Assembly (NCBI GenBank): GCA_003818285.1
Contig: RPRB01000006.1
Coordinates: forward strand, 2,504 to 66,503
Length of the DNA stretch: 64,000 nucleotides
Direction: 5' to 3'
Source of the DNA: Myxococcaceae bacterium
Lineage (GTDB): Bacteria > Myxococcota > Myxococcia > Myxococcales > Myxococcaceae
Shown here: positions 1 through 64,000 of the stretch, piece after piece
Numbering within the stretch: position 1 is the first letter of the stretch
How the letters are laid out: each line of letters begins with the position of its first letter
Program-made: the position numbers and the translations under genes
Notes under the pieces: model-generated
Seen by the model: the letters and a program-made list of their open reading frames with translations, nothing else
Databases searched by the model: none
What the model was told of the DNA's origin: nothing

Positions 1-36
1 CATGGTCTGAAGTCCTGTGCCTGTTTCGATGGGGCT

Positions 37-69
37 AGCATATTCAAGAAACGTTTGCAGAGCGTTAAC
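37..69 (-). promoter_or_regulatory. early promoter-like cassette P1 (TTAACG-N20-TATGCT)
   Basis: Minus strand reads GTTAACGCTCTGCAAACGTTTCTTGAATATGCT. It lies ~35 nt upstream of an ATG at 3..1 whose gene runs off the window. Same layout as P3-P8. Confidence 0.4.
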
Positions 70-71
70 GA

Positions 72-105
72 TCACAGGTACCTCCAAGCATTTTCCATGG
101 CGCCC
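72..105. repeat. 34-bp exact direct repeat, copy 1 (non-coding context)
   Basis: tcacaggtacctccaagcattttccatggcgccc is identical to 367..400. On the minus strand it holds GGAGG followed by GTGA. Confidence 0.9.
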
Positions 106-109
106 ATGA

Positions 110-370
110 TCAGGTCGTCGAGTTGATTGCGGTGGATAGGGCGCTCATCGCGCAGTGGCAGGGGTGGTCGGCTCCGGTGCATCCGTCGCCGCAGTGGTTC
201 TTGGATCGCTGGGCGGCAAACAGCTTGGCAAAGTCCTCCTGCGCCTTGTTCGCGATCGCCAGCTCCCGGGCCTCGTCGGCCGTCAACCACTCGCGGTCTT
301 CGGGGGTTGGGGAGCCGCCCAGCATGAACAGCCGGGTGGCCATCGAGTCGTCGTTCGGGTCTTGGGTCAC
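110..370 (-). CDS. hypothetical early protein (86 aa, GTG start)
   Basis: Frame of ORF 110..508. GGAGG lies 5 nt upstream of the GTG at 370, with a GTGA overlap with the stop of 367..657. An alternative ATG is at 343. Confidence 0.4.
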   Translation of the reverse strand: MTQDPNDDSMATRLFMLGGSPTPEDREWLTADEARELAIANKAQEDFAKLFAAQRSKNHCGDGCTGADHPCHCAMSALSTAINSTT

Positions 371-400
371 AGGTACCTCCAAGCATTTTCCATGGCGCCC
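367..400. repeat. 34-bp exact direct repeat, copy 2 (encodes last 10 codons of 367..657)
   Basis: Identical to 72..105. Here it encodes GAMENAWRYL plus the stop, and it carries the SD and start of the next gene. Confidence 0.9.
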
Positions 401-657
401 TTGAGGGCTTCCTTCTGCGACAGGCCATAGCCCGACCACATCCGGCCGTTCGGATACCACACGACGATCTGGTCCGGACCGTCCTTGTGGCCGCGGGCCA
501 TCAGCCACTGCTTGCCGTGGAGGGTGGCCACCCGGAAGCCGACGAACTCGTCGATGCCGGAGTAGTCCTTGGCGAATGCGGGCTTGTCGACCAGCGGGAG
601 GTCTACGCGGAACTCGGCGAAGCCGGTCGGGATCTGGATGGTGACGGTGCGGGCCAT
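367..657 (-). CDS. hypothetical protein (96 aa)
   Basis: Complete ORF MARTVTIQIPTGFAEF... The ATG lies 2 nt after the stop of the 659..781 mini-gene. Confidence 0.55.
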   Translation of the reverse strand: MARTVTIQIPTGFAEFRVDLPLVDKPAFAKDYSGIDEFVGFRVATLHGKQWLMARGHKDGPDQIVVWYPNGRMWSGYGLSQKEALKGAMENAWRYL

Positions 658-658
658 G

Positions 659-781
659 TTAGCAGGCCCCCGTGAGGGTGATGCGGAGGCGGCCAGCGTC
701 GGCCTTGAAGCCGATGCCGCGCTGAGCGAGGCCGGCGATCGTTTCGATGAATTGTTCGAGGTCTACGCAGTCGATGGTCAT
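659..781 (-). CDS. small hypothetical protein (40 aa)
   Basis: My own translation gives MTIDCVDLEQFIETIAGLAQRGIGFKADAGRLRITLTGAC. It is preceded by the CAGGACAAC leader shared with other early genes. It is below the ORF-track size cut-off. Confidence 0.35.
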   Translation of the reverse strand: MTIDCVDLEQFIETIAGLAQRGIGFKADAGRLRITLTGAC

Positions 782-814
782 TGGAGTTGTCCTGTTGCCT
801 GTTTCGATGCAGGC

Positions 815-848
815 ACCGTACTCCAAGACTCTTCAACAGAACATCTCA
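815..848 (-). promoter_or_regulatory. degenerate promoter-like cassette P2
   Basis: caccgtactccaagactcttc aligns with the -10 half of P5-P7 (AGTACGGTG against AGTATGGTG), but the TTGACA-like half is missing. Confidence 0.25.
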
Positions 849-874
849 TGCAGGGATCATTCGCAGAAAAAAGT

Positions 875-1261
875 TCAGGCCGGCTTCTTGGGCTCCGCCG
901 CCAGGTGCTCCCCGGCCAGGCCTCGGGCGTCGTTCGCCCCGGCGGCGATCCGACGGACGACCTCCACGCTCGCCAGGAGCCACGCCCGTCGGGCATCGCT
1001 GTAGGCATCCCGTTCATCCCGGGCCTTCGACTCAGCCTCCCAGCGGGCTGCTCTGGTCGCCCGGAGGGCCTCCCGCTTCACCGGGTCGTGGAGGGCACAG
1101 AAGCCCATCCGCTTGCCCTCGTACTGGCGCCAGACCTTCACCTTGTTTCGGCACTGGTGGCTGAAGTAGCTGCCCACTCCCCGGACGGCGCACCGGCACC
1201 GAGTGGCGTCGGGCTGACGCTGACTGAGCGCCCGGTTCGGGGACCAGATGAAGAAGCTCAT
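875..1261 (-). CDS. hypothetical Cys-rich protein (128 aa)
   Basis: ORF MSFFIWSPNRALSQ... with several Cys/His residues. Same strand and spacing as its neighbours. Confidence 0.45.
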   Translation of the reverse strand: MSFFIWSPNRALSQRQPDATRCRCAVRGVGSYFSHQCRNKVKVWRQYEGKRMGFCALHDPVKREALRATRAARWEAESKARDERDAYSDARRAWLLASVEVVRRIAAGANDARGLAGEHLAAEPKKPA

Positions 1262-1339
1262 GGGGTCACCGGAGGAGGAGTGGACCGAGGACTGCGGCCA
1301 GGTACAGGCCGAGGATGACCACCCAGAAGACCAGCTCGC

Positions 1340-1615
1340 TCAGGCATCCTCGGAGCCTTCCGTTTCCGTCGCCGGATACCATCTCGCACCCTTCTCGCCC
1401 TGCGTCACTGCGCTGTGAACCTTGCCGCGATCGCGCAGCCACTTCAGATCCGGGTCGATCAGGTTCGACTTCAGCCCAGCCCTCTTGCGTTCTTCGCACC
1501 GAAAGTACGACTTGAACACGTCGGCCCCACTCAGTCCGGGGCTGGCCCGGATGATGCTCTCGATGATGCTCCGACGGACCAGCGTTCGGCCATCAGTGTA
1601 CTTGGGCATCTTCAC
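1340..1615 (-). CDS. hypothetical protein (91 aa)
   Basis: ORF MKMPKYTDGRTLVRRSIIESII... with protein-like composition. Confidence 0.5.
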   Translation of the reverse strand: MKMPKYTDGRTLVRRSIIESIIRASPGLSGADVFKSYFRCEERKRAGLKSNLIDPDLKWLRDRGKVHSAVTQGEKGARWYPATETEGSEDA

Positions 1616-1642
1616 TCCTCCCTGATGGTCTCATCGCCGTTG

Positions 1643-1867
1643 TCATCGCGCTCTCTTATTCCACGCGGCGGAGGCCTCGGCTCGTCGTGGATAGCCGATC
1701 GTGTTTGTCATTCCCATCGGACAGCCGTCTCGAATGTCACGGCAATAGGCGCGCCAGCTTGCGATTGTTGAGCCGTTGCTGTCGTGCTCCAGCCCGGCCT
1801 CCGATCCGCAAAACGGACACGGCTGCAACTCGCCCTTGATCGGCGGTACAATGACGGGCTCGGTCAT
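1643..1867 (-). CDS. Lar-like restriction alleviation protein (74 aa)
   Basis: Internal ATG of ORF 1643..2134. Motifs LQPCPFCGSEA ... C..C ... AAWNKRA resemble the Lar family zinc ribbon. ATGA overlap with 1864..2112. Confidence 0.55.
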   Translation of the reverse strand: MTEPVIVPPIKGELQPCPFCGSEAGLEHDSNGSTIASWRAYCRDIRDGCPMGMTNTIGYPRRAEASAAWNKRAR

Positions 1868-2112
1868 GGCTTGGTTCCAAGAACTGCCGTCCTGGTCCTG
1901 TCGATCGCATCCACAAGGGGGTTGGTCCCGGCATCGCTCAGCTCTGCCCAAGTGACCGTGCGGGAGTCTCGAGCCTGCAGGGGGTGGTGCAAAGCGCAGG
2001 TCGTCACCGCGATGCCCTCCGGCACGATGCGCATCACGGTCGTCGCTTCGTCGAAGCCCTTGCCCCGGTGAACCCTGTCGACGTGGGCGGCGGCTCTCAT
2101 CAGCATGTCCAT
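1864..2112 (-). CDS. hypothetical protein (82 aa)
   Basis: ORF MDMLMRAAAHVDRVHRGKGFDE... Its stop overlaps the next start. Confidence 0.5.
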   Translation of the reverse strand: MDMLMRAAAHVDRVHRGKGFDEATTVMRIVPEGIAVTTCALHHPLQARDSRTVTWAELSDAGTNPLVDAIDRTRTAVLGTKP

Positions 2113-2143
2113 TCACTTCTCTCCTCTGTTGCAATGGCTTGGG

Positions 2144-3190
2144 TCAACCGGCTCGCGTGGCTGACCTCCCCTTGAAGCGTTCGACCGAGTAGTCGTGGAC
2201 GACGAAGCCGAGGGCGGCGTCGCCCCGCTCGTGCTCGGCGATCCACGTCTTGCCCTTCAGCGTCTCCCGCCAGAAGCCCCGGACCATGTGCCGCTTCCTG
2301 CGGGCCAGGGCCTGCACGCGGTCCAGGATCGTCATGGCCCGGATCGTCGGGACGGTCAGGGTGACGACAGTGTGCGAGATGAACTTCTTGTAGTTCCCCT
2401 TGGCCACGTAGCCCTTCGAGGGGTGGACTTCGCGGAAGGCGACGGGAAGGTCGTTGATCGTCGAGAGGAACGCCCAGAGATAGCGCAGGTCGCCGGCGAG
2501 CTCAGCGATCGGGTTGTGCTTCTGGATCTCGACCATCATCTGCGAGATGGTGGTCTCGATCAGGGGCGACGGCATGATCCCGACGTGGGGGCTCCTGTAG
2601 TGCAGGTCACCCGTGAGCACGCCCTCGACCGACGCCGTCGTCGTGGCCCGGTCGGGCTGCAGGTGCGAGGCGATCGGCATCTCCCGGTCCATGACCCTCC
2701 AGGGGAGGGGGTGGTCCTCCGAGCACCAGGCGTACGCCAGGAAGTGGGGCTGCGCTTGCTCGAGCGTCTCGTCGTGCGCACCGTAGGTGTGGCTGGCGCA
2801 CTCGATCGCCGTGAAGGCGTAGTCGATCGTCGGGTGCTGGATGCACAGCCAGCCGAGGCGCGCGGGCATCTCCCCGATGGATGGGGGGTCCAGGAACTGG
2901 GTGCCGATCTCGAGGGCCCTGCTGTGCCGGACCCTGGCGTTGTACTCGATCCACGTCACCCGGTGGGGCAGGCGAGACAGGAAGCGCATCGCGTTCAGCG
3001 ACGCAGCCGTGTCCTCTCCGAGCCGATCCGCACCGCCGATGTCCGCGAGGAACGAACTCATCGAGTCGTCCATCACGAACTTGCGGGCTCCGGCCAGCGT
3101 CTCGGCGAACTTGCGCCCCCCGATCAGGTGCCCGTGCTTGGACAGGCACCGGCCGATGATCGCGTCGGCCAGGGTCGGGGGGTTCTTCAA
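2144..3190 (-). CDS. hypothetical protein (348 aa, TTG start)
   Basis: Frame of ORF 2144..3307. GGAGGG lies 4 nt before the TTG at 3190, with a TTGA overlap with the stop of 3187..3699. I recognise no motif. Confidence 0.55.
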   Translation of the reverse strand: MKNPPTLADAIIGRCLSKHGHLIGGRKFAETLAGARKFVMDDSMSSFLADIGGADRLGEDTAASLNAMRFLSRLPHRVTWIEYNARVRHSRALEIGTQFLDPPSIGEMPARLGWLCIQHPTIDYAFTAIECASHTYGAHDETLEQAQPHFLAYAWCSEDHPLPWRVMDREMPIASHLQPDRATTTASVEGVLTGDLHYRSPHVGIMPSPLIETTISQMMVEIQKHNPIAELAGDLRYLWAFLSTINDLPVAFREVHPSKGYVAKGNYKKFISHTVVTLTVPTIRAMTILDRVQALARRKRHMVRGFWRETLKGKTWIAEHERGDAALGFVVHDYSVERFKGRSATRAG

Positions 3191-3699
3191 GCCACCCTCC
3201 TGTGGCTCTGGGTGCGCGCCCAGCTCAGCAGCCCGTCCGGGCCCGGTTGGACGTACCGGCTGCGCGGAACCTCGCCCCACGTGCGCGGCATGGGCTCGTA
3301 GACCCAAGCGATGTAGTCCTTCGGATCGCCGTCGATCCTGACCCGGCGCTTGACCCTGCGGTAGTGCCCGTGGGCTACGCCCTCGAGCCGGTCCATCGAC
3401 TTCAGCATGTCCGCCTCGTCCGGGCCCTTCAGGTCGAAGACCTCGCCCCGGACCTGGGCTCCGCCGGGGTGCCCGTCACAGTTGAAGATGTAGGGGTAGC
3501 CCACGTTCTTCATCCGATACGTCGCCCTGGTCGTCGCCTCGCCCTGGAACGATGCTCGGTCCAAGTGCCAGTGGTTCCCATAACCTCTCATCAAGGTCCC
3601 GTACACAAACACCAGCGTCCGCTGGTCCCGGACCTTCGTCGGGGCGTTGCAGAACAAGATCGTGTCGCGCTTCGTCGTCATTGCCTTCTCCTGTGCCAT
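3187..3699 (-). CDS. gamma-glutamylcyclotransferase-fold protein (AIG2/GGACT-like)
   Basis: VFVYGTLMRGYGNHWHL matches the YGTL(K/M)xG signature of AIG2/GGACT-like proteins. A TGA lies directly upstream of the ATG. Confidence 0.8.
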   Translation of the reverse strand: MAQEKAMTTKRDTILFCNAPTKVRDQRTLVFVYGTLMRGYGNHWHLDRASFQGEATTRATYRMKNVGYPYIFNCDGHPGGAQVRGEVFDLKGPDEADMLKSMDRLEGVAHGHYRRVKRRVRIDGDPKDYIAWVYEPMPRTWGEVPRSRYVQPGPDGLLSWARTQSHRRVA

Positions 3700-3813
3700 T
3701 CAAATTCTCGAACGCCTGCCCGAGCTGGCGGGCCTTCAGCTTGGCGACCACCGCCCTCTCCGCCTCGCGAACGAGGCGGGACATCTCGGTGGCGATGGTC
3801 TCGCTGTCCCACA

Positions 3814-4011
3814 TCAGTCCGCCGAGATCCATCCCAGGTCGACCGGACCGAGGAGGACGCGGATGAAGGTGCCGCCCATGTAGGCTTCGTCGCCAGGGTG
3901 GTGCGGGCGGAACTCGATGTCGACGACCGTCCCGAAGGAGCGGGTGTTGCCGAAGCGGTAGTCGTCGCCGATGCGGAAGTCTGAGTCGTCGCGGTCTGAG
4001 CGGAAGTCCAT
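3814..4011 (-). CDS. hypothetical protein (65 aa)
   Basis: ORF MDFRSDRDDSDFRIGDDYRF... It is preceded by cassette P3 and an AGGAG Shine-Dalgarno. Confidence 0.5.
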   Translation of the reverse strand: MDFRSDRDDSDFRIGDDYRFGNTRSFGTVVDIEFRPHHPGDEAYMGGTFIRVLLGPVDLGWISAD

Positions 4012-4038
4012 GGTCGTGATCTCCTGTTGCCGTTGGAA

Positions 4039-4074
4039 GCACTCTACTCATGAAACCATTTGCAGAGTGTCAAC
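4039..4074 (-). promoter_or_regulatory. early promoter-like cassette P3 (TTGACA-N21-TAGAGT)
   Basis: Minus strand reads GTTGACACTCTGCAAATGGTTTCATGAGTAGAGTGC, ~30 nt upstream of the ATG at 4011. Confidence 0.45.
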
Positions 4075-4086
4075 GCCGGCGAACTT

Positions 4087-4869
4087 TCAGGACGCCGCCT
4101 CCGCCGCCGGGGGAGGGAGCAGGATCGTGCCCTGCGCAGGCTCGGAGGTGTCGGGCTTGATCTCGTCGTCGGTCATCGAGGGCGACCGGGGCGTGATGAT
4201 CAAGTCCTTCGCCAGGTTCGGCGCACCGCGCTGGCGGTGCCGGTAGGCCAGGTACTCGGTCACGTCCTTGCCCGCCCAGCTCTGCTGCAGGGCGACGTCC
4301 AGGTAGGCCGGGTCGAGCCCACAGTCCACGTAGCCCTGCTCGATCGTCTTGAGGTAGGTCTCCGACGGGGGCTGGATGCCTTCGTCGTTCATCTGGTAGA
4401 ACAGGACCCTGTAGACCTTCTTGTTGCCCCGGAGCTTGAAGTAGGACTTCCGGTAGGCCCCGGAGCCGACGCCCTCGTAGCGATCGAGCTTCGCCTCGTC
4501 CCGAGCCGTGATCGACCAGAGCGCACCGGGGCAGCGCGACCCCTCCTTGACCGTCACGTCGGCCACGCCCCGGAAGACCAGGGCGCAGTCGTCGACGTAG
4601 AGGGCGCGCCGGTACTTGGCACCGGGGCATCGCTTCTCCATCTGCGCCGCGTTCAGGTTGGAGCCGTAGGCCCAGTAGAGCTGCCGGACCTCGGGCTCCG
4701 GCCGGGTGCTCCGGACGATGGGCCGGTCCTTCCACACCCGCTCGGGCGTCAGCCGCTCCCTGGTGATGTCGTCGGCCCGGTCCTGCCAGGGCTCGCGCTT
4801 CGGGCCAGTGGTGGTCGGCATGTTGCGCTCGGCCATCCACTCGCTCAGGTTCTTGTATCCTCGTGCCAC
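4087..4869 (-). CDS. gamma-glutamylcyclotransferase (GGCT family) protein
   Basis: LYWAYGSNLNAAQMEKRCPGA matches the Y(F/W)xYGSNL GGCT signature. LDRYEGV holds the candidate catalytic Glu region. Confidence 0.8.
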   Translation of the reverse strand: MARGYKNLSEWMAERNMPTTTGPKREPWQDRADDITRERLTPERVWKDRPIVRSTRPEPEVRQLYWAYGSNLNAAQMEKRCPGAKYRRALYVDDCALVFRGVADVTVKEGSRCPGALWSITARDEAKLDRYEGVGSGAYRKSYFKLRGNKKVYRVLFYQMNDEGIQPPSETYLKTIEQGYVDCGLDPAYLDVALQQSWAGKDVTEYLAYRHRQRGAPNLAKDLIITPRSPSMTDDEIKPDTSEPAQGTILLPPPAAEAAS

Positions 4870-4870
4870 T

Positions 4871-5104
4871 TCACTTCTCCTGTGCCAGTTCGATCAGTCC
4901 AATGTGGAGCAGATCCTTTACAAAGTCGTCAAACGAAGAGGTTCGAATTTCTCCTCCAGTCTGCATGACGATCCGCTCGGCCGCCTGCTTCATCCAGGTC
5001 GTGTCGTCCCCGACGGGGGAGTGGGAGGTCCGGTGCATGTGGCGGACCAGGGCTTCCGGGGTGGCCGCGTCGACCACCCGGCCGTCTACGATGTACGTGG
5101 TCAT
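4871..5104 (-). CDS. hypothetical protein (77 aa)
   Basis: ORF MTTYIVDGRVVDAATPEALV... packed between the amidoligase and GGCT genes (1-2 nt gaps). Confidence 0.5.
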   Translation of the reverse strand: MTTYIVDGRVVDAATPEALVRHMHRTSHSPVGDDTTWMKQAAERIVMQTGGEIRTSSFDDFVKDLLHIGLIELAQEK

Positions 5105-5105
5105 G

Positions 5106-6116
5106 TCAGCGAGCTCCTCGGTTGAAGTGCACCGTCCGGGCGGCGAAGTAGGACTTCTCCGCGTCGTCGGCCTTGATAGCGTCCATCAGCTCATCCAGGT
5201 TGGCAGCCTGCTTCGGGCCCTCCTTCGAGGCTGCCGAAATCTTCAGGCAGAACCTGACCCAGTTGATGACCTTCTCCGCCTCGACCGTGCCCTGGTGGTG
5301 GCGGAACTCGATCGTGCCGTGCTGCCAGAAGGACTGCAGGTTGACCTTCCGATAGCGGTTGCCGTCCCGCATCGCCTGCACACCGTGCCGGCGGAACGAC
5401 TCTGAGCTGCCGTTCGTGTGGTAGGCTGCCGCAGCGACCTGGTCCACAGTCTGGGCGGCCATCAGCATCATCACGTTGAACCGGATCGGCTGGCAGAACA
5501 TGTTGGCCGTCCCCCGTCGGGAGGGGCTCATGAACCGATCGATCGTCGACTCAGCCGAGGAGTAGAGCTGGATGACGTTCTTGAAGAAGTCAGCCGACTC
5601 GCCGCGGGCACCGATGTGGACGTGCAGACCGCACCGGACCGTGACCTTGCAGCCCATCGCCTTGAGGGCGTTGCAGACCGTGCGGACCTGCTGGAACCCA
5701 GCCTCGCCCTGGAGGGGAGGGCTGACCGCCTCAGCGCCGCGGTCGTAGCCGACGGACTGGTCGGTCACGATCTTCCAGTGCCGGCGGAGGGAGTGGTTGT
5801 AGCCCTCTTCGTGGCACTCGACGCCAGCCTCGGTCACCTTCCGGGCGCAGGTCGCCAGGGTCATCCCGGCGGGGCGGACGAACTCCAGCTCGACGCCGAA
5901 GGTGAAGGCGGCCAGGTCGTAGCCGACCGGGGCCGTCGGGGACGTCAGGGCTGACGTCTGACCGAGCTGAGCCCGGAGCCAGTTCAGCCGCTCCCGACGG
6001 TAAGCGATCGTCTCGAGGGGGCCGTTGAGGGTGCGAACGCGGCGGACGCCGCGGGCCTGTGCGAGGGGAACGAGGTCGTTCCATTCCGCTTGAAGCTGAC
6101 GAAGAACCGAAACCAT
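5106..6116 (-). CDS. glutamine-synthetase-like amidoligase (Amidoligase_2-type)
   Basis: FTFGVELEF near the N-terminus and RCGLHVHIGAR match the conserved blocks I recall for the putative amidoligase family. Confidence 0.75.
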   Translation of the reverse strand: MVSVLRQLQAEWNDLVPLAQARGVRRVRTLNGPLETIAYRRERLNWLRAQLGQTSALTSPTAPVGYDLAAFTFGVELEFVRPAGMTLATCARKVTEAGVECHEEGYNHSLRRHWKIVTDQSVGYDRGAEAVSPPLQGEAGFQQVRTVCNALKAMGCKVTVRCGLHVHIGARGESADFFKNVIQLYSSAESTIDRFMSPSRRGTANMFCQPIRFNVMMLMAAQTVDQVAAAAYHTNGSSESFRRHGVQAMRDGNRYRKVNLQSFWQHGTIEFRHHQGTVEAEKVINWVRFCLKISAASKEGPKQAANLDELMDAIKADDAEKSYFAARTVHFNRGAR

Positions 6117-6209
6117 GACGTTGTTTTCCTGTGCCGGGAAGATCTACTGGTAGTATCCCATCCAAGCCCTAGTGTAAACCTGGCGGGGGGCGAAGAAGTT
6201 CAGTGGAGG

Positions 6210-6243
6210 CACCATACAAGAGAAAAGTTTGCAGAGTGTCAAC
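6210..6243 (-). promoter_or_regulatory. early promoter-like cassette P4 (TTGACA-N20-TATGGT)
   Basis: Minus strand reads GTTGACACTCTGCAAACTTTTCTCTTGTATGGTG, ~95 nt upstream of the amidoligase ATG. Confidence 0.45.
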
Positions 6244-6270
6244 GGGGGCCGAAGCCCCCGATTTTATTTT
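6244..6270 (+). terminator. GC hairpin plus T-tract (plus-strand oriented intrinsic terminator-like)
   Basis: GGGGGC-CGAA-GCCCCC is followed by GATTTTATTTT on the plus strand. On the minus strand the hairpin has no downstream U-tract. Confidence 0.4.
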
Positions 6271-6596
6271 CAGGCCACCGGGTGGAAGACGGCGCAGTCA
6301 GAGTAGGCGCCCTTGATCTCGGTCCGGTACTGGTGGCCGTCGATCAGGACGACCTCGCCGTTGGTCAGGGCAGGCTCGACGTTCAGGCGGTCGATCTCGG
6401 CGCGGTCTGCATCGCTGTACGAGGACTTGATGCAGCCGGCGATCTGCATCGCCCAGTAGACGCCGTCGCCGACCTTCGCGTAGTCGCGGTAGAGGGCGGC
6501 GCGCATCGGCAGGTAGTCCTTGGCCCGACGGGGGTGGGCGACGTTGAAGGTGTTGACCTGGTCGAAGGAGCCGGTGGAGAGGGTGAGGGTGCGCAT
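6270..6596 (-). CDS. hypothetical protein (108 aa)
   Basis: Internal ATG (residue 14) of ORF 6270..6635. The upstream MVLTLK codons belong to cassette P5. Confidence 0.55.
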   Translation of the reverse strand: MRTLTLSTGSFDQVNTFNVAHPRRAKDYLPMRAALYRDYAKVGDGVYWAMQIAGCIKSSYSDADRAEIDRLNVEPALTNGEVVLIDGHQYRTEIKGAYSDCAVFHPVA

Positions 6597-6615
6597 CGGG
6601 GTTGTCCTGTGTCTG

Positions 6616-6683
6616 TGTTTCAGTGTCAGCACCATACTGCAAGAGTGTTTGCAGAGTGTTAACAGCAGAGACTTTGCAGAAAA
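6616..6683 (-). promoter_or_regulatory. early promoter-like cassette P5 (68-bp repeat, copy A)
   Basis: tgtttcagtgtcagcaccatactgcaagagtgtttgcagagtgttaacagcagagactttgcagaaaa. On the minus strand this is TTAACA-N20-TATGGT. Confidence 0.5.
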
Positions 6684-6686
6684 TAA

Positions 6687-6881
6687 TCAGGCCTCGTCTC
6701 CGTTTATTTTTTGCATGGCTGCCACGCCCTCCGCGACGGTCATCGTGCCCGCGCCGACCGCCTCCATGACGGATCGCATGTCCGGGTTCATCCTGGCGCG
6801 GTGGCGGGCCTCTGCCTCCGGGTCGTGGGGTCGCGGGTTCTGCTGGCTCCAGCGTCCCACCGTCTTGTTTGGCTTTGCCAT
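6687..6881 (-). CDS. hypothetical protein (64 aa)
   Basis: Internal ATG (residue 12) of ORF 6687..6914. AAGGAA Shine-Dalgarno. Sequence MAKPNKTVGRWSQQNP... Confidence 0.5.
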   Translation of the reverse strand: MAKPNKTVGRWSQQNPRPHDPEAEARHRARMNPDMRSVMEAVGAGTMTVAEGVAAMQKINGDEA

Positions 6882-6894
6882 GTCCGTGTTCCTT

Positions 6895-6962
6895 TGTTTC
6901 AGTGTCAGCACCATACTGCAAGAGTGTTTGCAGAGTGTTAACAGCAGAGACTTTGCAGAAAA
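6895..6962 (-). promoter_or_regulatory. early promoter-like cassette P6 (68-bp repeat, copy B)
   Basis: Identical over 68 bp to 6616..6683. Confidence 0.5.
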
Positions 6963-7041
6963 AGAAACCGTCGGACCTCTTGGCGGCGCCGCGTGGCTAG
7001 CGGCCTTGCCTAGGATTGCTCCCGGGTCCGACGGCAGGGCT

Positions 7042-7260
7042 TCAGACGCCGCGGGCGATCAGCTCGGCGTCGATCAGCATGGTCGAGAGGTGGTCCTCCA
7101 TCTTGTCGACCCACTTGTCCGCGTAGCGGGCGGAGGCCGAGATCTCCAGGTGGTCGATGCAGAAGATGAACTTCTCGCCGGTGGCGAACCAGGCGCTCGC
7201 GTCGGCGATCGTCAGGACTTCCAGCTTCTTGGCGAGGTAGTTGGCGGTCGAGGTGGTCAT
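7042..7260 (-). CDS. hypothetical protein (72 aa)
   Basis: Internal ATG (residue 41) of ORF 7042..7380. Sequence MTTSTANYLAKKLEVL... Confidence 0.5.
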   Translation of the reverse strand: MTTSTANYLAKKLEVLTIADASAWFATGEKFIFCIDHLEISASARYADKWVDKMEDHLSTMLIDAELIARGV

Positions 7261-7273
7261 CTGCGTGTTCCTT

Positions 7274-7338
7274 TGTTTCAGTGTCAGCACCATACTGCAA
7301 GAGTGTTTGCAGAGTGTTAACAGCAGAGACTTTGCAGA
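7274..7338 (-). promoter_or_regulatory. early promoter-like cassette P7 (repeat copy C)
   Basis: Identical to copies A and B for 65 bp. Confidence 0.5.
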
Positions 7339-7376
7339 GAAAAGATTGGGGGCTCCCGAAGGAGCCCCCGGCCGGA

Positions 7377-14697: not shown

Positions 14698-14712
14698 GTT
14701 TACATTGTCCGC
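14698..14712. promoter_or_regulatory. operator-like 15-mer O3 (inverted, GTTTACATTGTCCGC)
   Basis: Its reverse complement GCGGACAATGTAAAC matches O1/O2 at 13 of 15 positions. It lies ~22 nt upstream of the plus-strand ATG at 14734. Confidence 0.45.
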
Positions 14713-14733
14713 GTTTCGGCTAAGACTGCCCCG

Positions 14734-15432
14734 ATGGCCAGGAGATGGTTTGCCCCGACGGGCAATAAACCAAAGAGGGCGGAGCACTCACTGCAGTCGA
14801 AGGCCGTCGCGGAGCTGACGGTCAAGCTGCGGCGCGAGGTGTTTCTCACTGCGATCCCGAACGGCGATCATCGTTTGATCCCGGTCGCTGTCCGGCTGAA
14901 GGCCGAGGGGGTGAAGCCGGGTGTGGCTGACCTCATGTTTCTCGCGCCGGGTCCCGAGGTGTCCTTCATCGAGATGAAGGCCGGCCGGGGCAGTCAGTCG
15001 GACGAGCAGCTCGGCTTCGAGGCCATGTGCGGTCGGCTCGGCATCAAGTACGTGGTGTGCCGGTCAGTCGAAGAGGTCCTTGAAACTGTTGGTTCGTGGG
15101 GGTATCTGAAGAATGTCCAATCCATTCCTGGATCACGCGGAGCGAATAGCTCCAGCGCCAGTCAAGCGAGAGTGGCGGCGCCAGGAGGCAAAGCAGGAGC
15201 GCGAAGACCAGAAGCGGTCGCCCGCCATGATCCTGCTGGAGAAGAAGCAGAAGGAGCAGAACGCGCAGTTGAAGTTGTACCGAGAGTGGAAGCGACTGGT
15301 CAGGGACGACATCAAGAAGGCGCACGGCCAGGACTTCGCCAACCTCATGCGCATCCTCCGGAACCTGAAGCTGGCCGAAGTCGACGTCCTGGTCCTCTTC
15401 GTCGCCGAAGCGCGGTGGCTCCTCGAGTCTGA
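14734..15432 (+). CDS. VRR-NUC domain nuclease (3' end uncertain)
   Basis: GVADLMFL ... SFIEMKAGRGSQSDEQ (D ... ExK ... Q). The domain ends near residue 128. The remaining ~100 codons overlap 15113..15583 and look like an out-of-frame run-on. Confidence 0.7.
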   Translation: MARRWFAPTGNKPKRAEHSLQSKAVAELTVKLRREVFLTAIPNGDHRLIPVAVRLKAEGVKPGVADLMFLAPGPEVSFIEMKAGRGSQSDEQLGFEAMCGRLGIKYVVCRSVEEVLETVGSWGYLKNVQSIPGSRGANSSSASQARVAAPGGKAGARRPEAVARHDPAGEEAEGAERAVEVVPRVEATGQGRHQEGARPGLRQPHAHPPEPEAGRSRRPGPLRRRSAVAPRV

Positions 15433-15583
15433 CCTGACCACCCGGCTGGCGACCCTCAGCTACATCGACGGGTCGCTGGTCCGATGCAACGTCCGAAACG
15501 GCCTGCCCCACTTCGACGACCCGCTGTGGGACGAGCCACCCAACGCGTTCTTGAAAATCCGCAAGATGCTGACGGGCGTCTGA
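15113..15583 (+). CDS. hypothetical protein (156 aa)
   Basis: ORF MSNPFLDHAERIAPAPVKREW... with a protein-like, charged helical N-terminal half. Confidence 0.55.
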   Translation: MSNPFLDHAERIAPAPVKREWRRQEAKQEREDQKRSPAMILLEKKQKEQNAQLKLYREWKRLVRDDIKKAHGQDFANLMRILRNLKLAEVDVLVLFVAEARWLLESDLTTRLATLSYIDGSLVRCNVRNGLPHFDDPLWDEPPNAFLKIRKMLTGV

Positions 15584-15879
15584 TGCTGACCCGTCGGGAC
15601 TTCCTCGCCGCGGCCATGACGACGTTCGTGGCATCGGCCGCCGCCGGAGCCAGGGAGCCCCTGACCTTCGAGGAGAGGTGGGAGGGGAGCGGAAAGTCCG
15701 ATCGCCAGAAGTTCGGCGACCGGAAGATTGAGATGGAGATTGTCGAGCCGGACAAGCCGTCCGCCCTCGACGATGCGCCGTTCCGGGCGAGCCCGACGGT
15801 GCGAAAGCAGCCGACCTTTCGGCGGCGCCGCCGGCGCTGGCGGAGAAGGCGGCGAAGAGCACAGGAGCAGAAGAAGTGA
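15583..15879 (+). CDS. Tat-signal protein with poly-arginine C-terminus (98 aa)
   Basis: Internal ATG with a TGATG junction. MLTRRDFLAAAMTTFVASAAAGA is a twin-arginine signal. The C-terminus is FRRRRRRWRRRRRRAQEQKK. Confidence 0.5.
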   Translation: MLTRRDFLAAAMTTFVASAAAGAREPLTFEERWEGSGKSDRQKFGDRKIEMEIVEPDKPSALDDAPFRASPTVRKQPTFRRRRRRWRRRRRRAQEQKK

Positions 15880-16355
15880 ACAGCAGACCACACCAGCCTC
15901 AGAGGTTCCCCCGCGAGGCAGTACTGATGGACAAGCTTGCCCAAGCGATCGATCTCGAACCCGAAGTCCGCCAGGAGCTGCCCCCGGCGGACGCCCCCGA
16001 GGCGGTCCGGGCCGGAATGGTCCTGCCTGACTACGTCACGCACATGGACGGGGCGACCCGGTCCGGGATGCTCTCGGCTGCCGCCGTCGTCCGGGAGTAC
16101 GAGGCCACGGCCAAGATGATCGACGAGATGGGGCAGGAGCTCCGGGCGTCCCAGGACCGGGTCGCTGAGATGATGAGCACCTACGCCGAGGCGTTCAAGA
16201 AGCTCCAGGACACGGTCCAGGCCTACCGGGACGAGGGCAAGCGGCTGTTCGAGCAGGTCGAGTCCAGCTCCAAGCTGGCCGACCGCGTGTCTGAGACCTG
16301 CGACATGCTCCGGCGGGAGCTCGAAGAGGCTGGCCGCCGCGACGACAACAGTTGA
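15876..16355 (+). CDS. hypothetical coiled-coil protein (159 aa)
   Basis: GTGA-coupled start. The C-terminal half is helical and charged (EMGQELRASQDRVAEMM...). Confidence 0.5.
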   Translation: MNSRPHQPQRFPREAVLMDKLAQAIDLEPEVRQELPPADAPEAVRAGMVLPDYVTHMDGATRSGMLSAAAVVREYEATAKMIDEMGQELRASQDRVAEMMSTYAEAFKKLQDTVQAYRDEGKRLFEQVESSSKLADRVSETCDMLRRELEEAGRRDDNS

Positions 16356-16774
16356 CCACAGGGGAGGACGGCAATATGCCAGCTCAGATCGGACCGAAGA
16401 GGAAGAGGCCCAAGGAGCAGACCAAGCAGATCGACGAGCAGATCGGACTGCGAATAATGCAGCGCCGGAACCAGCTCAAGATGAGCCAGAGCGAACTGGG
16501 GGAGTGCCTCGGCATCACGTTCCAGCAGATCCAGAAGTATGAGCGGGGCCTGAACCGGGTCTCGGCCTCAGCCCTGGTCTTCTTTGCCAAGGCGCTCAAC
16601 GCCCCCATCGCCCACTTCTACGAGGGCATCGAGGGCGTGCCCCCGCGGGAGCCCACCGCGATGGACAAGTTCGTCGCCACGCGGGATGGGATCGAGGGGC
16701 TGACAGCCCTGTCGAAGATGAAGCCCCCGCTCCGTCGGGCGTTCATCGACCTGGCCGGACAGGCCGCCAAGTGA
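16352..16774 (+). CDS. XRE-family HTH transcriptional regulator
   Basis: MSQSELGECLGITFQQIQKYERGLNRVSASALVFFAKAL is a classic Cro/C1-type HTH. The QKYE(R)G.NR form is common in Alphaproteobacteria. The start may instead be the ATG at 16376. Confidence 0.8.
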   Translation: MTTGEDGNMPAQIGPKRKRPKEQTKQIDEQIGLRIMQRRNQLKMSQSELGECLGITFQQIQKYERGLNRVSASALVFFAKALNAPIAHFYEGIEGVPPREPTAMDKFVATRDGIEGLTALSKMKPPLRRAFIDLAGQAAK

Positions 16775-16989
16775 GGAAGTTCCTGACGCCGGACCAGCGG
16801 CTGGAGATCATGAGGCTCTACCTCAAGGGCGAGAAGGTGGACGCGATAGCGGCAGCCTTCGGGGTGGGGAGGACGTACCCAACTCAGCTGTGTCACAGAA
16901 GGGGACTGCCGAAACGAAGACAGAGGGGCAGCGCGCCGCAGCGAGAGGAGGTCGGGGTGACGCTTAGTGCCGCCTTCGGCAGCGACTAA
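16771..16989 (+). CDS. small HTH-like protein (72 aa)
   Basis: LYLKGEKVDAIAAAFGVGRTYPTQLCHRRGL resembles a resolvase/IS-type HTH. Coupled start. Confidence 0.5.
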   Translation: MRKFLTPDQRLEIMRLYLKGEKVDAIAAAFGVGRTYPTQLCHRRGLPKRRQRGSAPQREEVGVTLSAAFGSD

Positions 16990-17273
16990 GCGCTGACCTT
17001 GAAGTCGGGCGTCGCCATCTGGACGGCGCCCGACTCGAAGCCCGAGAGGTCGGCGTCCGGGGACAGAACGGCCACCACGACCTCGGCCACCTGCCACCTG
17101 GCCATCTGGATCTTCACCCGGAGATGCGCCAGGTCCAGGCCATCCTGGGCTGGCAGCCCCCTCAGCTTGGCCCAGGATTTGAGACAGGCGCGCTCGGAAC
17201 CGACGTGAACTAAGGCCCCGACGGGGTTGAACAGGCCCATTTGGCCACGCTTGTGGTGCAGTTTGCCGCCCAT
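16986..17273 (-). CDS. hypothetical protein (95 aa)
   Basis: ORF convergent with the plus-strand island (4-nt overlap of the stops). GAGAGGGGAA lies 7 nt before the ATG. No motif recognised. Confidence 0.35.
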   Translation of the reverse strand: MGGKLHHKRGQMGLFNPVGALVHVGSERACLKSWAKLRGLPAQDGLDLAHLRVKIQMARWQVAEVVVAVLSPDADLSGFESGAVQMATPDFKVSA

Positions 17274-17587
17274 TCGTCGGTTCCCCTCTCAGATTGGCTG
17301 GGAAGCCCAAGGAGCGGGCTTCCAGCCGAAGGCCACATATCGCCCACCCAGCCGCTCAGGCCACGCCGGCGGGCTCCTAATCAGCTCACCGGTTCCGGGG
17401 CTGAGCCCCTGCGTCCTGCAGATCTGACAAAAAAGCTCCCAGATCCTCTCTCCCCCCGGACTTCGCACAAGACGCTCAGCATGAGAGAAAGTTCGCTCCG
17501 GAGTTGCCCTGACATGCCCGGACAGCACAAGATTGCCCCTTCAGCTCCGACGCCAATGTCTCCATCCTGAATATCTATAACTGGCGG

Positions 17588-17758
17588 TCAGAAGACGGCC
17601 AGGTACTTCAGCATGACCAGGATGCCGATGATGATCACGACGATCCTGATGATGTTCTTGATCCTCGCGTCGCCGATCGGCATCAGGTCGACCAGGTAGA
17701 CGATCAGGACGATGACCAGGAACGTGACCAGGATGCTGATGACTATGCTCATGCTCAT
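17588..17758 (-). CDS. small two-TM membrane protein (56 aa)
   Basis: My own translation gives MSMSIVISILVTFLVIVLIVYLVDLMPIGDARIKNIIRIVVIIIGILVMLKYLAVF. GGAAGGGAA Shine-Dalgarno. Below the ORF-track cut-off. Confidence 0.5.
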   Translation of the reverse strand: MSMSIVISILVTFLVIVLIVYLVDLMPIGDARIKNIIRIVVIIIGILVMLKYLAVF

Positions 17759-17779
17759 TGGGGTTCCCTTCCGGGGTGC

Positions 17780-18178
17780 TCAGGTCCCGATTGTGAAGCT
17801 CAGGTCTCCGGCCGAGAACAGGACCTGCTGGCCGGTCAGGATGGACTGCGGGGACGAAAGAGCCTTGGAGGCCAGCCGGTTCCCCGCGGAGGCGGCGTCG
17901 AACACGGCGACCCAGTCCAGATCGACGTCGCCCTCGGACGCGCCCCAGTCCACGTCGTCGGACGACTCCATGACGTTGACCGTGCCAGCCGAAGGCACCG
18001 TCCAGACGATCGCTTGCCGTCCGGCTGAGTTGACGTCGGCCGACACCTCGACGCCGGCCGCCTTGGGGTCGCCGTCGAAGAGCGCCAGGTAGACCGTCGC
18101 TGGAGCCGTCGGCATGGCCTGGCCGCCGAGCCACCGGACGATCTTGTTTCCCAGGTACGTTGAGAGGTCGCTTGCCAT
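17780..18178 (-). CDS. conserved virion-module protein, paralog of 29388..29762 (132 aa)
   Basis: Internal ATG of ORF 17780..19054 with an AAGGAG Shine-Dalgarno. MASDLSTYLGNKIVRWL ... DAASAGNRLA aligns with MSDMSTYLGDALLNWL ... DAASAGNRLA. Confidence 0.65.
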   Translation of the reverse strand: MASDLSTYLGNKIVRWLGGQAMPTAPATVYLALFDGDPKAAGVEVSADVNSAGRQAIVWTVPSAGTVNVMESSDDVDWGASEGDVDLDWVAVFDAASAGNRLASKALSSPQSILTGQQVLFSAGDLSFTIGT

Positions 18179-18189
18179 CACATCTCCTT

Positions 18190-21100
18190 TTATCGCCCCG
18201 ACGGGATCGGGGACACTTGGACTCTGGTTACGGGTTCGTGAGCCTCCCTGGCCCGAAGCCTGCCCTCGTCGACGAAGTGGGCGGCGAGGTGCAGAGCGAC
18301 CGAGGGGGCGGCTTCGAGGATGCTCTCGTCGACGAAGTGCGAGGACAGCTCGACGGGGCAGGACGCCATCACGAACTCGACCTCGACCAGGTACTGGAAG
18401 CCCATCGCGAAGCCCGAGGTTCCGAGGAAGCGATACCAGGAGTACGCCGTCGAGTTGACCGAGAAGTCCAGGAGCTGGTCGATCTGATCGATCAGGAGCG
18501 GAGAGCCGATGGCGGTCCAGGACGACCCGTCCGCGCTGCCCTGGAACTGGTAGGTGCCGAGCTGGTCCGCCGAGGACTGCACCACCCGGACGCCGGTGAT
18601 CTTGGCCGGCACGTCGAGGGCGAACTTGATGTAGAGCCCGGTGACGTCCGCGTTCATGTCGATGCCGAGGGCGTCGGTGACCCCTGAGCTGAACCAGTTG
18701 AAGGCGCCGTCTACGATGTTGCTGGCGGTCCCCTCGAAGGTGGCCAGGTCCGTGGTGACCGCGATGCGCCCCGTCCGGTCGCCGATCCGCAGGTTGCATG
18801 GGTTGGTGTCCGTGATCTCCACAGAGAGCACGCCCTCGTCCACGAAGTGCGCCTCGAGCGCCGCCGGTCCCGGCGGACCGCCATCGATGTCGAAGATCGA
18901 CTCGTCGACGAAGTGGGCTTCGAGGCTGACGACCGCAGGGGGATCTCCCGCGCACGCACCCGACGAGAGCTGGGGGAACATGCGAAAGTCGAACTCGTTG
19001 ATGCCGATCGAGTTGAGCCAGCCGGGGGTGCTCTTCTGCCGGATGCGGTACCACCGATAAGATCCTGGGGCGTCGACGTTCTGCTCGCTCGTGAAGGCGA
19101 AGCCCGTGCCCGCGTGCCAGGGGTCGGTCAGGACGTGGACGTCTGAGACGAAGTCGTCGTTGGAGCCCTCGAAGTAGTGCTGACCATGGAAGTCGGTTCC
19201 GGGGGTGAAGCCGTTCATCTTCGTGGTCTCGATGAAGACCTTCTGCCGGAAGTCGAACTTGATGACCACGCCGGTCTGCGCCGTCGTGATGACGATGCCG
19301 CTCGCCGTGACGCCGTCCACCAGCTCGTGGATCGCCCCAGAGTCAAGTGTGCCAGTGAGGCTCATCCCGATCCCATACGGACCATCGTTGTCGCGGTTGC
19401 CCAGGCTCTGCACGTACTTGTAGGTTCCGCAGGGGTTCCCCGCGCTGCCGCCGTCGATCCAGAACTCCACCTCCTGGATCTTCAGGGCGCCGGAGCCGCT
19501 GACCCTGCGCATGCGGTAGTAGCGGAAGAACTGATCGTTGTCCTCGAGCGTCGCGACCGTGCGGAAGTAGGAGCCATTGTTGACGATCTCGTTGGCCAGG
19601 TTCGTGGGGACCGAGCAGATCGTCCAGGTCGAGCCGTCGTTCGAGCCCTCCCACACTGCAGTCTGGTTCGTGTCCGCGTTGCCGGTCTGCCAGTAGATCG
19701 CCGCCTGGCGCACCATGCGGAGCGAGCCGAAGTCGAACTTGATCGCCCAGTTGGAGTCGACCAGGAGCGCGAAGGGGCTGAACCCGGTGCGCACCCCGTC
19801 CACGATGCAGTCCAGGTCAGAGCCCGTGTCCTCGGTCCCGGCGTCCAGGGAGACGACGATGTCTCCCGTCCGGTCGCCGGAGCCCAGGGCGTTCGCGTAG
19901 CTCAGGCAGATGTCGCCGGGGTCCAGGTTGGCCTCGAGGGTCCTGAACTGGACCTCCCGGACGAAGTGCGAGACCGACGAGCTGCCGGCCTGGAGCTCCA
20001 GCTTGTAGTGCAGGAACGCCTTGTCGTTCGCGTTGAAGCCGTTGTAGGTCGTGGTGTTGCCAATGTCGCTGCCGCCGATGCGGACGGGCTCCCGGCCGAT
20101 CGCTTCGTAGGACGACCCGTCGTTCGATCCGTACGCGCGCCAGAGCCCTTGAGCCGATGAGCCTGACTGAACCCACTTCATCTCATTGATGACCTGCGCC
20201 CGGATGAAGTGGAAGACCAGGCCGCCCGAGGTTCCGATCGTCAGCCAGGCCACGTCGTCGCCCGTGTCGCCGTCGAACCAGGACCCGTCGGCTGCAGCCT
20301 CCGACGGGTTGATCGTGAAGTCAGCGTCCACCGCCGTGACCGAGATCGCCCCGGTCCTGTCCACCGTGATGTAGGCCGGCAGGGGGTCGGGCACCGCGTC
20401 CGTGGCGCCGATGATGAACTCGATCTCCTCGATCCACGCGTCGTCGGTCAGGATGACGTCGGGGTCTGTCTTGCGCAGGCGGTAGTACTTGTAGCCGTTC
20501 GGGTTGGTGAAGGTGTACTCTGCGTCTACGTCCTCGCCCAGCGCGATGCCAGTCATGAGTGGCACATAGCCGGTCTGTGGGGCATCTGACGCCTCAAACG
20601 TCCACACACCCAGAGCCTCGACGCTCTCCTGGTACCACTTGAAGCCCACGATCCGCTGCTTGAACCCGGACGGGCGGAAGTCGAAGACGATCGAGGCGCT
20701 GGTCTGGTTCAGCGCCTCGTCGAACTTGAACGAGCCCGTGGCGTCGTTCGTGAAGCTGCCGTCGATCAGCTTGGCCGCGTTGCCGGACAGGTCAGAGAAG
20801 TTCTGCGAGACCCAGATGGTGCCCGTCCGATCGCCCGTCCCTCCGGGCTCGCCGTAGTCTGGAGCCGGCGGCGGGTCCGGCGGCGGGTCCGGCGTCGTCT
20901 CGGAGGAGTTGATCTTGAACTCGAACTCGATCAGCTCCGGCACCGACGGCGGGACGACCGACTTCCCCTGCGTCATGCGGAAGTAGCGATAGCCGACGGT
21001 GCTCTGGAAGCCGGCGATCTCGATGCAGGCGACCGCGTACTCCTCGCCAGCCGTGAACAGCCACAGGCCGCTCGCCAGGTTGACGTAGGTCGCATCGTCG

Positions 21101-21375
21101 TCTGAGCCCTCGAACAGCCAGACGCCCATCGTCATGGAGTGAACGTGCGTCCGGATGTAGTACCGGAAGGCGTCGATGACGGGGTCGGCTCCTGAGCCGA
21201 AGTCGAACTTGATGTAGCCGTCCCCCTGACCTGGCGTCATGGCCAGCCCGGGGTTGGCGGTGGTGTCCCCGTTCACCAGGTCGTTCGGGTCCCCCGCAAA
21301 CATGTTGGACGTGACGGTGATGTCGGCCGTCCGGTCGCCTGCGCCTCCGGGGTTGGAGTATGCTGTGTCGACCAT
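18190..21375 (-). CDS. large tail fibre / receptor-binding protein with six galactose-binding-like modules
   Basis: 1061 aa. It has six modules, each opening with G(D/N)R(T/D)..I.V and closing with an aromatic-R motif (YRYFRM, YKYYRL, FRYYRM, YRWYRI, YSWYRF). Confidence 0.75.
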   Translation of the reverse strand: MVDTAYSNPGGAGDRTADITVTSNMFAGDPNDLVNGDTTANPGLAMTPGQGDGYIKFDFGSGADPVIDAFRYYIRTHVHSMTMGVWLFEGSDDDATYVNLASGLWLFTAGEEYAVACIEIAGFQSTVGYRYFRMTQGKSVVPPSVPELIEFEFKINSSETTPDPPPDPPPAPDYGEPGGTGDRTGTIWVSQNFSDLSGNAAKLIDGSFTNDATGSFKFDEALNQTSASIVFDFRPSGFKQRIVGFKWYQESVEALGVWTFEASDAPQTGYVPLMTGIALGEDVDAEYTFTNPNGYKYYRLRKTDPDVILTDDAWIEEIEFIIGATDAVPDPLPAYITVDRTGAISVTAVDADFTINPSEAAADGSWFDGDTGDDVAWLTIGTSGGLVFHFIRAQVINEMKWVQSGSSAQGLWRAYGSNDGSSYEAIGREPVRIGGSDIGNTTTYNGFNANDKAFLHYKLELQAGSSSVSHFVREVQFRTLEANLDPGDICLSYANALGSGDRTGDIVVSLDAGTEDTGSDLDCIVDGVRTGFSPFALLVDSNWAIKFDFGSLRMVRQAAIYWQTGNADTNQTAVWEGSNDGSTWTICSVPTNLANEIVNNGSYFRTVATLEDNDQFFRYYRMRRVSGSGALKIQEVEFWIDGGSAGNPCGTYKYVQSLGNRDNDGPYGIGMSLTGTLDSGAIHELVDGVTASGIVITTAQTGVVIKFDFRQKVFIETTKMNGFTPGTDFHGQHYFEGSNDDFVSDVHVLTDPWHAGTGFAFTSEQNVDAPGSYRWYRIRQKSTPGWLNSIGINEFDFRMFPQLSSGACAGDPPAVVSLEAHFVDESIFDIDGGPPGPAALEAHFVDEGVLSVEITDTNPCNLRIGDRTGRIAVTTDLATFEGTASNIVDGAFNWFSSGVTDALGIDMNADVTGLYIKFALDVPAKITGVRVVQSSADQLGTYQFQGSADGSSWTAIGSPLLIDQIDQLLDFSVNSTAYSWYRFLGTSGFAMGFQYLVEVEFVMASCPVELSSHFVDESILEAAPSVALHLAAHFVDEGRLRAREAHEPVTRVQVSPIPSGR

Positions 21376-21376
21376 C

Positions 21377-22153
21377 TTACGATCCCGGTATCAGCCCACG
21401 TCGGCCAGCGAACGTTCCAGTGAACTCGACCGCAGACCCGTCGATGGCGACCGGCGGCATGATGGAGAGCCGATCGCCCGGCTCGAACTGCACCGCGTCC
21501 GGAAAGTCGATGGCGGGGTCCGTGTCCCCGGCGCCCCAGTTTAGCGTCCCGATCGGGGTGTCGTTCTTGCGGATCTCGAACTCCAGGGAGCTGGCAGGGC
21601 CAACGCGGAGCTGGAACAGCGAGTTGGCCAGGTTGTCCTCGAGGAAGACCTGCGTGGCGAAGAGGTGCGAGAAGAGCCGATCCTCGTCTGGGTCCAGCCC
21701 CAGGCCAGGCGCTCCGGGGACGAAGCAGGCCACGTCGTAGCGGTAGGGATCGTCGCCCCAGAGGCGCAGGTACGCGGGCTCGCCCAGGATGATCAGGTCC
21801 GGGTTGAACGGCAGGTCGATCGTGTGGTCCTGCAGGACCATGAACAAGCCTTCGCCGAACACCGTGATGATGTCCAGCTCGAAGACGGGCTGCCCGTCCT
21901 GCGCCTCGCCGCGCCACTCGAACGCTGCGACCGGCAGGGTGTAGGGCCCGAACGTCGTGCCGTCGGAGAGGAAGATCATCATCTGGCTGCCGATGACCTC
22001 GATGTTGGAGATGCCAACCGCGCTCGGCGGGTTCTCCTCCATCTCCGTGACCCGGAAGTCCAGATCCCAGAAGTTCGTGTCGACCTCGGCCGCAGTGAGG
22101 GGCGACCCCGTGCCGGTGCCCCACACACCGTCTGTAACGTAGATGATGGCCAT
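21377..22153 (-). CDS. tail fibre-associated protein (258 aa)
   Basis: The N-terminal LTAAEVDTNFWDL is typical of fibre N-termini. The gene lies between distal tail genes and the large fibre. Confidence 0.6.
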   Translation of the reverse strand: MAIIYVTDGVWGTGTGSPLTAAEVDTNFWDLDFRVTEMEENPPSAVGISNIEVIGSQMMIFLSDGTTFGPYTLPVAAFEWRGEAQDGQPVFELDIITVFGEGLFMVLQDHTIDLPFNPDLIILGEPAYLRLWGDDPYRYDVACFVPGAPGLGLDPDEDRLFSHLFATQVFLEDNLANSLFQLRVGPASSLEFEIRKNDTPIGTLNWGAGDTDPAIDFPDAVQFEPGDRLSIMPPVAIDGSAVEFTGTFAGRRGLIPGS

Positions 22154-22162
22154 GTCCTGTCC

Positions 22163-22555
22163 TTACGCCGGGTCTTTCGTAGTGCGCACCTGGTCCCGCT
22201 TGATGATCTCGATGTTGTCCGCCGGCTGGATGCGGGAGAAGCCGATGCGCGTTCGCTTCTTGTCGATCTGGTTCCGGCCCTGGTACTCGGTCATGACCTC
22301 GACGTCGACGTACTGGTTGGCGTCGTCCTTGTTCTTGATCCTGGCCACGTCGAACTTGCGGCGCTCCTCCTTCGGGTTCGACTCGGCTTCGACGTCGTTC
22401 TGGTTCGAGGCGCTGAGCTGGAAGACGCTGGACCCGCTGTTGCCCCACTCCATGACGGTGTCCTCGACGATCTTCTCCTCGGGCTTCGTCGTCCGGCCGG
22501 CAGGGAAGACGCCACCGGGCAGGAACGGGCGGACCAGGTTCTCGACGTTGCTCAT
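22163..22555 (-). CDS. distal tail protein (130 aa)
   Basis: Internal ATG of ORF 22163..23515, with an ATGA overlap with 22552..24459. Confidence 0.55.
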   Translation of the reverse strand: MSNVENLVRPFLPGGVFPAGRTTKPEEKIVEDTVMEWGNSGSSVFQLSASNQNDVEAESNPKEERRKFDVARIKNKDDANQYVDVEVMTEYQGRNQIDKKRTRIGFSRIQPADNIEIIKRDQVRTTKDPA

Positions 22556-24459
22556 GCGGTGGCCTCCAAGTCGATCTGGGTCGGGATGACGAGATCTTCG
22601 ACTGTGATGGTGACGAAGGTCTCGAAGGGTCCGGTCGTCAGGGGCTTCAGCGTGAGGCTGATGACCGTCGGGATCTCCTTGAGCGCGCCGTTGACTGCCG
22701 CCACGTCTGCGATCATCGGGATCAAAGGCTCGAGAACGAGGCGCTGATCCTTGGACGAGTTCGTGATGCTGACCGCCTTGACCAGGTCCTTGGCCTTCAG
22801 GTTCAGGAGGTCGATACCGTCGTCGTTGGGCGTGTAAGCGTCCACCGTGAACGCGAGCTCCGTGACCGTCGGGTCGATCAGGCTGACGAGGGAGTCGTAG
22901 ACCTGGTAGTCGGCCCCGACGTAGTCGGCTGAGCAGTAGGTCGGGGTGCCGGCGCTCTCGGTGTAGGGGGGTTCGTCCTTCCCGATCAGGCAGGCGAAGG
23001 TGATCTTGCTGAGGGCGGCTCCCGTGTCCCCGTCCAGGGAGTGAGCAATGGTGATGACCTTGCCCGTGGCCTCGCCGCCGGGGAGCCGGCCGTTCGTGAC
23101 CTGGGCGTTCTTGCGCAGGCTGAACTCCAGCCCGACGTCCATCGGGCACTCGAACGTGATCTCGACGGCCCTGGCCTTGCCCAGCAGGTTGGCCCTGGCG
23201 ATGCAGAGCAGGTACTTGATGGCCGCCTGTCCGCGCTCGGTCGTGAAGAACTTGCGCCTTCGCACGTCGCCGATCGGGACCTCGTCGCCAATCCAGTCGC
23301 TGATCTTGTTGCCGTTGATCTCCACCCGGATGATCTCGTCCTCTCCGGGCTCGGTCACGATCGGCTGGCAGGACGTTTTGAGATTGATGACCAGGGTCTC
23401 GCGATACTTCCTGGACACGTCGTAGCCCAGCACAAGGCGACCGATCCCGTAGCCCAGGGGAGCGTAGGTCATCTCGACCTGGCTGCTGAAGCCAGCCGTC
23501 TCGCCGCTCCACCACTTGCCGCTGACCTTCGGCTCGAAGATGATCGAACCGACGGAGAGGGGCACCGGCGGGACGGGGTCGTCGAACGGGTGCTCCGGGT
23601 CGGCGAAGTAGTGCGGGATCTCCATCTCGGGGACGCTGAGCAGCGAGTGGTCTTCGAGCTCCCCCAGGATCACGATGTAGCCGCCGGGGACCTTGGCGCC
23701 GGTCTTGGGCCAGTCCCCAAACAGCCCCTTGAACGTGAAGGACGTCAGGAACTTCCCGCCCTGGTAAGCCTCGGGGTCGACCGGCCAGGCCTTCTCGATG
23801 AAGGGCATCATGTTGAGCCCGTCCCCAACGTCCACCACCACATCCTGGTCCCAGTCGACGGTTCCCTGCAGGACGATGGCGGAGGCCGGGGAGGCGTTCA
23901 GGGTCAACTGCATGTTCTCGTAGAACTGATCGTCCTCGGACAGCGTGACCGTGCCGTCTTCGCCGGAGATGATCGAGCTGACCGTCAGGTCGTGAGTCAC
24001 CGGGTCAACGTGCCAGTGCACGGCGCGGCTCTCCAGCACGACGTCCGGGTCGTCCAGCTTGTCCTCGGAGATGAAGATCGGATCGTAGAAGGGGGAGACC
24101 TTGAGCGTGTCGGCCAGCGCAGCCTTCTGCTCCAGATAGTCCTCGGGGCGAGCCGTGAAGGTGACCGTCACGATCTCGGCGAAGACGTCCGTCGGGACGC
24201 CGACGATGCGGCCATAGAAGATCGGGATGATCACGCCCGCGTCGATCTCCTTGGACAGAAACGCCCACCGCATCCGGCCAGGCTTCAGGAAGCCCCCGTC
24301 CCTCGGGTTCCTCAGGTCGATGTCGATCTGCGCGAACTCGCCCTCGGTGTGGATGAACTCGAACGCCAGGACGTCCTCGTCCACAACGTTGTGCACGTCA
24401 GGATCGAAGGCGATCCCGCCGGAGGCCACGTACGCGAAGTAGAAGCGGTCCTTTGCCAT
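22552..24459 (-). CDS. large distal tail / hub protein (635 aa)
   Basis: Second gene after the tape measure, with a coupled start. Size and position fit a tail hub (Tal-like). No enzymatic motif seen. Confidence 0.65.
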   Translation of the reverse strand: MAKDRFYFAYVASGGIAFDPDVHNVVDEDVLAFEFIHTEGEFAQIDIDLRNPRDGGFLKPGRMRWAFLSKEIDAGVIIPIFYGRIVGVPTDVFAEIVTVTFTARPEDYLEQKAALADTLKVSPFYDPIFISEDKLDDPDVVLESRAVHWHVDPVTHDLTVSSIISGEDGTVTLSEDDQFYENMQLTLNASPASAIVLQGTVDWDQDVVVDVGDGLNMMPFIEKAWPVDPEAYQGGKFLTSFTFKGLFGDWPKTGAKVPGGYIVILGELEDHSLLSVPEMEIPHYFADPEHPFDDPVPPVPLSVGSIIFEPKVSGKWWSGETAGFSSQVEMTYAPLGYGIGRLVLGYDVSRKYRETLVINLKTSCQPIVTEPGEDEIIRVEINGNKISDWIGDEVPIGDVRRRKFFTTERGQAAIKYLLCIARANLLGKARAVEITFECPMDVGLEFSLRKNAQVTNGRLPGGEATGKVITIAHSLDGDTGAALSKITFACLIGKDEPPYTESAGTPTYCSADYVGADYQVYDSLVSLIDPTVTELAFTVDAYTPNDDGIDLLNLKAKDLVKAVSITNSSKDQRLVLEPLIPMIADVAAVNGALKEIPTVISLTLKPLTTGPFETFVTITVEDLVIPTQIDLEATA

Positions 24460-24914
24460 CAGCTTGGGTCGTCGTCCAGTTCATACTCTTCGAGCGCAAC
24501 GCTCCAGTTCACGCCCGCCGCCCACTCCTCCTCGGAGATCGAAAAGCTCATGACGCGCATGACCAGGACCGGCCGGTAGTAGGTCCAGGCCCCTTCGACC
24601 ACGTGGCTACCTGGCACCGCGTCGCGCTCCTGAGCTCCGCCGGAGGTCTTGTACGAGAGGAAGGACAGGCACCTGACGGTCACCAGGGTTCCGGGGAAGT
24701 ACGCGAACGGCGGCCGCTGGTCGGCGCCGCTGACGCTCGAGGCGAACAGCTTGAACTGTGGCAGCGAGACGTCGATCAGCTTTCCGTTGATCGACCTGCG
24801 CATCTGCGCCGCCTGCTGGATCGGGGCCAGCGTCTGAGTCAAGCCTCGGGCCGAGTAGGGCGGCAGGCCGGCGCCGCTGATCTCGAGGAGCGTTGAGAAC
24901 CCTGGTGCTGGCAT
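24459..24914 (-). CDS. distal tail protein (151 aa)
   Basis: Internal ATG with a TAATG junction to the tape measure stop. The position fits a Dit-like protein. Confidence 0.6.
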   Translation of the reverse strand: MPAPGFSTLLEISGAGLPPYSARGLTQTLAPIQQAAQMRRSINGKLIDVSLPQFKLFASSVSGADQRPPFAYFPGTLVTVRCLSFLSYKTSGGAQERDAVPGSHVVEGAWTYYRPVLVMRVMSFSISEEEWAAGVNWSVALEEYELDDDPS

Positions 24915-27076
24915 TATCGTCCCACCCACTGCGGCTTGCGTCCGGTCGACCTGGTCTGCCGCCGGACCGCGTACTTGATCAGGCCCCTGGCGCTGTCCTC
25001 GGACGCCGTCACCGGGAAGCTCTCGCCACCCGGCAGGTTCAGGACGATGGGCCTGCCCCCGGCGGCCGGAGCCTGGACTGGCCCCCCATCCGCGAACCGT
25101 GGCCTGCTGACGCTGCCTGCGAGCCCGCCCAGCGCGTGCTGGAAAGCCCCGCCAGGATTGAAGGTCCCGTTGTTGACTGAGCGCATGAACGCGTGGCCGT
25201 ACTTGCGGACCGCCCTGGCGCGGATGACCCACTCGTTGTTCGAGAGCCAAGCCGGGATGCTGTCGGAGGTGGAGGTTCCGGGTCCCCGGATGTGCCCGCC
25301 TCCGGCGGCCTTGACCTCCCCGCCGCCCGCCGCGTTGTTGGCCTTGCTCTTGATCTTGTCCAGGAGCGACAGGAGGCTCTGGGCGAAGGTGAAGAGCCCA
25401 CCCAGCTTCGACATGACGAACTCGACCGCGGCATTCCAGACGTTCTGAAAGGTCTGCGTGATCGACGTCCAGATCCCGTTGACGGTGTCAGCGATGAACT
25501 GGAGGCCAGACCTGATCGCGTCGGGCAGGGTGACGGTGAAGAAGTTGACGAGCCCGTTCCAGACGGCGATGCTCGCATCGACGATCCACTTCCAGCCCGC
25601 AGCTACGATCTCTCCGAGGCTCTTCAGAGCAGATGAGATCGCGTCGGGCAGAGTCGTTCCGAAGAACGTGGTGATGCCCTGCAGGATCGACGACACCCCC
25701 GACGAGATCGCCTGCGGAAGAGTCGTCCCGAAGAACGTGACGAGCGCCGCCCAGACCTTGGTGATGTCCCCGCCCATCGCCTCGAAGGCGGCGAACGCCA
25801 GCATAACCGCGGCGATGGCCAGGCCGATCGGACCGAGCGACGCGACCACAAGACGCAGAGCAACCGCCAGGCCCCGGAGACCAATGGCCGCAAATCCAAG
25901 CGCTTGGGGCAGGCGAAGGAGGACGCTGAGGACGATCTGGAAGGCGCCACCTCCGGCCTTGAGCAGCGCGAACAGGACCGTGAAGGCTCGGGTCATCAGT
26001 CCCACAAGAACGACGATGGCCAGGCCGCCGCCCGTGAGCTCCGTCCCGAAGACCGCGTTGATCGCGGCGGCCACCGGCTGCAGGGCAGCGACGAAGGAGT
26101 TGATCGCGGGGATGACCGCGTTCTGGATGATGTTCGCGATCGTCCCGACGGCCTGGCCGATCACGGTGAACGCCCGCTCGACGCCTCCGCCCTGGACGAA
26201 CGCGTCGATCTTGGCGGCGATCGAGTCGAACGTGGCGATGATCTTCGCTCGGTTCTGCTCGAACAGGGCGACCACGCGGTTGACGATGCCGGAGACTGCA
26301 GGACCGAGACTCCGCTGCATGTCGCCGATGAAGGTGTCCGCCGCCCGTCCGGCCGTGATGAGCGAACCGGCGAGGGTTCCGCCGAACGTGTCGGCCAGCT
26401 TGCCGAAGGCCTCCTGCTTGGCCGCCGTAGCCTGAAGCCGCTGCGTCTCCTCCCGCAGCGCCTCCTCCTGCTGCCGGGTGAACTCCGCTTCCTTCTGAGA
26501 CTGCTTGTACGAGAAGTTCAGATCCTGGATCGCCTGGTCGTACTCAGAGAAGGAGAGCTTGCCGTTGGCCAGGTCCCGATTGAGCCCCTGAACCGACTGG
26601 CGATAGCTGAACTGCGCCTTCTCGGTGGCCTGGGCAGTCTGGGCGGCTCGGATCTGCGCGTCGGTCTGCGAGTCCTGCGACTTGCCAGCCTCGTCGTAGG
26701 ACTTGGCAGCCAGCCTCGCCCCGGCGATCAGGCCTCCGCTGACCGCCGCAGCCATCGTGGCGACCCGACGGGAGCCCATGATGAAGCGGTTCGAGGCAGT
26801 GGCTGCGCGTCCCAGCCCGGACGTGAGCTTGCCGAAGCCGCTGGACATCGCCTCGATCGAGCCGAGCGCGCCAGGTGCAGGCCTGAGCTGCTGCAGAGCC
26901 TTGGCTCCGGAGCGCATCTGCGTGAACCAGCTGCTCAGGCTCTTGCCGGACCGCGCCGCCGCGCCGTCGATCGTCGCGAACGCGGTCTGTCCGGCCGCGC
27001 CGAGCGCAAGGAGGCCAGCCTCGGCTTGGGGCAGGCCTTCGATCCTGACTTCGGAAACGAGGTCTTCGTCAGCCAT
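24914..27076 (-). CDS. tape measure protein
   Basis: 720 aa, Ala/Gly/Gln-rich and helical. It has hydrophobic segments (GGLAIVVLVGLMTRAFTVLFALL) and lies downstream of the chaperone pair. Confidence 0.85.
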   Translation of the reverse strand: MADEDLVSEVRIEGLPQAEAGLLALGAAGQTAFATIDGAAARSGKSLSSWFTQMRSGAKALQQLRPAPGALGSIEAMSSGFGKLTSGLGRAATASNRFIMGSRRVATMAAAVSGGLIAGARLAAKSYDEAGKSQDSQTDAQIRAAQTAQATEKAQFSYRQSVQGLNRDLANGKLSFSEYDQAIQDLNFSYKQSQKEAEFTRQQEEALREETQRLQATAAKQEAFGKLADTFGGTLAGSLITAGRAADTFIGDMQRSLGPAVSGIVNRVVALFEQNRAKIIATFDSIAAKIDAFVQGGGVERAFTVIGQAVGTIANIIQNAVIPAINSFVAALQPVAAAINAVFGTELTGGGLAIVVLVGLMTRAFTVLFALLKAGGGAFQIVLSVLLRLPQALGFAAIGLRGLAVALRLVVASLGPIGLAIAAVMLAFAAFEAMGGDITKVWAALVTFFGTTLPQAISSGVSSILQGITTFFGTTLPDAISSALKSLGEIVAAGWKWIVDASIAVWNGLVNFFTVTLPDAIRSGLQFIADTVNGIWTSITQTFQNVWNAAVEFVMSKLGGLFTFAQSLLSLLDKIKSKANNAAGGGEVKAAGGGHIRGPGTSTSDSIPAWLSNNEWVIRARAVRKYGHAFMRSVNNGTFNPGGAFQHALGGLAGSVSRPRFADGGPVQAPAAGGRPIVLNLPGGESFPVTASEDSARGLIKYAVRRQTRSTGRKPQWVGR

Positions 27077-27632
27077 TGGTCCGCAGGGCCTCCCGGTAGT
27101 ATCGACCGAGCCGCTTCTGCTCCTGCCGAACGATGTCTCGCAGCCGCCACTTGCGCGGGATGACCACGAACTCCTTGCCCACGTACTTGGCCTCCACCGT
27201 CCCGGCGCCCGTCCGGGCCATCAGGAGCGGCGATCGGCCCAGCCGCTCGACGCGGAAGAGATTTCCGGGGTAGTCGCGTGCCCTGATCCCCTGGGCTTCC
27301 CTGGCCCACGGCAGGGGTATCCACAAGAGGGGGCGGCCAAAGATCTTCGCCCCGAACTCGAACACCCGCCAGTAGAACACGCTGTGCGTGACCCGGATGC
27401 TCAGCCGAACGCGGCTCCGAAAGGACAGGTACGCCCGGAAGCCAGCCTGCCACCGAGCGCTGCCGAAGTTCCCTCCGGCCTTGATGTTTTCGCGACCCCG
27501 AGTCTCAATGGCCGCCGCTGCCCGACGGGCAGAAGCCTGCGTGGCCTTGACCATCTTCTCGGAGTAGCGCTTTGTCTGCGCACTCCAGAGCTGGCCGACG
27601 GCCTTGCCATTGAACGAGACCCGGATGGTCAC
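27069..27632 (-). CDS. hypothetical tail-module protein (187 aa)
   Basis: ORF MTIRVSFNGKAVGQLW... It sits unusually between the chaperone frameshift product and the tape measure. Confidence 0.55.
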   Translation of the reverse strand: MTIRVSFNGKAVGQLWSAQTKRYSEKMVKATQASARRAAAAIETRGRENIKAGGNFGSARWQAGFRAYLSFRSRVRLSIRVTHSVFYWRVFEFGAKIFGRPLLWIPLPWAREAQGIRARDYPGNLFRVERLGRSPLLMARTGAGTVEAKYVGKEFVVIPRKWRLRDIVRQEQKRLGRYYREALRTNG

Positions 27633-28260
27633 TGCGACTTGTCCTCCAGTTGCTTCATGAACTTAGCGAAGCCCTTCTTGTCGGCGTGCGCAGAGTTCCT
27701 CAGCAGCACGACCAGCCTGGCATCCCTCGCCATCTGGTCCCGTTCGATCACTTCGCACCAGGCGCTGAGCTGTCTGGGGGTGTAGCCCCAGGCGGCTTCG
27801 ACGGGGTGCCCTGCTCGGATGACTGTGTTGAGGGCGCGGGCAATCTCGTAGCCGCTCCCTTGGTAGGCCCGTCGGCGACGCCGCCGCCCGCGCCCCACAG
27901 CTCCGACAGGCCGTCGACGAAAGACTGCAGGCCCTGGGGGAAGGTGCACTCGACGATCCCCATGACCAGCAGGGCCGTGACCCCGGCCGGCAGCTCCAGG
28001 CACTCCTGGATCGCGTCCGGGTCGTCCTTCTTCCCCAGTCCGGCCGCGCACAGCTTGGCCAGCATGACGGGCGACTGCGAGAGTAGCGAGCTCACGATGT
28101 CACCCTCGAGCCTCTTCTCGGCGAACACCAGACGCAGCTCCGGGATCTCCGACAGGAGGTTCATAATGAACGCAGCGCTGAGGCCCTTTACCTCAGCGAT
28201 CTTCCGGTCCTTGACCTTGACCTCGAAGGTCATGGCACCCAGGTCAACAAGACTTACCAC
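27629..28260 (-). CDS. tail assembly chaperone -1 frameshift product (GT-like)
   Basis: ORF 27629..28051 is in the -1 frame relative to 27748..28260. Its C-terminal part is protein-like (YEIARALNTVIRAGHPVEAAWGYTPRQLSAWCEVIERD...). I could not pin down the slip site. Confidence 0.45.
27748..28260 (-). CDS. tail assembly chaperone (G-like, zero frame)
   Basis: Lies between the tube and tape measure genes. The last ~50 codons are low-complexity and overlap a -1 frame ORF. Confidence 0.6.
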   Translation of the reverse strand: MVSLVDLGAMTFEVKVKDRKIAEVKGLSAAFIMNLLSEIPELRLVFAEKRLEGDIVSSLLSQSPVMLAKLCAAGLGKKDDPDAIQECLELPAGVTALLVMGIVECTFPQGLQSFVDGLSELWGAGGGVADGPTKGAATRLPAPSTQSSEQGTPSKPPGATPPDSSAPGAK

Positions 28261-28332
28261 TCTACTCTCCTCGTTAGGAGGCGCCCGCTTTGGGAAGCGG
28301 ACGCCGCCGGGTTAGGGCCGCCCGAAGCAGGC

Positions 28333-28887
28333 TTAGCTGGCGTCCGCCAGGTTGGTCCACTTGAGGATGCCGAACTTGCCGAGCGTGTCGCCCACGGTCT
28401 CGCTGACGAGCATCTCGCCCTCGAGCTCCATGTTGCCCCACTCGTCCTCCTCGAAGGCTCCGAACTCCCCGTTCGGGTTCAGGCTGACCCGGTACAGGAG
28501 CCAGTCGATCCGCGGACCGACGTCATTGGTGGCTTCGATCTTGAGCTGACCGATGATCTCGGTCTCGGCGAAGATCTCGACCTCAGGTCCGCCGACTGCG
28601 TCTTCGTCGAGGGTGCCCATGACCATCAGAGCCACGTTGTACGGCGTGAACTCCTCCATGGTGATGGCGAGGGTTCCGCCCTGCTCCAGGAGCACGCTCA
28701 GGTCCTTCTGACGAATGCCTTCGCGAGAGGTGAAGTGATCGAGCTTTTCGTTCGTCGGGGTGATGGTCGCTTCGGTGCAGTTGCCGAGGTCGGTCCAGTC
28801 TACGGCGCCGTCCTTCTTGAACGACACTTTGCCCTTGCCGATCCGATAGTTGCCGGTGTTCGGGCTGATGAGGGTTGGTTCAGGCAT
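28333..28887 (-). CDS. major tail tube protein (candidate)
   Basis: 184 aa, beta-rich, immediately upstream of the chaperone pair. Confidence 0.6.
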   Translation of the reverse strand: MPEPTLISPNTGNYRIGKGKVSFKKDGAVDWTDLGNCTEATITPTNEKLDHFTSREGIRQKDLSVLLEQGGTLAITMEEFTPYNVALMVMGTLDEDAVGGPEVEIFAETEIIGQLKIEATNDVGPRIDWLLYRVSLNPNGEFGAFEEDEWGNMELEGEMLVSETVGDTLGKFGILKWTNLADAS

Positions 28888-28900
28888 ATCTCAAATTCTC

Positions 28901-29380
28901 CTATTGTCGCGTTGGATCGAACACGTAGGTGATGGAGAAGTCGAGCCGCATCTGACCTTCACCAGAGCTTCCACCCTTCATGTCGACGTCAGTGCCAGTC
29001 AGCTCGATAGCTCCGTTTGGTCCGACGAGGGTCCTCAGCGCCGCGTCCATTTCGACGGCGGCAAGGTATGCGAGCCTCATCGTATTCAACTCAGTACCGA
29101 TTTCTTCGTTTAGCGGCCGGCGGTCCTTCACAAGGAAGTAGACTTCAGGCCGCATCGTCACAAGCTGCGGGCCGATGCCGCTCGCTCCTCCCCTGCCCTG
29201 CCGCGACCCTGTGAGCCGCGAGGTCTCCGCGCCGTCGAGCAGGACAGAAGCTGGCCGCTCGTCCTGATCCACAAGCCCGCGGTTGCGATACGCGTTCTTG
29301 AACCGCGCCGAGTCAGTGACCGTCAGCCCTACGATCGTGGCGAAGAGCTGAGAGAGGATTTGTTCGCGCTTGTCGGCCAT
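28901..29380 (-). CDS. neck / tail terminator-like protein (159 aa)
   Basis: Position between connector genes and the tube gene. No specific motif. Confidence 0.5.
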   Translation of the reverse strand: MADKREQILSQLFATIVGLTVTDSARFKNAYRNRGLVDQDERPASVLLDGAETSRLTGSRQGRGGASGIGPQLVTMRPEVYFLVKDRRPLNEEIGTELNTMRLAYLAAVEMDAALRTLVGPNGAIELTGTDVDMKGGSSGEGQMRLDFSITYVFDPTRQ

Positions 29381-29387
29381 GCCGCCC

Positions 29388-29762
29388 TCAGTACGAAACG
29401 TCTAGATCGCCGGTTGCGATGGCCACCTTCTCCCCGCTGTCCACGCCGACCGACGAGACAATTTTCTTGGCCAGGCGATTGCCAGCCGAGGCTGCGTCGT
29501 GGAGGGTCACGTAGGTCACGGTCGCTGCCCCGGAGGCGTCCCCGAAGTCGATCTCCGCCGTGTTCGACATGGCGCGAGCAGCGATGGAGCCGAACGTGAC
29601 CGCCTGGCGGGTCAGGGCGACGGTGCCCGTGACCTCCGTGCCTGCCCCGTCGGGGTCGCCGTTGTAGAGTCCGGCGTAGACGTTTGCCGGGTCGGAAGGG
29701 AAAGCGCTGCTCTTCAGCCAGTTGAGCAGTGCGTCTCCGAGGTAGGTGGACATGTCGGACAT
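29388..29762 (-). CDS. conserved virion-module protein, paralog of 17780..18178 (124 aa)
   Basis: Shares STYLG..(L/I)..WL, the YxxL(Y/F)xGDP..AG.EV block and DAASAGNRLA with 17780..18178. Confidence 0.65.
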   Translation of the reverse strand: MSDMSTYLGDALLNWLKSSAFPSDPANVYAGLYNGDPDGAGTEVTGTVALTRQAVTFGSIAARAMSNTAEIDFGDASGAATVTYVTLHDAASAGNRLAKKIVSSVGVDSGEKVAIATGDLDVSY

Positions 29763-29790
29763 GGTCTAGGGATCTCCTTTGGTGCCCGTC

Positions 29791-29997
29791 TCAGCCTTCC
29801 AGCTTCGACTTGATGATCGGGATCGGCTCTTGCGGAGCCGGGTTGCTGGGATCGCGACGCGGCTCACCTGGCCGGCGCAGCCCCATGCTGAAGCCGACCT
29901 TGCCGAGAACGACCTTCGTCTTGCCAGTCTCCGGGTCCTCGATGCGGTGGGGCTTCCTCTTGTCGATGCCAGCCTCCTCCGCGTACTTCTTTTCCAT
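29791..29997 (-). CDS. small basic hypothetical protein (68 aa)
   Basis: ORF MEKKYAEEAGIDKRKPHRIEDPETGK... Confidence 0.4.
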   Translation of the reverse strand: MEKKYAEEAGIDKRKPHRIEDPETGKTKVVLGKVGFSMGLRRPGEPRRDPSNPAPQEPIPIIKSKLEG

Positions 29998-30009
29998 CGT
30001 TCAAACTCC

Positions 30010-31851
30010 CTACGGGGGTGTAGCTCTGATTTCGAAACCGAGCCCGTTCAGTTCGCGGAAAGCGTTTCCGCCCGTCGCCGTGATGGCCATCGTCTCGGCT
30101 GCGGTCGAAGCAGACTGACGTTGGGCGACGAGATACTGCATGCCCGGTACGGCCGTGCTTCCGTTGGTCAGGACCGTTGCAGCATTGGGTCCAAGAGCTG
30201 CCGTGTTGAAGTCGTCATTCTCCGCCGCCTCTCCAACCGCAACCGCCCCTCCCATCCAGACCCAGCGGGAAGAGGTGGTTTCGGAATTGACAGTCGACAA
30301 TCCCCAAGAGACGGCGCTCGCTCCGTTCGCGCTCATCGTCCGCGAACTGCGGATGAAGCTCTGCGGGCTTGCCGACACGCCCCAAACGGCTGCATGCCCG
30401 CCCGAGATCTCGTACGCGCCGATGAACGATCGCTGCTTCGTCCCGCCCAGCGTCGCCGTCACCGTCATTCCGGTCTGCGCAGTAGGAACAAAGATGATGC
30501 GGAAGTCGATGACGCAGTTCTTCGTGACGGTCTGGTTCCACGTGGTCGCGTTCACGTCAACCGCAAGGACCGTCAAGCCCTTGTTGTTCGTGACGTTGCT
30601 GACGGTCGCGCCCGTGCCGACGACCATCGTCAGGACTGCAACGTAGCTCCCGGCCGCAACGTTGAACGAAGCGCTGGCAAGCGAGCCGCCCGTGGTGCCG
30701 CTGTTGACTGCGCTCTGGACGATGGTGGCCACCTGAAGGTTCGCCGACACGGCGGCCGTGCTGGCGGTCTCGATCGTCTCGCTGAAGCCCTCCCCGTCAG
30801 TGTAGGACACGCGGCAGCGCAGCGCCTTGCCGACCAGCGAGTGCTCCACCGTGTAGGCAGCGGACGTTGCGCCCGAGATGTCCACGCTGTCCGTGTGGTT
30901 GCGCCACTGATAGGTGATGCCGGTGGCCGGACCATCCGGGTCGTCGTCGTTGAACGTGCAGGTGATCGTCTGACCTTCGACGGGCGTCGTGTCGTCGATC
31001 GATGCGGTCGCGTCGCCGCTGTCCACAGGACCCGACGGGATCGAAGTGACGATGGCGTTGTCGATCGCAAAGCCCAGCCCGAAGTTCACAGCCGGAACAT
31101 ACTGCGTGTTCTCGACGACCGAAGCCATGCTGAAGCCCAGGCCGAAGCTCGCCGAGATGAACTCGGTGCTCATCGCCCTGACGATCGCCGCCGCGTTGAA
31201 GCCCAGGCTGAAGTCCGCAGCGATATACTGCGTGTTCTCGATGATCGCCGCCGCGTCGAAGCCCAGGCCAAACGCGACCGGGCCGATGTACTTGATCTCT
31301 GTGACCGGAGACTCGATGATGAAGCCCAGGTCGAACGATGCTTGCAGCTCATAGACCGCCCGCGCGATCGGGACCATGCCGAACCCGAAGCCAAAGGACG
31401 CGCCGTGGATCTCGTTGACGATCGCGATGTCGGCGACCTCCGAGTCGAAGCCCACGCCCAGGGCGATGGCTCCGATGAGCTCGACGGGCCGGAGGTAGTT
31501 GACCGTCTGATTGTAGGTCACCGCACAGTCGTAGAAGAAGATCGTCGGGTCGCTCTGACGGGGACCCTTGATCGGCTCGACAATGTTGTACTCAGCCCCG
31601 GCGAAGAAGATCTTGTCAAGCTTGTGGTTCGGGGCCTCGCTTCCAAACTCCTCCAGGCTCAGAGCGGAGACGAGGATGCGGGATGCGCCTTCCTCGTGCA
31701 GCCCCTTCTCGCGCGGGTTGTACTCCAGGCGCGCAGCACGGCACTTCCTCGTCACGCCTCCGCGGACGATGAGAGCCTGGTCAGCGTCGATCTTCCCCAG
31801 CTTCTTGAGCTGGCGATCGACGACCTTGCGTGCCCGTGTGTAAGAGACCAT
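30010..31851 (-). CDS. large virion protein with FGLGF repeats and an Ig-like domain (613 aa)
   Basis: Seven ~20-aa repeats centred on (F/L)G(L/F/V)GF. These are followed by TITCTFNDDDPDGPATGITYQWRN ... RCRVSYTDGEG (Ig-like) and then a Ser/Thr/Ala-rich C-terminal domain. Confidence 0.7.
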   Translation of the reverse strand: MVSYTRARKVVDRQLKKLGKIDADQALIVRGGVTRKCRAARLEYNPREKGLHEEGASRILVSALSLEEFGSEAPNHKLDKIFFAGAEYNIVEPIKGPRQSDPTIFFYDCAVTYNQTVNYLRPVELIGAIALGVGFDSEVADIAIVNEIHGASFGFGFGMVPIARAVYELQASFDLGFIIESPVTEIKYIGPVAFGLGFDAAAIIENTQYIAADFSLGFNAAAIVRAMSTEFISASFGLGFSMASVVENTQYVPAVNFGLGFAIDNAIVTSIPSGPVDSGDATASIDDTTPVEGQTITCTFNDDDPDGPATGITYQWRNHTDSVDISGATSAAYTVEHSLVGKALRCRVSYTDGEGFSETIETASTAAVSANLQVATIVQSAVNSGTTGGSLASASFNVAAGSYVAVLTMVVGTGATVSNVTNNKGLTVLAVDVNATTWNQTVTKNCVIDFRIIFVPTAQTGMTVTATLGGTKQRSFIGAYEISGGHAAVWGVSASPQSFIRSSRTMSANGASAVSWGLSTVNSETTSSRWVWMGGAVAVGEAAENDDFNTAALGPNAATVLTNGSTAVPGMQYLVAQRQSASTAAETMAITATGGNAFRELNGLGFEIRATPP

Positions 31852-31852
31852 C

Positions 31853-32236
31853 TCAGATCGCGACGATGGCTGGTTTGTTGCGGGTCAGAAGTCGAAGATA
31901 GTTCCGGCCATAGATCGTACTGGCGTAGTCGCTCATCCCGGAGGACAGGTCGGCCTTGTCGTCGAAGTACGAGATCGAGAGGACCCCGCCGAAGCTTTCG
32001 CTGGCGATCCGGCCGGAGCCCGTGTCGATCTCGGCGTCGTCCCCGGAGGAGTTCTCCGTCGCAATCATGTGCGCCGCCAGGTACATGATCGCCGGCTGGT
32101 AGTCGGGTTCCGCCCACGACTCGTCGACTGAGGCCGAAGCCTCAGTCAGGATCAGGGTGACGTAGTCGTCGTCCTGTCCCTCAAAGACCGGGAAGCGAGC
32201 TTTGAACTGGGCGGCGTCGGGAACAGTGTACGGCAT
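31853..32236 (-). CDS. head-tail adaptor (DUF4054-like)
   Basis: QFKARFPVFEG ... IMYLAAHMIA ... SESFGGVLSISY matches the pattern I recall for DUF4054 connector proteins. Confidence 0.6.
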   Translation of the reverse strand: MPYTVPDAAQFKARFPVFEGQDDDYVTLILTEASASVDESWAEPDYQPAIMYLAAHMIATENSSGDDAEIDTGSGRIASESFGGVLSISYFDDKADLSSGMSDYASTIYGRNYLRLLTRNKPAIVAI

Positions 32237-32296
32237 TGGATGGGTCCTCAGAGCTGAATAGCGGGCCGTGGAGCGGCCAATCCAGGGCCGCCCCTG

Positions 32297-33109
32297 TCAT
32301 CTCCCCTTGTTTCGACTGACCTGCTGGCGGGGCTGGCTCAGCCCTCGAGGCGGGCTGCGAACCGGGGCTTCGCTTTTGCCTGGTCCCGGACCTTGGCCGA
32401 GCTGGACGACCTTCGGCCTTTCGCCACCACTGCCTTCGCCTTCTTGGCCGCCGTCTCGATCGCGGCCACCGCCTTGCCCGGTGGCCGGACGCCCCGGCCC
32501 TTCATGGCCAGCTTCTTCGCTGCCGCCCTGGCCTTCACCTGAGCCGCCGTCTGCTTCTTCGGTGTCCTCATCGCCATCCGTTCCGCTGTTGGCATCACTC
32601 AACTCCTCATTTTCACTGTCCTCATCCTCGTCGTCTCCGATCACGAGGCCGATCTTTTCGCGCTTCAGAACCTCAGCCGGGTCCTCCTTCTTGGGGATCG
32701 GAGCCATCAAGACCGCGTTGGCCTCGTCGACTGCACCGGCTTGGATGTGGTGAGCAGCGTTGGCCGCCCGTCGGGCCAGCTCCAGGCGCATCTCGCCGTG
32801 GTTCGGGCGCGAGCCCATGACGCCTTCGCCGATGACCCGGTTGACCACGGTCAAGATTTCGTTGTACTCGAGCTGATCGTAGTTCCGCAGAGTGTCAAGA
32901 ACCGCGATGAGCTGCGGGCTGTCCTTGTCGATGTCCGTCCCCTCGGGGACGATGACGATGTTCTTGTGGTGCTTCTTGATCCTGTCGATCGTTCGCTGGG
33001 TCAGCTCTACGTTGACCGGCGATCCGACGGGAGCCTGGCGCGGGCGACCGCGCACGTTCACGAACACGCGCGGGCCGTCGCCGAAGTTCAGGAGGGTGAC
33101 GATTGGCAT
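32297..33109 (-). CDS. hypothetical protein with acidic C-terminal tail (270 aa as open frame)
   Basis: The N-terminal 170 aa are protein-like. The tail is DDEDEDSENEELSD... The last ~85 codons overlap a higher-GC3 frame (32338..32595). Confidence 0.55.
   Translation of the reverse strand: MPIVTLLNFGDGPRVFVNVRGRPRQAPVGSPVNVELTQRTIDRIKKHHKNIVIVPEGTDIDKDSPQLIAVLDTLRNYDQLEYNEILTVVNRVIGEGVMGSRPNHGEMRLELARRAANAAHHIQAGAVDEANAVLMAPIPKKEDPAEVLKREKIGLVIGDDEDEDSENEELSDANSGTDGDEDTEEADGGSGEGQGGSEEAGHEGPGRPATGQGGGRDRDGGQEGEGSGGERPKVVQLGQGPGPGKSEAPVRSPPRGLSQPRQQVSRNKGR
32338..32595 (-). CDS. Lys/Ala-rich basic protein (85 aa), overprinted on 32297..33109
   Basis: GAGGAG lies 7 nt before the ATG at 32595, and a TGA lies just upstream in frame. 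Sequence AAQVKARAAAKKLAMKGRG ... AAKKAKAVVAKGRR. Third-position G+C is ~85% by my count, clearly higher than the overlapping frame. Confidence 0.5.
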   Translation of the reverse strand: MPTAERMAMRTPKKQTAAQVKARAAAKKLAMKGRGVRPPGKAVAAIETAAKKAKAVVAKGRRSSSSAKVRDQAKAKPRFAARLEG

Positions 33110-33129
33110 CTTGGTTCTCTCTGGGTTTC

Positions 33130-33168
33130 AGTCTGGAGAAAGCCGGAAGAGGGAGCGACCCTCTTCCG
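33130..33168 (-). terminator. hairpin downstream of the major capsid gene
   Basis: Perfect 10-bp stem CGGAAGAGGG-AGCGA-CCCTCTTCCG (33144..33168). The minus strand continues GCTTTCTCC. Confidence 0.45.
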
Positions 33169-33194
33169 ACCCATTCAAGCTCAATCCAGAAGGA

Positions 33195-34160
33195 TCAGCT
33201 CGGCTCGTCCCCGGAGATGCCGTCCAGGTAGCGAACAGCGCCCGGACGCCGGATCTCGAGGCCGGCGACGCGGAAGATGCCGGGGATGTCGTACACCAGG
33301 GGTCCGGTCTGCCACACGGGCAGGAAGCGATGCGGCATGGGAATGTGCATCTTGAGCACAGCCGGATCGCGGCGATACGCGACCATGCGGCCCGTCCCGC
33401 CAGTGCCCGCGTCTTCCAGTCCGCGGACGGCGCGGATGATGATCGGCCGGCCGGTCTGGAAGCTCACGATGTTCTTCGACGCGACGAAGTCCAGGATCGT
33501 GAGGGTCGTGTCGGGGACGCGCTTCGACACCAGGATGGTCATGGCCTCACCCGGCAGGAGCAGCGTGTCCGCGTATTCGATCTGGGCTGAGCTGGTCCAC
33601 ATGCCAGTGAGGATGGCGTTGATGTCCGCCATGATCTCGTCGGCAGTCTTCGAGTCCCAGTCCGTCGAGCCCTCGGCGCCCTCGGCTGCCTGCACCGTGG
33701 TGATGCCAGGGTAGTCGATGATGCCGTGGAAGTTCTTGTCGCTCATGCCCCGGAGGGCAAGGTTGTCCACGAACTCCTCGTAGGCCCTGCGGGCTGCGGA
33801 GGCGCGCTCGGTGGTCAGGTTCGTGCCGGGGACCATCATGGCCTGGCCGAGCTCCTGCAGCGAGTATCGGTATCCGATGTCGGCCATCTCAACGCCCACT
33901 TCGAACTGCGAGCGTTCGACGTCTGCGATGTGGATGTCCTTCGCGAGGTGGTGGAACCATCCCGCCTTGCCGACCTTGTCGCTCGAGAAGTACGTGATCG
34001 ACTTGGCCCACTCGTTGGCTGCCGTGTCGACCGGGATGAGCGTCGGATACTGTATCTCCGGATACTGGACCTCGACGACTTGGGGTTCGATGTAAGACGT
34101 CTGCGACACCAGGAAGCCGAGGGCCTGCTGTGCCGCATCCGCCGAGTAGATATTGAACAT
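33195..34160 (-). CDS. major capsid protein (DUF2184-type)
   Basis: 321 aa. It follows the scaffold-protease and cement-like genes. Overall pattern: N-terminal ...LGFL..QTSYIE..V, C-terminal ...RVAGLEIRRPGAV. Confidence 0.8.
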   Translation of the reverse strand: MFNIYSADAAQQALGFLVSQTSYIEPQVVEVQYPEIQYPTLIPVDTAANEWAKSITYFSSDKVGKAGWFHHLAKDIHIADVERSQFEVGVEMADIGYRYSLQELGQAMMVPGTNLTTERASAARRAYEEFVDNLALRGMSDKNFHGIIDYPGITTVQAAEGAEGSTDWDSKTADEIMADINAILTGMWTSSAQIEYADTLLLPGEAMTILVSKRVPDTTLTILDFVASKNIVSFQTGRPIIIRAVRGLEDAGTGGTGRMVAYRRDPAVLKMHIPMPHRFLPVWQTGPLVYDIPGIFRVAGLEIRRPGAVRYLDGISGDEPS

Positions 34161-34239
34161 TGAATGCTCCGGTTGGGGTTCTGCTTGTTTGCGGATGGCG
34201 ACCAGGAGGAGCTCGCGCTCCTCTCAGTCTCCGATGGGG

Positions 34240-34728
34240 TCAGACGCCGTCGTTCTTCTCGAGGCCAGGGAAGTAGGCGATCGCACGCCCGTTCACCAAG
34301 GCACTGGTCTCCCAGCGGGCACCCTTGAGCGGACCGACGCCGCCGGTGTTCGAGAAGATGCCGGTGGTGCCGTCGAAGTGGACGGGGTCGCCAGCGTTGA
34401 CCGCGACTGCAGGCTCGAGCCACATCATGCCGCGGCGGAGGACGCCGACGTTCTGATAGCGCTCGTACTTGTCGGGGTCGGTGGCGTAGGAGTTACGCAT
34501 CGTGATGTCGCGGATGGACGCGCCGCGATAGAGGGCCAAGTCACCGCCGAGGATGACTGCGTTGTCGCCGAACGTGGCGATGGTCCCGCGGCTGACTGCC
34601 CGCCCGAACGGGATGCCCGTCTCGGGTTCGCAGTTCCCGGTGAACGCATCGGTCACGTCGTAGGAGCCGTGAACCGTACCCGGACCAGGCGGGCGAATGG
34701 TCTCGACGTATTCAGTCTGGATGGGCAT
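34240..34728 (-). CDS. head decoration / cement-like protein (162 aa)
   Basis: Small beta-rich protein between the scaffold-protease and capsid genes. Confidence 0.55.
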   Translation of the reverse strand: MPIQTEYVETIRPPGPGTVHGSYDVTDAFTGNCEPETGIPFGRAVSRGTIATFGDNAVILGGDLALYRGASIRDITMRNSYATDPDKYERYQNVGVLRRGMMWLEPAVAVNAGDPVHFDGTTGIFSNTGGVGPLKGARWETSALVNGRAIAYFPGLEKNDGV

Positions 34729-34818
34729 TATAGATTTCTCCGGTTGGATTTGTCTTGGTAGTTCTTCGGAGCCATCACCCGTCAGCCGAAGCTGACGAGA
34801 TCAAGCCGCCGGTCTTGT

Positions 34819-36042
34819 TCAGGCAGTTCCCTGCGGTGTCTTCCAAGCGTTCTGCATGCGGTTGTTGTAGTCGCTGTAGGACTTCTCTGCAGCCGCCCGG
34901 TCGCCCAGGACCGGCTGGCTGCCGCCGGTGAAGGCCGCCCTGGCGACATCGACTGCGCGGTTGGTGTCGACCGCCTTGACGCTTGCCGTGAGGGTGGCAA
35001 ACGACGTGGCAACCTGCTCGTCGGTCCAGCCCTTGGCGACATCCTTGAGCGCGTGGTCGACGACCTGCCGGCGGATCTCCCCGTCGGTCTTGCCGTCCAC
35101 CACCAGCTTGTCGCCGAGGATTGCAGCGGCCTTGCCCATGCAGATCGTGCGGTCGGCAACGAGCTGATCGAGCTGCTGCGGGGTCAGCTTGGCGCTGTCG
35201 AGCTGGCTCTTCAGCGTTGCGTTCTCCGCCGTTAGGGTGTCCTTGTCCTTCGACAGGGTGGTGACCTGGGCAGTCATGTCGGTGACCTGCTTGTTCAGGC
35301 TATCCGACACGCTCTTGTGCGTGGCCTCGAGCGCCTTCACCTGGTTGGCGGCGTTGTCGAGGGCGCGCTGCACGACTTGGATCGTCGTGTCGGTCATCTC
35401 GCAGGTGATGCCGTCCACGGTCATTGTGCGCAGGTTCATTTGGTCTCTCCGGGTTGGGGGTGGTTCAGGCTCAGCGTCTTCGACGCCGAATGGCAGTTCG
35501 TCCCCGACGGATAGCCTGGCTCCGCCGCGGGCCGCTTTCACGAGGGCGATGTGGTTCGCCCGGATGTTGCGTTGGATGGCGTCGTAAGCCTCGCCGGTCG
35601 GCGTGGTGCCGGACGCAACCTCGATGTCGCACGAATACCCGACGGAGAGCTGTCGCTTGCCAGCCTCGATCGCCTTGACGGCGGACGAGTCCATGAACAG
35701 CATCGGGACGCGGACGTATTCTTGATCTCGGAGGACGTCGCCGTCGCTCTGGCCGACCGCGTACTCGCTCCAGTTTTCGGAGGTGACCTCGACCTTCGGG
35801 TGGTCGTTGGTCAGGGGGCGGTGGGCGAGGGACGCCATCGCGTCCTTGTGGAAGACTTCGCTCTCAGGCCGGTAGACCCGGACGACGTCCTTGTCCGCCA
35901 GCTCGCCACCAATCTCCTTGCCGAGATAGAGTTGAATGCCGGTGCGCGAAACGCGGGGAGCAGCCGCCAGATAGCCCCCGGCCTTCTTGGACATGTGGGC
36001 GGCGTCGAAGGACAGCCGGTCGTACAGGTTCAGCTTGATCAT
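34819..36042 (-). CDS. prohead scaffold / protease-like protein (DUF2213-type)
   Basis: Internal ATG with an AAGGAGG Shine-Dalgarno. RTGIQLYLGKEIG ... VVRVYRPESEVF ... PLTNDHP ... LSVGYSC ... YDAIQRNIRANHIALV. The C-terminal half is coiled-coil. Confidence 0.8.
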   Translation of the reverse strand: MIKLNLYDRLSFDAAHMSKKAGGYLAAAPRVSRTGIQLYLGKEIGGELADKDVVRVYRPESEVFHKDAMASLAHRPLTNDHPKVEVTSENWSEYAVGQSDGDVLRDQEYVRVPMLFMDSSAVKAIEAGKRQLSVGYSCDIEVASGTTPTGEAYDAIQRNIRANHIALVKAARGGARLSVGDELPFGVEDAEPEPPPTRRDQMNLRTMTVDGITCEMTDTTIQVVQRALDNAANQVKALEATHKSVSDSLNKQVTDMTAQVTTLSKDKDTLTAENATLKSQLDSAKLTPQQLDQLVADRTICMGKAAAILGDKLVVDGKTDGEIRRQVVDHALKDVAKGWTDEQVATSFATLTASVKAVDTNRAVDVARAAFTGGSQPVLGDRAAAEKSYSDYNNRMQNAWKTPQGTA

Positions 36043-36067
36043 GCAGCCTCCTTGCGGAGGCCAGGGA

Positions 36068-36802
36068 TCAGGGCCTCCAGTACCGCGAGACCCAGTAGTC
36101 TTCGCGGATGGTCTCGACCTGCCAGGGCTTCCGTCTGCCGTTGAAGAACATGATGCAGGTCCGCTTCGAGATCTCGCGGAGCTTGCGATAGTCGACCGAG
36201 TAGGAGGCCACCGTCGGATAGGTGAAGCCGTCGCACCCTTCGAGACCAACCAGGTTCATGCTCAGCCACGACTGGTCGGAGCCGAGCCACTTCTTCTTGA
36301 ACGTCTGAGCTGGGCTGGTGGCCGGGTCGAACTTGGACCAGATGAAGTCGAGGTCTCCGGCTGTGAACATCTGCAGCGAGCCGTTGAAGACCTTCGGATG
36401 GTGGGCACCCGCGCAGGCCCAGCCCATGAAGCGGAACTTCTCCGTGGACTCGATCATCGGGGTGATGTCGCGCATGATGATCGCGTCCAGGTCGATCCCC
36501 ATGATGCGGTGCCCGTCCCGGATCTTCATCTGAAACTGGGTGGCCGGATCGTACAGCTTGAGCCGCCTGTAGCACGACGGCAAATTTCTTTTTGTGGCGT
36601 TGGCCAGGTCTGCACCGTCCGACCACAAGGGATGCGTCTCGCAGGCGAGACCAGTCGGATCGTCCGTGACGCAGACGATGCGATGGGGCACCTTCACGTT
36701 GGCCTGCAGAGCCTTGACCATCGCGTTTACGTGCACAGCGGAGTAGGTCGCTCGGACTGGGTTCTTCCAGTCGGTCCACTTCCAGAGGACTATGTGCAGC
36801 AT
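36068..36802 (-). CDS. putative glycosyltransferase (GT-A-like, DxD)
   Basis: Internal ATG with a TGATG junction. Motifs RIVCVTDDP and IMGIDLDAIIMRD (DxD). Confidence 0.5.
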   Translation of the reverse strand: MLHIVLWKWTDWKNPVRATYSAVHVNAMVKALQANVKVPHRIVCVTDDPTGLACETHPLWSDGADLANATKRNLPSCYRRLKLYDPATQFQMKIRDGHRIMGIDLDAIIMRDITPMIESTEKFRFMGWACAGAHHPKVFNGSLQMFTAGDLDFIWSKFDPATSPAQTFKKKWLGSDQSWLSMNLVGLEGCDGFTYPTVASYSVDYRKLREISKRTCIMFFNGRRKPWQVETIREDYWVSRYWRP

Positions 36803-37527
36803 CAGAGGACCCGCACCCACTCGAAGCGAACAGGATTGACAGCGCGATACGGACCAGAGCCGATCTTGGCGCGGAGGACAGGGTTGCGGCGAGCGTGCCA
36901 CTGCGTGTCCTTGCGTCCCCAATCCTTGGTGTTGGCGTCGAAGATGTCATCGGCCCGGAAGACTATCGTCGAAAACGCCTTGGTCGGCATTTCGATGAGG
37001 CCGGCGCCCTTAGCGCAGCGGCGGAAGTTTCCGTCTGACCCGTAGTGCCCAGCGAAGTCTTCGTCGTACCCGCCCATCGACCAGAAGTCTTCAGCTCGCA
37101 TCAGGTAGCTGTTCGGATGCGGCCGTTCGAGCGAGGTACCGTTCGTGAGCACCTGGTTCGGCATGTAATATGTTCCCGATCGGACGTCCATCTGGAAAAT
37201 ACTCAGGAGCTGGTCCCGCGGGACCAGGTGATCCATGTCCGTCAGGAACGCCCACTCGGTCTCAACGTTCTGCATTGCCAGGTTGCGAGCCCCGTCCTGG
37301 TTCCAAGGAATGTTGGGCACCACCCGGTAGAGTTTGGTTCCTATAGGGCTTTGCTGCCCCCACTGCCAGATCGCCGTAGCGGCATCCCACCGGGGGCTCC
37401 CGTCGTCCACCAGCACGACCTTCACCCGATCCTGGAGCACCGGAGGGTAGGCTGCCCACTCGTCCAGGTGACGCTTCAGCATGTTGGGGTTGTCGTAGTA
37501 GGCCAGCACCAGGGTCAGGTCCTTCAT
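36802..37527 (-). CDS. family 2 glycosyltransferase
   Basis: LTLVLAYYDNPNML ... VKVVLVDDGS ... AFLTDMDHLV (GT2 nucleotide-sugar binding and DxD motifs). Confidence 0.8.
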   Translation of the reverse strand: MKDLTLVLAYYDNPNMLKRHLDEWAAYPPVLQDRVKVVLVDDGSPRWDAATAIWQWGQQSPIGTKLYRVVPNIPWNQDGARNLAMQNVETEWAFLTDMDHLVPRDQLLSIFQMDVRSGTYYMPNQVLTNGTSLERPHPNSYLMRAEDFWSMGGYDEDFAGHYGSDGNFRRCAKGAGLIEMPTKAFSTIVFRADDIFDANTKDWGRKDTQWHARRNPVLRAKIGSGPYRAVNPVRFEWVRVL

Positions 37528-38255
37528 GGCTTTCCCCTGCTCGGCCAGGCGTCGCCCGTCCAGTACTTCGTTGTCAGTTCAAACCTGTCCGGAGGGTATC
37601 CAAGAGACGAGTTGGCCTCCCCGAGGGTGTGGTTGACCAGGCACGGGACCCGCCAGAACATCGTCAGCCCGATCGCCTGGAAGCACGCGGAGACGATGCC
37701 GTCCACGTTCTTGTCCCAGTGCTTCGGCCCCTCCAGGTAGTTGTGGAGCTCAGCCGAGTCGAGCAGCGCATGCGCGGACGCACGCGACAGGACCAGGCAC
37801 TGGGCTCCCCACATCTTGAAGCCAATCTGCATCCCATGCGAGTGGATGCCGTCCCGGAGTCTGCTGGTGCTCTCAGCCTTCTCGCACATCTTGGACATCC
37901 GGATGGGCAGGTACAGCGAGAGGCAGCCGAACCCCTCCCAGGTCTGGATGTTGAACAGGTCGTCGCGCAGAGCCCTGTGGGAGTTCTTCGCCCACAGGAT
38001 GTCGTCCTCGCACACCATGAGGAACGGCTCCTGGGTAATTTCGACCAGGGTCCGCAGAGCCTTGAGCCAGTTGCGCAGGTTCCCCAGGAGCGGCACGTTT
38101 CTGCGAACGTACATGTTCTCGTCGAGCCGGCAGTCGACGGAGCCGTCGGAGAAGATGCGGATGTCCTGGTCGAAGCCCGCATCCCGCATCGAGGCGAGCG
38201 ACCGCTCCAGCGTCAGGACTGGCCGGGGCGCAGTGATGTAGGCGATCGCTATCAT
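37524..38255 (-). CDS. putative glycosyltransferase (GT-A-like)
   Basis: MIAIAYITAPRP N-terminal strand and FLMVCEDDILW acidic motif. Coupled to the GT2 gene. Confidence 0.5.
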   Translation of the reverse strand: MIAIAYITAPRPVLTLERSLASMRDAGFDQDIRIFSDGSVDCRLDENMYVRRNVPLLGNLRNWLKALRTLVEITQEPFLMVCEDDILWAKNSHRALRDDLFNIQTWEGFGCLSLYLPIRMSKMCEKAESTSRLRDGIHSHGMQIGFKMWGAQCLVLSRASAHALLDSAELHNYLEGPKHWDKNVDGIVSACFQAIGLTMFWRVPCLVNHTLGEANSSLGYPPDRFELTTKYWTGDAWPSRGKP

Positions 38256-38395
38256 GAGTCATCGCCAAACCGGGCCAGCAGCGTCCGCCACAGGAGCTCC
38301 CACTGGCTCCGGCTCGTCCACGAGGGCCTGTCGATCCGGCACCCCTCGAAGACGACGTAGTCCAGATAGATGTCGACCGACGGGCGATCGGTCAC
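38252..38395 (-). CDS. small coupled ORF (47 aa)
   Basis: The GTG overlaps the methyltransferase stop (GTGA) and the stop overlaps the next ATG (ATGA). High GC3. My own translation gives VTDRPSVDIYLDYVVFEGCRIDRPSW... Confidence 0.3.
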   Translation of the reverse strand: MTDRPSVDIYLDYVVFEGCRIDRPSWTSRSQWELLWRTLLARFGDDS

Positions 38396-38985
38396 AGCTG
38401 GACCCACCAGTGGGCGACAGACATGAGGTAGTCCTTGGTGGGGCGCTTCACCTCAGCCTGCACCCGATCGCCGAACGCTTCGTGGACGGCCTTGTGCACC
38501 CCAGGCCACAGGTAGTCGTCGCCGGACATGACCGCCCCATCCCTCATCAGGGGCAGGTAGTCGGCGATGTCCTGCTGCACGGCTTCGTAGGTGTGCAGCC
38601 CGTCGATCATGATGTAGTCGATGGACTTCGGCTCGAACAGGACCCGCGCGTCGTGGGAGTACAGCCGGTGGGGCATGATCACAGAGCTGACCGGCTTGGT
38701 GTTATCGTTGAAGACCTCGAGGGCATCCCTGCCCCTCAGGAGGGCAAAAAACTCGGTGTGCTTCAGATCGCCCCCGCCGTCGGTCCAGGGGTCGATGCAG
38801 TGCAGGGTGATGGGCTTGCCGGAGTTCAGGATCTCCACAGCCATGAACGCCGCCGACCGCCCCATCCACGATCCTATCTCCACGAAGGTGGAGGGTCGGT
38901 CCTGCGGGGCGCGCTGCACGGCGTCGACGTAGAGCTGGATGAACGACGCCCATCCGTGAATGCTCTTGTAAAAGTGTTCCATCAC
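38392..38985 (-). CDS. class I SAM-dependent methyltransferase
   Basis: TFVEIGSWMGRSA (motif I) and IMIDGLHTYEAV. The overall pattern resembles the sugar/O-methyltransferase-like Methyltransf_24 family. Confidence 0.75.
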   Translation of the reverse strand: MMEHFYKSIHGWASFIQLYVDAVQRAPQDRPSTFVEIGSWMGRSAAFMAVEILNSGKPITLHCIDPWTDGGGDLKHTEFFALLRGRDALEVFNDNTKPVSSVIMPHRLYSHDARVLFEPKSIDYIMIDGLHTYEAVQQDIADYLPLMRDGAVMSGDDYLWPGVHKAVHEAFGDRVQAEVKRPTKDYLMSVAHWWVQL

Positions 38986-39215
38986 TGCGGATGTCCTTTG
39001 TTCAGGTTGGGGCGAGCGAGGAGGTCGTCGGCGTCAGAGAGGCCCGCCTTGATCACTCGCCTGAGGTCGAACGGCCAGGTCAGGACGGCGAAGATGCTGG
39101 TCTGCCTGTCCTCCAGGAAGAAGCGGTTCAACGGCTCAGCCAGCAAGAGAACGTAGACCCCAGTCAAGAGATAGCACGTCACCACGCCGAGGATGAAGTA
39201 AGCTGCGTATTCCAT
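38982..39215 (-). CDS. small single-TM protein (77 aa)
   Basis: AAGGA Shine-Dalgarno. MEYAAYFILGVVTCYLLTGVYVLLLA is a hydrophobic N-terminus. Confidence 0.45.
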   Translation of the reverse strand: MEYAAYFILGVVTCYLLTGVYVLLLAEPLNRFFLEDRQTSIFAVLTWPFDLRRVIKAGLSDADDLLARPNLNKGHPQ

Positions 39216-39228
39216 CTGCATTCCTTTC

Positions 39229-40299
39229 TTACGAGTCGAAGGTGCCTTGCTCAATCTCGTTGACCAGGACCGCCCAGGCGTCCCGGCCAACCTTTCCCGT
39301 TGGCTTCCATTCACCATCTGTTCTGGCGAAGAACGCGCAGTCGACGTAGCCGCCCATCGTCCATCCGACGGTGGTCTCGAGGATGTACCAGCGAGTCTCG
39401 TCGCGAACCATGTCGACGGCCGCCCACTTCATCCGCTCGACCTCGAAGAAGCGGTCAGAGTAGTCGAGGGCGGACCGGACCTCGTCATCTGCGTCGACGA
39501 CGCTCTGGAAGTTCCGGCTGCCCGAAGCCATCGGCCTGTCCGTCCGGTTGAACCTCCGCAGGACCAGGCGCTGCCTGCCGATCCCGACGACCCGGACGTC
39601 GTGGTCGTTCTCCGGGATGAAGCGCTGCCACAAGAGGTAGCCAAGCTGGGCCAGGTCGTAGTGCATCGGGATGCCCCGGTCGCTGAACGCCGCCCTGACC
39701 TCGGCCATCGCCTCCTGGTAGCTGTTGATCATGCGGACGTTGTTCGACGAAGCCCCCTCGGCGGACTTGGAGAGAAACGGGTACGCTGGCTCGTCGTTGT
39801 TCAGATACCCCTTCGCCGCCATCGGCGTGAAGAAGGCCTTGGTCGGCGGCATCCACCGCGCCAAGTGCCTGGCCTGCTCGAGCTTGTCGTCGTACAGAAC
39901 CGACGAGCGATAGTCCGGAATGAGCGTGAGCCCGTTGTTGACGCTGAGGTTCTGCATCAGCTTCTTGTGGAGGCGGCGCAGGTTCGGATGGTGGTGCATG
40001 TGCACGAAGGCGTAGCCCCGGTCCGGCTCGACGGCAGCCTCGAACATGCGGCAGGAGATGCCCCTGCCCCCGCAGGCTTCGTGGAGCCGCTTGCCCCAGC
40101 CCTGCGGATCGTCGTAGGCCCAGACGCTCAACTCCTGTCCCGATGCTGCTCTTCCCAGGATGGCACCCCCAACAGGATTGCTGAGCCCGCGACCAGGAGG
40201 TGAGCTACGATCTCCCAGCCGAACGGAGTGGCGAGCACCGACACGCACAGGCACGTCGCCCCCGCCGACTGGGCGTCCAGCAGCATCCACCGATGCCAT
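39229..40299 (-). CDS. ATP-grasp family ligase (RimK-like), start uncertain
   Basis: FLSKSAEGASSNNVRMI (K..G.S..V), LLWQRFI, HDVRVVGIG and WYILETTVGW (E-x-N-like) follow the ATP-grasp block order. Confidence 0.6.
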   Translation of the reverse strand: MASVDAAGRPVGGGDVPVRVGARHSVRLGDRSSPPGRGLSNPVGGAILGRAASGQELSVWAYDDPQGWGKRLHEACGGRGISCRMFEAAVEPDRGYAFVHMHHHPNLRRLHKKLMQNLSVNNGLTLIPDYRSSVLYDDKLEQARHLARWMPPTKAFFTPMAAKGYLNNDEPAYPFLSKSAEGASSNNVRMINSYQEAMAEVRAAFSDRGIPMHYDLAQLGYLLWQRFIPENDHDVRVVGIGRQRLVLRRFNRTDRPMASGSRNFQSVVDADDEVRSALDYSDRFFEVERMKWAAVDMVRDETRWYILETTVGWTMGGYVDCAFFARTDGEWKPTGKVGRDAWAVLVNEIEQGTFDS

Positions 40300-40307
40300 G
40301 TTGTCAC

Positions 40308-41354
40308 TCACAGGTCCTCCGTCGTGAACCGTCGGTCGCGCGCAGGCACGAACACGCATCGGCAGTGCGGGTGCGCGGGGATCAAGCTGCGGGCAACGTT
40401 GATGCGGTAGGGTCCCTCCTCGGCGATGTCTTCGCACTCCGGGCAGACCTCGTCGTCGCCGGCCGTCAGGACGTTGACGCGCTTCAGCTTCTCGATCGCC
40501 TCCTGCGCCTTCCTGATCCTGCGGACGGTCTCGCGGTGGGGCACCGTGGTCCGGCTGACCTTCGAGCCTGCCCCCGTGTTCGGATTGAACTTCCGCTTCT
40601 TGTCCTCGAAGAACGACACAGCGTCCTGCGCAGGGCGGCGGATCTTCCTGACCTCCGGGATGATGCCGACCTCGGTGACCCCGACGGACTCGTAGGACGA
40701 CAGGCTTCCTTCGTTGAATGTCCGCATGACGATCGTGTCAGCCAGGGCGTCGATGCGGGTTCCGCCCACCTTGTCGATGCGGGAGTACATCGCCCGGAGC
40801 AGGAGGTTCGCATTCTTCTTGGACAAGATCCCGTCGGCTGCAGCCCGAACCAGGTTCTGGCTGACCGCCTCGCTGATGCCCTGCAGCTCCACAAACGCAG
40901 ACTGGACGATGGTGTCCACCCTGTCCCTGTGGTTCTCCGGCGACCTGGCGACGTTCAGATCCCGCGTGTTCCTGTCCGCGAACCGCAGCCCCTTCTCGAA
41001 GGCGCGCTCAACGTAGCCTGCCAGATACCGGCCATCGTGCTCGAGGACGTTCTGGGTCAGGGCGGAGTCGACGAACTGCTGGAAGCCCATGATCTTGGCT
41101 GGCCCAGCCGTGACCATGGCCGCGGCTGACATGCCCGAGAAGGCGGTCATGGGCTTCAGCCCGAGCGCGTCGTTGTCGATGATCTGCATCCGCAGCAGGG
41201 CGCGCAGCCGGTTCATGCGGATGGCCATGGCCGATCGCATGGCGGAGCGAATGGTCTTGGTCCCCGACGGGTCTCGGCTGGTCGGCTTGGCGTCCGACAG
41301 GTAGGTGCAGCAGGAGCACCTGTCGTGGATGACCTCGTTCTTGTACTTCAGCAT
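40308..41354 (-). CDS. Mu F-like / SPP1 gp7-like head morphogenesis protein
   Basis: C-terminal LTAGDDEVCPECEDIAEEGPY ... IPAHPHCRCVFVP is the hallmark of the Mu F family. Confidence 0.85.
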   Translation of the reverse strand: MLKYKNEVIHDRCSCCTYLSDAKPTSRDPSGTKTIRSAMRSAMAIRMNRLRALLRMQIIDNDALGLKPMTAFSGMSAAAMVTAGPAKIMGFQQFVDSALTQNVLEHDGRYLAGYVERAFEKGLRFADRNTRDLNVARSPENHRDRVDTIVQSAFVELQGISEAVSQNLVRAAADGILSKKNANLLLRAMYSRIDKVGGTRIDALADTIVMRTFNEGSLSSYESVGVTEVGIIPEVRKIRRPAQDAVSFFEDKKRKFNPNTGAGSKVSRTTVPHRETVRRIRKAQEAIEKLKRVNVLTAGDDEVCPECEDIAEEGPYRINVARSLIPAHPHCRCVFVPARDRRFTTEDL

Positions 41355-41361
41355 CGGTTCC

Positions 41362-41877
41362 TCACTGGAGCAGGAGCAGGTCGTCGTCCAGGACCACCGC
41401 GTCGACGAAGTCCACGGTGATCCGGAACCGATCCGGCCTCTCGGTCGGCATGGCTGTCAGTTGCACGCGCTTGCCGGCGTGCGGGGAGGGCTCCGGGATC
41501 AGGGTGGGGATTATCACCGATCCCCCGATCGGCAGCACCAGCGGGCTCCGCACGTGCTCTGGGACGGGTGTCTGCTCGGGTCCCTTGTGGGGATGGACGT
41601 AGAAGGAGAACACGTCGGGCAGCTCCCGAACGTGGAGCTCCAGACTCCGGGGACGAAGCGTCCGCCAGCCGAGACCTCCCCCCGTCCCGAACCGGACGGG
41701 AGGAGCAGCCGGCACCGTGAGCTCGAACGCGAAGACGTCAGGGGCCTCGGTGACCTCGAACGAAAGTCCGACGCCAGAGACGCCGTCGGGGGCAAACGAC
41801 AGCTTGAACCAGGCCGGAGCGGTCCCCCTGGGGAACCACCCGGATGGGCTCAGGAGCCGGTTGTAGAACTCACGCAT
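41362..41877 (-). CDS. hypothetical protein (171 aa)
   Basis: ORF MREFYNRLLSPSGWFPRGTAP... Confidence 0.5.
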   Translation of the reverse strand: MREFYNRLLSPSGWFPRGTAPAWFKLSFAPDGVSGVGLSFEVTEAPDVFAFELTVPAAPPVRFGTGGGLGWRTLRPRSLELHVRELPDVFSFYVHPHKGPEQTPVPEHVRSPLVLPIGGSVIIPTLIPEPSPHAGKRVQLTAMPTERPDRFRITVDFVDAVVLDDDLLLLQ

Positions 41878-42247
41878 GGGTGATCTGACCCGACACGCAG
41901 GTGACCGTGCCGTTGACCTCGATGGCCAGCTCGCTGACGATGACCTCGCCCCCGCCGCCCATCAGGCTGACGAGCATGGCGTCCACGACGGTGACGCCGT
42001 CCCCGTCGGCCAGGCGCGCCAGGTTGGCAGAGCCAGCTCCGGTGGCCAGGGCCTCGATGGGCGTTCCCCTCAGGGTCATCGTCCCTCCCGACGGGGCGGA
42101 GAAGGACGGCTTCTGCAGGGGGATGGTCGCCAGGAGCTCGCTGGCAGCCGTGAAGAGGAGCAGCATCCCCGGATCTGCCTTGGCGTCGATCCGATCGATC
42201 ACGATCTGGAGCCGGTCGTTCTTGGTGGGCATCGAGTACGATGACAT
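41870..42247 (-). CDS. hypothetical protein (125 aa)
   Basis: ORF MSSYSMPTKNDRLQIVIDRID... Confidence 0.5.
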   Translation of the reverse strand: MSSYSMPTKNDRLQIVIDRIDAKADPGMLLLFTAASELLATIPLQKPSFSAPSGGTMTLRGTPIEALATGAGSANLARLADGDGVTVVDAMLVSLMGGGGEVIVSELAIEVNGTVTCVSGQITHA

Positions 42248-42268
42248 TGCCTGTCCCCTGTTCTTCTG

Positions 42269-42496
42269 CTAGACCCACGCTGTCCCGTTCCAGAACCGGA
42301 CAGGCTTGGTGATCCACGCCACGCCGTCCCACACCTTCGACGGCTTGCTGCTCCACGACGTGTCGTTCCAGACCTTGAGCCTCGAGGCGGCTGCGGCGGT
42401 CGTCACTTCGCCGGAGAAGAAGCCGCCCGACATCGCGAAGTCCCGCGGGCCGTCGTCGACGACGTATCCGCCCGTTGCGCTGAAGCTTCGACTCAT
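42269..42496 (-). CDS. hypothetical protein (75 aa)
   Basis: Internal ATG with an ATGA junction. Repeated W..(K/T)W motifs (KVWNDTSW, KVWDGVAW, RFWNGTAW). Confidence 0.45.
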   Translation of the reverse strand: MSRSFSATGGYVVDDGPRDFAMSGGFFSGEVTTAAAASRLKVWNDTSWSSKPSKVWDGVAWITKPVRFWNGTAWV

Positions 42497-43812
42497 GATG
42501 TCACCACCGGCTTCGGGTCGATGTAGAACGTCGAGTTGTTTCGCATCGCCATCGGATAGATCGTGATCGGTCCCTTCTCCCTTGGCGTCACCGTCACAGC
42601 CATCGAGAACTTCGCGGTCAGCGCGCCGGCCCACGTGCCGTGTCCATCAGGCAGCGTAACAGGAGGGGCGAGATAGGAAACGTCCGCGGCGCTCGTGGCA
42701 CGCGAGCCGCTGACCTGACCGTCAGTGCCGAGATATTCAACGTCGATCCAGATGTCTTGGTTGGTCGGCCGCACGCCGCCCGCCCAGATGCCTTCGACCG
42801 TGACGGTGACCGGCACTCCAATCACTTCATTCCACACCGTGATGGGCAGGGCTTCGAACGGAAGCTTGTTGCGGTTGGACCCTGTCGCCAGTCGCCACGA
42901 GATCGGGAAGGTGCCATCGCTCGCTCCTCCGCTCCTGACGATGGTCGCCTCGGTGAACATGCCGCCGGCCCTGTTGTGCTTCTCAGTCCTGTAGTTGGTG
43001 TCGCCGGTATCGCATCGAATGTACGTGATCTCAAGTCCGCCGAGCGAGGCGATGATGGCGCTGTACGGGGCGCAGGGTCCGATGCGACAATCCTTGAAGA
43101 CGTAGGTGTGAGAGTTGGACGCCGCCCCAGAGATCATGGACTTGCCTGCCCCCATGACCGACAGGTCGCTCCCCTCCTGAAGCAATGTGCCGATAGCCGC
43201 GCCGGGAAGGTAGAGCGTCGTCGGTACGATGGCGCCAACGATGAACGGTTCGCCAAATCCACGAATGCTGACGCGCCCGCCCGGCGAGACGCCTTGCGAG
43301 ACGTTGCCGAAGCTGACTTGGGTTCTCTCGAGAATTGTTATCGAGCCGTTGACGCCCGGAGCAATGCGAGATCCAGTCGCCGTACTGACCAGAGCCAGCA
43401 AGCAACGAACCATGCGCCACGACGTTTGCCCTGAGCCTATGGCAATGCTTGTGACGTTGGCGCCGGTGCCGCAGTAGAACTGCACGCCGTAGCATTCGGC
43501 GACGCTTCCGGAGAGAACGAGGTTGCCGCCTAGCTGCGTTGTAATCTTGGCCGTCGTTCGAAGGTCGGCAAAGACGGGAGGAACCGAACCGCCGACGCGC
43601 AGAACGCAATAGACGTAGCACGGACTGGCTTCGGTGCCTGGCGAAGTGATGAGCGCAGCGCCGGCGTTGATCTCATTGTGGTCATCAGCAAGAAAGAACA
43701 CATCACTGATTGCCTTGCTCGTCATCGCCGCGGCGAGCGTCAGGTATGCGTTGGCCCAGTCTGCCCCTGAGGCAGCGCCCGTCGCTCCGCTCCATACGAA
43801 ATAGTTGGCCAT
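42493..43812 (-). CDS. beta-helix (pectate-lyase-like) tailspike / depolymerase candidate
   Basis: Internal ATG with a TGATG junction. 439 aa, rich in G/S/T/N/V short repeats typical of parallel beta-helices. G+C is lower than the genome average by eye. Confidence 0.55.
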   Translation of the reverse strand: MANYFVWSGATGAASGADWANAYLTLAAAMTSKAISDVFFLADDHNEINAGAALITSPGTEASPCYVYCVLRVGGSVPPVFADLRTTAKITTQLGGNLVLSGSVAECYGVQFYCGTGANVTSIAIGSGQTSWRMVRCLLALVSTATGSRIAPGVNGSITILERTQVSFGNVSQGVSPGGRVSIRGFGEPFIVGAIVPTTLYLPGAAIGTLLQEGSDLSVMGAGKSMISGAASNSHTYVFKDCRIGPCAPYSAIIASLGGLEITYIRCDTGDTNYRTEKHNRAGGMFTEATIVRSGGASDGTFPISWRLATGSNRNKLPFEALPITVWNEVIGVPVTVTVEGIWAGGVRPTNQDIWIDVEYLGTDGQVSGSRATSAADVSYLAPPVTLPDGHGTWAGALTAKFSMAVTVTPREKGPITIYPMAMRNNSTFYIDPKPVVTS

Positions 43813-44069
43813 CAGTTGGTGTCCACCCAGACGTCGTAGAGAGCAGGGTCGAGCGGAGCCATCGTGCCGACGGTCATCCTGGCGATCCTCTCCCAGTCCG
43901 CGTTCTCTCTCGCGTACAGCTTGTCGTCGATCGGAGCCTCTGGAAGTGTATTGGCTGCCGACGCTGCCTTCCATCGCGCGCCGTCCCAGATGTACTGCGG
44001 GACGCCGCCCAGAGGAGGGACGGGATAGAGCTGACCAACTGTTGGTGAGGCAGGGAAGTTGAGGGCCAT
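43812..44069 (-). CDS. small fibre-associated protein (85 aa)
   Basis: MALNFPASPTVGQLYP ... YIWDGARW resembles short fibre N-terminal modules. Confidence 0.5.
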   Translation of the reverse strand: MALNFPASPTVGQLYPVPPLGGVPQYIWDGARWKAASAANTLPEAPIDDKLYARENADWERIARMTVGTMAPLDPALYDVWVDTN

Positions 44070-44070
44070 G

Positions 44071-47000
44071 TTATCTATACTCCTTGATTATAACTCCACC
44101 ACTGCCACCACTGCCGCCAAGAACTCCAACATTTTCATTCACTGAATAGCCAGCAGAACCGCCGCCACCGGGGAATTGTCCACCGCCACCGGCCACTAGA
44201 TAATCCCCCACCTTTCCGCCAGAGCCGCCCATCGGTGCATTGCCGCCGACGCCCGGAAGCACGAACGTTGGAGTCATGCTGCCAACAGCCCACGTTCCGG
44301 GAGCGCCCGCGATGTTAAGGTCGCCGCCTGAACTCGTCCCGCCCGCGCCACCAGCGATGTTGCTAACTGCGCCACCGGCTCCACTCGTGCCGCCGCCACC
44401 ACCGCCAGCGGTCAACAAGTCTCCGAATGTCGTAGTGCCGCCAACTGCTGCGCCACCACCACCAGCGCCGATCGTCACGGTTTGCGTCGTTGGTGAATTG
44501 ATGCGCTTGCGAGCGTATCCGCCTGACCCGCCGCCGCCTCCGGTAGAGACCTGCCCCGCGGTTGTCGCGCCACCATTGCCGCCGCCGCCACCGCCGCCCC
44601 ATGCTTCCACAACGATGAAAGCAACATCGTCGCTTGACGGCGACCACTCGCCGCTTGCTGTGATGATGGTCTCGCCGATCAGCAAACCATCACCGGGCAG
44701 CACGCCCTGAATGGCGACACTCCATGCATCAGACGCCACGCGCATCGTCACGTCCTGCCAGAAATAGTTACCCTCTCCGTAATTGGTTCTAGGACAGCCC
44801 GCGCCGGAAGTCGTGTACGTCGCAAGCACGTACGTAACTTCATCTGGATACTGTGCGGCTGGCGGTGGGGTCGTCATAAAATAATTGTCGTCATCGCGGG
44901 CAATGCAAATGAAAGTACCGGCAGCAACGTTGGCTGGCACTTCAAGCGCAGCCTCCACCCATCCCTCACCGATGCTTTCATCGGTCATGACGGTGGTGCC
45001 GATAAGCACGTCGAAATCGAAGTCATAAAGAAAGAGTTGTCGCGTTGATACTGCTGACGGAGCGCCCGACCTGTAGAACCTTAGATGCGTTATCTGACAA
45101 TCCACATTCATCAAAAGGACGGTACCAAAGCGAAGGTTCGCGGCCTCGACAGTTGTCGAAGGTACAGCGGCATCCGGGAAAATGTGATGGGCTGCTCCGA
45201 GTGCACTTTCTGTATCCTTCGGGCCATACAGAGCATGACCTTCTGTGTCGATGTAGTAATCTCCATCAAGCCCAAGACTGCTGGCAGGGGGACCGACGCC
45301 GTCATGAATGATGGCTCCCGTCGCCTGTATGGCAACCGGCCACGTCTCGCCCAAAGACATGTACTGCCATTCAAGGTCGGTGCCGTAGTTGTATGGGGCC
45401 TCGTAGCCACTAGGAGGAAAGACGTCCGGGCCGTCGCCGACACCCATGCGGATGCCGAAGTGAACGGCGGCATCAGGATTGGTTGGTACCGGGGCAACGG
45501 TTTGCGCGTAAGCTAGAGCATCAAAGGAAGCGACAATCGCCAAGTGCTGATCGGCCACAACAGGAATTGGAGCGGGGAAGGCGGCGGACACCCAACCGTC
45601 AAAGCCCGCAGTCTCAACCGTCGCATTGGTTACACCAAGCAGCGTCCCCGTCGTTCCGTCGTACAGATAAAGTTGCCGCGTCGTATTTGCAGAAGTGGGG
45701 TTGCGCCGAAACTTCGCGCTGATGACCTGCCCATCAACGAGTGCGATGAACTCGTTGCCGACCACTAATGGATTTGGGTCGAACTCCCACAAGGGAGGTT
45801 CGGTCAACATGAACTCTGGGTCCAGCATCACGGCTTCGAACTTCGGGCCGTAAAGCGTGTCCGTGTCCGTATCGATGTAGTAGTCGCCGCCCTCGCCCAG
45901 CGCATCGTCGGGCAGGCCTGTGCCTGAATGAATTGTCTGGCCGCTGCCGCCGCCGCCTCCGGTTCCTGGTATGCCTTGTGGACCTTGCGGTCCCTCCGGA
46001 CCTTCAGGTCCAGCAGGACCTGCGGCACCGTCAACGCCGTCAGCTCCATCTGCACCATCAGCACCGGGCACGCCCTGGATGCCCTGAGGTCCTGCCGGGC
46101 CCACCGCTCCGTCAGCACCGGCAGGTCCTTCAGGTCCTTCAGGTCCAGCCGGTCCGGCTTCTCCGAGGGGGACCGCCACCGTCTCGACCCACTGGATGGT
46201 GTCGCCGTCGTCGTAGTTGATGAAGAGAACGCCGATCGAGCTGTCCCACCACAGCGCGCCGACGGGCGCACCGACGGGGGCGGTGTCGCTGATGATGATG
46301 ATCGAAGCGTCGCCCCCTCCCGTGCCTGGCTCACCTTGCGGACCTTCAGGACCCATCGGCCCTTCAGGTCCCATCGGTCCCACATCGCCGGTATCTCCCT
46401 TCGGACCCTGAGATCCGTCTGCTCCATCTGCTCCAGGAGGGCCTGCTACGCCGTCAGCGCCAGCAGGACCAGCAGGACCAGCAGGGCCAGCACTGCCGTC
46501 AGCACCAGCAGGACCTTGCAGTCCAGGTTCACCGTCATCTCCCTTTGGTCCTTCTGGTCCTTCTGGTCCTTCTGGTCCTGTCGCTCCGTCGATGCCCGTC
46601 GGTCCCTGGGGTCCCTCGGGTCCAGGAGCACCTGGAGCACCGGGTTCTCCTGGGTCGCCCTTCTCGCCCACGGTCCGGAGGAGGACGGTGATGGCCTGGT
46701 TGGCTGCGAACACGCCGGAGCCCGACGCGGACACGAACTCGACGGGCACCGTGAAGTAGTCTGCGAGGTTGGTGGCCGGCGCAGTCATCCGCCAGACCTG
46801 GTTGCTCAGAGCGAAGTCCCGGTCCTGGATGATGAACTCGTCGTCGGTGTTGGCGAGGGACAGGAGGACGGACAGGTCGAAGTCGTCCTGCGTGATCCAG
46901 TCGACCGACAGCATGGTGGCGGCCTGCTGGTCTGTGTTGTTCCAGCGCAGCTTGCCGGTGCCGGGGTCCGCCATCGCCACCGAACTTGTGTCGGCCCGGT

Positions 47001-47400
47001 AGTGGAAGACCGAGGTCGAAGCCCCCTGCTCCCCGGTGGCGCCAGTCTCACCCGGCGGGCCCTGGTCGGCGGCGTCGCCGAACACGGTCGACTGGGCTGG
47101 CCCCAGGGTCCGGACCCGCAGAGGAGCGACGATCGCCCCGTCGTTGTGCTGGAGGAAGACGAGGACCTGCTCCGACGGGTCGTCGTTGTACACGGTCACC
47201 AGCTCGACCGTCCGGAGGATGCCCGCCCCAGGCGAGGGCGACGCCACGACGGTGCCCCCGCCCGCGTCCGCGACGATCGTGTTGAGCCTCCCCGGCGTGA
47301 TCGTGTCGTCGATGGTGGTCTTGTCGACCCACGACGCGTGGACGCGCGCCGCCCTGTCGGTGACGACCTCCAGCGTGTCGCCCTCCTGGAGTATCAGCAT
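44071..47400 (-). CDS. collagen-like tail fibre protein (1109 aa)
   Basis: Long Gly-X-Y runs ([13 protein letters not shown]; [22 protein letters not shown]...). Two similar modules ([12 protein letters not shown].. / [12 protein letters not shown]..). Gly-rich C-terminus. Confidence 0.85.
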
Positions 47401-50021
47401 CAGGTTGCCTCATCTTCGCTGTCGTCTTCGTCCTCAGTGATCCGCTCGAACTCTTTGATGCGGCCCTTCTCGTCGTGCTTCGTGACCGTCGTGATCTCCC
47501 GCCCGCCCCTGTTGACGATGGTCACGGGGACGGTGACGTGGATCGTCTGCTCGTCCTTCGGGGCGCGCTTGCTGAGGGCGGTCGCCGCGTCCTTCTGGGT
47601 CTTGAAGTTCCCGATCTTCCCGTTCTTGTCGTCGGCCCTCCACCTCACCGCCTCGCCCCGTCCCGACGCGACCGCACCCCCTGCGCCGCCGGACCTCTGC
47701 TCGTTCGTGACGACCTGCTTGACGGTGCCCACCTTGGTGTTGCCCTTGTAGGCGTTGTAGGACTTGAGCTTGACCGGCGCCTCCTTGCCCAGGACCTTGG
47801 TCTCGCGGTTGTGGTCGGAGGCCTCGTACATGTCCAGGCCTGCGACCTGGCCGGCGAACTTGCCCTTCTCGGTGGTCTCTCCGACCTTGGGCGCAGCCGC
47901 TGCCGCCCCTCCGCCCCCGCCCGATCCGAACTGCCCGTTCTCTGCTCGCTCCTGGTTCTCGTTGTACTCGTCCAGGGCCACCTCGGGGACGTCGGTCTCG
48001 TTGTTGAAGCCCGTCATCTGGATCTCCTGGAAGACCTCGGGCCCGAGGACGATCTCGCCCCGGTAGGGCTCCATCTCGTCGATCTGCTCAGGCCCGTTGT
48101 AGGTGATCGTGACGTGCGGGTTGTAGTCCTCGTAGTCGTACGAGCAGCCCTGGTGCTTCAAGGAGGAGTGGCGCCAGGACAGGTCGGAGTTGCCGAAGGC
48201 GAGGACGACAGCCTTGCCGAACCTCTCGACGATGCGGGGTCCGCCGGGGACGACGCGGATGTGCCCCTCCAGGTCCTGGCCCCAGGCCTCGCCCATCTTG
48301 ATCCAGTCGACCGCCTCCTTCGAGTACATGATCGTGACGTGCATCTCGGCCGGGGTGACCGTGGACTTGAAGCCCTGCGAGGCCGCCCAGTCGATGATGG
48401 CCTGCGCGTTCAGCACCCTGCGGTAGACGTAGAGGGGCTTCGGGGTCGCGTCGGCGAGGGCGTCCCGGACGGCGGCGTTGCCCGACGGGGTCCGCATCCT
48501 GTCCCTGCCCTTGATCCTGCGGCGCCGCTGGGCAGCCCGGAAGTCGTTGGCCGCCCTCTTGGCCGGGTCCAGGTTGCTGTTGGCGGGCTCGGGCAGATCC
48601 GCGTCTGGGTCCTCGGGGTCCACCTCGGCGTTCGGGTCAGCGTTCGGATCGACCACGGGCTCAGGTTCTGCGCGCAGACCCTCCTCGTGGTCTGGGTCGT
48701 CGAACTCCTCGATGATCTGCTCGATGCCTGGGTAGGTTCCGTCCTCGATGAGCTGCGCCTCCCTGGCCTTCTTGAGCACCACCGGGTCCAGGATCGCGGC
48801 ATCCACGTCCACCTTGAACGTGTCGGCCTTCTTCTTCTCCAGGTCAGCCTTCTGCTCCGGCGTCATCTGCCAGAGGGAGTTCCACACGTAGAAGATCTCC
48901 TCGGGCTTGGAGCCGAGGGCGGACCGGATCAAGACTTCGTCCAGGCGCCAGAGCACCGGGGAGTCGTCGTTCTTCTGCTTCGAGGAGACCGAGTCGTAGT
49001 AGTTCCTGGTGTCGCTCTCGCCCGTCGCGCTCATGCCCGCGGGGGACTGGCCGAAGAAGCGGGTCGCCGGGATGTCGGCTGCGCCGCAGACCATCAGGAA
49101 GTACATCTGCAGGATCTCGGGCAGGGACGCGAACGAGGCCACCTGCCTCTGCCACTCCTCCTCCTTGTCGATCAGGAGCATGGAGTGCACGCCCTTGATG
49201 ATGTTGGCGAGGCCGAACCGCTCGAGCAGGTTCCGCTCGTAGGTCCTGGATGAGATGTTCAGCGTCAGCCCTGGGATCTTGATGATGTCGATCTTCGACT
49301 CCGCCACGAGCTGAGCCACCGACGCAGTCACCAGGCCGCAGGACTTGATGGCGTCGGCGACGTTCAGCAGGACGGAGTCGCCCCAGGGCTGCTTGGTCGT
49401 CAGGACGTCCTGTCTCGGCATCCCGACGAAGGGGACGACGCGGCTCGGGTGGAAGCGGACCAGGGTGCCGTTGAACAGGGAGTGGCGCTCGTAGTAGGAG
49501 GGCTCACCGTACCAGGGCGAGGTGATGTCGTCGATCATGGGGCCAGGCGACACGTCCCAGCGGCTCACCGGGTGCAGGAACTCCAGGTCTCCGACCCTGA
49601 CCGCCTCGATGTCCACCGGGGTCTCGTTGGATGCGCCCTTGATGCCCATGACGATGCCGGCGCCCCCGTAGAGCCGAGCCTTCTGCTTGGCCACCTTCAT
49701 CTTCTGCTGCAGGCCAAGGCGCTGCTCCTCCGCCTCGATCGCCGTGATCTCCTCCGGGTCGCCGGCCTGCCAGGACCGCCACTCCCTGGTGGCGTCCTCC
49801 GCCGGAATGTCGATGAGCTTCCGGGCGATCCAGTCGCCGCGGTAGGCCGCGTCGGCCTGCGCCTGGTCCATGTCCGGCATGACCCAGTTGACGCCGGTCA
49901 TCTTGTCCTTGGCCGTGCCGAGGCCCGTCGCCAGGTTCTCCAGGCTGTCCCGCGCAGACTTCTGGCTCGGTGGGGGCTTGGATGCCCGACGGGTTGGTGC
50001 GGAAGCTGCTCTCTTAGCCAT
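47400..50021 (-). CDS. portal protein (DUF1073-type) with C-terminal 2H-phosphoesterase-like domain
   Basis: N-terminal [16 protein letters not shown] and ~470 aa of portal-like sequence. Residues ~527-667 carry two H-V-T-I motifs 75 aa apart (MHVTIMY, PHVTITY). A long charged tail follows. Confidence 0.85.
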
Positions 50022-51567
50022 CTGTGTTACCCCTGACCCAACTGAGCGATGTGTCGTAGTTGTAGGTCTTCTCGATCATCTTGTTGAAGGCGCCGGCCGA
50101 AGCGTCCACCTGGTCCTTGAACTGGCCCGACGGGAAGGCTTCGTGCTCGTTGATGAAGTCCCGGTTCCACTTCTTTCGCAGGAGCTTGACGTTGCCTGCC
50201 TGCACCGCAGCCGCGTAGGGCTCGGCCCGGACCTCCTTCTTGCCGGTCACCCGGTCGATGAAGCAGAGGTGCCCGTGCAGGTTGGCGACCGTGCGCTGCG
50301 CGCTCTCCTTGCCGCCGGACCCCGGCTCCTGCTCCACGTAGACGACGGTCCGCTGGATGCTGTCGTCCAGCTCGGCCGTCGCCTTGATCTTGGTCTCTCG
50401 GGTGTAGGCGTCCCACTGGCCCCGGACGACGTCCTCGACGATCACGGTGCCGTCGGCCATCTGGTTCATGAGCACGCCCGCCGTGTGGGCGCCGCCTCCG
50501 GACGTGCCGGCCTTGTCCCAGTACCTGACCCGCTTCTTGATCTCGGACTGGGGGAACGAGCCGATGATGCGCATCTCCTCGATGGGGAACATGCCGCCGC
50601 CCTGGATGATCGGGTTCTGCTGATACAGGCTCTCCCACGAGACTTCGGTGTAGGTCTTCCGCTGCTCCAGGAGGAACTCCAGGGACTTGAACTCTGGGAA
50701 CAGGGCCTCGCCGACGGACCGGGGCTCGCAGTTCACCCGGATCGACTCCTCGGTGGCGAAGGCCGGGTAGCGGAGGATGGTCATGTCGGGGAAGCGCTCG
50801 ATCAGTCGGCCGGCGGGGTCGTCCACGTGCCACCTGGTGACGGTCATGAGCATGCCCGCCCGGTCGTCGAACCGGGACATGAAGTCGTCCGTCATCCAGG
50901 ACCAGGTCTTGTCTCGGATGGTCGGCGACTGCGCCTCGCCCCGGCCCTTGATCGGATCGTCGACCACGCCGAAGTCCAGCGACTTCCCGGTGATCTGCCC
51001 GTCGGGGGCGGTCGTGTTCTCGAAGTAGCCCTTGCGCCCGACGAAGTGCATCAGGTGGCTGTTCCGCTGGTACTGGCCCGCGTACTCGCCGCCGCCCTTC
51101 AGGGGCAGGATGCGCGTGTCCGGGAACGCCCTCTTGAAGCGATCGTCCTCGAACCGCCTCTGCAGCTCCGTGTTGGTCTTCGTGCCCAGGTCGCCCGAGT
51201 ACGATGCGAAGATCGTCCGGAAGTCGGGCTCGTGCCCGTGGAACCAGGACACCCCGTCCTGCACGCTCCTGGACTTTCCATGTTGCGGCGGAGCCATCAG
51301 GAGCAGCTTCGGCCGGTGGCCGTTCTTCAGGCGGATGAAGAACCTCTGCAGGAGGCCGCTGACCTGGCGCGGCCACCAGCCGACCCGCATCTCGGGGTCC
51401 ATCATCTTGCGGTAGGCGTACAGGTTCTCCCTGGCCTCCGCCGCTTGCAGGTCCATGATCAGGTCCAGGTCCTGCTGGGTGAACCTGGGGCGGTTGCGGC
51501 TGTCGTGCTCTGCGCGGGCGATGGCCTCCCTGATCTGCTCCTTGCGGGGGTTGTGCGCGTCCATCAT
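50014..51567 (-). CDS. terL: terminase large subunit
   Basis: Internal ATG with a TGATG junction. Walker A LLLMAPPQHGKS. 517 aa. Immediately upstream of the portal gene. Confidence 0.85.
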   Translation of the reverse strand: MMDAHNPRKEQIREAIARAEHDSRNRPRFTQQDLDLIMDLQAAEARENLYAYRKMMDPEMRVGWWPRQVSGLLQRFFIRLKNGHRPKLLLMAPPQHGKSRSVQDGVSWFHGHEPDFRTIFASYSGDLGTKTNTELQRRFEDDRFKRAFPDTRILPLKGGGEYAGQYQRNSHLMHFVGRKGYFENTTAPDGQITGKSLDFGVVDDPIKGRGEAQSPTIRDKTWSWMTDDFMSRFDDRAGMLMTVTRWHVDDPAGRLIERFPDMTILRYPAFATEESIRVNCEPRSVGEALFPEFKSLEFLLEQRKTYTEVSWESLYQQNPIIQGGGMFPIEEMRIIGSFPQSEIKKRVRYWDKAGTSGGGAHTAGVLMNQMADGTVIVEDVVRGQWDAYTRETKIKATAELDDSIQRTVVYVEQEPGSGGKESAQRTVANLHGHLCFIDRVTGKKEVRAEPYAAAVQAGNVKLLRKKWNRDFINEHEAFPSGQFKDQVDASAGAFNKMIEKTYNYDTSLSWVRGNTDG

Positions 51568-52655
51568 CAGAATGCAAAGCTCACGTTGGTGGCTTCGACC
51601 TTGTCGACGTCGAGCGGGTCGTCCGGGTCCGTCTTGAACGTGATCGAGACCGTGATCGTGCCTGGCCCCCTCTTGGTCTCCCCCGTGTTGAAGGTCTTGT
51701 AGACCCCGGCCATCTCGTCCTCCGGGAAGCGCCCGACGTCGTCGTGGTCGACGTTCGGCGGGAAGAAGGCCGGGGCGCCTGCGTAGAAGTCGACGTCGGC
51801 GTTGAAGATGTCGTCGGTCGCGACGTCCTCGGGCTGAACCACCGGCCACGCCTCGTACCCCATGACCTTCAGGTACCGGGCGAACCAGAGCTTGCCCTCG
51901 TAGCTGGCCTTGCCGCCGATCGCCCCCGGACGGGACCAGGTCACGTCGAAGGTCACCACCTTCTGGCCGACGGCGACAGCGGCAGACTTGAGGGCGTCGT
52001 AGGCGATCCAGATCAGGCGCGTGCCCGGACCGACGGTCTGGGTCTTGGACGCTCCGACCTCGTCGTGGCCGGCAGTCTCGGTCAGCAGGAAGATGTCCCA
52101 GTTGAAGCCGGCCAGGCCGATGTCCGTCGCGATCGACATGGCGAGGACGTTCGAGTAGAGCGAGCTGGCATCGTCGGGCGCAGTGTAGTCTGAGCCGCCC
52201 GCTCCATTCCACGAGACTGTGAACGGCACCTCCTGCTCGCCGAACGGATCGAAGCCGGAGGAGCAGATCGCCCCGGTCAGCGTGTCGATGAGGACGTACT
52301 CACCGGCGTCGATCACGTGGAAGGTCAGCCCGGAGAAGACCTTCGACCTGGGGTCGGCCACCGCAGGGAACGCGTGGAACTTGTTGGGGGCTGCGGTGAA
52401 GGCGGGCACGGGGTCGGCTTCGCTGCCCGGAGGGGCAGACACCTTCTCTGGGAACGGGCCGTAGGCCAGGACGCCGTCCTGCCAGCCGAACCAGGGGAAG
52501 TCCGACTGCAGAGTGATGCGGACGCTGGGGTCCGTGCCCCCCGACGGGATGCTCGAGTCGACCTGCCCCATGCCCTGGACGAACAGCAGGAGATACCGGC
52601 CTCCGGGCCAGTTCACGTTCACCAGGTGCTGGGTGGGGTCGTGGGCTAGCGGCAT
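51567..52655 (-). CDS. hypothetical protein (362 aa) in the small-terminase position
   Basis: Internal ATG (MPLAHDPTQHLVNVNWPGG...) coupled at both ends. Beta-rich. No TerS-like HTH recognised. Confidence 0.55.
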   Translation of the reverse strand: MPLAHDPTQHLVNVNWPGGRYLLLFVQGMGQVDSSIPSGGTDPSVRITLQSDFPWFGWQDGVLAYGPFPEKVSAPPGSEADPVPAFTAAPNKFHAFPAVADPRSKVFSGLTFHVIDAGEYVLIDTLTGAICSSGFDPFGEQEVPFTVSWNGAGGSDYTAPDDASSLYSNVLAMSIATDIGLAGFNWDIFLLTETAGHDEVGASKTQTVGPGTRLIWIAYDALKSAAVAVGQKVVTFDVTWSRPGAIGGKASYEGKLWFARYLKVMGYEAWPVVQPEDVATDDIFNADVDFYAGAPAFFPPNVDHDDVGRFPEDEMAGVYKTFNTGETKRGPGTITVSITFKTDPDDPLDVDKVEATNVSFAF

Positions 52656-53332
52656 CAGCGTGCAGTCCGGCCGAAGGTTCGCTTTGGGAGGTAGCTGTCG
52701 GCCCCTGGGGGCTTGCGGAGGGGCTGGACGCTGGCCCGGTGGTGATACGGGCAGTAGGCCAGCGGACGCGCTCGGCTGGCCCCTGAGGCCCGTGGCGCGT
52801 CGCACACCAGCCCGTCGGGCATCGGCCACTGGCAGCGATCGCCCTCGGGGACGGTGGCATCCCCTGCCGAGGTCGCCATCGGACCCTCGAGGCTGGCGGC
52901 TCCCTTGGTTTCCTTGGACTTCGGAGGCCTCACCTGGTCGATCTGCATGGTCCTGGACACAAACACGGTGGTGTTCCCCATCCCCATGTTGACCCTGCCA
53001 GCCCGAGGCTCAGGTCCGGTCTGAGTGTCCTGGGACTTGTAGTTCGCCTTGGCTCTGACCCTGCTGATCTGACGCATCTTCACGTCCATCCGCACGCCAG
53101 TTGCCCTGCCGGCGGTCCTCGGATACTTCTTCTGCAGGTCGAGGCGGTGGATCTTGCCCCCGACGGCAGAGATCGTGAAGGTGACACAGGAGCGGGGGAA
53201 CTCCGCCCGCATCGCCTTGACGATCTTGGCGATCGTCAGGTAGGCCCCGCGCGTGCCCGAGTACAGGAGCTCGAGGTGCGCGATCTCCTGAGAGGTCCAC
53301 CTGCTGTTCGGGGAGTCGGTCTTTGTCATCAT
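52655..53332 (-). CDS. GcrA-like cell-cycle regulator homologue
   Basis: The N-terminal W-T-x-x-E ... ISAVGGKIHRLDL and the C-terminal CQWPMPDG..C ... YCPYH resemble GcrA (WT.E ... KVHRLGL; C.WP.G ... FC ... PYC..H). The start is at 53332 or 53329. Confidence 0.65.
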   Translation of the reverse strand: MMTKTDSPNSRWTSQEIAHLELLYSGTRGAYLTIAKIVKAMRAEFPRSCVTFTISAVGGKIHRLDLQKKYPRTAGRATGVRMDVKMRQISRVRAKANYKSQDTQTGPEPRAGRVNMGMGNTTVFVSRTMQIDQVRPPKSKETKGAASLEGPMATSAGDATVPEGDRCQWPMPDGLVCDAPRASGASRARPLAYCPYHHRASVQPLRKPPGADSYLPKRTFGRTAR

Positions 53333-53622
53333 CAACAGAAGTCTCGTTTTGTTGCGTACAAGTTTAACGACCAATCCTCATGGTCTTTCTACGTTGACAG
53401 CATTCTCGTTTTCCTGACAGCAATTGCATCCTTCTGTTCTCATGACCTTTCTACGTTGACAGGAACTTCGTTTTGGAACCAGCAATTGCATCCTTCTTTT
53501 CTCATGACCTTTTGGGGTTAACAGAAATCTCGTTTTCCGCGTTGCAATTGCATGCTTCAGTTCTCATGGTCTTTTGGGGTTGACAGAAATCTCGTTTTGA
53601 CCCGTAGAAGTTTAACTGATCC
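53331..53622. repeat. 62-bp phased repeat array, block 1 (units R1-R5)
   Basis: Cores start at 53331, 53393, 53455, 53517 and 53579 (GTTGACAGAAATCTCGTTTT and variants). Confidence 0.95.
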
Positions 53623-53623
53623 T

Positions 53624-53915
53624 GTGAGCCACATACGCCGGGTGTGTGCCTCATCGGCCGGCCAGTGTGCCGGATGTGTGGCCAGAGGTTCAGGTGTGAG
53701 CCGCATACGCTAGCAGTGTGCCTCATCGGTCGGTTCCCCGACAGGTGTGTGGCCAGAGGTTCAGGTGTGAGCCCTCATTGCCAGGTGTGAGACTCACAGG
53801 CGCGGACGGGATCTTGTGCGACGGGTGCAGATCCGATGTGTGGCTCACTGGCCGGGTTGTGAGGCTCACTGCTCCGCTGTGGTCCGGATGTGGGGCGTGT
53901 GTGCCAGGTGTGTTG
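53624..53915. repeat. GT-rich repeat segment (~72-bp unit x2.5 plus GTGAG/CTCAC motifs)
   Basis: Units start at 53624, 53696 and 53767. GTGAGCC / GGCTCAC occurs at least 6 times in both orientations. Confidence 0.85.
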
Positions 53916-54139
53916 GTCAACAGAAGTCTCGTTTTAGTCCGTACAAGTTTAACTTCCATTCCTCATCTTCTGCCAACGTTAACAGGAACTTCGTTTTGAT
54001 CCAAGCAATTGCATCGATCAGTTCTCATCTTCTGCCAACGTTAACAGAAATCTCGTTTTAGCCGACGCAAGTTTACCGATCTTTCCTCATGGTCTTTCTA
54101 CGTTAACAGAAATCTCGTTTTATTCAGTGCAAGTTTAAC
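53916..54139. repeat. 62-bp phased repeat array, block 2 (units R6-R9)
   Basis: Cores start at 53916, 53978, 54040 and 54102. Confidence 0.95.
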
Positions 54140-54482
54140 TGCACTCCTCCCGGAAGCGCCGGCAGTTGCCCTGGCCTCGGTCCCCGCGTTCGTCCTTGAA
54201 CATGCAGGCGCGGCGCAGCCGCTCGCAGCGGCCACCTCTACCACCGCCACCAATGATGTCGCCGATGCCCCCAATGACGCCGCCGCCGCCGCCGCCTCCC
54301 CTTCCACCGCGCTCATCTCCGCACTGCTCTCGGAAGCGCCGGCAGTTGCCGTCGCCCCGCTCGCCCAGCGAGTCACGCATCAGGCAGGCTTGGCGCAGAG
54401 ATCGGCAGTCTTGTGCCTCGACGAGGGTCGGGATCAGCCCGACGGTTGCGAGGGAAGCGGCGATCAGGAGTGCCTTGAGCAT
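54135..54482 (-). CDS. secreted Cys-rich repeat protein (115 aa)
   Basis: Internal ATG. The signal peptide is MLKALLIAASLATVGLIPTLVEA. Two C-X6-C-X13-C-X6-C modules are joined by a poly-Gly linker. Confidence 0.6.
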   Translation of the reverse strand: MLKALLIAASLATVGLIPTLVEAQDCRSLRQACLMRDSLGERGDGNCRRFREQCGDERGGRGGGGGGGVIGGIGDIIGGGGRGGRCERLRRACMFKDERGDRGQGNCRRFREECS

Positions 54483-54499
54483 TTGGTTGTTTCCCCTTG

Positions 54500-54785
54500 G
54501 TTGACAGAAATCTCGTTTTGGAACCAGCAAGTTTACCGATCCGCTCTCATCTTCTGGTGACGTTGACAGAAATCTCGTTTTATTCCCAGCAAGTTTACCG
54601 ACCGATCCTCATCTCTCTTCAACGTTGACAGAAATCTCGTTTTGATCAGTGCAAGTTTACCGATCAATCCTCATGGTCCGTTGGGGTTGACAGAAATCTC
54701 GTTTTGATCGGTAGAAGTTTAGCTTTCAGCTCTCATCTTCTGCCAACGTTGACAGAAATCTCGTTTTCCTGACAGCAAGTTTAAT
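54500..54785. repeat. 62-bp phased repeat array, block 3 (units R10-R14)
   Basis: Cores start at 54500, 54562, 54624, 54686 and 54748. Confidence 0.95.
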
Positions 54786-55257
54786 CATCCTCGCCTGTCG
54801 TCTGGAAGGCTTCGTCCTCGATCTCAGTAAACTCTGCGTCCACGACCGACGGGTCGTCGGGCAGGGATGGGTCGTGCTCGATCAGGGTCGGCGGGCGGTA
54901 GCCCCGGTCCAGGAGCTGCTGCCTGAGCTGGGCGGCGGTCATCTTCGGGCCGCCGTCTGCGCCGACCGCCGCAGCCGTGATCGTCGCATCGACCTGCTTG
55001 GGGATGATCTTGCCGACGAGCGGACCGAAGATGTCGGGCTTCTTGCGGGACAGCCACACCAGGTAACCGATCGCTCCGTCCTTGCCCTTCCCGTCTGACC
55101 CGCTCTTGTGCATGGCGTCGATCACGAGCTCTTGGACGATGCGCCCGTTCTTGTTGGGAATGCCCTTGCGGGTCTTCGTGGCCTTGTCGCCCTTGTGGAG
55201 CGGCTTGAGGCCCCGGTATTGGGGCAGGTCCAGCTTCGGAGATCTTGATCCGGCCAT
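54781..55257 (-). CDS. hypothetical basic/acidic protein (158 aa)
   Basis: ORF MAGSRSPKLDLPQYRGLKPLHKGDK... with an acidic C-terminus. No motif recognised. Confidence 0.5.
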   Translation of the reverse strand: MAGSRSPKLDLPQYRGLKPLHKGDKATKTRKGIPNKNGRIVQELVIDAMHKSGSDGKGKDGAIGYLVWLSRKKPDIFGPLVGKIIPKQVDATITAAAVGADGGPKMTAAQLRQQLLDRGYRPPTLIEHDPSLPDDPSVVDAEFTEIEDEAFQTTGEDD

Positions 55258-55521
55258 CCGACACCAAATCTAGTTGTTTGACGGACCGATGAAGGAACCG
55301 AACCTGGGCGTCGACCTGGCCGAGCGACGATAGGGGCCGCTTCCGGACCTTTTTCGAAACCACAAACTCCTATTAGGAACGTTCGCTGGACCCACCGGAC
55401 CCGACGGTCTGGACGGGGAGGGGCTCCCTATACTGCTCCTACCCTTATTTTAACCCCTTTTCCCCCCTTTCCTACCCGACGGGACAGCATATTCTCACAC
55501 ACACACGTGCAAAGAATATCC

Positions 55522-55600
55522 GTCCAGGCGTCCAGTTCCTCGGCTAACCATCTTGTAATCAAACAATTTTTTGATAGGACGCGTCACTGGACGCCTGGAC
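55522..55600. promoter_or_regulatory. 14-bp perfect inverted repeats flanking an AT-rich 51-bp core
   Basis: GTCCAGGCGTCCAG (55522..55535) and CTGGACGCCTGGAC (55587..55600). The core contains ATCAAACAATTTTTTGAT. Confidence 0.6.
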
Positions 55601-55666
55601 ACGAAAATGGCGGCACCCGTTTTCTGATCTGGACGGCCCGACGGGTGGAGGACGGGTCCGGACGGG

Positions 55667-58444
55667 TCAGCCCAACGGGGGCACCCGTCCGCGATGCTGC
55701 CGGGGTACTTCCGCGTTCAGATCCTGGTCCGTTCGGCTCAGGGTGGTGTGTCCGCCCTGCCGGTTCGCAAGGAACCCAGCCCTCGCATTCCAGTGCGCCA
55801 GCCCCGCCTCGTTCAGCTTCAGACCGCCCACGTGCCGCTGCGGCTGCCCGAACTTGTCGAACTTGAACATTGCGCTATCCGGGTGGAACTTCAGGGCCTT
55901 CGCGAATGCGCCAGGCGACGGGATCGGCAGGCCGTGGTTCTCCTCTCGCCAACTGTGAAACGCCGCGTAAAGATCCGCGCTGACGTTCATCGCGGTCCGG
56001 TCGTACTCGCAGCAATCCCTGACGAAGCCGATCGAGATGTTGCTGTCCTCCCGGAGCTCAGCCGAGGCCTCGTCCATGTCAGGAGTGTACGAGTAGTGGC
56101 CCCTCGCCAGGGCCCGCTTCATCCCGGCAATAGCCCAGTTCAGGACGCCTGACTTCTCCTCCTCAAGCACCCAGTCCGCCGGAGACGAGTAGCCCCTCGC
56201 AACCGCCTCAGCGGCCACGCCCGTCGGGCGCAGGGGGTCGAACACCGTCCGGATGCGCAGGATGGCCAGGCGGTTCTCCATTGCCCTGCTCATCTCCCTG
56301 AACTGCGGCATCACGTTCGCGCCCCAGAACGACGGCCCGCGGTAGACGTGCGCGGTCTGGGCACCGTTCTTGATGTTCACCCCGACGGGGTCCGACGACA
56401 GCAGCGCCTTCACCATCGAGCTGATCTCCCACTTGGACTGATCGAAGGCTTCGTGCAGGACCCAGGGCACGCTGCGGAGGAACGGCTCCGTGCCGTGCGG
56501 CTTTGAGAGCTGGTCGATGGGCTGCGTGATCGGGGCGTTCGTTATCAGGCCGCTGAGGACGTTCAGGAGGGTCGACTTGCCGGAGTTGCTCTCGCCGACC
56601 AGGACCAGAGCCCGCATCAGCGCCTTCTGCTTCCGGGCCAGGAGCGCCATGCCTAGGTTCTCCTGGATGAATGCGACCGCGCCGTCGTCCTTCACGATGT
56701 CCTTGAGCGTCCGCATCCAGATCGGGCAGGCGGCCGCCGGGTCGTACTCGCACTCGATGCGGGCTGTGGCGTAGTCGTCCGGCCTATGCGGCCGGTGGTG
56801 CATGGTTTCCAGGTCGACCAGGCCTGACTGCGTTGAGATCATCCCGTGCGCGTCCCACTGCACGTCAGCTTCGTCCTGGTGGATCTCCCCCATCCGCTGC
56901 AGGTGGGCGATCGTCTCATTGATCACGGTCGTCGTGGGCACGATGCCCAGGGCGTCGCACCCGACGTTGATCTCTCGAGCTAACCAGGACTTTTCCTCCT
57001 TCGTCACCCCGTACATCGCCCACAGCCCATCCCGGTAGCGCCAGGGCACAGAGCCGATGTACATGAGCTGCTCGCCCCGCTGCTCCAGAGCTGCCAGGAC
57101 GCCGGCGGCCAGGACCACGTGGGCGTCCTTCTTGCCCTTTTTCTTCCTCCCCTCCTTGGGCTCAGGCCGGGGCTCGCTCTTCCGCTGCGCACGGACCTGG
57201 TCGAGGTGCACCACCTGGGCAGCCCTCCCCGTCGGGCGGGGTGCTGGCTTCGGCATGGAGGCGAGCTGCTGCATGCCCCGGTTGGCCTGCAGGGAGGCCA
57301 GCTCCGGCGGCTCCCCGCCCATCGCTTCGTCTAGGATCTCGCCGCTGTCGTCCTCAGGATCGTGTGAGCCCTCATCGGCCGTGAGTGCCCTCTCTTCCTC
57401 CACTTGGTCCTCTGGCGGCTCCGCCGGGAACTCGTGGCCCACCTTCTTGATCCACCCCCGCATCGCGCCTCGGACCTTCCGGCGCTCGACGTCCATGTTC
57501 CAGCTGTCCTCGGCGACGCGCTCTAGGGCCTCCATCATCTTGGCCTCGACGAAGTCCTCGGTGTAGCCCTGGGACAGCATGCCCGACGTGACGTCGCGGA
57601 TGGTCAGGTGGACGGAGAAGGTCTCGTCTATGCCCTCGTCCCGGCGCTGCTCCAGGTACTCCATCCGGGCCAGGCGGTCCCGCCAGTCGATGTGGTCGGT
57701 GTAGCCCTGCAGCTCAGCCACCCGGAGGAACGGGTTCTCCTGCTCCGCCACCTTCCGCTCCCGGACCTTTCGCGTCAGCACTGGAGGGGCCTCCTGGGCG
57801 GCCAGGGAGCCCAGCCAGGCGCTCAGCACCGCTCGGGGGTACCTTTCCCCCTCGCCAGCCAGCACGCGCACCAGCGCCCACGCCCCGGCTTTGGTGTTGT
57901 GGGTTCCCGGAACCCGGAGCAGGGTGACAGCGTGCCGGGTCGCCTTGTCCCCCGCCAGGTGGTTTCCAAGGACTTGGAGTTCCGCCTCGTAGGCTCTGAC
58001 GTCCTCGGGTCCGGGCGCATCCGTCGGGTCGGTGAAGAACCAGTAGGCGTGGACGCCCCCTCCGGACCTGTGCATTCGGCTGGGCGGGTTCGGCAGGGCG
58101 GCCAGGGCTGCCAGGACCTCGTCCTCGGTGTTCAGGATGTCCTTGAAGTCGATGTCGACGTGCAGGCACGTCAGGGCGGCCACGTTGGGCTTGACCCGCT
58201 TGTGCCCCTTCAGGATCGGGCTGACGCAGTGGAAGCAGCCCCGCTCGGCCCTGTCGTGCTTGACCAGGAACCGGCGGATGCGCTCTGGGTCCCTCGTCAG
58301 GACGTGGACTTCGCCCTTGCCTGACTGGCCCCGGACGTTGGGCAGGCTGCACACGTAGACGGGGTGGTCGTGCCCCTGCAGCATGTAGTCGACATAGAGC
58401 GTCAGGTCGGCGCCGGGGCCGACTTCTTCGTTAATCTCAGTCAC
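55667..58444 (-). CDS. bifunctional primase-polymerase / SF3 (D5/P4-type) helicase
   Basis: AEP motifs LHVDIDF and SGGGVHAYWFF at the N-terminus. Walker A LVLVGESNSGKSTLLNVL in the C-terminal third. 925 aa. Confidence 0.9.
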   Translation of the reverse strand: MTEINEEVGPGADLTLYVDYMLQGHDHPVYVCSLPNVRGQSGKGEVHVLTRDPERIRRFLVKHDRAERGCFHCVSPILKGHKRVKPNVAALTCLHVDIDFKDILNTEDEVLAALAALPNPPSRMHRSGGGVHAYWFFTDPTDAPGPEDVRAYEAELQVLGNHLAGDKATRHAVTLLRVPGTHNTKAGAWALVRVLAGEGERYPRAVLSAWLGSLAAQEAPPVLTRKVRERKVAEQENPFLRVAELQGYTDHIDWRDRLARMEYLEQRRDEGIDETFSVHLTIRDVTSGMLSQGYTEDFVEAKMMEALERVAEDSWNMDVERRKVRGAMRGWIKKVGHEFPAEPPEDQVEEERALTADEGSHDPEDDSGEILDEAMGGEPPELASLQANRGMQQLASMPKPAPRPTGRAAQVVHLDQVRAQRKSEPRPEPKEGRKKKGKKDAHVVLAAGVLAALEQRGEQLMYIGSVPWRYRDGLWAMYGVTKEEKSWLAREINVGCDALGIVPTTTVINETIAHLQRMGEIHQDEADVQWDAHGMISTQSGLVDLETMHHRPHRPDDYATARIECEYDPAAACPIWMRTLKDIVKDDGAVAFIQENLGMALLARKQKALMRALVLVGESNSGKSTLLNVLSGLITNAPITQPIDQLSKPHGTEPFLRSVPWVLHEAFDQSKWEISSMVKALLSSDPVGVNIKNGAQTAHVYRGPSFWGANVMPQFREMSRAMENRLAILRIRTVFDPLRPTGVAAEAVARGYSSPADWVLEEEKSGVLNWAIAGMKRALARGHYSYTPDMDEASAELREDSNISIGFVRDCCEYDRTAMNVSADLYAAFHSWREENHGLPIPSPGAFAKALKFHPDSAMFKFDKFGQPQRHVGGLKLNEAGLAHWNARAGFLANRQGGHTTLSRTDQDLNAEVPRQHRGRVPPLG

Positions 58445-58532
58445 AATCTCACCCCGCCGTTGTCACGAACAGACGGTTGGGGGACCGACCCGAGCCAAAT
58501 TCCCGGATCGATCCCCCGCTCAGACCGTCAGG

Positions 58533-59459
58533 TCAGCGGCGCCTTGCGGTGCCGCCGTTCTTCTTGGCAGGTGCAGCAGCCCTCTGCGCCGGAGTGGCCG
58601 CGCGCTGGTTCGGGCGGGCTGCCCTGACGGGAGCCTCCTCAGCCTGCGCCTCGGCCTCCTCGCCGGCCTCCTCCCCCTCGTCGCCAGCGTCAGCCGGGTC
58701 GGAGGGGGTGTACTCGAACAGGGACTTCTCCTCCCATCCGACGACCTTCATCGTCGGCACCTTGATCCATCCGAACTCGGGGTTGGAGTGCTTGTACTTC
58801 CTGACGCCGACGGCCACGATCGGCCACTCGTCGGGACGGGTCCGCATCTCCTTGCCGTAGACTTTGCAAAGGTCGCCCATCATGCCCAGGCCGCCCTTCG
58901 ACGAGGTGGCGAACGTGAACAGCTGCTCCTCCTCGGCTTGGTCCCCTGGGGTCTTGAGGAGCAGGTAGTTGCTGTACTGCCAAGGGTCCCGCGCCTTGCC
59001 CTGGTCGTCGACCTCCCACTGCTCCTCGTCGGAGTCACCCAGCTCTTCGCGTCGAGCGGGCCGGAAGCCGGACGCCAGCGGACCCATGAGCTGTTCCGCG
59101 GGCTTGTTGTCCACCCACTTGATCCAGCCGATCATGAGCTGGTTCATGTTGCAGGTGTACTCTGTGCCCTCTTCGATCTCCTCGTCGTCCTCGCCGCACA
59201 GCCAGTCCCCCTTGTTGAACTTCAGGAGCTGCCCGACGATGAACCGACCGGCGAACTGGTCGCCGTAGGCCTCGAAGGCGTTGCGCTCGTTCACTCCGCC
59301 GACGGACGTCTGGGCGGGTCGGGCCACGGCGGTGCCGGTGCTCGGTGGTGCCTCGTCTGCTGGCGGGATGATCGTCTCACGGTTTGGTGCGCGTGGTGTG
59401 CTTCTTACCATTTTTCTGTCTGCCTTCTGCTGTTTCACTGCTTGCTGCTTTCGATCCAC
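58533..59459 (-). CDS. hypothetical protein with acidic then basic tail (possible ssDNA-binding / annealing partner)
   Basis: 308 aa, immediately downstream of the nuclease gene. The tail is DPADAGDEGEEAGEEAEAQAEEA followed by basic residues. The function is a guess from context. Confidence 0.5.
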   Translation of the reverse strand: MDRKQQAVKQQKADRKMVRSTPRAPNRETIIPPADEAPPSTGTAVARPAQTSVGGVNERNAFEAYGDQFAGRFIVGQLLKFNKGDWLCGEDDEEIEEGTEYTCNMNQLMIGWIKWVDNKPAEQLMGPLASGFRPARREELGDSDEEQWEVDDQGKARDPWQYSNYLLLKTPGDQAEEEQLFTFATSSKGGLGMMGDLCKVYGKEMRTRPDEWPIVAVGVRKYKHSNPEFGWIKVPTMKVVGWEEKSLFEYTPSDPADAGDEGEEAGEEAEAQAEEAPVRAARPNQRAATPAQRAAAPAKKNGGTARRR

Positions 59460-59518
59460 ATCGGGCAGGGTGCCCTAGTGGGGACGCAACGTGGTGGAGA
59501 GTGATGTTCCCACCCCGC

Positions 59519-60619
59519 CTATCCGCGCGCCCGGAGCTGCTTCTTCCGGGGCGTGGAGTTCTTTGTGGCCTCAGCCTCGAGCGCCACCCTGACCATCAGC
59601 ATGTCCGACGGGTCGCCGGTCGTGCTGTATGCCTCGACGTCCACGCCAGCCTCGGTTGCTGCGGCGCGGATGCCCTTCATGTCGTAGTTCCGCCGGCCCT
59701 TCACGGCCGACCAGGTCACCACGCCGGGGATGCGGCGGATGCCCTTGTCCTTCAGCCTGTCCTTGATGAGCTGCTTCTGGGTGTTCAGGGCGATCTCGGC
59801 CTTGTCTTTCAGGCCGTCCAGGCGCTCGTGCTCCCGGCACAGGTCGGTGATCTCAGCGGTGAACTGGGGGTCGGCTGCCGCCTCAGACTCCGGGACGGAG
59901 TGGCGGACGATGCCGCAGGCCTGGGTGAACGGGCAGTACTCGCACTCCTTGCCGCCGGCGATCCACCCCTCCGGGGGCAGCTCGTCGGGGCGGGTTGCGG
60001 TCTTGATCCGGACGGCGCGCTTGTGGCCTGCGTCGTAGACCTTCGGGTCGAACTTGATCGCGAACTCGTGGACTTCGTCCAGGAAGGAGGCGTCCATGTA
60101 GGACAGGATCGCGTACTCCGGCTTGTAGACGGTCAGCTCCCGGACCAGGCCGAGCTGCATCTGCGTCTGGAACTCGTTCTCCTCCTTGGCCCTCGACATG
60201 TTCACGCGGGGGTCCACCGACTTGCACTCGACCAGGACGCACTGCCCCGCGCCGATGTCAGCGATCCCGAAGTCCTTCAGGAGCAGGTCCCGAGGCTGGT
60301 CGATCAGCAGCCCGTCTGGGGTCGCCGACGCGTATCGGTCGTTGAAGGTCTTCTGGTCCTTCCCGGCCCACAGGAGCTTCTTGCCGTACTTCCTGCGCAT
60401 GGCGGGGACGTAGAAGTGCTGCTCGAGCAGCTTGCCCCTGGCCCTGGCGCCCCATCGGTCGCCGTGCCCCTCGTCCACTCGCCCCTCGGTCTTCACCCAG
60501 TACATCCTGCGGGAGCAGAGCCCGATCTCCGACGCGCCGATCGTGCGCTGCCGGTCCATCACGAACGTCGTCTCCATCGTTGGTGACAGCGCGTAGGCTT
60601 CCAGGGCTTCTCTAATCAT
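59519..60619 (-). CDS. PD-(D/E)XK nuclease, Cas4/RecB-like with Cys cluster
   Basis: TPDGLL ... VLVECKS (D ... ExK) and a Cys pattern C(35) ... CEYCPFTQAC typical of Cas4/AddB-type Fe-S nucleases. Confidence 0.75.
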   Translation of the reverse strand: MIREALEAYALSPTMETTFVMDRQRTIGASEIGLCSRRMYWVKTEGRVDEGHGDRWGARARGKLLEQHFYVPAMRRKYGKKLLWAGKDQKTFNDRYASATPDGLLIDQPRDLLLKDFGIADIGAGQCVLVECKSVDPRVNMSRAKEENEFQTQMQLGLVRELTVYKPEYAILSYMDASFLDEVHEFAIKFDPKVYDAGHKRAVRIKTATRPDELPPEGWIAGGKECEYCPFTQACGIVRHSVPESEAAADPQFTAEITDLCREHERLDGLKDKAEIALNTQKQLIKDRLKDKGIRRIPGVVTWSAVKGRRNYDMKGIRAAATEAGVDVEAYSTTGDPSDMLMVRVALEAEATKNSTPRKKQLRARG

Positions 60620-60863
60620 GTGGGATCTTGCTCACGTCGATGGTGGCGTCGTAGTCCCGCAGGGCATCGTCAGCGAACAGGAGCGCGTTCGCCCGCATCT
60701 GGGCGATCCGTTCGCGATTGCGGAGGATGACGACAGCGTTCATTGCGCCCGGGATCTGAAGCTGGGCGGACACCGCCGCCACGTACGCGTCGCCCCAGAA
60801 CTTGGCTCGAAGCTCGTGAACTTTTTCTTTTTTGACAAAGATGTCAGGCCTGGGAATTGTCAT
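60612..60863 (-). CDS. hypothetical protein (83 aa)
   Basis: ORF MTIPRPDIFVKKEKVHELRAKFW... Confidence 0.45.
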   Translation of the reverse strand: MTIPRPDIFVKKEKVHELRAKFWGDAYVAAVSAQLQIPGAMNAVVILRNRERIAQMRANALLFADDALRDYDATIDVSKIPHD

Positions 60864-60973
60864 TCGGCATCTTCCTTCGGGTTATCTGAAGCCCCGCCGT
60901 CCGCGCTGGCACCGCACGCGGATGGTCTGAGGCGAAACGGGGCCGACTGCGTGACCAGCCGACCCCATCCCGC

Positions 60974-61255
60974 TTACGCTGCGATCTGCAGCGGCACGCA
61001 ATCCGAGGACAGCGGCATGCCAGGTCTCGGTCTGCACCGAAACTGGATGATCGTGCCCGTCGGGGTGGCCTGCACGGACTGGATCATATCCTTCCGGTCC
61101 ATGATCGACTGCGCCCTGGCCATGATCGCCAGCCGCTCATCGCGCTGCTTCTGCTTCAGCGTGCGTCGCTCCACGCTGCCGAAAAGGTTGCCCAGGAAGT
61201 CGTCCATGGACTCTTCGCGGCGTGGCGTGGGAACGAACTCTACTCGTCCGCACAT
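60974..61255 (-). CDS. hypothetical protein (93 aa)
   Basis: ORF MCGRVEFVPTPRREESMDDFLG... with an AAGGAGG Shine-Dalgarno. Confidence 0.5.
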   Translation of the reverse strand: MCGRVEFVPTPRREESMDDFLGNLFGSVERRTLKQKQRDERLAIMARAQSIMDRKDMIQSVQATPTGTIIQFRCRPRPGMPLSSDCVPLQIAA

Positions 61256-61353
61256 CGAAGCCTCCTTGTCTACGCACAGGGGTCAACTGGGGAAGGTGCG
61301 TGCGCTTCCAGCCTGCCCGACGGGGACCATACCACTTCGGCCCAGCGAGGCCA

Positions 61354-61926
61354 CTAGGAATTTGAGGGTTGTCCCCCAGCAGTGTGAATGCGAAACAAGC
61401 GGAGCTGACTGGACGACTCCAGCATCAGGGGATGGCGGGGATGCCCGTCCTTCGTCAGACCAAGGCAATGCACCGGAATGCCCTGTCGGTCAAGCATCGA
61501 GAACACATGCGTATTCCTGGCGTTGAACTTCTCCCGGTCGGGGCAGGCTTGTGGGAACCTCTTCAGTTGCCCCCAGGCTGCCACTACGATGCCGCCCTTT
61601 GCCCGGACGTCCTTGGACTCGTCGCGGATGAAGCCGTCGTTCAGAGGTCCGATCGGGTCCTTGGCCCTCATCATCTCCGCAGGCTCGGTCGCCCGCCAGG
61701 CGAAGAGGTTCACCACCCGGACGGAGCCGAACCCGAGGCTGGCCCCGAAGCCAACGCACCGGCGGATGGTGGGGTCGTCGGCCTCGGCGTCCGCGGTGGA
61801 CGGGTTCAGCATGATGAAGAGCAGGGGCTCGCGCTCGGTGTTCCAGGTCCTCCAGAGGGCGTAGCGGTACTCCTGCCTCTTGCCGCTCAGGACCGCCCCG
61901 GCGACGGCGGAGGGCTTGGCCCTCAC
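61354..61926 (-). CDS. DUF1643-like protein (190 aa, GTG start)
   Basis: YRYALWRTW ... LLFIMLNPSTADAEADDPTIRRC ... VVNLFAWRAT ... VAAWG ... CLGLTKDGHPRHPL matches the DUF1643 pattern I recall. GTGA coupling with the upstream stop. Confidence 0.65.
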   Translation of the reverse strand: MRAKPSAVAGAVLSGKRQEYRYALWRTWNTEREPLLFIMLNPSTADAEADDPTIRRCVGFGASLGFGSVRVVNLFAWRATEPAEMMRAKDPIGPLNDGFIRDESKDVRAKGGIVVAAWGQLKRFPQACPDREKFNARNTHVFSMLDRQGIPVHCLGLTKDGHPRHPLMLESSSQLRLFRIHTAGGQPSNS

Positions 61927-62174
61927 GTCAGGATCTCCTTCTTCTGCGGCAGCGGGCGCTCCCCTCGGGTGAAGTGGACGAACCAGGCCTTCATCCCGAC
62001 GGAGTGGAAGCGGTTTTCGAGCTGGTTCAGCAGGCCGAGGCACTCCTCCAGGTCCTCCTTCTCCATCGCCTCGAGCATGTCCAGGGATGCCACGGGGGTG
62101 TTCTTGCCGATGGGCCGGGTCTCGAGCTCCGCCCGACGGAGCATGACCAGGAACTGCTTTGGCGGGATCTTCAT
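61923..62174 (-). CDS. hypothetical protein (83 aa)
   Basis: Internal ATG with a GAGGA Shine-Dalgarno and an ATGA overlap with the polymerase stop. Confidence 0.45.
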   Translation of the reverse strand: MKIPPKQFLVMLRRAELETRPIGKNTPVASLDMLEAMEKEDLEECLGLLNQLENRFHSVGMKAWFVHFTRGERPLPQKKEILT

Positions 62175-64000
62175 GTTGTCCTCTTTCTTGGTGGCTTGTC
62201 GCGGAAGCCTCCGCCCCTGCCAGCGGAGCGGACGATGTTGAACTCGGGGTTGTCGTGCTCGCACTGGCCCCAGCTTGCGCCGATCCCGGCGTCCACCCGC
62301 AGGGGGACCAGCAGGTCGACGCAGTTTTCCATGAGGCGGTCTATGTGGGTGAGAGCCTCTCTCGCCTCATTTGTGTTCGGGCAGCTCCCCGTCAGCTCGT
62401 CGTGGACGGTCATCAGGGGGATGCCGGCGGCCGCAGCCGCGCCCGACTCCCAGACGTCCACCATCGCCATCTTCATGATGTCAGCCGCCGAGCCTTGGGT
62501 CCGGGCGTTCAGGGCTTTGTGGCAGAAGGCGCGCTTCGCCCCTGGAACCTTGTGGCGGAGGATGGTCGTGGTTCGCTCCCCGGCCTTCCACTTGTTCAGA
62601 GCCCACGCGTTGAAGCGCCTCTTCCTGCCGAGGAGGGTGATGATCTCCCCGGTCCGCTCGGCCAGGTTCATCAGGCGGTGGATCAGGGGGCGCATGAAGG
62701 GCGCACCCCGGTGGTACGCGTCGAGCAGCTTCTCGCCGGCCTGCCGGGACAGGTTGAGCTGAGCGCAGAGCTTCTCCACGCCCTCGCCGTACGCGATGCC
62801 GAAGTTCACGGTCTTGGCCGGTCCCCTCTCCAGCCCTGTCATCTCGGCCAGCTTTGCGTGGAAGTCCGTGTTGGGGTCGCTGCGGTAGGCCTCGACGACC
62901 TCCATCGCCCCCTTCAGCCCCATGTCCGCCGCGTCGTGCGCCAGGAGCCGGTACTCGATCTGGGAGTAGTCCTTCTTCCAGAAGATGTGGCTCTCATCGT
63001 CCCGGATGAACATGGCGCGGATCAGCTTTCCGTCGTCGGTCCTGACCGGGATGAACTGCAGGTTGGGTCCCGACGAGCTGAAGCGCCCGGAGACCGCCCC
63101 TCCGCCGTCCGACTTGAGCTGGTTGAAGTTGCAGTGGATGCGTCCGTTGATGTGGCCGTCGAGGATGCAGCCCCGCAGGAAGGTCCCCCGGAACTTGTCG
63201 AGCCGTCGGACCTCGATGATGTTCCTGGCCATCTGGTGGTCGCAGGTCTCCAGGAAGTCCTTGCGGAAGGACGGCTTGTCGGTCTTGGGGGTCCGGGGGT
63301 AGGGGATGCCAGCCTCGTCGAAGGCGGGGGCGATCGAGTCCGCAGCCCAGACCTCGATCTCCATTCCGGCGTCGCGGTTCAGCTTCTTGTGGAGCTTCGC
63401 CTGGTCCTTGGTCATCTTGTCGTAGAGCTGCTCCGCCCGGTCCAGGTCCACCCGGACGCCCCTCTTCTTCATCGCCTTCAGCATCGGGATCAGGCGGCTC
63501 TCGAGCAGGAACAGGTCCCACAGCCCCTCCGCCTCGAGCCTCGGCTTCTGCTTCTGGAAGATCTTGATCGGGTGGTTGACGTCGCCGATCGCGTACTTCG
63601 CCACGACCGACGAGGGGGCGCGCCAGATGTTGGCCTTGGGGTTCTTCCGGCCGAAGTTCTTGACCAGGAACTCGTCCAGCTCGTCGTCCAGCTTTCCGAT
63701 CCCCAGGTAGTCCTTCGACAGCGCCTCGAGCCCGTAGCTGAACCTGTCCTCGTCGAGCAGAGGCTCGGCGTTCTGGATGTCGTAGGGCACGCCGCCGATG
63801 TCGGTCACCCCCTCCTTGTCCAGGAAGCCGTAGTCGTAGAGCAGGTTGGCTCCGATCTTGGGGGTGCTGGTCCTGAGCTCCTGCCTGAGCCAGCCGAAGA
63901 CCTTCGCCCTGTCCAGGTTGTCCGGGTCGTTCTCGTGGGCGACCGGGTAGTAGCGTCGGAACCCCGCCTCCGTCCCGACGGCGACGCCGGCCACGAAGGT
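62171..64000 (-). CDS. family A DNA polymerase (Pol I-like), N-terminus off window
   Basis: Motif A DYSQIEYRLLAH, motif B PAKTVNFGIAYGEG and motif C TVHDEL. Upstream exonuclease-like region. The frame stays open to the window edge. Confidence 0.9.
   Translation of the reverse strand, partial: TFVAGVAVGTEAGFRRYYPVAHENDPDNLDRAKVFGWLRQELRTSTPKIGANLLYDYGFLDKEGVTDIGGVPYDIQNAEPLLDEDRFSYGLEALSKDYLGIGKLDDELDEFLVKNFGRKNPKANIWRAPSSVVAKYAIGDVNHPIKIFQKQKPRLEAEGLWDLFLLESRLIPMLKAMKKRGVRVDLDRAEQLYDKMTKDQAKLHKKLNRDAGMEIEVWAADSIAPAFDEAGIPYPRTPKTDKPSFRKDFLETCDHQMARNIIEVRRLDKFRGTFLRGCILDGHINGRIHCNFNQLKSDGGGAVSGRFSSSGPNLQFIPVRTDDGKLIRAMFIRDDESHIFWKKDYSQIEYRLLAHDAADMGLKGAMEVVEAYRSDPNTDFHAKLAEMTGLERGPAKTVNFGIAYGEGVEKLCAQLNLSRQAGEKLLDAYHRGAPFMRPLIHRLMNLAERTGEIITLLGRKRRFNAWALNKWKAGERTTTILRHKVPGAKRAFCHKALNARTQGSAADIMKMAMVDVWESGAAAAAGIPLMTVHDELTGSCPNTNEAREALTHIDRLMENCVDLLVPLRVDAGIGASWGQCEHDNPEFNIVRSAGRGGGFRDKPPRKRTT

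Follow-up and report, generated by a model that had tools for sequence, protein, structure and literature searches.

The early genes of an uncultured phage, contained in the 64,000-nucleotide stretch of a Myxococcaceae contig analysed here (the window), include what is, at a probability of roughly 0.5, an instance of a widespread mobile cytoplasmic phage module for the synthesis and removal of gamma-glutamyl-type amides. The module has a minimal form here: an amidoligase, a 77-residue protein (p77) and a GGCT-type enzyme lie in one tight early unit, and a GGACT-type enzyme lies in the next unit. The analysis established family membership, intact catalytic residues, gene order, 1-nt spacing, early-cassette placement and conservation of the linkage.

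Organization of the locus

When the window was re-checked, all six ORFs of the module region were found on the minus strand, with the positions and motifs given in the initial annotation, and the repeated cassettes were where it had placed them. The features are as follows.

6243..6260, strand not given: GC-rich hairpin CGGGGGCCGAAGCCCCCG, abutting the P4 cassette directly upstream on the minus strand
6228..6242, minus strand: cassette P4, motif TTGACACTCTGCAAA, ~110 nt upstream of the amidoligase ATG
5106-6116, minus strand: amidoligase, 336 aa; FGVELEF at residues 73-79, GLHVHIG at residues 163-169
4871-5104, minus strand: p77, 77-aa protein, starting 1 nt past the amidoligase stop
4087-4869, minus strand: GGCT260, GGCT-type enzyme, 260 aa, with a GTG start 1 nt past the p77 stop
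4059..4073, minus strand: cassette P3, motif TTGACACTCTGCAAA, ~48 nt upstream of the p65 gene, heading the second unit
3814-4011, minus strand: p65, 65-aa protein, downstream of the second cassette copy
3187-3699, minus strand: GGACT170, GGACT/AIG2-type gamma-glutamylamine cyclotransferase fold, 170 aa; YGTLMRG
2144-3190, minus strand: p348, 348-aa protein; TTG start preceded by a GGAGG-like Shine-Dalgarno sequence

The GC content at third codon positions (GC3) is 0.77-0.94 across the six ORFs, and the coding status of all of them is supported. One nucleotide separates the amidoligase from p77 and again p77 from GGCT260, and a single cassette heads this trio. The genes had been described as one operon; instead, they form two cassette-headed units, amidoligase-p77-GGCT and then p65-GGACT-p348 with further genes. 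The motif TTGACACTCTGCAAA occurs seven times in the window (0.08 expected), and six minus-strand copies lie in the early region, at positions 54, 4059, 6228, 6648, 6927 and 7306. The cassette is a putative early promoter or regulatory site. A generic sigma-70 scan made no promoter call at the cassettes, where 20-21 nt separate TTGACA from the best -10-like hexamer (TATGGT or TAGAGT); P4 was not called by the strict scan because its spacer to TATGGT is 20 nt. The hairpin CGGGGGCCGAAGCCCCCG, scored as a plus-strand terminator-like site, is a terminator-like boundary that sets the amidoligase unit off from the small gene before it.

Two genes of the second unit had been listed as members of the module, from which they are now set apart. 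The p65 ORF has a coding-like composition (GC3 0.89), while no homologue was found in the related loci or in the 170+ loci scanned, and there was no family match. The p348 ORF is identical in length and sequence to a deposited NCBI protein and has 91 homologues but no Pfam match; its structural model (pLDDT 82.3) matched nothing in the PDB and only uncharacterised phage proteins in BFVD. In other phages, its homologues have no amidoligase or GGCT gene nearby. p348 is a phage-specific protein that is co-transcribed with the GGACT gene and is not linked to the module elsewhere.

The ligase and two kinds of cyclotransferase

A Pfam scan of the window covered 36 ORFs, and hits were judged by the curated cut-offs. 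The amidoligase matched PF12224 (Amidoligase_2) with an E-value of 1.3e-42 and 146.8 bits against a cut-off of 22, as well as phrog_2443 (E 1e-48). Residues E76, E78, H165, H167, E270 and R272 are invariant in 31 homologues down to 24% identity. The profile searches confirm the assignment, and the catalytic residues are kept. The N-terminal extension of about 70 aa is also conserved. The nearest ligase of a cultured phage is only ~36% identical. The GS-like fold ascribed to the amidoligase found no support: sequence and profile searches of the PDB gave no match, and hhalign against E. coli YbdK aligned the G-x-HVHvG motif only, at 2% probability.

Both GGCT-fold assignments also passed the curated cut-offs, with intact catalytic residues. 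GGCT260 matched PF13772 (E 1.2e-10, 42.1 bits, cut-off 27) and PF06094 (E 7.6e-06, 26.9 bits, cut-off 22.8), while GGACT170 matched PF06094 (E 2.3e-19, 70.6 bits, cut-off 22.8). The best PDB match of GGCT260 is human GGCT, whose catalytic E98 aligns with E132, and that of GGACT170 is human GGACT, whose catalytic E82 aligns with E106. The two cyclotransferases are of different subtypes, as had been claimed. In GGCT260, the motif YWAYGSNL (YGSNL, residues 68-72) is accompanied by LD.YEG, and both YGSNL and LD.YEG are conserved in homologues, as is the YGTL loop (residues 33-36) of GGACT170. GGCT260 has clade-specific N- and C-terminal extensions. No signal-peptide-like N-terminus was found among the module proteins, which should therefore act in the cytoplasm.

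Conservation of the gene neighbourhood

I compared seven related phage contigs of 47–78 kb, whose amidoligases are 39–55% identical to that of the window. The order amidoligase then GGCT is kept in all seven, and four also have the GGACT gene, which varies in distance among the relatives and is missing from several. Among the best 80 IMG/VR loci, a GGCT-fold gene lies within 6 kb in 46 of the 73 that could be evaluated; GGCT and GGACT folds occur together in seven of these viral loci, and 19 have neither p77 nor a GGCT partner. In at least 13 INPHARED records, a GGCT comes after an amidoligase on the same strand, at a distance of 0.2-1.3 kb. The proposed association of ligase and cyclotransferase is thus kept far beyond chance in relatives, IMG/VR loci and INPHARED loci. 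In about 23 loci without p77 and GGCT, a class-II GATase-like Ntn protein (GATase_4), another type of enzyme cleaving gamma-glutamyl amides, comes right after the ligase. The recurrent theme is thus a ligase with a gamma-glutamyl-amide-cleaving enzyme. Cleavage is not obligatory for the function of the ligase, given the viral loci with neither partner and the bacterial-genome loci, 61 of 68 of which have no GGCT-fold gene within 6 kb of the ligase-p77 pair (several adjoin integrases). The module was found in phages of Proteobacteria, Firmicutes, Actinobacteria and Bacteroidota, and with so broad a host range, a universal target is more plausible than one specific to glutathione.

No other gene accompanies the ligase as constantly as that of p77, its dedicated partner, which appears to be the unrecognised constant of the module. 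The initial annotation had listed the 77-aa protein behind P4 but had passed over it. p77 directly follows the amidoligase in 56/68 bacterial-genome loci and 29/73 viral loci (85 of 141 evaluable loci in all), and in reverse look-ups starting from p77 the amidoligase was immediately upstream in 6/6. The family comprises at least 127 representative sequence clusters. An AF2 model was obtained with a pLDDT of 93.5; there was no Pfam match in the profile search and no PDB fold match. Searches for p77 in the Heliusvirales, Arthrobacter and Bacillus phage examples described below, and at the Bruynoghevirus locus, detected no homologue. p77 may be an activator or specificity subunit of the ligase.

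PafA is reportedly a GS-like carboxylate-amine ligase. The PafA/Dop/Pup system likewise pairs a ligase with a bond-reversing enzyme and has a nearby small-protein gene, but the reversing enzymes of the window are GGCT-fold proteins and not ligase paralogues. A Pup-like tag was considered as the role of p77 and rejected, since the p77 family has a variable C-terminus and no invariant Glu, Gln or Lys.

Other explanations of the gene cluster

It is unlikely that the genes encode independent host-takeover enzymes, with cyclotransferases that release free amino acids, polyamines or 5-oxoproline by degrading host gamma-glutamyl compounds (such as gamma-Glu-amino acids, gamma-glutamyl-polyamines or glutathione-derived peptides), and with an unrelated target for ligase-p77. 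Such independence would suit the many bacterial-genome loci that hold ligase-p77 without GGCT and the placement of GGACT in a separate transcription unit at a varying distance, and an "auxiliary metabolic gene" reading has been proposed for a Planctomycetes phage. However, the 1-nt spacing and the strict ligase-(p77)-GGCT order, in 7/7 relatives and many distant phages, are hard to understand without functional coupling. Moreover, the module is also carried by phages of Clostridia, Bacteroidota and Actinobacteria, hosts that to my knowledge mostly do not have glutathione.

The 1-nt spacing of the three genes also suggests a complex, as would be expected of a split amidotransferase, an explanation to which I give little credence. 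Here, the cleaving enzyme (GGCT or class-II GATase-like) would not reverse the ligase reaction but feed a nucleophile to it: ammonia or an amine would be freed from a gamma-glutamyl donor such as glutamine, and the ligase would amidate an ATP-activated target carboxylate, as in AsnB, MurT/GatD and GatCAB, with p77 as a small bridging subunit like GatC. Amidotransferases canonically combine a ligase with a glutaminase, and the gene that comes directly behind the ligase is GATase_4-like in some phages and of the GGCT fold in others. Arthrobacter phage Waltz has the row GGACT - amidoligase - glutamine amidotransferase; yet the presence of both GGACT and GATase in this phage fits distinct roles better than interchangeable ones. 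Most bacterial-genome ligase-p77 pairs have neither GATase nor GGCT nearby, and I know of no GGCT-fold enzyme that serves as an ammonia or amine donor subunit.

Just as improbable is a remodelling of the cell envelope (the peptidoglycan peptide) for superinfection exclusion. This function has been proposed, as a hypothesis only, for the "peptidoglycan modification cassette" of phiEco32, LUZ24/Bruynoghevirus, PaP3 and RIO-1-like podoviruses, whose early or middle genes resemble the window in encoding both an Amidoligase_2 and a GGCT-fold enzyme. The universal gamma-D-Glu linkage of peptidoglycan would suit the broad host range. Nevertheless, the hypothesis was built on a five-enzyme cassette (two ligases, ATP-grasp, class-II GATase and GGCT), and neither the ATP-grasp ligase, the second COOH-NH2 ligase nor the class-II (YafJ-type) GATase was found among the 36 window ORFs searched against Pfam. 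The podovirus amidoligase is only ~23% identical to that of the window, over half its length. The module proteins have no signal peptides, and GGCT chemistry requires a free alpha-amino group, which is missing in the stem peptide, where D-iso-Glu is acylated by L-Ala.

The AsnB-like gene that had been tied to the module belongs to a separate nucleotide/DNA-modification cluster, which accompanies the module in 4-5 close relatives only and in 0/157 wider loci. A nucleobase or DNA hypermodification pathway with the upstream AsnB-, C5-methyltransferase-, thymidylate-synthase- and MazG-like and dCMP-deaminase genes is very unlikely: the amidoligase comes after a MazG-like and a dCMP-deaminase gene in the window, in those close relatives and in one unrelated 2.5-kb contig, and according to Lee et al. 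there are viral contigs with Pfam hits for amidoligase and amidotransferase beside thymidine-hypermodification genes, but none of the five genes lies within 6 kb of the ligase in the 157 wider amidoligase loci, relatives L002 and L007 have the full module in other contexts, 5-hmdU kinase and aGPT-Pplase were not seen among the scanned ORFs, and three cassette-headed small genes stand between the two clusters in the window.

Known pairings and a possible make-and-break cycle

The pairing of ligase and cyclotransferase has been described before; it is p77 that appears to have gone unrecognised. Annotations of cultured Arthrobacter, Bacillus and gut Firmicutes phages include the pairing, which has been discussed since Iyer et al. 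2009; the phage/prophage neighbourhood of Amidoligase_2 with AIG2/GGCT was described there (Iyer, Abhiman, Burroughs & Aravind 2009). No experimental function of the pairing was found in the accessible literature, in agreement with the initial annotation, nor was any Amidoligase_2 member with a known substrate. The examples in "Ca. Heliusvirales" gut phages, Bacillus phage 035JT001 and Arthrobacter Laroyevirus phages resemble the window in the ligase family, in a GGCT-fold gene coming next on the same strand and in their accessory, mobile position in the genome. In contrast, the window has two cyclotransferase subtypes, and p77 lies between ligase and GGCT.

In the make-and-break reading preferred here, the ligase with p77 would spend ATP in the host cytoplasm to activate a carboxylate; if glutamine synthetase, glutamate-cysteine ligase, PuuA and PafA are a guide, this would be the gamma-carboxylate of glutamate as acyl donor. 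Coupling of this carboxylate to an amine by the ligase would then yield a gamma-glutamyl-amide conjugate whose alpha-amino group is free. The GGCT-fold enzymes, presumably acting on the same conjugate, would cyclise it, releasing 5-oxoproline and regenerating the amine; the GGCT type may serve alpha-amino-acid-like acceptors and the GGACT type alkylamine or epsilon-lysine-like acceptors. It speaks against the proposal that a ligase co-expressed with its antagonist looks futile, the net reaction being Glu + ATP -> 5-oxoproline; so do the loci in which no cyclotransferase gene lies near the ligase, and the shifting position and patchy presence of the GGACT gene.

In butirosin biosynthesis, a gamma-glutamyl protecting group is added and later removed as 5-oxoproline by a GGCT-fold enzyme. 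Of the precedents for a make-and-break pair that serves a purpose, BtrJ/BtrG is the clearest: an ATP-dependent ligase adds gamma-glutamyl to an amine and a GGCT-fold enzyme takes it off. Unlike the ligase of the window, BtrJ is an ATP-grasp enzyme and not an Amidoligase_2 member, and the BtrJ/BtrG pathway involves a carrier protein and is encoded by an antibiotic gene cluster rather than by a phage. By the chemistry of ligation and cyclisation, the net effect of the phage module would be a transient, reversible gamma-glutamylation of some cytoplasmic amine that many bacterial phyla share; in another version, the gamma-glutamyl group may be a removable protecting group.

Layout of the early region

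The window is a phage genome, which encodes a tape-measure protein, a portal, a large terminase, a head protease, a primase, and a family-A DNA polymerase. No close DNA relative of the region was found by megablast among 50,697 INPHARED phage records, and a single-protein pattern scan of IMG/VR gave no near-identical phage relative. Phage relatives were reached only via the protein database and an alignment-based scan. All six ORFs of the initial annotation were recovered on the minus strand, with their quoted motifs, as follows.

5106-6116, minus strand, amidoligase
4871-5104, minus strand, 77-aa protein (p77)
4087-4869, minus strand, GGCT-type cyclotransferase (GGCT260)
3814-4011, minus strand, 65-aa protein (p65)
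3187-3699, minus strand, GGACT-type cyclotransferase (GGACT170)
2144-3190, minus strand, 348-aa protein (p348)

The third-position GC content (0.77-0.94) supports the coding status of all six ORFs. The p348 ORF starts with a TTG codon at 3190 behind a GGAGG-like ribosome-binding site, in exact match to the deposited protein.

These genes had been described as a single operon, but the layout is that of two units. In the first unit, the amidoligase, p77, and GGCT260 genes are each 1 nt apart. The second unit contains the p65, GGACT170, and p348 genes and downstream genes including one for a Lar-like restriction-alleviation protein. The Lar-like domain (PF14354, E = 1.3e-08; 1643-2134, minus strand) is encoded in the early unit that also holds GGACT170 and p348, and fits with an anti-defence or host-takeover character of the region. 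None of the six proteins matched a known defence or anti-defence system in PADLOC.

The cassettes proposed to head the two units are real: the 15-mer TTGACACTCTGCAAA was observed in 7 copies, while 0.08 copies were expected. The following copies are intergenic in the early region and head successive early genes.

54-68, minus strand, TTGACACTCTGCAAA cassette
4059-4073, minus strand, TTGACACTCTGCAAA cassette
6228-6242, minus strand, TTGACACTCTGCAAA cassette
6648-6662, minus strand, TTGACACTCTGCAAA cassette
6927-6941, minus strand, TTGACACTCTGCAAA cassette
7306-7320, minus strand, TTGACACTCTGCAAA cassette

The amidoligase-side copy lies about 110 nt before the gene start and is preceded by a GC-rich hairpin, and the other module-side copy lies about 48 nt before the p65 gene. 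Since a generic sigma-70 scan did not call the cassettes, they are not supported as canonical sigma-70 promoters and the label "promoter-like" is kept here. Between TTGACA and the -10-like hexamer lie 20-21 nt, a non-canonical spacing, so that a modified or phage-directed polymerase may be what recognises the cassette. The product of 7940-8275 is a sigma-70 region-4-like HTH protein. In the copies at 6648, 6927, and 7306, the motif is followed by an extra conserved leader about 45 nt long (…CACTCTTGCAGTATGGTGCTGACACTGAAACA…), which results in artificial "MVLTLKQRN" N-termini upon mechanical ORF calling.

Enzyme assignments

The amidoligase (336 aa) matches PF12224 (Amidoligase_2) over profile positions 4-244 of 245, with 146.8 bits against a cut-off of 22 (E = 1.3e-42), and also matches phrog_2443 "amidoligase enzyme" (E = 1e-48). 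Across 31 sequences, with identities as low as 24%, seven residues do not vary (G74, E76, E78, H165, H167, E270, and R272). They fall in the FGVELEF and GLHVHIG motifs, noted initially, and in an IEFRHH motif, and provide the E-x-E, H-x-H, and E-x-R residues expected of a GS/GCS2-like active site. The PDB gave no sequence match to either a single-sequence or a profile query, and hhalign aligned only the G-x-HVHvG motif with E. coli YbdK, at a probability of 2%. By family membership, the protein is a putative ATP-dependent carboxylate-amine ligase, and its GS-like fold is presumed from the Pfam family and Iyer et al. (2009).

The two cyclotransferase-fold enzymes are indeed different, being GGCT-type and GGACT-type by both profile and closest PDB structure. 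GGCT260 (260 aa) matches AIG2_2 (PF13772) with 42.1 bits against a cut-off of 27, and the GGACT profile also scores above its threshold. Its best PDB match is human GGCT of the C7orf24 type (E = 8e-06); YGSNL at residues 68-72 aligns with the human substrate loop, and E132, which aligns with the catalytic E98, is conserved in all phage homologues aligned. GGACT170 (170 aa) matches PF06094 with 70.6 bits against a cut-off of 22.8 (E = 2.3e-19). Its best PDB match is human GGACT, with E106 aligned with the catalytic E82 and a YGTL loop at residues 33-36 (family pattern YGTL(K/M)xG). Since the closest human structures differ and the loop and catalytic residues align, the two proteins are assigned to different subtypes and both look catalytically competent.

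Conservation in relatives and census

There are about 300 metagenomic homologues of the amidoligase, and at least 580 IMG/VR stretches encode relatives by pattern scan. Is the gene neighbourhood conserved? For comparison, seven distinct contigs from related phages (47-78 kb; L001, L002/L003, and L004-L008), with ligases 39-55% identical, were used. All seven keep the linkage and have, downstream of the ligase, a GGCT-type gene that is 44-57% identical. A p77 homologue was found in five and a GGACT-type gene, 1-5 kb further on, in four. A DUF6011 protein of about 160 aa is encoded between the GGCT and GGACT genes in L001 (13162-13644, for example), L002, L007, and L008, and another contig, L016, has a DUF6011-like sequence directly after p77. 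No DUF6011 copy was detected in the window.

A wider census with local HMMs covered the best 80 loci of IMG/VR and a further 77 of GTDB genomes. A locus was regarded as evaluable if its sequence extended at least 1.5 kb beyond the ligase on the downstream side.

Table. Neighbours of the amidoligase gene at evaluable census loci.
IMG/VR viral contigs: 73 evaluable; p77 just downstream, 29; any GGCT-fold gene, 46; both subtypes, 7; neither, 19
GTDB genomes: 68 evaluable; p77 just downstream, 56; any GGCT-fold gene, 7; both subtypes, not seen; neither, 11

At about 23 loci without p77 or GGCT, nearly all viral, the next gene after the ligase encodes a class-II GATase-like Ntn protein (GATase_4). 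Several of the GTDB-genome loci adjoin integrases and thus look like prophages. One IMG/VR locus (L039:2735-5517) has two tandem amidoligase paralogues followed by p77 and GGCT. Several large clusters from an unsupervised grouping of neighbouring ORFs were discarded: in the GC-rich DNA they mirrored the amidoligase on the antisense strand or in an alternative frame.

p77, the partner of the ligase

With p77 as query, a word-index homology search retrieved nothing but p77, and an exhaustive HMMER search was needed; it revealed 127 representative clusters of stand-alone proteins, mostly of 71-100 aa. In 74 of 102 loci, the p77 gene begins no farther than 30 nt from the amidoligase stop, and p77 can still be recognised behind the amidoligase in phages of Porphyromonas gingivalis. 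Conversely, three look-ups starting from p77 led to six places, all with an Amidoligase_2 gene immediately upstream. The ligase-adjacent positions and these reverse look-ups single out p77, which the initial annotation had passed over, as the partner that this ligase clade keeps most constantly. A cyclotransferase often joins the pair as a third component, chiefly in free phage genomes.

The p77 family has a conserved core and a C-terminus that varies in both sequence and length. Its alignment contains no invariant column, and 90% conservation is reached only by M38, G50, F61, D64, and L65. AlphaFold models p77 with confidence (pLDDT 93.5) as a beta-hairpin, three helices, and a terminal strand. 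A known fold or family was not found: the model has no fold match in the PDB, and the sequence matches no Pfam, NCBIfam, or PADLOC family and only weakly a PHROG of unknown function. Unlike Pup, p77 has neither a conserved C-terminal Gln/Glu nor an invariant conjugation residue, and with its variable C-terminus it was rejected as a Pup-like tag.

Genes outside the module

Two members of the proposed gene set fell away. p65 is an orphan without a homologue in any locus. p348 belongs to a separate phage-only family with about 90 (91) metagenomic homologues, which lie in other phages without an amidoligase or GGCT gene nearby. The p348 model is graded confident (pLDDT 82.3, pTM 0.79) and has no match in the PDB; its BFVD matches are only uncharacterised phage proteins, for example, from Caulobacter phage CcrSC. 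The C-terminal region has a conserved H-x-V-R-G-H…W…H-x-R-x-D motif block, and some family members carry an added Cys-rich insert. A weak GcrA cell-cycle-regulator-like match (E = 5.7e-05, below the Pfam threshold) lies at 52655-53374 on the minus strand. The structural relative closest to p348, for its part, comes from a Caulobacter phage. Together, these two observations raise the possibility that the "Myxococcaceae" label of the source bin may not name the true host. A family-2 glycosyltransferase-like protein (36802-37527) and a Methyltransf_24 protein (38392-38985), both on the minus strand, are encoded among the virion-structure genes.

The suggested connection of the module with an AsnB-like GATase was not borne out either, because that gene sits in a separate conserved cluster.

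11938-13308, minus strand, AsnB-like amidotransferase, the only GATase among the 36 window ORFs scanned with Pfam
10518-11936, minus strand, C5-cytosine-methyltransferase-like protein, 472 aa
9412-10269, minus strand, thymidylate-synthase-like protein, 285 aa (no Pfam match; weak TIGR03283 match)
8964-9425, minus strand, MazG/PRA-PH-like protein
8456-9001, minus strand, dCMP deaminase

This cluster (8456-13308) lies beside the module in 4-5 close relatives and in none of the 157 wider loci, and L002 and L007 have the module in other contexts. It is syntenic in L001, L004, L005, and L006, where an N4/N6 methyltransferase is often added. The cluster looks like a candidate pathway of pyrimidine or DNA (hyper)modification.

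Known systems

The ligase-GGCT association is already known, and the present case joins a functionally uncharacterised kind. The pair is annotated in Arthrobacter phage Waltz, Bacillus phage 035JT001, and many "Ca. Heliusvirales" gut phages. Neighbourhoods that include either a GATase-like thiol peptidase or an AIG2-family cyclotransferase are reportedly noted in the Pfam text of PF12224 too. As had been stated initially, the association rests on comparative genomics: in the literature searched, neither an enzymatic or genetic test of the amidoligase cassette nor a characterised Amidoligase_2 member was found. One paper regards the cassette genes as auxiliary genes of nitrogen metabolism.

Like the podovirus cassette (phiEco32/LUZ24/RIO-1), the window has an Amidoligase_2 protein and a GGCT-fold enzyme. 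Unlike that cassette, the module has no detected class-II GATase-like enzyme, ATP-grasp ligase, or second COOH-NH2 ligase (PF14395), and none of these (ATP-grasp, PF14395, or cassette-type GATase) was found among the 36 window ORFs scanned with Pfam.

Proposed mechanism and rival readings

What recurs is a pairing: behind a carboxylate-amine ligase comes an enzyme for the cleavage of gamma-glutamyl amides, of the GGCT fold or of the class-II GATase-like type. GS, GCL, PuuA, and PafA, the GS-like ligases that have been characterised, are known to activate the gamma-carboxylate of glutamate, and GGCT-fold enzymes require a gamma-glutamyl group with a free alpha-amine. The ligase with p77 would join free glutamate via its gamma-carboxylate to an amine, and the cyclotransferases would then remove the glutamate as 5-oxoproline. 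Glutamate would in effect modify the amine transiently or reversibly, or serve as a protecting group, for which the BtrJ and BtrG steps of butirosin biosynthesis are a precedent. This on-and-off cycle of glutamate is the most economical reading, to which I give a probability of about one half. The make-and-break interpretation of the initial annotation survives in its enzyme assignments, the gene linkage, and the known association, and loses the single operon, the membership of p348 and p65, and the AsnB link.

The module occurs in phages of Proteobacteria, Firmicutes, Actinobacteria, and Bacteroidota, and no signal peptide was found in the module proteins. Both the broad host range and the missing signal peptides suggest an acceptor that is cytoplasmic and universal. 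Most prophage-borne ligase-p77 pairs have no cyclotransferase nearby, which disfavours an obligatory coupling of ligase and cyclotransferase. A bolder reading is offered tentatively and is, as a whole, somewhat unlikely: the conserved unit would be a two-protein enzyme of Amidoligase_2 and p77, with p77 as an obligatory activating or target-selecting subunit and the GGCT-fold or class-II-GATase-like proteins as interchangeable third components, and it would serve the reversible gamma-glutamylation or amidation of a universal cytoplasmic target for host takeover.

The cyclotransferases might instead scavenge host metabolites independently of the ligase; with the GGCT-type gene behind the ligase in all seven related phages, this is unlikely. 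It is rather improbable that the module is a split amidotransferase. Envelope remodelling, equally improbable, has its forerunner in the Amidoligase_2/GGCT/GATase/ATP-grasp cassette of the phiEco32, LUZ24-like, and RIO-1-like podoviruses, which was called a putative peptidoglycan-modification or superinfection-exclusion module in papers citing Iyer et al. (2009) and Hardies et al. (2013). DNA hypermodification is very improbable. Lee et al. (2021) reported amidoligase and amidotransferase matches near thymidine-hypermodification genes; the scanned window ORFs gave no match to the 5-hmdU DNA kinase or aGPT-Pplase of those clusters in a scan without family-dedicated profiles.

Significance

The combination of Amidoligase_2 with a GGCT or GATase partner recurs in hundreds of phage contigs, and Amidoligase_2 genes are present in many cultured phages, including therapy candidates (Pseudomonas LUZ24-like) and human-gut phages. 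The window adds no new chemistry, but shows the module in a compact form with a tight three-gene core. What is gained here is that the module is delimited and that p77 is identified as the dedicated partner of the ligase. As the most constant companion of the ligase, p77 offers experimenters a concrete entry point. If the bolder reading is right, the conflict between phage and host would include a modification system of a new type, acting on metabolites or post-translationally.

Follow-up and report, generated by a model that had tools for sequence, protein, structure and literature searches.

The window, the whole 64,000-nucleotide stretch of DNA analysed here, carries a block of glycosyltransferase, methyltransferase and ligase genes among the head genes of an uncultured phage. 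What do these enzymes modify? To judge from gene content and comparative evidence, the block is probably expressed late and serves to glycosylate virions, its targets being the C-terminal tips of two proteins, the major capsid protein and the major tail protein.

Locus architecture

The block consists of tightly packed minus-strand genes between a MuF-like gene (41354 to 40308) and a DUF2213 protease/scaffold gene (36042 to 34819). Profile searches confirmed these flanks, which the initial annotation had named. The slot between them holds eight ORFs instead of the six first counted, a 59-aa ORF at 40307–40128 having been missed. From the upstream boundary, the features are:

40308..41354, minus strand: MuF-like head morphogenesis gene (phrog_758, E 4.5e-15), the upstream slot boundary
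40128..40307, minus strand: 59-aa hydrophobic ORF (orf59), which abuts the MuF stop and ends in a stop codon that overlaps the TTG start of the ATP-grasp gene
39229..40131, minus strand: ATP-grasp ligase, RimK/LysX/ArgX-like, 300 aa, TTG start at 40131
38982..39221, minus strand: 79-aa single-pass membrane peptide (TM79), with an AAAGGA ribosome-binding site and ATG start
38392..38985, minus strand: class I SAM methyltransferase (Methyltransf_24; Pfam PF13578, E 1.5e-18)
38252..38395, minus strand: 47-aa ORF (small47), coding-type, GC3 0.88
37524..38255, minus strand: GT_A, a GT25-like GT-A glycosyltransferase, remote homologue of Corndog gp38
36802..37527, minus strand: GT_B, a GT2-family inverting glycosyltransferase (Pfam PF00535, 25.8 bits against a cutoff of 23.3)
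36068..36802, minus strand: GT_C, a GT8/glycogenin-like retaining GT-A glycosyltransferase (AF2 pLDDT 92, Foldseek)
34819..36042, minus strand: DUF2213 head maturation protease/scaffold (Pfam PF09979, E 5.6e-51; phrog_530, E 1.7e-87), the downstream slot boundary

The genes are translationally coupled, as had been proposed. Stops overlap or abut the next start at the MuF/orf59, orf59/ATP-grasp, TM79/methyltransferase and methyltransferase/small47 junctions, ATGA-type overlaps join small47 to GT_A and GT_A to GT_B, and GT_B meets GT_C at TGATG. The ATP-grasp gene and TM79 are 7 nt apart, and the protease gene is preceded by 25 nt of intergenic sequence that contains an AAGGAGG site. No promoter- or terminator-like signals rise above chance inside the block, which indicates that cassette and head genes share a transcript. 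Uninterrupted head operons, taken as the norm in the initial annotation, are not the rule in this lineage: the MuF-to-protease slot contains ten small ORFs in Erebus and four in RHph_N17, and it is a cargo hot spot.

Enzymes of the cassette

Profile and structure comparisons bear out the enzyme identities first assigned, namely an ATP-grasp ligase, a SAM methyltransferase and three GT-A-like glycosyltransferases, one of them GT2. The earlier ATP-grasp start at 40299 was rejected. Its 99 homologues, each of ~300 aa, align from 'LSVWAYDD', and the 168 nt upstream are coding-type in another frame (GC3 0.81 in the orf59 frame vs 0.53 in the earlier ATP-grasp extension frame over the same 5' 168 nt); together, alignment and GC3 place the start at the TTG at 40131.

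RimK, LysX and ArgX are the best structural and sequence-profile matches of the ligase. Its AF2 model (pLDDT 95) has ArgX, LysX and RimK as best Foldseek matches (TM 0.70–0.75, E 1e-15 to 1e-12), and its profile matches RimK in the PDB at E 6e-5. The ligase keeps the Lys that binds ATP and the Asp/Glu ligands of Mg, but identity is only 13–18% and the third Mg ligand, Asn in the reference enzymes, is a conserved Thr. RimK, LysX and ArgX each act on one particular protein, S6 or LysW, adding amino acids to its C-terminal Glu and not to sugars; the initial annotation had suggested that the glycan might be aminoacylated. Unlike them, the cassette ligase has no S6 or LysW context, and its conserved genomic partner is a glycosyltransferase.

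That partner, GT_C, is the component common to every cassette of this kind. Its Foldseek matches (glycogenin, LgtC and GTA/GTB, E ~1e-8) indicate a GT-A fold of the GT8/GT6 type; glycogenin heads these and also appears among weak profile matches. With GT8 enzymes such as glycogenin and LgtC it shares the fold, a DxD motif and a C-terminal G-x-x-K-P-W motif, and D104-x-D106 and G222/K225/P226/W227 are invariant. The likeness is limited: TM is only ~0.6, identity ~12%, GT6 enzymes score almost equally, and Pfam returns no GT8 match for GT_C. The GT_B profile matches chondroitin synthase (E 9e-11), and that of GT_A matches the DxD region of heparosan synthase (E 9e-4) as well as phrog_2835 (E 0.007). 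In at least 13 related loci the methyltransferase gene lies immediately ahead of the glycosyltransferases.

The small ORFs are less constant. TM79 has one strong transmembrane segment (Kyte-Doolittle 2.35, residues 9–27), in agreement with its original description as a single-TM peptide, and its conservation is limited to the closest relatives, L003 and L004. Searches of related loci found no homologue of orf59 (Kyte-Doolittle maximum 1.79) or of the 47-aa ORF. Relatives join the methyltransferase straight to GT_A, and the significance of the 47-aa ORF is doubtful.

Related viral systems

Had such an enzyme combination been seen before? The initial annotation knew of none, which overstated its novelty: cluster O mycobacteriophages encode an O-methyltransferase and, in tandem, three glycosyltransferases ahead of the capsid protease gene (PMC4351075, PMC11600133), and in Corndog these genes, gp35–gp38, lie between portal and protease (PMC4351075). 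Virion glycosylation has already been shown for some mycobacteriophages (Corndog, Che8), and gp38 is reported to be essential for capsid glycosylation in Corndog. Our cassette shares this architecture: a methyltransferase gene leads, three glycosyltransferase genes come next in tandem, and the set is bounded by portal/MuF genes on one side and the capsid maturation protease gene on the other.

Of the four Corndog virion-glycosylation enzymes, three have family-level counterparts in the window. Corndog gp38, which matches Pfam GT25, aligns with the GT_A family profile over 138 columns (hhalign 92.6%, E 4.6e-7), pairing CEDDI with LEDDA and PCLVDH with PSLVDH. Corndog gp37, which is GT2-like, aligns with GT_B (hhalign 87.5%, E 3.6e-6). 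The TylF-type O-methyltransferase gp35 and the cassette methyltransferase both match Methyltransf_24, a similarity at family level only. No homologue of GT_C was detectable among the Corndog enzymes. Overall, homology between the two systems is remote only, and tblastn gave no matches. The two systems also differ in glycosyltransferase order, in the RimK/LysX-like ATP-grasp and small membrane ORFs found here, and in lineage: the present phage (Erebus/Kleczkowskavirus/Pam3-like capsid; host probably proteobacterial) is unrelated to Corndog. Compared with the mycobacteriophage systems, the putative virion glycosylation cassette described here has two extra enzyme types.

Two further comparisons are looser. 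Among cultured viruses, tblastn matched GT_B and GT_C in Tetraselmis viridis viruses S20 and SI1 alone (~32% identity). These siphophages carry a ~5.5 kb glycosyltransferase/methyltransferase cassette between capsid and head-closure genes, differing from ours in the absence of an ATP-grasp gene and GT_A, in extra GT-D and sialyltransferase-like genes, and in a capsid C-terminus (...STIVTG) that is not Ser-ended. To our knowledge, that cassette has no published experimental study. In Chlorovirus PBCV-1, virus-encoded cytoplasmic enzymes (e.g. A064R, with two glycosyltransferase domains and a methyltransferase) decorate the major capsid protein with a glycan that is methylated. The resemblance to our cassette lies in enzyme types, glycosyltransferases plus a sugar O-methyltransferase; unlike the phage studied here, PBCV-1 is a giant virus of eukaryotes, its enzymes are multidomain and its glycans are N-linked to internal Asn residues.

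Capsid and tail C-termini track the cassette

Two virion proteins encoded downstream of the slot bear on the likely target:

33195..34160, minus strand: major capsid protein (phrog_264, E 1e-87), last six residues SGDEPS (codons 33198-33215), the putative site of glycosylation
28333..28887, minus strand: major tail protein (phrog_807, E 9e-28), ending ...TNLADAS, its C-terminal Ser the proposed second target

The capsid extension comprises 5–8 residues beyond a conserved RYxDGI and is mostly Ser-ended. Of the distinct capsid proteins, all 30 whose genes neighbour GT_C have it, vs 8 of 47 encoded without GT_C (Fisher 2e-14, uncorrected for phylogeny); the association is partly phylogenetic, and no more than about four independent gains or losses underlie it. 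When the capsid tree is computed with the tail left out, the state of having both glycosyltransferases and tail falls in at least three separate clades. L009 and L010, nested among the positives, have neither, and the L009 lineage has lost both. For two of the eight tailed capsids that lack GT_C, the slot of the phage holds methyltransferase or glycosyltransferase genes of another kind; six GT_C-negative phages have Ser/Thr/Pro-rich tails and no recognised enzyme nearby. Among lambda-like relatives, the capsid C-terminus does not separate phages with the ATP-grasp/GT_C pair from those without it.

The major tail protein behaves similarly. Its last residue is Ser in 13 of 14 GT_C-positive phages (Thr in the remaining one) vs none of five GT_C-negative phages, and its end is ..APGP in L009 vs ..APGS in the sister L043. 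Validated substrates of the known virion glycosylation systems, in which Che8 gp110 is grouped with Corndog gp35–gp38, are likewise Ser-ended: Corndog gp41 (..VGS) and gp49 (..KGDS), and the Che8 capsid (..KTGS) and tail (..SDGS) proteins.

A model for virion glycosylation

The original reading of the cassette as a glycosylation and methylation system for virion proteins stands on the Corndog family-level counterparts, the shared position and the co-varying C-terminal extensions; its gene count and operon premise do not survive. We propose that the capsid protein (...DGI-SGDEPS) and the tail protein (...NLADAS) would expose short C-terminal tips after translation, which soluble phage glycosyltransferases could recognise in the cytoplasm. 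GT_C, or GT_A as the gp38 homologue, may prime O-glycosylation at the terminal Ser. For sister cassettes the glycan site might be a near-terminal Tyr; glycogenin targets a protein hydroxyl (Tyr), and Tyr-containing tails accompany those cassettes. GT_B and the remaining transferase would lengthen the glycan, and the Methyltransf_24 enzyme would O-methylate a sugar. The ATP-grasp enzyme may activate a carboxylate, either a C-terminal or acidic group of the tail or a glycan uronic acid, and join it to an amine or amino acid.

Alternative explanations

The DNA-base and host-polysaccharide targets raised in the initial annotation are retained as rivals, and the co-variation data disfavour both. 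Phage glycosyltransferases commonly act on DNA (as cited in PMC12619734), and those of the cassette could modify hydroxymethylated bases to evade restriction, with the methyltransferase and ATP-grasp elaborating the sugar. The window encodes a dCMP deaminase, a MazG-like enzyme, a C5-DNA-methylase-like protein and a 285-aa protein weakly matching CMP 5-hydroxymethylase (E 0.016), so the phage may make hydroxymethyl-pyrimidine DNA. Yet these nucleotide genes lie 26 kb from the cassette, which is translationally coupled to head genes; the ATP-grasp/GT_C pair occurs in other structural operons with no hydroxymethylase in view; the homologue of GT_A glycosylates capsids; and a DNA target leaves the tracking of capsid and tail tips unexplained. 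We regard this reading as very unlikely. It is most improbable that the enzymes alter host LPS or EPS during infection, whether to block superinfection or to keep progeny off cell debris. GT2, GT8 and GT25 families are typical of LPS/EPS synthesis, the cassette holds two small membrane ORFs, and its slot is a cargo hot spot. But the three glycosyltransferases are small and soluble, with no membrane or lipid-carrier domain, no cassette ORF matches a flippase, polymerase or Gtr-type protein, the membrane ORFs are not co-conserved with the enzymes, and here too the virion C-termini would co-vary for no evident reason.

The remaining rivals concern the ATP-grasp. Its pairing with an adjacent small ORF could signal a graspetide-type RiPP tailored by the glycosyltransferases and methyltransferase. 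Graspetides are made by RimK-like ATP-grasp enzymes, the ligase is flanked by small ORFs, and PsnB is among its structural matches (TM ~0.57), but PsnB is clearly outscored by ArgX, LysX and RimK, the small ORFs are not conserved with the ligase, and its conserved partner is GT_C, not a peptide; this idea is scarcely credible. Somewhat unlikely, by comparison, is that the ligase is a separate module, for instance adding amino acids to a host or phage protein, that merely shares the hot spot. For R2K/RimK-type ligases of phages, a role in the modification of host proteins has been suggested (PMC4431377; PMC7824862). The link of the ligase to glycosylation is indirect, because it is missing from several otherwise complete methyltransferase-GT_A-GT_B-GT_C cassettes and is retained in L009 and L010, where all glycosyltransferases and capsid tails are gone. 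Against a separate module, 25 of 32 evaluable unique loci have GT_C no more than 5 kb from the ligase, including 12 of 18 on unrelated backbones, and the two are often directly adjacent. The pair also turns up among the virion genes of lambda-like and HK97-like phages, which are unrelated, and lies inside their operons. In L036 the ligase lies between GT_C-like genes and an NDP-sugar epimerase/dehydratase.

Gene order and layout

The eight minus-strand ORFs between the MuF-like head morphogenesis gene and the DUF2213 protease/scaffold gene probably encode a system for glycosylating virions, with the capsid protein and the major tail protein modified at their C-terminal tips. The window is phage DNA of about 64% GC, with nearly all genes on the minus strand.

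Landmark genes around the cassette
52212-50014, minus strand: terminase
50021-47400, minus strand: portal, with a fused Acb1 domain
between the portal and the MuF-like gene, minus strand: collagen-like fibre and a few other genes
41354-40308, minus strand: MuF-like head morphogenesis gene, upstream border of the cassette
40307-40128, minus strand: orf59, a 59-aa hydrophobic ORF between the MuF-like gene and the ligase
36042-34819, minus strand: DUF2213 protease/scaffold, downstream border of the cassette
34728-34240, minus strand: cement protein
34160-33195, minus strand: major capsid protein
28887-28333, minus strand: major tail protein, among the head-completion and tail genes that follow the capsid, as is the tape measure

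The initial annotation had placed six genes in this block; we count eight, orf59 having been missed between the MuF-like gene and the ATP-grasp ligase. The block ends in the order MT (a methyltransferase), three glycosyltransferases (GT_A, GT_B and GT_C) and protease, with overlapping junctions. All cassette junctions overlap or abut except for a 7-nt gap after the ATP-grasp gene and a 25-nt gap, containing AAGGAGG, before the protease, and no promoter- or terminator-like signal inside the cassette exceeded chance. The start previously assigned to the ligase was wrong. About 100 homologues are roughly 300 aa long and their alignment begins at LSVWAYDD, while the 56 codons upstream in the earlier call show GC3 values of 0.53 in the frame assigned and 0.81 in a different one; we therefore place the start at TTG 40131. 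The 79-aa ORF (TM79), which has one strong transmembrane segment, is kept only in the two closest relatives (L003, L004), and a homologue of the 47-aa ORF was found in no locus examined.

Head operons had been described as normally uninterrupted at this position, which is not so in this lineage. The slot between the MuF-like and protease genes holds ten small ORFs in Aminobacter phage Erebus and four in Rhizobium phage RHph_N17, and other relatives carry different methyltransferase and glycosyltransferase sets there. It is a cargo hot spot (L001, L002, L009, L062, L069). The MuF gene of L009 is itself fused to an ADP-ribosyl-toxin domain.

Enzymes of the cassette

MT belongs to Methyltransf_24 (E 1.5e-18); a search of its sequence against the PDB returned nothing useful. 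GT_B is a GT2: it matches PF00535 at 25.8 bits, above the curated cutoff of 23.3, and its profile matches chondroitin synthase (E 9e-11). The earlier recognition of one clear GT2 among the three transferases stands.

GT_C is more divergent. It matched no Pfam family at E <= 0.1, Glyco_transf_8 included, and its profile reached glycogenin sequences at E 0.3 at best. Its structural model (pLDDT 92) nevertheless retrieves glycogenin, LgtC and the ABO transferases in Foldseek (E ~1e-8), and the invariant residues comprise a DxD motif (D104-x-D106) and G222/K225/P226/W227, a GT8-like G-x-x-K-P-W. GT_C thus combines the GT-A fold, the DxD and the C-terminal (H)xxGxxKPW of GT8, but because Glyco_transf_8 is unmatched and the glycogenin profile gives only E 0.3, we term it GT8-like rather than a GT8 member.

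GT_A was initially the weakest call (phrog_2835, E 0.007; the DxD region of heparosan synthase, E 9e-4), and sequence comparison with gp38 of mycobacteriophage Corndog, a GT25 enzyme by Pfam, settled its identity. Profile alignment with hhalign gave no signal between GT_A and either GT_C or GT_B; the three are not recent paralogues.

Comparison with the Corndog system

Cluster O phages of the Corndog type encode an O-methyltransferase, two glycosyltransferases and a putative GlcNAc-transferase in the interval that separates the portal from the capsid protease (PMC4351075). Their glycans are located at the C-terminal ends of capsid and tail subunits alike, according to Freeman et al. 2023 as cited in PMC12619734, and PMC12363180 names Corndog gp38 as essential for capsid glycosylation. 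The GT_A family aligns with gp38 over 138 columns spanning the DxD and PxLVDH motifs (hhalign, 92.6%, E 4.6e-7), making GT_A a homologue of the transferase reported as essential there (Corndog gp38 / Che8 gp110). GT_B aligns with gp37 (hhalign, 87.5%, E 3.6e-6), and gp35 matches TylF and the same Methyltransf_24 family as MT. GT_C showed no homology to the Corndog enzymes, gp36 included. The layouts are also alike, with an O-methyltransferase and tandem glycosyltransferases in the head operon beside the capsid protease. At family level, these comparisons therefore show a correspondence with the validated Corndog system in three of four enzymes, in how these are ordered with respect to the protease, and in operon position.

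Glycosylation of capsid and tail C-termini by a phage cassette of O-methyltransferase and glycosyltransferases is already known. What is new here is the phage lineage, GT_C as the common element, a RimK/LysX-like ligase as its frequent partner across backbones, and a C-terminal tail rule.

Conservation and modularity

Contigs encoding relatives of the ligase share the gene order MuF, ATP-grasp, variable small ORFs, MT, GT_A, GT_B, GT_C, protease, cement and capsid, and derive from a phage clade with members of about 55-80 kb. The cassette's parts can be separated: the ATP-grasp and GT_C genes stand by themselves in many phages, and others have MT, GT_A, GT_B and GT_C without the ligase. The ATP-grasp/GT_C pair also occurs within virion operons on unrelated backbones: between head-tail joining and tail genes in lambda-like phages (L006, L028, L036), and between the capsid and portal genes in HK97-like phages (L008, L035). 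An NDP-sugar epimerase/dehydratase gene adjoins the pair in L036. The sole isolates with homologues of GT_B and GT_C, both distant, are the Tetraselmis viridis viruses S20 and SI1, where they lie in a comparable head-module cassette. Searches of 50,697 phage genomes found no match to the ATP-grasp protein or GT_A in any isolated phage (tblastn) and no close phage relative of the region (megablast).

C-termini of capsid and tail proteins

The window capsid ends in ..RYLDGISGDEPS and the major tail protein in ..WTNLADAS. In Erebus and RHph_N17, which lack the cassette, the capsid stops at a conserved ...RYxDGI, to which the window capsid adds SGDEPS. Viral and metagenome contigs supplied the capsid homologues, each taken with its 10-kb flanks, and profile HMMs were used to score the enzymes encoded upstream. 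A tail of 5-8 residues was present in 30 of 30 distinct GT_C-positive capsids, against 8 of 47 distinct GT_C-negative capsids with at least 4 kb visible upstream (Fisher 2e-14, ignoring relatedness). A neighbour-joining capsid tree built without the tail columns places the glycosyltransferase-plus-tail state in at least three separate clades, and the L009/L010 lineage, nested within the main positive clade, has lost both glycosyltransferases and tail. In two of the eight exceptions the slot holds different enzymes: in L062 a Methyltransf_24/rhamnosyl-O-methyltransferase-like one and a second methyltransferase, along with unknown ORFs, and in L069 two FkbM methyltransferases and a GT9.

Tail type follows cassette type. 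Cassettes of the MT-A-B-C form pair with D-x-x-S tails, and the C-B-C or B-C forms, with their two GT_C paralogues, pair with tyrosine-containing tails (..DYE, ..EYQ, ..NYVS, ..DYAS). This co-variation (L003-L204) suggests that Ser and Tyr are served by different enzyme sets.

The major tail protein shows a similar pattern, ending in Ser in 13 of 14 GT_C-positive phages (Thr in the other) and in none of five GT_C-negative ones. In L009 it ends in ..NVAPGP, compared with ..NVAPGS in its sister L043. All experimentally studied substrates likewise end in Ser: Corndog gp41 (..VGS) and gp49 (..KGDS), and the Che8 capsid (..KTGS) and tail protein (..SDGS). SGDEPS of the window capsid and ...ADAS of the window's tail protein are both candidate C-terminal acceptor sites that track the glycosyltransferases. 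Either GT_C, as the universal component, or GT_A, as the gp38 homologue, is a candidate for priming the glycan. Family membership and the Corndog parallel together suggest that GT_B would extend the chain and MT would O-methylate a sugar.

For an independent replicate of the capsid-tail comparison we turned to the lambda-like and HK97-like backbones, where single-protein queries gave only 3-4 relatives each. Among these few relatives, lambda-like capsid C-termini did not discriminate phages with the ATP-grasp/GT_C pair from those without it. The pair is flanked in L006/L117 and L028/L118 by head-tail joining or tail proteins ending in ..QEGDS, ..DTGDS, ..EEGS and ..VVGDS, ends that are lacking in L119, which has no pair; glycosylation targets may therefore differ between backbones.

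A 151-aa protein encoded after the tape measure (24459-24914, minus strand) ends in ..YELDDDPS. We rejected it as a general third substrate because its relatives lack this tail, their sequence finishing with ..LEEV; in the window phage alone it could be an additional substrate.

Alternative targets

The same enzymes might instead glycosylate phage DNA bases. This is possible because the window phage encodes a weakly matching hydroxymethylase-like protein (285 aa, E 0.016 to CMP 5-hydroxymethylase), a dCMP deaminase and a MazG-like enzyme; no Tet_JBP domain was found among the ORFs scanned. The glycosyltransferases, however, lie outside the nucleotide/replication module, and DNA glycosylation leaves unexplained the operon position, the recurrence of the ATP-grasp/GT_C pair in unrelated structural operons and the co-variation with protein tails. 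Modification of a host polysaccharide is a further rival, against which stands the lack of membrane or lipid-carrier machinery.

Two more specific ideas were also considered. A GT25 enzyme alongside a collagen-like fibre raised collagen glycosylation, which we set aside because no hydroxylase was seen and capsid/tail co-variation explains the data better. The ATP-grasp ligase raised a graspetide RiPP pathway. That model fails for want of a peptide gene conserved alongside the ligase: orf59 and the 47-aa ORF have homologues in none of at least 30 ligase loci, and TM79 is confined to L003 and L004.

The ATP-grasp ligase

The ATP-grasp protein is the least understood part of the cassette and is dispensable in many cassettes. 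As a single sequence it matched no Pfam model. Its family profile matches E. coli RimK (E 6e-5), and among 31 relatives nine match Pfam RimK and seven match ATP-grasp_3. The best Foldseek matches of its AlphaFold (AF2) model (pLDDT 95) are ArgX, LysX and RimK (TM 0.70-0.75), ahead of the viral ATP-grasp proteins in BFVD, which gives an ATP-grasp fold with RimK/LysX nearest. Of the canonical ATP- and Mg-binding residues (Lys, Asp and Glu-x-Asn), K122 and D240 are invariant and E252 nearly so, all aligning with RimK residues, and the Asn position of the E-x-N motif is occupied by a conserved Thr.

In LysW, the C-terminal Glu is where ArgX and LysX attach amino acids, and RimK lengthens S6 by Glu at the C-terminus. 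These fold relatives act on protein C-terminal carboxylates, which would suit a substrate consisting of an acidic tail exposed at the C-terminus; equally, the ligase could amidate a uronic acid in the glycan. Tail position -3 is E or N in seven of seven ligase-positive phages and Q or S in six of seven ligase-negative ones (L127 being the exception), a pattern that is only a weak lead as a readout of ligase presence.

Of 32 distinct ligase sequences whose flanks were long enough, 25 have GT_C within 5 kb (13 of 14 in this lineage, 12 of 18 elsewhere), and the loci without a nearby GT_C mostly hold the most distant ligase homologues. The L009/L010 lineage has the ligase alone. That the ligase is an independent module seems to us unlikely, yet a real possibility. 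A further proposal is that the RimK/LysX-like ATP-grasp and glycogenin-like GT_C travel as a mobile pair that has dispersed among virion operons of phages unrelated to one another. The ligase would act directly on the exposed C-terminal carboxylate, or on an acidic residue, of capsid and tail proteins, extending the tail or capping it with an amide-linked group alongside O-glycosylation of the terminal Ser or Tyr. We consider this unlikely; if true, virion surfaces would bear a mark that unites peptide ligation with glycosylation, so far described for no virus. A search for a cultured host carrying the ligase turned up only metagenome-assembled genomes, and the phage itself is known from metagenomes alone.

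Implications

In the portions of the literature covered by our search, phage-encoded virion glycosylation is shown only in mycobacteriophages, where it shields particles from antibodies. The cassette suggests the same strategy in widespread environmental phages of 55-80 kb with probably proteobacterial hosts, and the same enzymes recur in lambda-like and HK97-like phages. Targets may be predictable from a simple sequence rule: capsid and tail subunits have a few extra C-terminal residues, with Ser or Tyr-x at the end. The rule also fits the validated Corndog and Che8 substrates. With its glycogenin-like transferase and its RimK/LysX-like ligase, the cassette would enlarge the known toolkit by two types of enzyme, which could jointly make a new protein C-terminal modification. 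Transferred together, the short tail and its enzymes could also serve as a tag in the glyco-engineering of phage particles.

Other features of the window

Residues 529-668 of the portal (47400-50021, minus strand; Phage_portal_3, E 2.5e-99) form a C-terminal Acb1 anti-CBASS domain (E 4e-36), a fusion also found in the relative L009. This suggests that the portal incorporates an anti-defence enzyme or that the two are delivered together. Between the portal and MuF-like genes (42493-47400, minus strand), an unusual site for a fibre, lie a 1109-aa collagen-like (G-x-y repeat) fibre and a 493-aa protein. Just downstream of the capsid gene, a 270-aa protein (32297-33109, minus strand) has a long, acidic, Gly/Ser-rich low-complexity C-terminal half; it matched no family, and its relatives are variable.

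A cluster at 2144-13308 (minus strand) encodes an Amidoligase_2 protein, two GGACT/AIG2-like cyclotransferases, an asparagine-synthase/GATase and a C5 DNA-methylase-like protein, together with the hydroxymethylase-like protein, MazG and dCMP deaminase. These genes might make up a pathway for DNA hypermodification or for peptide tagging. An alphaproteobacterial host is hinted at by a GcrA-like cell-cycle regulator (52655-53374, minus strand), whose Pfam match (E 5.7e-5) falls slightly short of the curated cutoff; NCBI, in contrast, bins a contig with an identical GT_A as Myxococcaceae. Finally, a DUF1643 protein (61354-62043, minus strand; E 1.9e-43) is encoded next to the family A DNA polymerase gene.

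Follow-up and report, generated by a model that had tools for sequence, protein, structure and literature searches.

The characterised Acb1 enzymes cut the 3'-5' bonds of the cyclic di- and trinucleotides of CBASS, such as 3'3'-cGAMP and cAAG, and do so by metal-independent acid-base catalysis. Portal proteins, in the structures that have been solved, direct their C-termini into the capsid interior. Within Acb1, residues H44, T46, H113 and T115 are catalytic, Y12, W74, F107 and the lid residue W147 stack on the bases, and E141 reads the adenine (PMC9117128).

Fusions of 2H domains to portal and MuF proteins were described by Iyer et al. in 2017 (PMC5512222), and the same group proposed in 2022 that such fusions suggest packaging into the phage head and injection against SMODS/CBASS, cNMP and CRISPR signalling (PMC9503650). 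Among the ARTs, Alt of T4 is known to be packaged and injected as an effector (PMC5512222). Antagonism of CBASS by a protein of the virion has a precedent in Gp15 of ICP3 (bioRxiv 10.1101/2025.07.23.666291). CBASS itself was reported to be activated late, at about the time when proheads form, as a consequence of prohead protease activity (preprint 10.64898/2026.03.04.709575). Here we consider an 873-aa portal-Acb1 protein of an uncultured phage, which is encoded in a 64,000-nt stretch of DNA, referred to as the window.

Results

The complete gene (47400-50021, minus strand; 873 codons plus stop in the ORF list) encodes a portal, a linker, an Acb1 domain and a C-terminal extension, in that order. 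The large terminase gene immediately precedes it, and further downstream a MuF-like gene, the protease gene and the gene for the major capsid protein follow. This places an effector domain on a head-interior carrier in a late-gene context, as in the head-packaged polyvalent effectors of Iyer et al. 2017. An identical 873-aa product was called on Logan contig SRR5468436_15799, and a shorter version of 833 aa, starting at M41, is present in the protein collection (P0082). A megablast search of INPHARED returned no near-identical phage.

We assign the N-terminal part of the protein to the phage portals on the basis of its sequence. The portal domain of the Phage_portal_3/DUF1073/TIGR01555 family comprises residues 23-439 (48705-49955, minus strand). 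Pfam PF06381 (Phage_portal_3) matched residues 55-403 with an E-value of 2.5e-99 and 332.8 bits (cutoff 33.8), TIGR01555 scored 257.5 bits (cutoff 196), and the Pam3 portal 8HDS aligned with residues 23-439 (domain 1, E 1.9e-96). The portal is followed by a low-complexity linker of 86 aa (residues 441-526; 48444-48701, minus strand), composed of an acidic Pro/Asp-rich half and then a basic half, with 17% Ala, 16% Asp, 12% Pro and 12% Arg overall. The original prediction had described an acidic Pro/Asp linker before the 2H domain and about 200 charged, Gly-rich residues after it; the composition agrees with this, except that the second half of the linker is basic. The first residues of the AF2 model, including the end of the linker, had a low pLDDT. 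No paralogue of the linker or of the C-terminal tail was found elsewhere in the 64,000-nt window. An internal start that would yield free Acb1 was also considered, and no convincing ribosome-binding site was seen ahead of M509.

The linker leads into an Acb1-family 2H phosphodiesterase domain with the C-terminal lid aromatic F672 (residues 527-680; 47982-48443, minus strand), which was delimited by profile, AF2, Foldseek and tblastn. Residues 527-667, encoded by 48021-48443, are the part in which the original prediction had seen a 2H-like domain with two HVTI motifs on a portal. Indeed, Pfam PF23474 (Acb1) matched residues 529-668 with 124.2 bits (E 4.3e-36; curated cutoff 27), spanning profile positions 2-138 of 144, and because the segment scores this highly, the two HVTI motifs are not a chance occurrence. 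The idea of a 2H/Acb1 enzyme is upheld by this score, by the predicted fold and by the conserved HxT/HxT tetrad. The proposed check by structure prediction and Foldseek came out the same way: pLDDT was 95-98 across the domain, and the PDB structures were ranked with Acb1 7T26/7T27 first (E 2e-8, TM 0.70), the BCSR5 Acb1 next and LigT thereafter. In BFVD, the best structural matches were proteins named Acb1, with TM values up to 0.88, and tblastn with the domain reached T4 gene 57B. The LigT-type profiles stayed below threshold (PF02834 13.6 bits, cutoff 23.3; PF13563 13.4 bits, cutoff 27), the LigT_PEase and 2_5_RNA_ligase2 matches being weak (E ~0.08). With the Acb1 profile ahead by 110 bits, the likeness to LigT and 2'-5' RNA ligases is, as judged from these scores, one at the superfamily level only.

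An alignment with the T4-type protein identified the predicted catalytic residues. The first motif, H561-V-T563-I (48330-48341, minus strand), is equivalent to H44/T46 of Acb1, and the second, H636-V-T638-I (48105-48116, minus strand), to H113/T115; the codons thus reproduce both histidine positions and the 75-residue spacing given in the original prediction. Across 81 homologues, the His of the first motif was present in 80 and its Thr in all, whereas in the second motif the His was invariant and the third position was Thr or Ser in 80 of the 81. A third motif, HVTV at residue 828, was rejected as a catalytic motif, as its His is not conserved and relatives have Val or Ile there. The HxT/Hx[TS] tetrad and E662 were kept in essentially all 81 homologues, which represent very different fusion contexts and include stand-alone proteins, and we read this conservation as the signature of selection on catalysis. 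It speaks strongly against a purely structural role of the domain on the portal, with catalysis irrelevant, for instance in head nucleation or DNA organisation. The domain is built into a structural protein that the phage cannot do without, and the 44%-identical portals of L007 and L008 lack it, both of which would be in line with an appendage. The absence from these two portals shows that the Acb1 domain is dispensable for portal function. Overall, we regard a purely structural role as highly improbable.

Of the residues that contact the nucleotide in the T4-type Acb1, the base-stacking Y12, F107 and W147 (lid) align with Y531, Y630 and F672. The position of W74 is taken by V590, beside a family-specific insertion, and that of E141 by Q665, where the family consensus is Glu and where indels in the alignment lie near the C-terminus. 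Judging by V590 and Q665, the substrate range may differ from that of T4/FBB1 Acb1.

The loss of the W74 and E141 equivalents would also be compatible with an enzyme that acts on RNA, either as a 2',3'-cyclic phosphodiesterase healing the ends left by anticodon nucleases or as a Usb1-like RNase that is brought in to attack host RNA. This reading would draw on the chemistry typical of 2H enzymes in general and on the weak LigT_PEase and 2_5_RNA_ligase2 matches, and the LigT structures, although only next-best in the fold comparison behind the Acb1 proteins, point in the same direction. An RNase role is among the possibilities raised by Iyer et al. 2017 (PMC5512222); however, the same authors found that 2H versions of this kind are never associated with RNA ligases, which leaves the RNA-end repair alternative of the original prediction weak. 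Likewise, no RNA ligase or polynucleotide kinase was detected among the window ORFs scanned, and the 110-bit lead of the Acb1 profile has to be set against the LigT matches. We therefore consider an RNA substrate unlikely. By profile, predicted fold, tetrad and lid, the domain is assigned as an Acb1-family 2H phosphodiesterase with intact catalytic residues and predicted activity.

The 81 Acb1 homologues also revealed the company that the domain keeps: it was found on portals of three families and on prohead proteases of two, and it occurred in stand-alone proteins. The portal partners were PF06381 (38 times), PF04860 (4 times) and PF06074 (once), which are mutually unrelated families, and the protease partners were PF14550 and PF09979. 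Direct fusions to prohead proteases were found in P0021, P0066, P0076 and P0070-P0072, with P0070-P0072 involving the DUF2213 family to which the protease of this phage belongs. The portal-Acb1 fusion is present in about 45 isolated phages, Pam3 among them; PHROG 146 spans both domains, UniRef names such fusion proteins Acb1 family, and the fusion is contained in the Pfam architectures. Taken with Iyer et al. 2017 and 2022, these records show that the fusion is an old, recurrent and known architecture that is common in phages. It is not a discovery, and the description of it as apparently undescribed in the original prediction has to be withdrawn. Portal fusions are not mentioned in Hobbs 2022, the Panoptes paper, the EVADES preprint or the structural-modelling preprint, nor does the Pam3 cryo-EM paper mention the Acb1 domain. 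In the literature searched, we found no experimental test of portal-Acb1 fusions.

The unusual part of this protein is the tail of about 200 aa after Acb1. Most relatives end just past the lid, whereas here ~190 residues lie beyond it, the last 205 residues of the protein containing 12% Gly, 10% Glu, 10% Ala and 9% Lys. Over the entire ORF (47400-50021), tail included, GC3 is in the range 0.87-0.99, and the tail is therefore genuinely coding; a read-through artefact was ruled out by this measure and by the retention of the last 45 residues in the IMG/VR loci L005 and L006. For the 205-aa tail, a word-index search of 5.8 billion proteins yielded no homologue, a pattern search of IMG/VR none either, and no Pfam family was matched. 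An exhaustive search of 1.84 billion representative proteins matched only a short motif and one 54-aa fragment.

In other, large phage proteins associated with the head, this short motif stands between effector domains. It has the form [KN][YW]N.NQ[EP]R(D)..G[RKQ][FW].SGGGG and is present here in one copy directly after the Acb1 lid, as a 22-residue delimiter (residues 684-705; 47907-47972, minus strand) defined by the matches of the exhaustive search. Large phage proteins repeat it 2-4 times, and in P0085 its copies bracket ART and NUDIX domains. No second copy was found in the 64,000-nt window or in the fetched loci, and a literature search for the motif as a literal string gave no relevant description. 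A prohead-protease identity for the N-terminal domain of P0083, P0086 and P0087 had sub-threshold Pfam support (Peptidase_S78, E 0.009) and was kept as a suggestion only.

Downstream of the delimiter, homology searches and pLDDT delimited a Lys/Gly/Thr-rich insert without detectable homologues (residues 706-813; 47583-47906, minus strand). Its pLDDT was mostly below 50, with two short stretches of 70-78, and it is missing from the closest relative, L005. The protein ends in a conserved C-terminal module (residues 814-873; 47403-47582, minus strand) in which a conserved 20-residue stretch precedes an acidic tail. In an alignment of relatives, this module matched the C-termini of the portal-Acb1 proteins of L005 and L006 and the fragment P0088, with 10 invariant columns, its conserved part being the last 45 aa.

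Discussion

We tentatively propose, at a little short of even confidence, that the portal delivers an intact Acb1 enzyme as head cargo, which is freed by a protease, ejected, and degrades cyclic-oligonucleotide alarms in the next host. The portal C-terminus, facing the capsid interior, would carry the enzyme on a long flexible linker, so that each head could hold up to 12 copies. The portal remains in the capsid, and release therefore needs proteolysis. The candidate for this step is the prohead maturation protease of the DUF2213/phrog_530 family (34819-36249, minus strand; phrog_530 E 1.7e-87, PF09979 E 5.6e-51), which probably would cut in the linker and/or at the delimiter after the domain. 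The freed Acb1 would leave with the DNA and destroy the alarm molecules from the first moment of infection, and newly made copies would presumably act in the same way late in infection.

As supporting this idea we count that the known partners of the domain, as annotated by sequence, are head-interior proteins only, namely portals and prohead proteases and, from the literature, MuF. By analogy, we also count the delimiter, which is common to ART/NUDIX effector proteins, together with the packaged ART Alt of T4 and the CBASS antagonist Gp15 in the ICP3 virion; that the phage encodes a prohead protease is in line with the idea as well. The extra tail with its polyvalent-type delimiter hints at proteolytic release. 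The 170 residues beyond the delimiter might then form a second cargo module. A broader version, in which the delimiter is a general processing signal of prohead proteases and the portals of this clade serve as carriers from which more than one cargo module (Acb1 and the 170-residue tail with its 45-aa end) is set free in the capsid and then ejected, seems to us doubtful.

The restricted choice of fusion partners could instead reflect the tolerance of head proteins for appendages rather than selection for delivery. Moreover, 12 molecules are a small dose and CBASS reportedly fires late, so that it is hard to see what pre-delivery would gain over late synthesis. The residues past the lid, where most relatives have already ended, might also obstruct its closure if they are not removed. 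The same Acb1 enzyme may accordingly be fused for reasons of timing or dosage: it would act late in the producing cell on free or prohead-bound portal, and the copies in the virion would be passengers that are not ejected. We regard this as a real possibility, to be given clearly less than an even chance and ranked behind delivery. The reported coincidence of CBASS activation with prohead formation, via the prohead protease (preprint 10.64898/2026.03.04.709575), is what such timing would exploit, and the Acb1-prohead protease fusions link trigger and antidote in one polypeptide. From the stoichiometry, portal synthesis should supply a cell with far more enzyme than the 12 copies of a virion, and the linker consensus of the homologues has no conserved portal-proximal cleavage motif. 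On the other hand, late action leaves the restriction to capsid-interior partners unexplained, unless tolerance alone suffices, and it does not account for the polyvalent-type delimiter and the extra module. Late action and delivery are compatible with each other and not exclusive.

The portal-Acb1 fusions thus raise the question of whether anti-CBASS enzymes are pre-loaded into the virion, in the manner of Alt in T4, or simply co-expressed with the head proteins that trigger CBASS. Pam3 and the cultured Rhizobium and Pseudomonas phages are better experimental systems for it than this uncultured phage. Beyond them the 873-aa protein adds little, its own contribution being the extra tail with the delimiter.

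In comparison with the T4 (gene 57B) and FBB1 Acb1 proteins (7T26/7T27; Hobbs et al. 2022, PMC9117128), the domain belongs to the same PF23474 family and has the same compact 2H fold, the HxT/HxT tetrad and aromatics at the Y12, F107 and W147 positions, at identities of ~28% to FBB1 and ~25% to the T4-type protein. Those enzymes are free proteins of 152 aa, whereas here residues 527-680 of a portal form the domain, with Val at W74, Gln at E141, an extra GGPRxVExFG insertion and ~190 residues past the lid. The fusions of Iyer et al. 2017 (PMC5512222) and 2022 (PMC9503650) agree with it in architecture and in the role proposed, that of a head-packaged, injected, signal-degrading enzyme; these papers are purely computational, predate the Acb1 name or do without it, and do not describe a tail after the 2H domain as seen here. 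Pam3 gp3 (8HDS) and the portals of Rhizobium phages RHEph04-06 and the RHph series, Pseudomonas phiPSA1/MR15, Synechococcus Ssp-JY39, Sinorhizobium HMSP1-Susan and Aminobacter Erebus are collinear with the protein in both domains, with identities of ~38-44% across residues 23-667. The Pam3-type portals total 590-625 aa and end within ~10 residues of the lid, whereas the present protein extends further; the MuF-like head gene follows them directly and here lies further downstream, and the second motif of Pam3 is H-I-S instead of H-V-T. T4 Alt, the MuF-toxin fusions and the P1 Dar proteins likewise place enzymatic counter-defence domains on head-interior proteins. With the ART/NUDIX-bearing polyvalent proteins this portal has the YN.NQ[EP]R...G.F.SGGGG delimiter in common, but here the carrier is the portal itself and only one effector domain is recognisable. 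The ICP3 ejectosome protein Gp15 is likewise virion-borne and antagonises CBASS (bioRxiv 10.1101/2025.07.23.666291); in contrast to the activity predicted for the Acb1 domain, to which it is unrelated in sequence and fold, it inhibits the effector CapV stoichiometrically, without degradation of cGAMP.

An Acb1-family phosphoesterase fused to the portal protein

The portal-Acb1 gene was identified as a single ORF of 873 aa on the minus strand (47400-50021), and gene calling on a public Logan contig gives an identical 873-aa product. Consistent with the portal identity originally predicted for the N-terminal part, Pfam placed Phage_portal_3 at residues 55-403 (E 2.5e-99), and NCBIfam assigned this part to TIGR01555. 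The portal start is uncertain and could be M1 or M41, the 833-aa version being the database homologue P0082. For residues 527-667, encoded by 48021-48443 (-), a 2H-superfamily fold with two HVTI motifs had been proposed. Both motifs are present in the ORF at the residues originally given, H561VTI at codons 48330-48341 (-) and H636VTI at codons 48105-48116 (-), and the family could be defined more sharply. Pfam matched Acb1 (PF23474) to residues 529-668 with E 4.3e-36 and 124 bits (gathering score 27), while LigT-type 2H models reached only about 13 bits. A PDB sequence search matched both parts of the protein to the Pam3 portal (8HDS, 621 aa), the portal part over residues 23-439 and the Acb1 part over residues 519-669 against Pam3 461-611 (E 7e-34), and it also retrieved phage FBB1 Acb1 (7T26; E 2e-8). 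Moreover, PHROG 146 ('portal protein') matched residues 17-667 over 17-581 of its 587 profile positions; since this profile spans both parts, the fusion is built into it. With the Acb1 domain alone, tblastn reached T4 gene 57B, the original Acb1.

The check proposed with the original prediction, structure prediction followed by Foldseek, was run on residues 515-873, using 82 aligned sequences. The resulting model had a pLDDT of 95-98 in the Acb1 domain and mostly below 50 in the remainder. Against the PDB, Foldseek returned FBB1 Acb1 first, in its apo and product complexes (E 2e-8, TM 0.70, 28% identity), then the Burkholderia phage BCSR5 phosphodiesterase 'Anti-CBASS protein Acb1', and after these further 2H enzymes, beginning with LigT of E. 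coli. In BFVD the best matches bore the name Acb1 and reached a TM of 0.88. Together these findings support the 2H assignment and narrow it to Acb1.

Conservation of catalytic and base-binding residues

The domain was aligned with the T4-type Acb1 ime09 gp57B, residue roles being taken from Hobbs et al. 2022 (PMC9117128). In this alignment H561, T563, H636 and T638 correspond to H44, T46, H113 and T115 of Acb1, Y531 and Y630 to the stacking residues Y12 and F107, and F672 to the lid residue W147. Among 81 homologues the first His is absent from one, and the second His and E662 from none. Because the tetrad aligns and these residues are retained, the domain is an Acb1-family member under selection for catalysis. 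The W74 position of Acb1 is V590 here, beside a family-specific GGPRxVExFG insertion, and the position of the adenine-contacting E141 is Q665 (48027-48029, -), where most relatives have E. With Q665 and V590, the domain may prefer other bases than T4 and FBB1 Acb1 do.

The C-terminal extension

Typical portal-Acb1 proteins stop at most 10 residues past the lid, whereas the protein studied here runs on for ~190 residues, close to the ~200 originally noted after the 2H domain. GC3 is 0.87-0.99 in each 100-codon window up to the ORF end, so the entire frame is coding, including the last 205 residues. Just before the lid, an in-frame ATG (M669) is preceded at 6 nt by AGGAG (48015-48040, -). This could be a nested start from which the tail is made as a 205-aa protein of its own, but the AGGAG may equally be a by-product of Gln-Glu codons.

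An exhaustive HMMER search of 1.84 billion representative proteins limited the tail matches to two pieces, residues 684-705 (47907-47972, -), directly after the Acb1 domain, and the C-terminal ~45 residues. The first piece matched an element, with the consensus [KN][YW]N.NQ[EP]RD..GRFGSGGGG, that is repeated 2-4 times in each of five long phage proteins. P0085 has copies at 34, 332, 523 and 703, which bracket two effectors, an ADP-ribosyltransferase (88-248) and a NUDIX domain (381-488). In P0083, P0086 and P0087 the copies come after an N-terminal domain whose likeness to prohead serine proteases is weak and sub-threshold, and they punctuate the long C-terminal remainder. By virtue of this arrangement, the motif acts like a delimiter between domains of large phage proteins. 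It also stands at the start of the unannotated phrog_38358 profile, and a literal-string literature search found no papers naming it. The motif may be a processing site.

The second piece, an end module at 47403-47582 (-) with the pattern VTVPVT..VTKHD.KGRI.EFE and then an acidic tail, matches no known family. It closes the portal-Acb1 proteins of this clade, being conserved at the C-termini of portal-Acb1 in the IMG/VR loci L005 (10038-10217) and L006 (9972-10151) and in the fragment P0088. The L005 protein (47% identity) has the end module but lacks the delimiter motif and the 108-residue Lys/Gly-rich stretch between the two; these are an insertion specific to the window's phage.

Acb1 behaves as an accessory module

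When residues 515-873 were searched against 5.8 billion proteins, 81 were retrieved, every one with PF23474. The partner was Phage_portal_3 in 38, the HK97-type portal PF04860 in four, the Mu-type portal PF06074 in one, the XkdF prohead protease PF14550 in three, DUF2213 (PF09979, the family of the phage's own prohead protease) in three and ChaB in two, the rest being Acb1 only. Next to the XkdF fusions stand several further members of this set, ~300-360 aa long, with ~145 additional residues after Acb1; JGI names one of them XkdF. Two portal fusions carry the UniRef name 'anti-CBASS protein Acb1 family protein'. Isolated phages whose portal covers residues 23-667 include Rhizobium RHEph04-06 and the RHph series, Pseudomonas phiPSA1, MR15 and psage, Synechococcus Ssp-JY39 and Yong-M2-251, Pam3, Sinorhizobium HMSP1-Susan and Aminobacter Erebus, and 45 isolated-phage records match 80% or more of the Acb1 domain. 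Since some related IMG/VR portals have Acb1 (L004, L005, L006, L010) whereas others, L007 and L008 among them, lack it, Acb1 behaves as an accessory module. The L007 portal (7059-11321, +), 44% identical over residues 22-472, lies in a frame open for 1420 aa from stop to stop, and Pfam has no match for the ~620 residues after its portal domain; in this lineage, cargo other than Acb1 may be attached to the portal C-terminus.

An N-terminal Acb1 was also observed on prohead proteases of the XkdF/S78_2 and DUF2213 types (P0020, P0021, P0025, P0028, P0038, P0044, P0053, P0066-68, P0070-72, P0076 and P0081). If prohead proteases activate CBASS, as a 2026 preprint has it, such fusions would unite trigger and antidote in one polypeptide.

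Genomic neighbourhood

The window, a segment of a phage genome, has no close relative in INPHARED, and no tRNA genes were found in it. Its minus strand encodes a DNA polymerase (62171-63994), a RecE-like exonuclease (59519-60619), a nucleotidyltransferase (58533-59459), a primase (55667-58444), the large terminase (50014-51567 or longer), a MuF-like head morphogenesis protein (40308-41354), the DUF2213 prohead protease (34819-36249), the PF09950 major capsid protein (33195-34160) and a tape measure protein (24914-27076). Where the terminase truly starts is uncertain: its frame stays open over 732 aa (50014-52212, -), the public gene call begins at 51567 (517 aa), and a 420-aa ORF that matched no family (51567-52829, -) ends exactly there. 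A family-2 glycosyltransferase-like gene (36802-37527, -; Glycos_transf_2 E 1e-5, just over the cutoff) sits within the head-morphogenesis module, between the MuF-like and prohead protease genes.

In Pam3 and RHph_Y17 the MuF-like gene directly follows the portal gene, whereas here ~6 kb intervene. This stretch (41362-47400, -) includes a collagen-like fibre gene (44071-47400, -; 1109 aa) with collagen repeats, two DUF4082 domains and a Gly-rich C-terminal domain, and it also holds ORFs of 493 aa and 171 aa without a family. The fibre ATG overlaps the portal stop codon; fibre-like and Gly-rich genes also follow the portal in L005.

A proposed packaged-cargo model and its precedents

Three points are solid: the protein contains an Acb1 enzyme that is predicted to be catalytically intact, this enzyme is covalently joined to the portal end facing the capsid interior, and it is made late, together with the head proteins. 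We favour a model in which Acb1 is packaged cargo, because its recurrent partners are all head-interior proteins, the delimiter of this copy also occurs in proteins with effectors, a prohead protease gene lies nearby and there is a precedent for CBASS antagonism from within the virion. The protease would cut the Acb1 domain free of the portal, and the freed domain would exit with the phage DNA. The main rival is that fusion merely gives late, stoichiometric co-expression of Acb1. According to the 2026 preprint, prohead-protease activity triggers CBASS at head-assembly time, a picture that the Acb1-protease fusions fit well, and partner choice may reflect only which proteins tolerate appendages. 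The packaged-cargo and co-expression models are not exclusive. Much less likely than either are a role on RNA ends or as an RNase and a purely structural role in the portal.

The literature searched contained no experimental work on fused Acb1, and the fused form is mentioned neither by Hobbs 2022 nor by the Panoptes paper, nor by two preprints from 2025 about anti-defence proteins. The portal fusion, thought in the original prediction to be apparently undescribed, had been published. Iyer et al. 2017 (PMC5512222) devoted a section to the 2H domain within polyvalent proteins, and Iyer et al. 2022 (PMC9503650) suggested from MuF/portal fusions that it is packaged in the head and injected against SMODS, cyclic-mononucleotide and CRISPR signalling. 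Because these proposals match, the originally predicted function is essentially the published one. We therefore conclude that this portal-Acb1 is a further case of an architecture that is known, widespread and already described by computation, here with a C-terminal extension that is unusual but minor.

Follow-up and report, generated by a model that had tools for sequence, protein, structure and literature searches.

The DNA of an uncultured, metagenomic phage contains an array of strictly phased repeats at the boundary between its replication genes and a late gene string of ~36 kb. The question raised by this locus is what kind of element the array represents and what might read it. We analyzed the array together with the surrounding 64 kb of DNA (referred to as the window) and the corresponding loci of related phages. 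It looks like a row of docking sites for a DNA-binding protein, and not like promoters, genes or RNAs. The best reading that the sequence offers for the 62-bp units is that of cis-acting sites, arranged in an iteron-like phased array for a predicted DNA-binding protein.

Architecture of the repeat array

The array comprises 14 direct units with an exact spacing of 62 bp in three blocks, and TRF returned a period of 62 for every block. A scan with the 20-mer at up to three mismatches yielded 12 matches in a single orientation (0 expected by chance), which start at positions 53393, 53455, 53517, 53579, 53916, 54040, 54102, 54500, 54562, 54624, 54686 and 54748. The units at 53331 and 53978 have four mismatches each to the 20-mer and keep the exact register. 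A profile HMM built from the units found exactly 14 copies in the window and none outside the array. The unit count, phase, block structure and core starts given in a preliminary description of this DNA are thereby confirmed.

Since all neighboring genes lie on the minus strand, the natural reading of the units is the reverse complement, and the array is co-oriented with transcription. On this strand a unit reads TAAACTTGC (or TGCAATTGC)-N7-AAAACGAGATTTCTGTYAAC-N11-ATGAG-N10. The 20-bp core, AAAACGAGATTTCTGTYAAC, is asymmetric as a whole, with a degenerate palindrome GTYRAC in 13 of the 14 cores; the 9-bp box and ATGAG are located at fixed distances from it. All 11 internal units contain CTCAT, which reads ATGAG on the minus strand. 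As described earlier, TTGACA is exact in eight cores, and a motif count showed that 8 of the 11 plus-strand TTGACA hexamers of the window lie inside the array. The palindrome GCAATTGC, previously assigned to four units, has four copies in the window, all of them within array units. The G+C content of the blocks (0.41–0.46) is indeed lower than that of the flanks (~0.65).

In the direction of transcription the array starts with block 3 (54500..54785, minus strand), which consists of five 62-bp units, all of the TAAAC type and with five identical cores. The TAA of its first unit (54781–54783) is the stop codon of a 158-aa gene, and a Shine-Dalgarno sequence and the start codon (ATG) of a 115-aa ORF come after its last core. 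Block 2 (53916..54139, minus strand) is built up from four 62-bp units, namely TAAAC, TAAAC, GCAATTGC and a terminal subtype in which the core ends with ...GACTTCTGTTGAC; the TAA of its first unit is the stop codon of the 115-aa ORF. Block 1 (53331..53616, minus strand) contains five 62-bp units (TAAAC, three GCAATTGC, terminal subtype), and its last core runs into the ATG of a GcrA-like gene. Blocks 1 and 2 thus close with a common terminal subtype. The units are mosaic, with two between-block pairs having identical N7 7-mers. The whole region extends over 1.45 kb and includes the three blocks, the 115-aa gene and a GC-rich, dyad-symmetric spacer.

At a helical repeat of 10.5 bp each 62-bp unit corresponds to a rotation of -34 degrees, and the units are in phase only near 10.33 bp. 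The earlier statement that all cores face the same side of the helix holds near the latter value and fails at 10.5 bp.

The non-coding spacer between blocks 2 and 1 (53617..53915, GC 0.58–0.67) represents a second repeat and palindrome element. It has its own 71–72-bp direct repeats, about ten TGTGAG(n)CTCACA-type palindromes or half-sites, three further ATGAGG on the minus strand and a large-scale dyad symmetry. Blocks 2 and 1 flank it as a distinct central segment. No ORF with coding-type GC3 was found in the spacer, and its RNA fold showed nothing significant. This element had been missed in the preliminary description, as had the co-orientation with block starts on stop codons, the enclosed gene and the insertion status discussed below.

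Neighboring genes

The 115-aa ORF (54135..54482, minus strand) lies between blocks 3 and 2. It is cargo-like, with a signal peptide, two copies of the Cys motif GNCRRFRExC and a good SD (AAGGGG) in front of its start. There are 148 homologous cluster representatives at E<1e-3. It is a real gene for a predicted secreted protein, a member of a family of small secreted proteins that is widespread. Co-mobility of the units with this cargo was rejected, because the locus of the nearest homologue (L096) has no array.

Directly upstream of the array is the 158-aa gene (54781..55257, minus strand), the first gene of the conserved string 158aa - GcrA-like - 362aa - TerL - portal. Its product is a candidate for the small terminase by position only. 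No Pfam, PDB or named PHROG match was obtained for it, the AlphaFold model is unreliable (pLDDT 53), and the identification as small terminase failed by Pfam, PDB profile and AlphaFold alike. The GcrA-like gene (52655..53332, minus strand) lies directly downstream of the array and encodes an N-terminal GcrA HTH together with a C-terminal Cys motif; the match to PF07750 (E 4.4e-5) is below the gathering score. The array had been placed directly between the replication genes and the gcrA-like and terminase genes. The GcrA-like gene does adjoin it, but the 158-aa gene and the 115-aa ORF were missing from that picture.

A gene for a P4-alpha/D5-type primase-helicase (P4-family, D5_N) ends 0.9 kb upstream of the array, and the 158-aa gene stands between the array and this replication module. 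Homologues of the primase at 30–35% identity are found in unrelated integrated elements. The region after the primase gene contains a perfect 15-bp inverted repeat with 49 bp of AT-rich DNA in between (55522–55600), which makes it a more classical origin-like candidate than the array. The array and the 410-bp gap after the primase gene have no conserved core motif in common, and an 'ori + crr' pairing of the two was dropped. Operator-like 15-mers at 14.45–14.70 kb have only GTAAAC in common with the array units, so that a link to these was rejected as well. The early region encodes a small protein with a sigma-70 region-4-type HTH; a Zn-ribbon/sigma-r4-like phage protein is encoded at 7940–8275. 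Among the ORFs scanned in the window, none is of the ParA/ParB type.

Occurrence and conservation

The array is present in four independent assemblies. A Logan contig (SRR5468436) is identical across the entire array region, and an ENA contig (L008) has the same five units of block 3. Three more contigs (L016–L018) belong to a roughly 94%-identical strain in which block 1 differs in unit number and composition: it has 5–6 units, one of which is 65 bp long, which means that the helical phase is not absolute. The additional 3 nt are located within the short ORF of a unit and represent the sole indel seen in the relatives. The contig ends within the array (L016, L018) are assembly breaks.

Neither an array nor a single unit was found in phages with a TerL at 52% identity (L010–L015) or in those with a homologue of the 158-aa protein (L090–L093). 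In these relatives the 158-aa and GcrA-like genes are adjacent or overlapping (in L092 and L093 the GcrA-like gene follows or overlaps the 158-aa homologue) and are followed by the 362-aa gene and TerL. The entire 1.45-kb region, absent from every homologous phage found, is a lineage-specific insertion. The 20-mer does not occur as an array in 185,579 reference genomes or in metagenome contigs; there is one chance match in the former and four single matches in metagenomes. The other 20-mer matches (L001–L005, L020–L087) are single chance occurrences. Mimicry of a host repeat array is thereby excluded for the reference genomes, and a host repeat, CRISPR-repeat or antitoxin mimic was rejected on the same grounds.

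The units differ from each other mainly outside the conserved boxes. The pairwise difference among units is 0.66 in N7, which is near saturation, versus 0.09–0.11 in the core and 0.00 in ATGAG across the 11 internal units. Between any pair of units at least 10 of the 62 positions differ, and there is no indel at the 11 junctions within the window. By this pattern the units are old yet constrained. Compared with the window, L008 has 11 substitutions in the 158-aa gene, all of them synonymous since the protein is identical, whereas block 3 (286 bp) has none (Fisher p = 0.009; 20–29 expected at the synonymous rate). With only one substitution between 54437 and 54837, however, a recent recombination tract may also account for the unchanged block 3.

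These data bear on a further explanation, that of a tandem duplication or assembly artefact devoid of function. In its favor, tandem arrays are prone to expansion, homologous phages lack the element and the copy number varies. An artefact is refuted by the four assemblies, and neutrality is difficult to reconcile with variable segments near saturation next to a near-invariant core, with the lack of indels and with a block 3 that remained unchanged beside 11 synonymous changes in the adjacent gene. The preliminary description had regarded a lack of conservation in homologous phages as the mark of a neutral duplication. Relatives at 38–51% identity do lack the element, but the internal evidence argues against neutrality, and we regard this explanation as extremely improbable.

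Promoter, RNA and coding signals

The TTGACA hexamers had been taken to indicate an array of antisense promoters. We scanned for TTGACA-like and TATAAT-like hexamers with at least 4/6 matches each, requiring A2 and T6 in the -10 element. Spacers of 16–21 were scanned, a range that includes the N20 geometry of the phage's early promoters. This relaxed scan gave no plus-strand promoter site in 53250–54850, and neither did a canonical scan. The weak -10 hexamers proposed before (TACAAG, GCAAGT, GCAATT) do not have the A that is essential at position 2. On the minus strand 2 of the 14 junctions are borderline promoter-like (TTGGCA-N19-TAAACT), one upstream of each cargo. A sigma-70 promoter array, antisense or sense, was therefore rejected. 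A likeness to the minus-strand early cassettes had also been proposed. The early-promoter family has GTTGACA / GTTAACA at five or six sites, and this heptamer is indeed found in the cores; beyond 7–8 nt, however, the similarity ends.

Other readers of short sites were rejected as well. Against promoters of a phage RNAP (T7-like, 20–23 bp), the window contains no RNAP-sized gene, and neither do another 6.4 kb outside it, in which the largest product has 656 aa. CcrM/GcrA methylation sites (GANTC) and CtrA boxes are both absent from the units. Intrinsic terminators are absent from the array. With respect to RNA, no Rfam family was found at E <= 1, the blocks fold no better than shuffled sequences (z-scores of -1.25 and +0.43), and for 11 units the consensus structure reaches -0.05 kcal/mol, with no stem and no covariation.

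The units could nevertheless act in the late mRNA, either as 5-codon minigenes of the form ATG AGR xxx GRx xxx TAA or, for the GCAATTGC-type units, as ORFs of 21–22 codons that end in an ATGA overlap, and influence ribosome traffic, rare AGR tRNAs or polarity between cistrons. Alternatively, the array could be processed to repeat RNAs, as a type III antitoxin or CRISPR-repeat decoy. ATG is present in 11/11 internal units and is always followed by AGA or AGG, with variation only at the last base of this codon. In 7/7 minigenes the TAA of the TAAAC box is in frame, and it also terminates both upstream genes. The relatives show a single indel, a +3 nt change inside such an ORF, and the units are co-oriented with transcription. 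Because the unit spacing is fixed, however, the frame coincidences are each roughly a 1-in-3 chance. A GGAG/GAGG/AGGA-type motif at SD distance is found for 0/11 of these ATGs versus 16/23 real genes, and GC3 of the 21-codon ORFs, counted on the unit sequences, is ~0.38 versus 0.8–0.95 in phage genes. The best-conserved cores are those that follow in-frame stops, so coding cannot explain the cores. Peptide coding by the 5- and 21-codon ORFs was rejected on these grounds. The repeat-RNA variant is opposed by the lack of RNA structure, covariation and Rfam hits, by the 20-mer being unarrayed in the 185,579 reference genomes and by the absence of a toxin or cas gene alongside. An RNA or translational element is thus highly unlikely.

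Possible roles of the array

Based on the architecture of the array we propose the following model. The anatomy of the array, its selective constraint, co-orientation and insertion status, and its lack of signals for promoters, terminators, RNA structure or coding are established by the analysis above. Protein binding, cooperativity and the process served are what we infer from the array: each unit would be bound by one copy of a sequence-specific DNA-binding protein, and 62 bp would correspond to about six turns of slightly overwound, wrapped DNA. With a site every 62 bp, the four to five proteins bound to a block could align and act cooperatively. We envisage a looped or wrapped nucleoprotein complex in which the three AT-rich blocks surround the GC-rich, dyad-symmetric spacer. 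The preliminary description had put three readings side by side, namely an iteron-type origin, a pac or partition-type binding array, and antisense promoters that serve as an RNAP/regulator sink. The general idea of a protein-binding array among these is in line with the conserved core, the fixed spacing and the co-orientation; its specific promoter claim is not.

As to the process, we prefer, with a probability of roughly 0.3, an iteron-type replication element (origin or copy-control), which would be served by the P4-alpha/D5-type primase-helicase encoded 0.9 kb upstream. Same-orientation 20-bp cores, AT-rich DNA and a strain-variable copy number make up what appears to be an iteron pattern. 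The 20-nt core, repeated 14 times in one orientation, falls into the range of the ~17–22-bp asymmetric direct repeats of iterons; the period of 62 bp departs from their spacing of ~21–23 bp, or about two turns. Against an origin role, the array is part of an insertion in the packaging string and is set apart from the replication module by the 158-aa gene, the product of the bracketed gene is a secreted protein and no initiator, and there is a separate, more classical origin-like region at 55522–55600. This role is placed only marginally ahead of a pac-type terminase recognition platform and slightly above a regulator sink or a PeSL-like cassette, and confidence in any one role is low.

In a pac-type region, the blocks would be phased sites for the small terminase, whose ring would wrap the DNA, the large terminase would make its first cut in the GC-rich spacer, and packaging would proceed in the direction of the late genes. 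The array lies within the string from the 158-aa gene to TerL and portal, has the orientation of the late genes and begins on the stop codon of the sole small-terminase candidate by position; blocks 2 and 1 flank a GC-rich palindromic segment, and pac sites are lineage-specific. However, this small terminase is putative, with neither a Pfam, PDB or named PHROG match nor a confident model, and relatives with homologous 158-aa, TerL and portal genes do without the array. Known pac repeats are short and few compared to fourteen 20-bp cores, the copy number differs among strains, and the model assigns no role to block 3 and the 115-aa gene. We consider a pac function doubtful. In a modified form of the regulator sink suggested earlier, the cores may be regarded as -35-type elements (GTTGACA / GTTAACA) lacking a -10, which titrate a -35-binding factor, be it host sigma-70 region 4, the 7940–8275 protein or the GcrA-like protein. 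Rising genome copies would draw this factor off and help to switch off the early promoters that carry the heptamer; alternatively, the bound protein would serve as a roadblock or timer immediately ahead of the late genes. The concentration of TTGACA in the cores (8/11 on the plus strand of the 64 kb), the same heptamers at five or six early-promoter sites, the sigma-70 region-4-type HTH protein of the early region and the position at the boundary to the late string are all compatible with such a sink. It leaves the other 13 core positions, the 9-bp box, ATGAG and the fixed spacing unexplained, the likeness to the early promoters stops after 7–8 nt, no plus-strand promoter geometry is present, and relatives with the same GcrA-like gene lack the array; a sink is therefore unlikely. 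A more specific and distinctly unlikely form is a replicating decoy, a new type of phage cis-element with fourteen copies of the early -35 lacking a -10, inside a longer recognition site. As copies accumulate it would sequester sigma-70 region 4 or the sigma-r4-like protein, so that replication times the early-to-late switch, and its lineage-specific insertion would have placed it where the late genes begin.

The insertion itself can also be viewed as moron-type, with the units as portable, PeSL-like stop-to-start cassettes that flank cargo (the 115-aa gene and the GC-rich element), supply expression signals and serve as recombination substrates, and with tandem copies arising from unequal crossing-over. 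The whole region is inserted between genes that are adjacent or overlapping in relatives, and small secreted proteins of the cargo's family are widespread. Blocks 3 and 2 begin with the stop codon of the preceding gene, and blocks 3 and 1 reach the next start. The units are mosaic, with identical N7 pairs across blocks and a common terminal subtype, their number and composition differ between 94%-identical strains, and one of the two minus-strand TTGGCA-N19-TAAACT sites lies upstream of each cargo. However, there are no stem-loops and only 2/14 borderline promoter-like junctions, the arrays are tandem, unlike single-copy PeSLs, the nearest cargo homologue is not associated with repeats, and the invariance of the 14 cores is not accounted for. 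We judge this explanation to be as improbable as a sink. The iteron-like protein-binding array is retained as the preferred reading.

If the units are protein-binding sites, they are a natural case of unusual clarity for a phased array with a long period (six turns) and three conserved boxes per unit. It was probably acquired recently enough for sister phages without the array to serve as comparison. This would make it a tractable system in which to study the acquisition of a new origin, packaging signal or regulatory sink by a phage and to find the protein that recognizes an asymmetric site of 20 bp. Its practical value is modest, with the phage uncultured and the host only inferred.

Comparison with known systems

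Unlike the repeat-RNA arrays of ToxI-type antitoxins and CRISPR-repeat decoys, the array has no toxin or cas gene adjacent to it and shows no RNA structure. PeSLs of T4-type phages, which are recombination substrates, consist of a strong sigma-70 promoter and a terminator stem-loop in single, dispersed copies (PMC2839356, PMC4122927). Like the array, they are intergenic stop-to-start cassettes that flank accessory ORFs and differ among close relatives; the array, however, is tandem and has no promoter or terminator signals apart from the two borderline junctions. In the pac region of SPP1/SF6 (pacL-pacC-pacR), direct repeats lie on both sides of a cleaved central segment (PMC4737164). With the pac sites of SPP1/SF6 and P1 the array has in common the proximity to packaging genes, the directionality and the lineage specificity. 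The repeats of these sites measure 6–10 bp and occur in 2–7 copies, as opposed to fourteen 62-bp units with a third block and an enclosed gene.

The iteron clusters of F (oriS/incC), P1 (oriR/incA) and RK2 (oriV) resemble the array in their ~20-bp asymmetric direct repeats, in clusters that bracket a gene, in AT-rich DNA and in a copy number that varies among relatives. Classical iterons have a period of roughly 22 bp, and in F oriS-repE-incC and P1 oriR-repA-incA the repeat clusters bracket a gene, much as the blocks of the array enclose a gene and a GC-rich segment. The array differs by its period of 62 bp and by three conserved boxes per unit instead of one; it encloses a gene for a secreted protein, sits in the packaging string and is missing from homologous phages. 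P4, in which crr is a set of long direct repeats away from ori, is similar in that a P4-alpha-type primase-helicase gene lies near the array.

The F sopC centromere has 12 tandem 43-bp repeats and the family of repeats of EBV oriP has 20 tandem 30-bp repeats; in both, the units are long and the protein contacts only part of them. Their sites are palindromic and bound by ParB/SopB or EBNA1, whereas the core of the array is asymmetric. With both it shares a strictly phased tandem layout with one binding site per unit, which in the present case is a predicted one.

Organization of the repeat array

The window is a tailed-phage genome with a G+C content of ~0.65 and nearly all genes on the minus strand. 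A search with the core 20-mer of the array gave 12 matches with up to three mismatches between 53393 and 54767, all in a single orientation (0 expected by chance). Two more copies with four mismatches each, at 53331 and 53978, are in exact register. TRF assigned a period of 62 to each of the three blocks, and a profile HMM of the unit detected exactly 14 copies in the window and no others. These searches bear out the strict 62-bp phasing and the fourteen units in three blocks given in the preliminary description, and the G+C content of the blocks (0.41–0.46) is indeed lower than that of the flanks.

Read on the gene strand (minus), a unit consists of.TAAACTTGC (10 units) or ATGCAATTGC (4 units), a variable 7-nt segment (N7), AAAACGAGATTTCTGTYAAC, N11, ATGAG and N10. 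In transcription order, a D5_N-family primase-helicase (55667–58444) is followed by a 410-bp gap, a 158-aa gene (54781–55257, minus strand) and the five units of block 3 (54500–54785). Then come a 115-aa ORF encoding a signal peptide and two Cys motifs (54135–54482, minus strand), the four units of block 2 (53916–54139), a GC-rich spacer, the five units of block 1 (53331–53616) and a GcrA-like gene (52655–53332, minus strand). A 362-aa gene, the large terminase gene (TerL) and a portal gene with a fused Acb1 domain lie downstream. The TAA of the first unit is the stop codon of the 158-aa gene in block 3 and of the 115-aa gene in block 2, and the last core lies 17 nt (block 3) or 0 nt (block 1) upstream of the next start codon.

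The non-coding spacer between blocks 2 and 1 (53617–53915, 299 bp) has its own 71–72-bp direct repeats and an overall, long-range dyad symmetry with 28-nt arms 170 nt apart. It contains TGTGAGnCTCACA palindromes (about ten of the TGTGAG(n)CTCACA kind, whole or as half-sites) and three ATGAGG motifs resembling those of the 62-bp units.

Other features of the phage and its probable host

The portal-Acb1 anti-CBASS fusion is encoded at 47400–50021 on the minus strand (PF23474, E = 4e-36) and is also present in a related 76.9-kb phage (L090, 11300–13537). A minus-strand gene cluster at 2100–13300 hints at DNA base hypermodification or nucleotide metabolism. Its genes include an amidoligase, two GGACT/AIG2-like proteins, an Asn-synthase/glutamine amidotransferase, a C5 cytosine methylase, a thymidylate-synthase-like protein, a dCMP deaminase and a MazG/PRA-PH-like protein. 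Short repeats of the ACCTCTTGCACCTCATG type (7880–7950 and 8290–8340, minus strand) flank a Zn-ribbon/sigma-70-region-4-like gene (7940–8275).

The divergent intergenic region 14445–14712 carries an operator-like 15-mer, GCGAACGATGTAAAC, twice in direct orientation together with an inverted, diverged copy, GCGGACAATGTAAAC (13/15). The only plus-strand gene cluster adjoins this region and includes a Cro/CI-type HTH protein (16352–16774). The ORFs scanned yielded neither an integrase nor ParA/ParB. By our own estimate, GANTC (67 occurrences in the window) is ~3-fold below and GATC (537 occurrences) ~2.6-fold above the prediction from base composition.

The source is a 75,335-bp NCBI MAG contig labelled Myxococcaceae. 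An alphaproteobacterial host is indicated by the GcrA-like gene and by the most similar portals from isolates, those of Rhizobium phages RHEph04 and RHph_Y17 (44% identity), which makes the Myxococcaceae binning doubtful.

Independent assemblies and sequence constraint

The preliminary description had raised the question of an assembly artefact. Array blocks occur in independent contigs, which settles it: a Logan contig is identical to the window across 17.4 kb, an ENA contig from another sample (L008) has the same five block 3 units, and three contigs of a related strain (GcrA-like protein 94% identical) contain block 1 with 5–6 units of differing composition, of which one measures 65 bp. Public data with this phage comprise run SRR5468436 and the ENA samples underlying ERZ27267870 and ERZ27251438. 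L008 also has single extra bases within one core and immediately behind it (868–985, window 54484–54567) and more 1-nt indels near the start of the 115-aa gene. These look like homopolymer errors; if real, they would disrupt the 62-bp phase in that strain.

Selection acts on the units. Any two of them differ at at least 10 of the 62 positions, and the pairwise difference falls from 0.66 in N7 (near saturation) and 0.49–0.56 after the core to 0.09–0.11 within the core; for ATGAG it is 0.00 across the 11 internal units. None of the 11 junctions within the window has an indel. The units are also mosaic, as two unit pairs from different blocks have identical N7 7-mers and the last units of blocks 1 and 2 have a terminal subtype in common. 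Divergent, mosaic units with a conserved core would be an unlikely outcome of neutral recent duplication, and we regard neutrality or artefact as highly improbable.

The 158-aa genes of the window and L008 differ by 11 substitutions (all synonymous, since exact protein identity was the criterion for retrieving L008) and their block 3 sequences by none over 286 bp (Fisher p = 0.009), where 20–29 would be expected at the synonymous rate. The tract of low divergence runs from 54837 to 54437, so this identity may instead reflect a recent recombination tract.

Comparison with related phages

Three further phage contexts contain homologues of the 158-aa protein (38–51% identity). The L093 homologue overlaps the GcrA-like gene, after which comes the 362-aa homologue; the L092 homologue is separated from the GcrA-like gene by one small ORF; and the homologue in the 76.9-kb phage L090 is followed by four small ORFs, then TerL and the portal-Acb1 fusion. 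Neither the array nor a single unit was found in any of the three, and the array was not found in IMG/VR phages with a TerL at 52% identity. Conservation of core and phase in homologous phages, proposed earlier as a check, is thus absent from the relatives examined by way of the 158-aa protein and TerL. This distribution marks the 1.45-kb array region as a lineage-specific insertion in a conserved string of late/packaging genes.

The 115-aa ORF is a genuine gene from a widespread family of small secreted proteins (148 representatives). Its nearest homologue is found elsewhere, at an unrelated locus that lacks the repeat, so cargo and repeat are not one mobile unit.

Promoter, RNA and coding potential

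A canonical promoter scan found no promoter in the array region. In our own scan we allowed spacers of 16–21, because the early promoters of this phage have a 20-nt spacer. Even so, it returned 0 sites on the plus strand, so that the antisense promoter postulated for each core was not borne out, and only two junctions on the minus strand (TTGGCA-N19-TAAACT, at 54746 and 53976). Both scans rule out the array as a set of promoters. The early cassettes to which the core had been likened are real: GTTRACACTCTGCAAA(C)...TATGGT occurs in five minus-strand copies (7320, 6941, 6662, 6242 and 4073), with a variant at ~7810. They are near-identical, three being the same over ~45 nt, and have an unusually long hexamer spacer of 20 nt, once 21 nt. 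Their likeness to the core is limited to GTTGACA / GTTAACA.

Other known site types were rejected as well. Against promoters of a phage RNA polymerase, a gene of polymerase size is absent from the window and the next 6.4 kb; no unit contains GANTC, as methylation-dependent GcrA sites would; and TTAA-N7-TTAA, the CtrA box, was not found in the units. Mimicry of a host repeat array was discarded, since reference genomes, metagenomes and IMG/VR contain the 20-mer only in isolated chance matches.

No terminators were found in the array region. Minigene or RNA models are improbable. An Rfam search gave no match, RNA fold z-scores were -1.25 and +0.43, and the consensus structure of 11 units reached -0.05 kcal/mol. 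Each ATGAG opens a 5-codon ORF (ATG AGR xxx GRx xxx TAA), or in GCAATTGC units a 21-codon ORF ending in an ATGA overlap, and relatives show only one indel, of +3 nt. Against a coding role, the core is most perfectly conserved where it is located after the stop codon, the GC3 of the long mini-ORFs is ~0.38 (our count) compared with 0.8–0.95 in real genes, and a GGAG/GAGG/AGGA-type motif at SD distance precedes 0 of 11 ATGs, against an SD-type motif in 16 of 23 real genes.

Proposed function and comparison with known systems

We propose that each unit would be read by one sequence-specific DNA-binding protein. The 20-bp core is asymmetric and invariant, two further boxes keep a fixed distance from it, and the units are directly oriented, AT-rich, clustered and variable in copy number between strains; all of this fits such sites. 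The 62-bp period corresponds to six helical turns if one turn takes 10.33 bp, as in wrapped DNA; with 10.5 bp per turn, each site is rotated by -34 degrees relative to the one before. This geometry would suit a complex that is wrapped or cooperatively looped, not flat.

Our leading, still tentative reading (probability about 0.3) is that the array may serve as an origin or copy-control element, as its iteron-like form and the nearby P4-type primase-helicase would suggest. The 62-bp period, the placement inside the packaging string and the absence from relatives count against it, as does a region immediately behind the primase gene that looks more like an origin. That 410-bp gap (55258–55666) contains a perfect 15-bp inverted repeat (55522–55536 and 55586–55600), whose arms enclose a 49-bp AT-rich stretch with its own palindrome, and CTGGACGG 8-mers in both orientations. 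It has no conserved motif in common with the 62-bp units and is a separate candidate origin or late promoter.

A pac-type packaging platform is less probable than an origin or copy-control element. It would account for the position of the array and for the two blocks around a GC-rich dyad, a layout resembling the SPP1 pac site with its three sets of direct repeats (PMC4737164); yet no gene could be pinned down as the small terminase, and relatives do without the array. We consider it rather unlikely that the array is a regulator sink or late switch: the -35 heptamer common to early cassettes and core would be explained, but little of the remaining unit. A cassette or moron similar to PeSLs, the mobile regulatory cassettes of T4-type phages, is also an unlikely model. 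It accounts for the insertion itself, for the stop-to-start fit, for the mosaic units and for both promoter-like junctions (PMC2839356) and leaves the tandem copies and the invariant core unexplained. Minigene or RNA models, and behind them neutrality or artefact, trail these readings.

The array is clean, constrained and recently acquired; one lineage of uncultured phage is known to carry it, the comparative depth is shallow, and we infer its function from sequence. The array is real, and every candidate family compared failed on a defining feature. It is best filed as a variant of phased protein-binding repeat arrays that belongs to none of the families compared.
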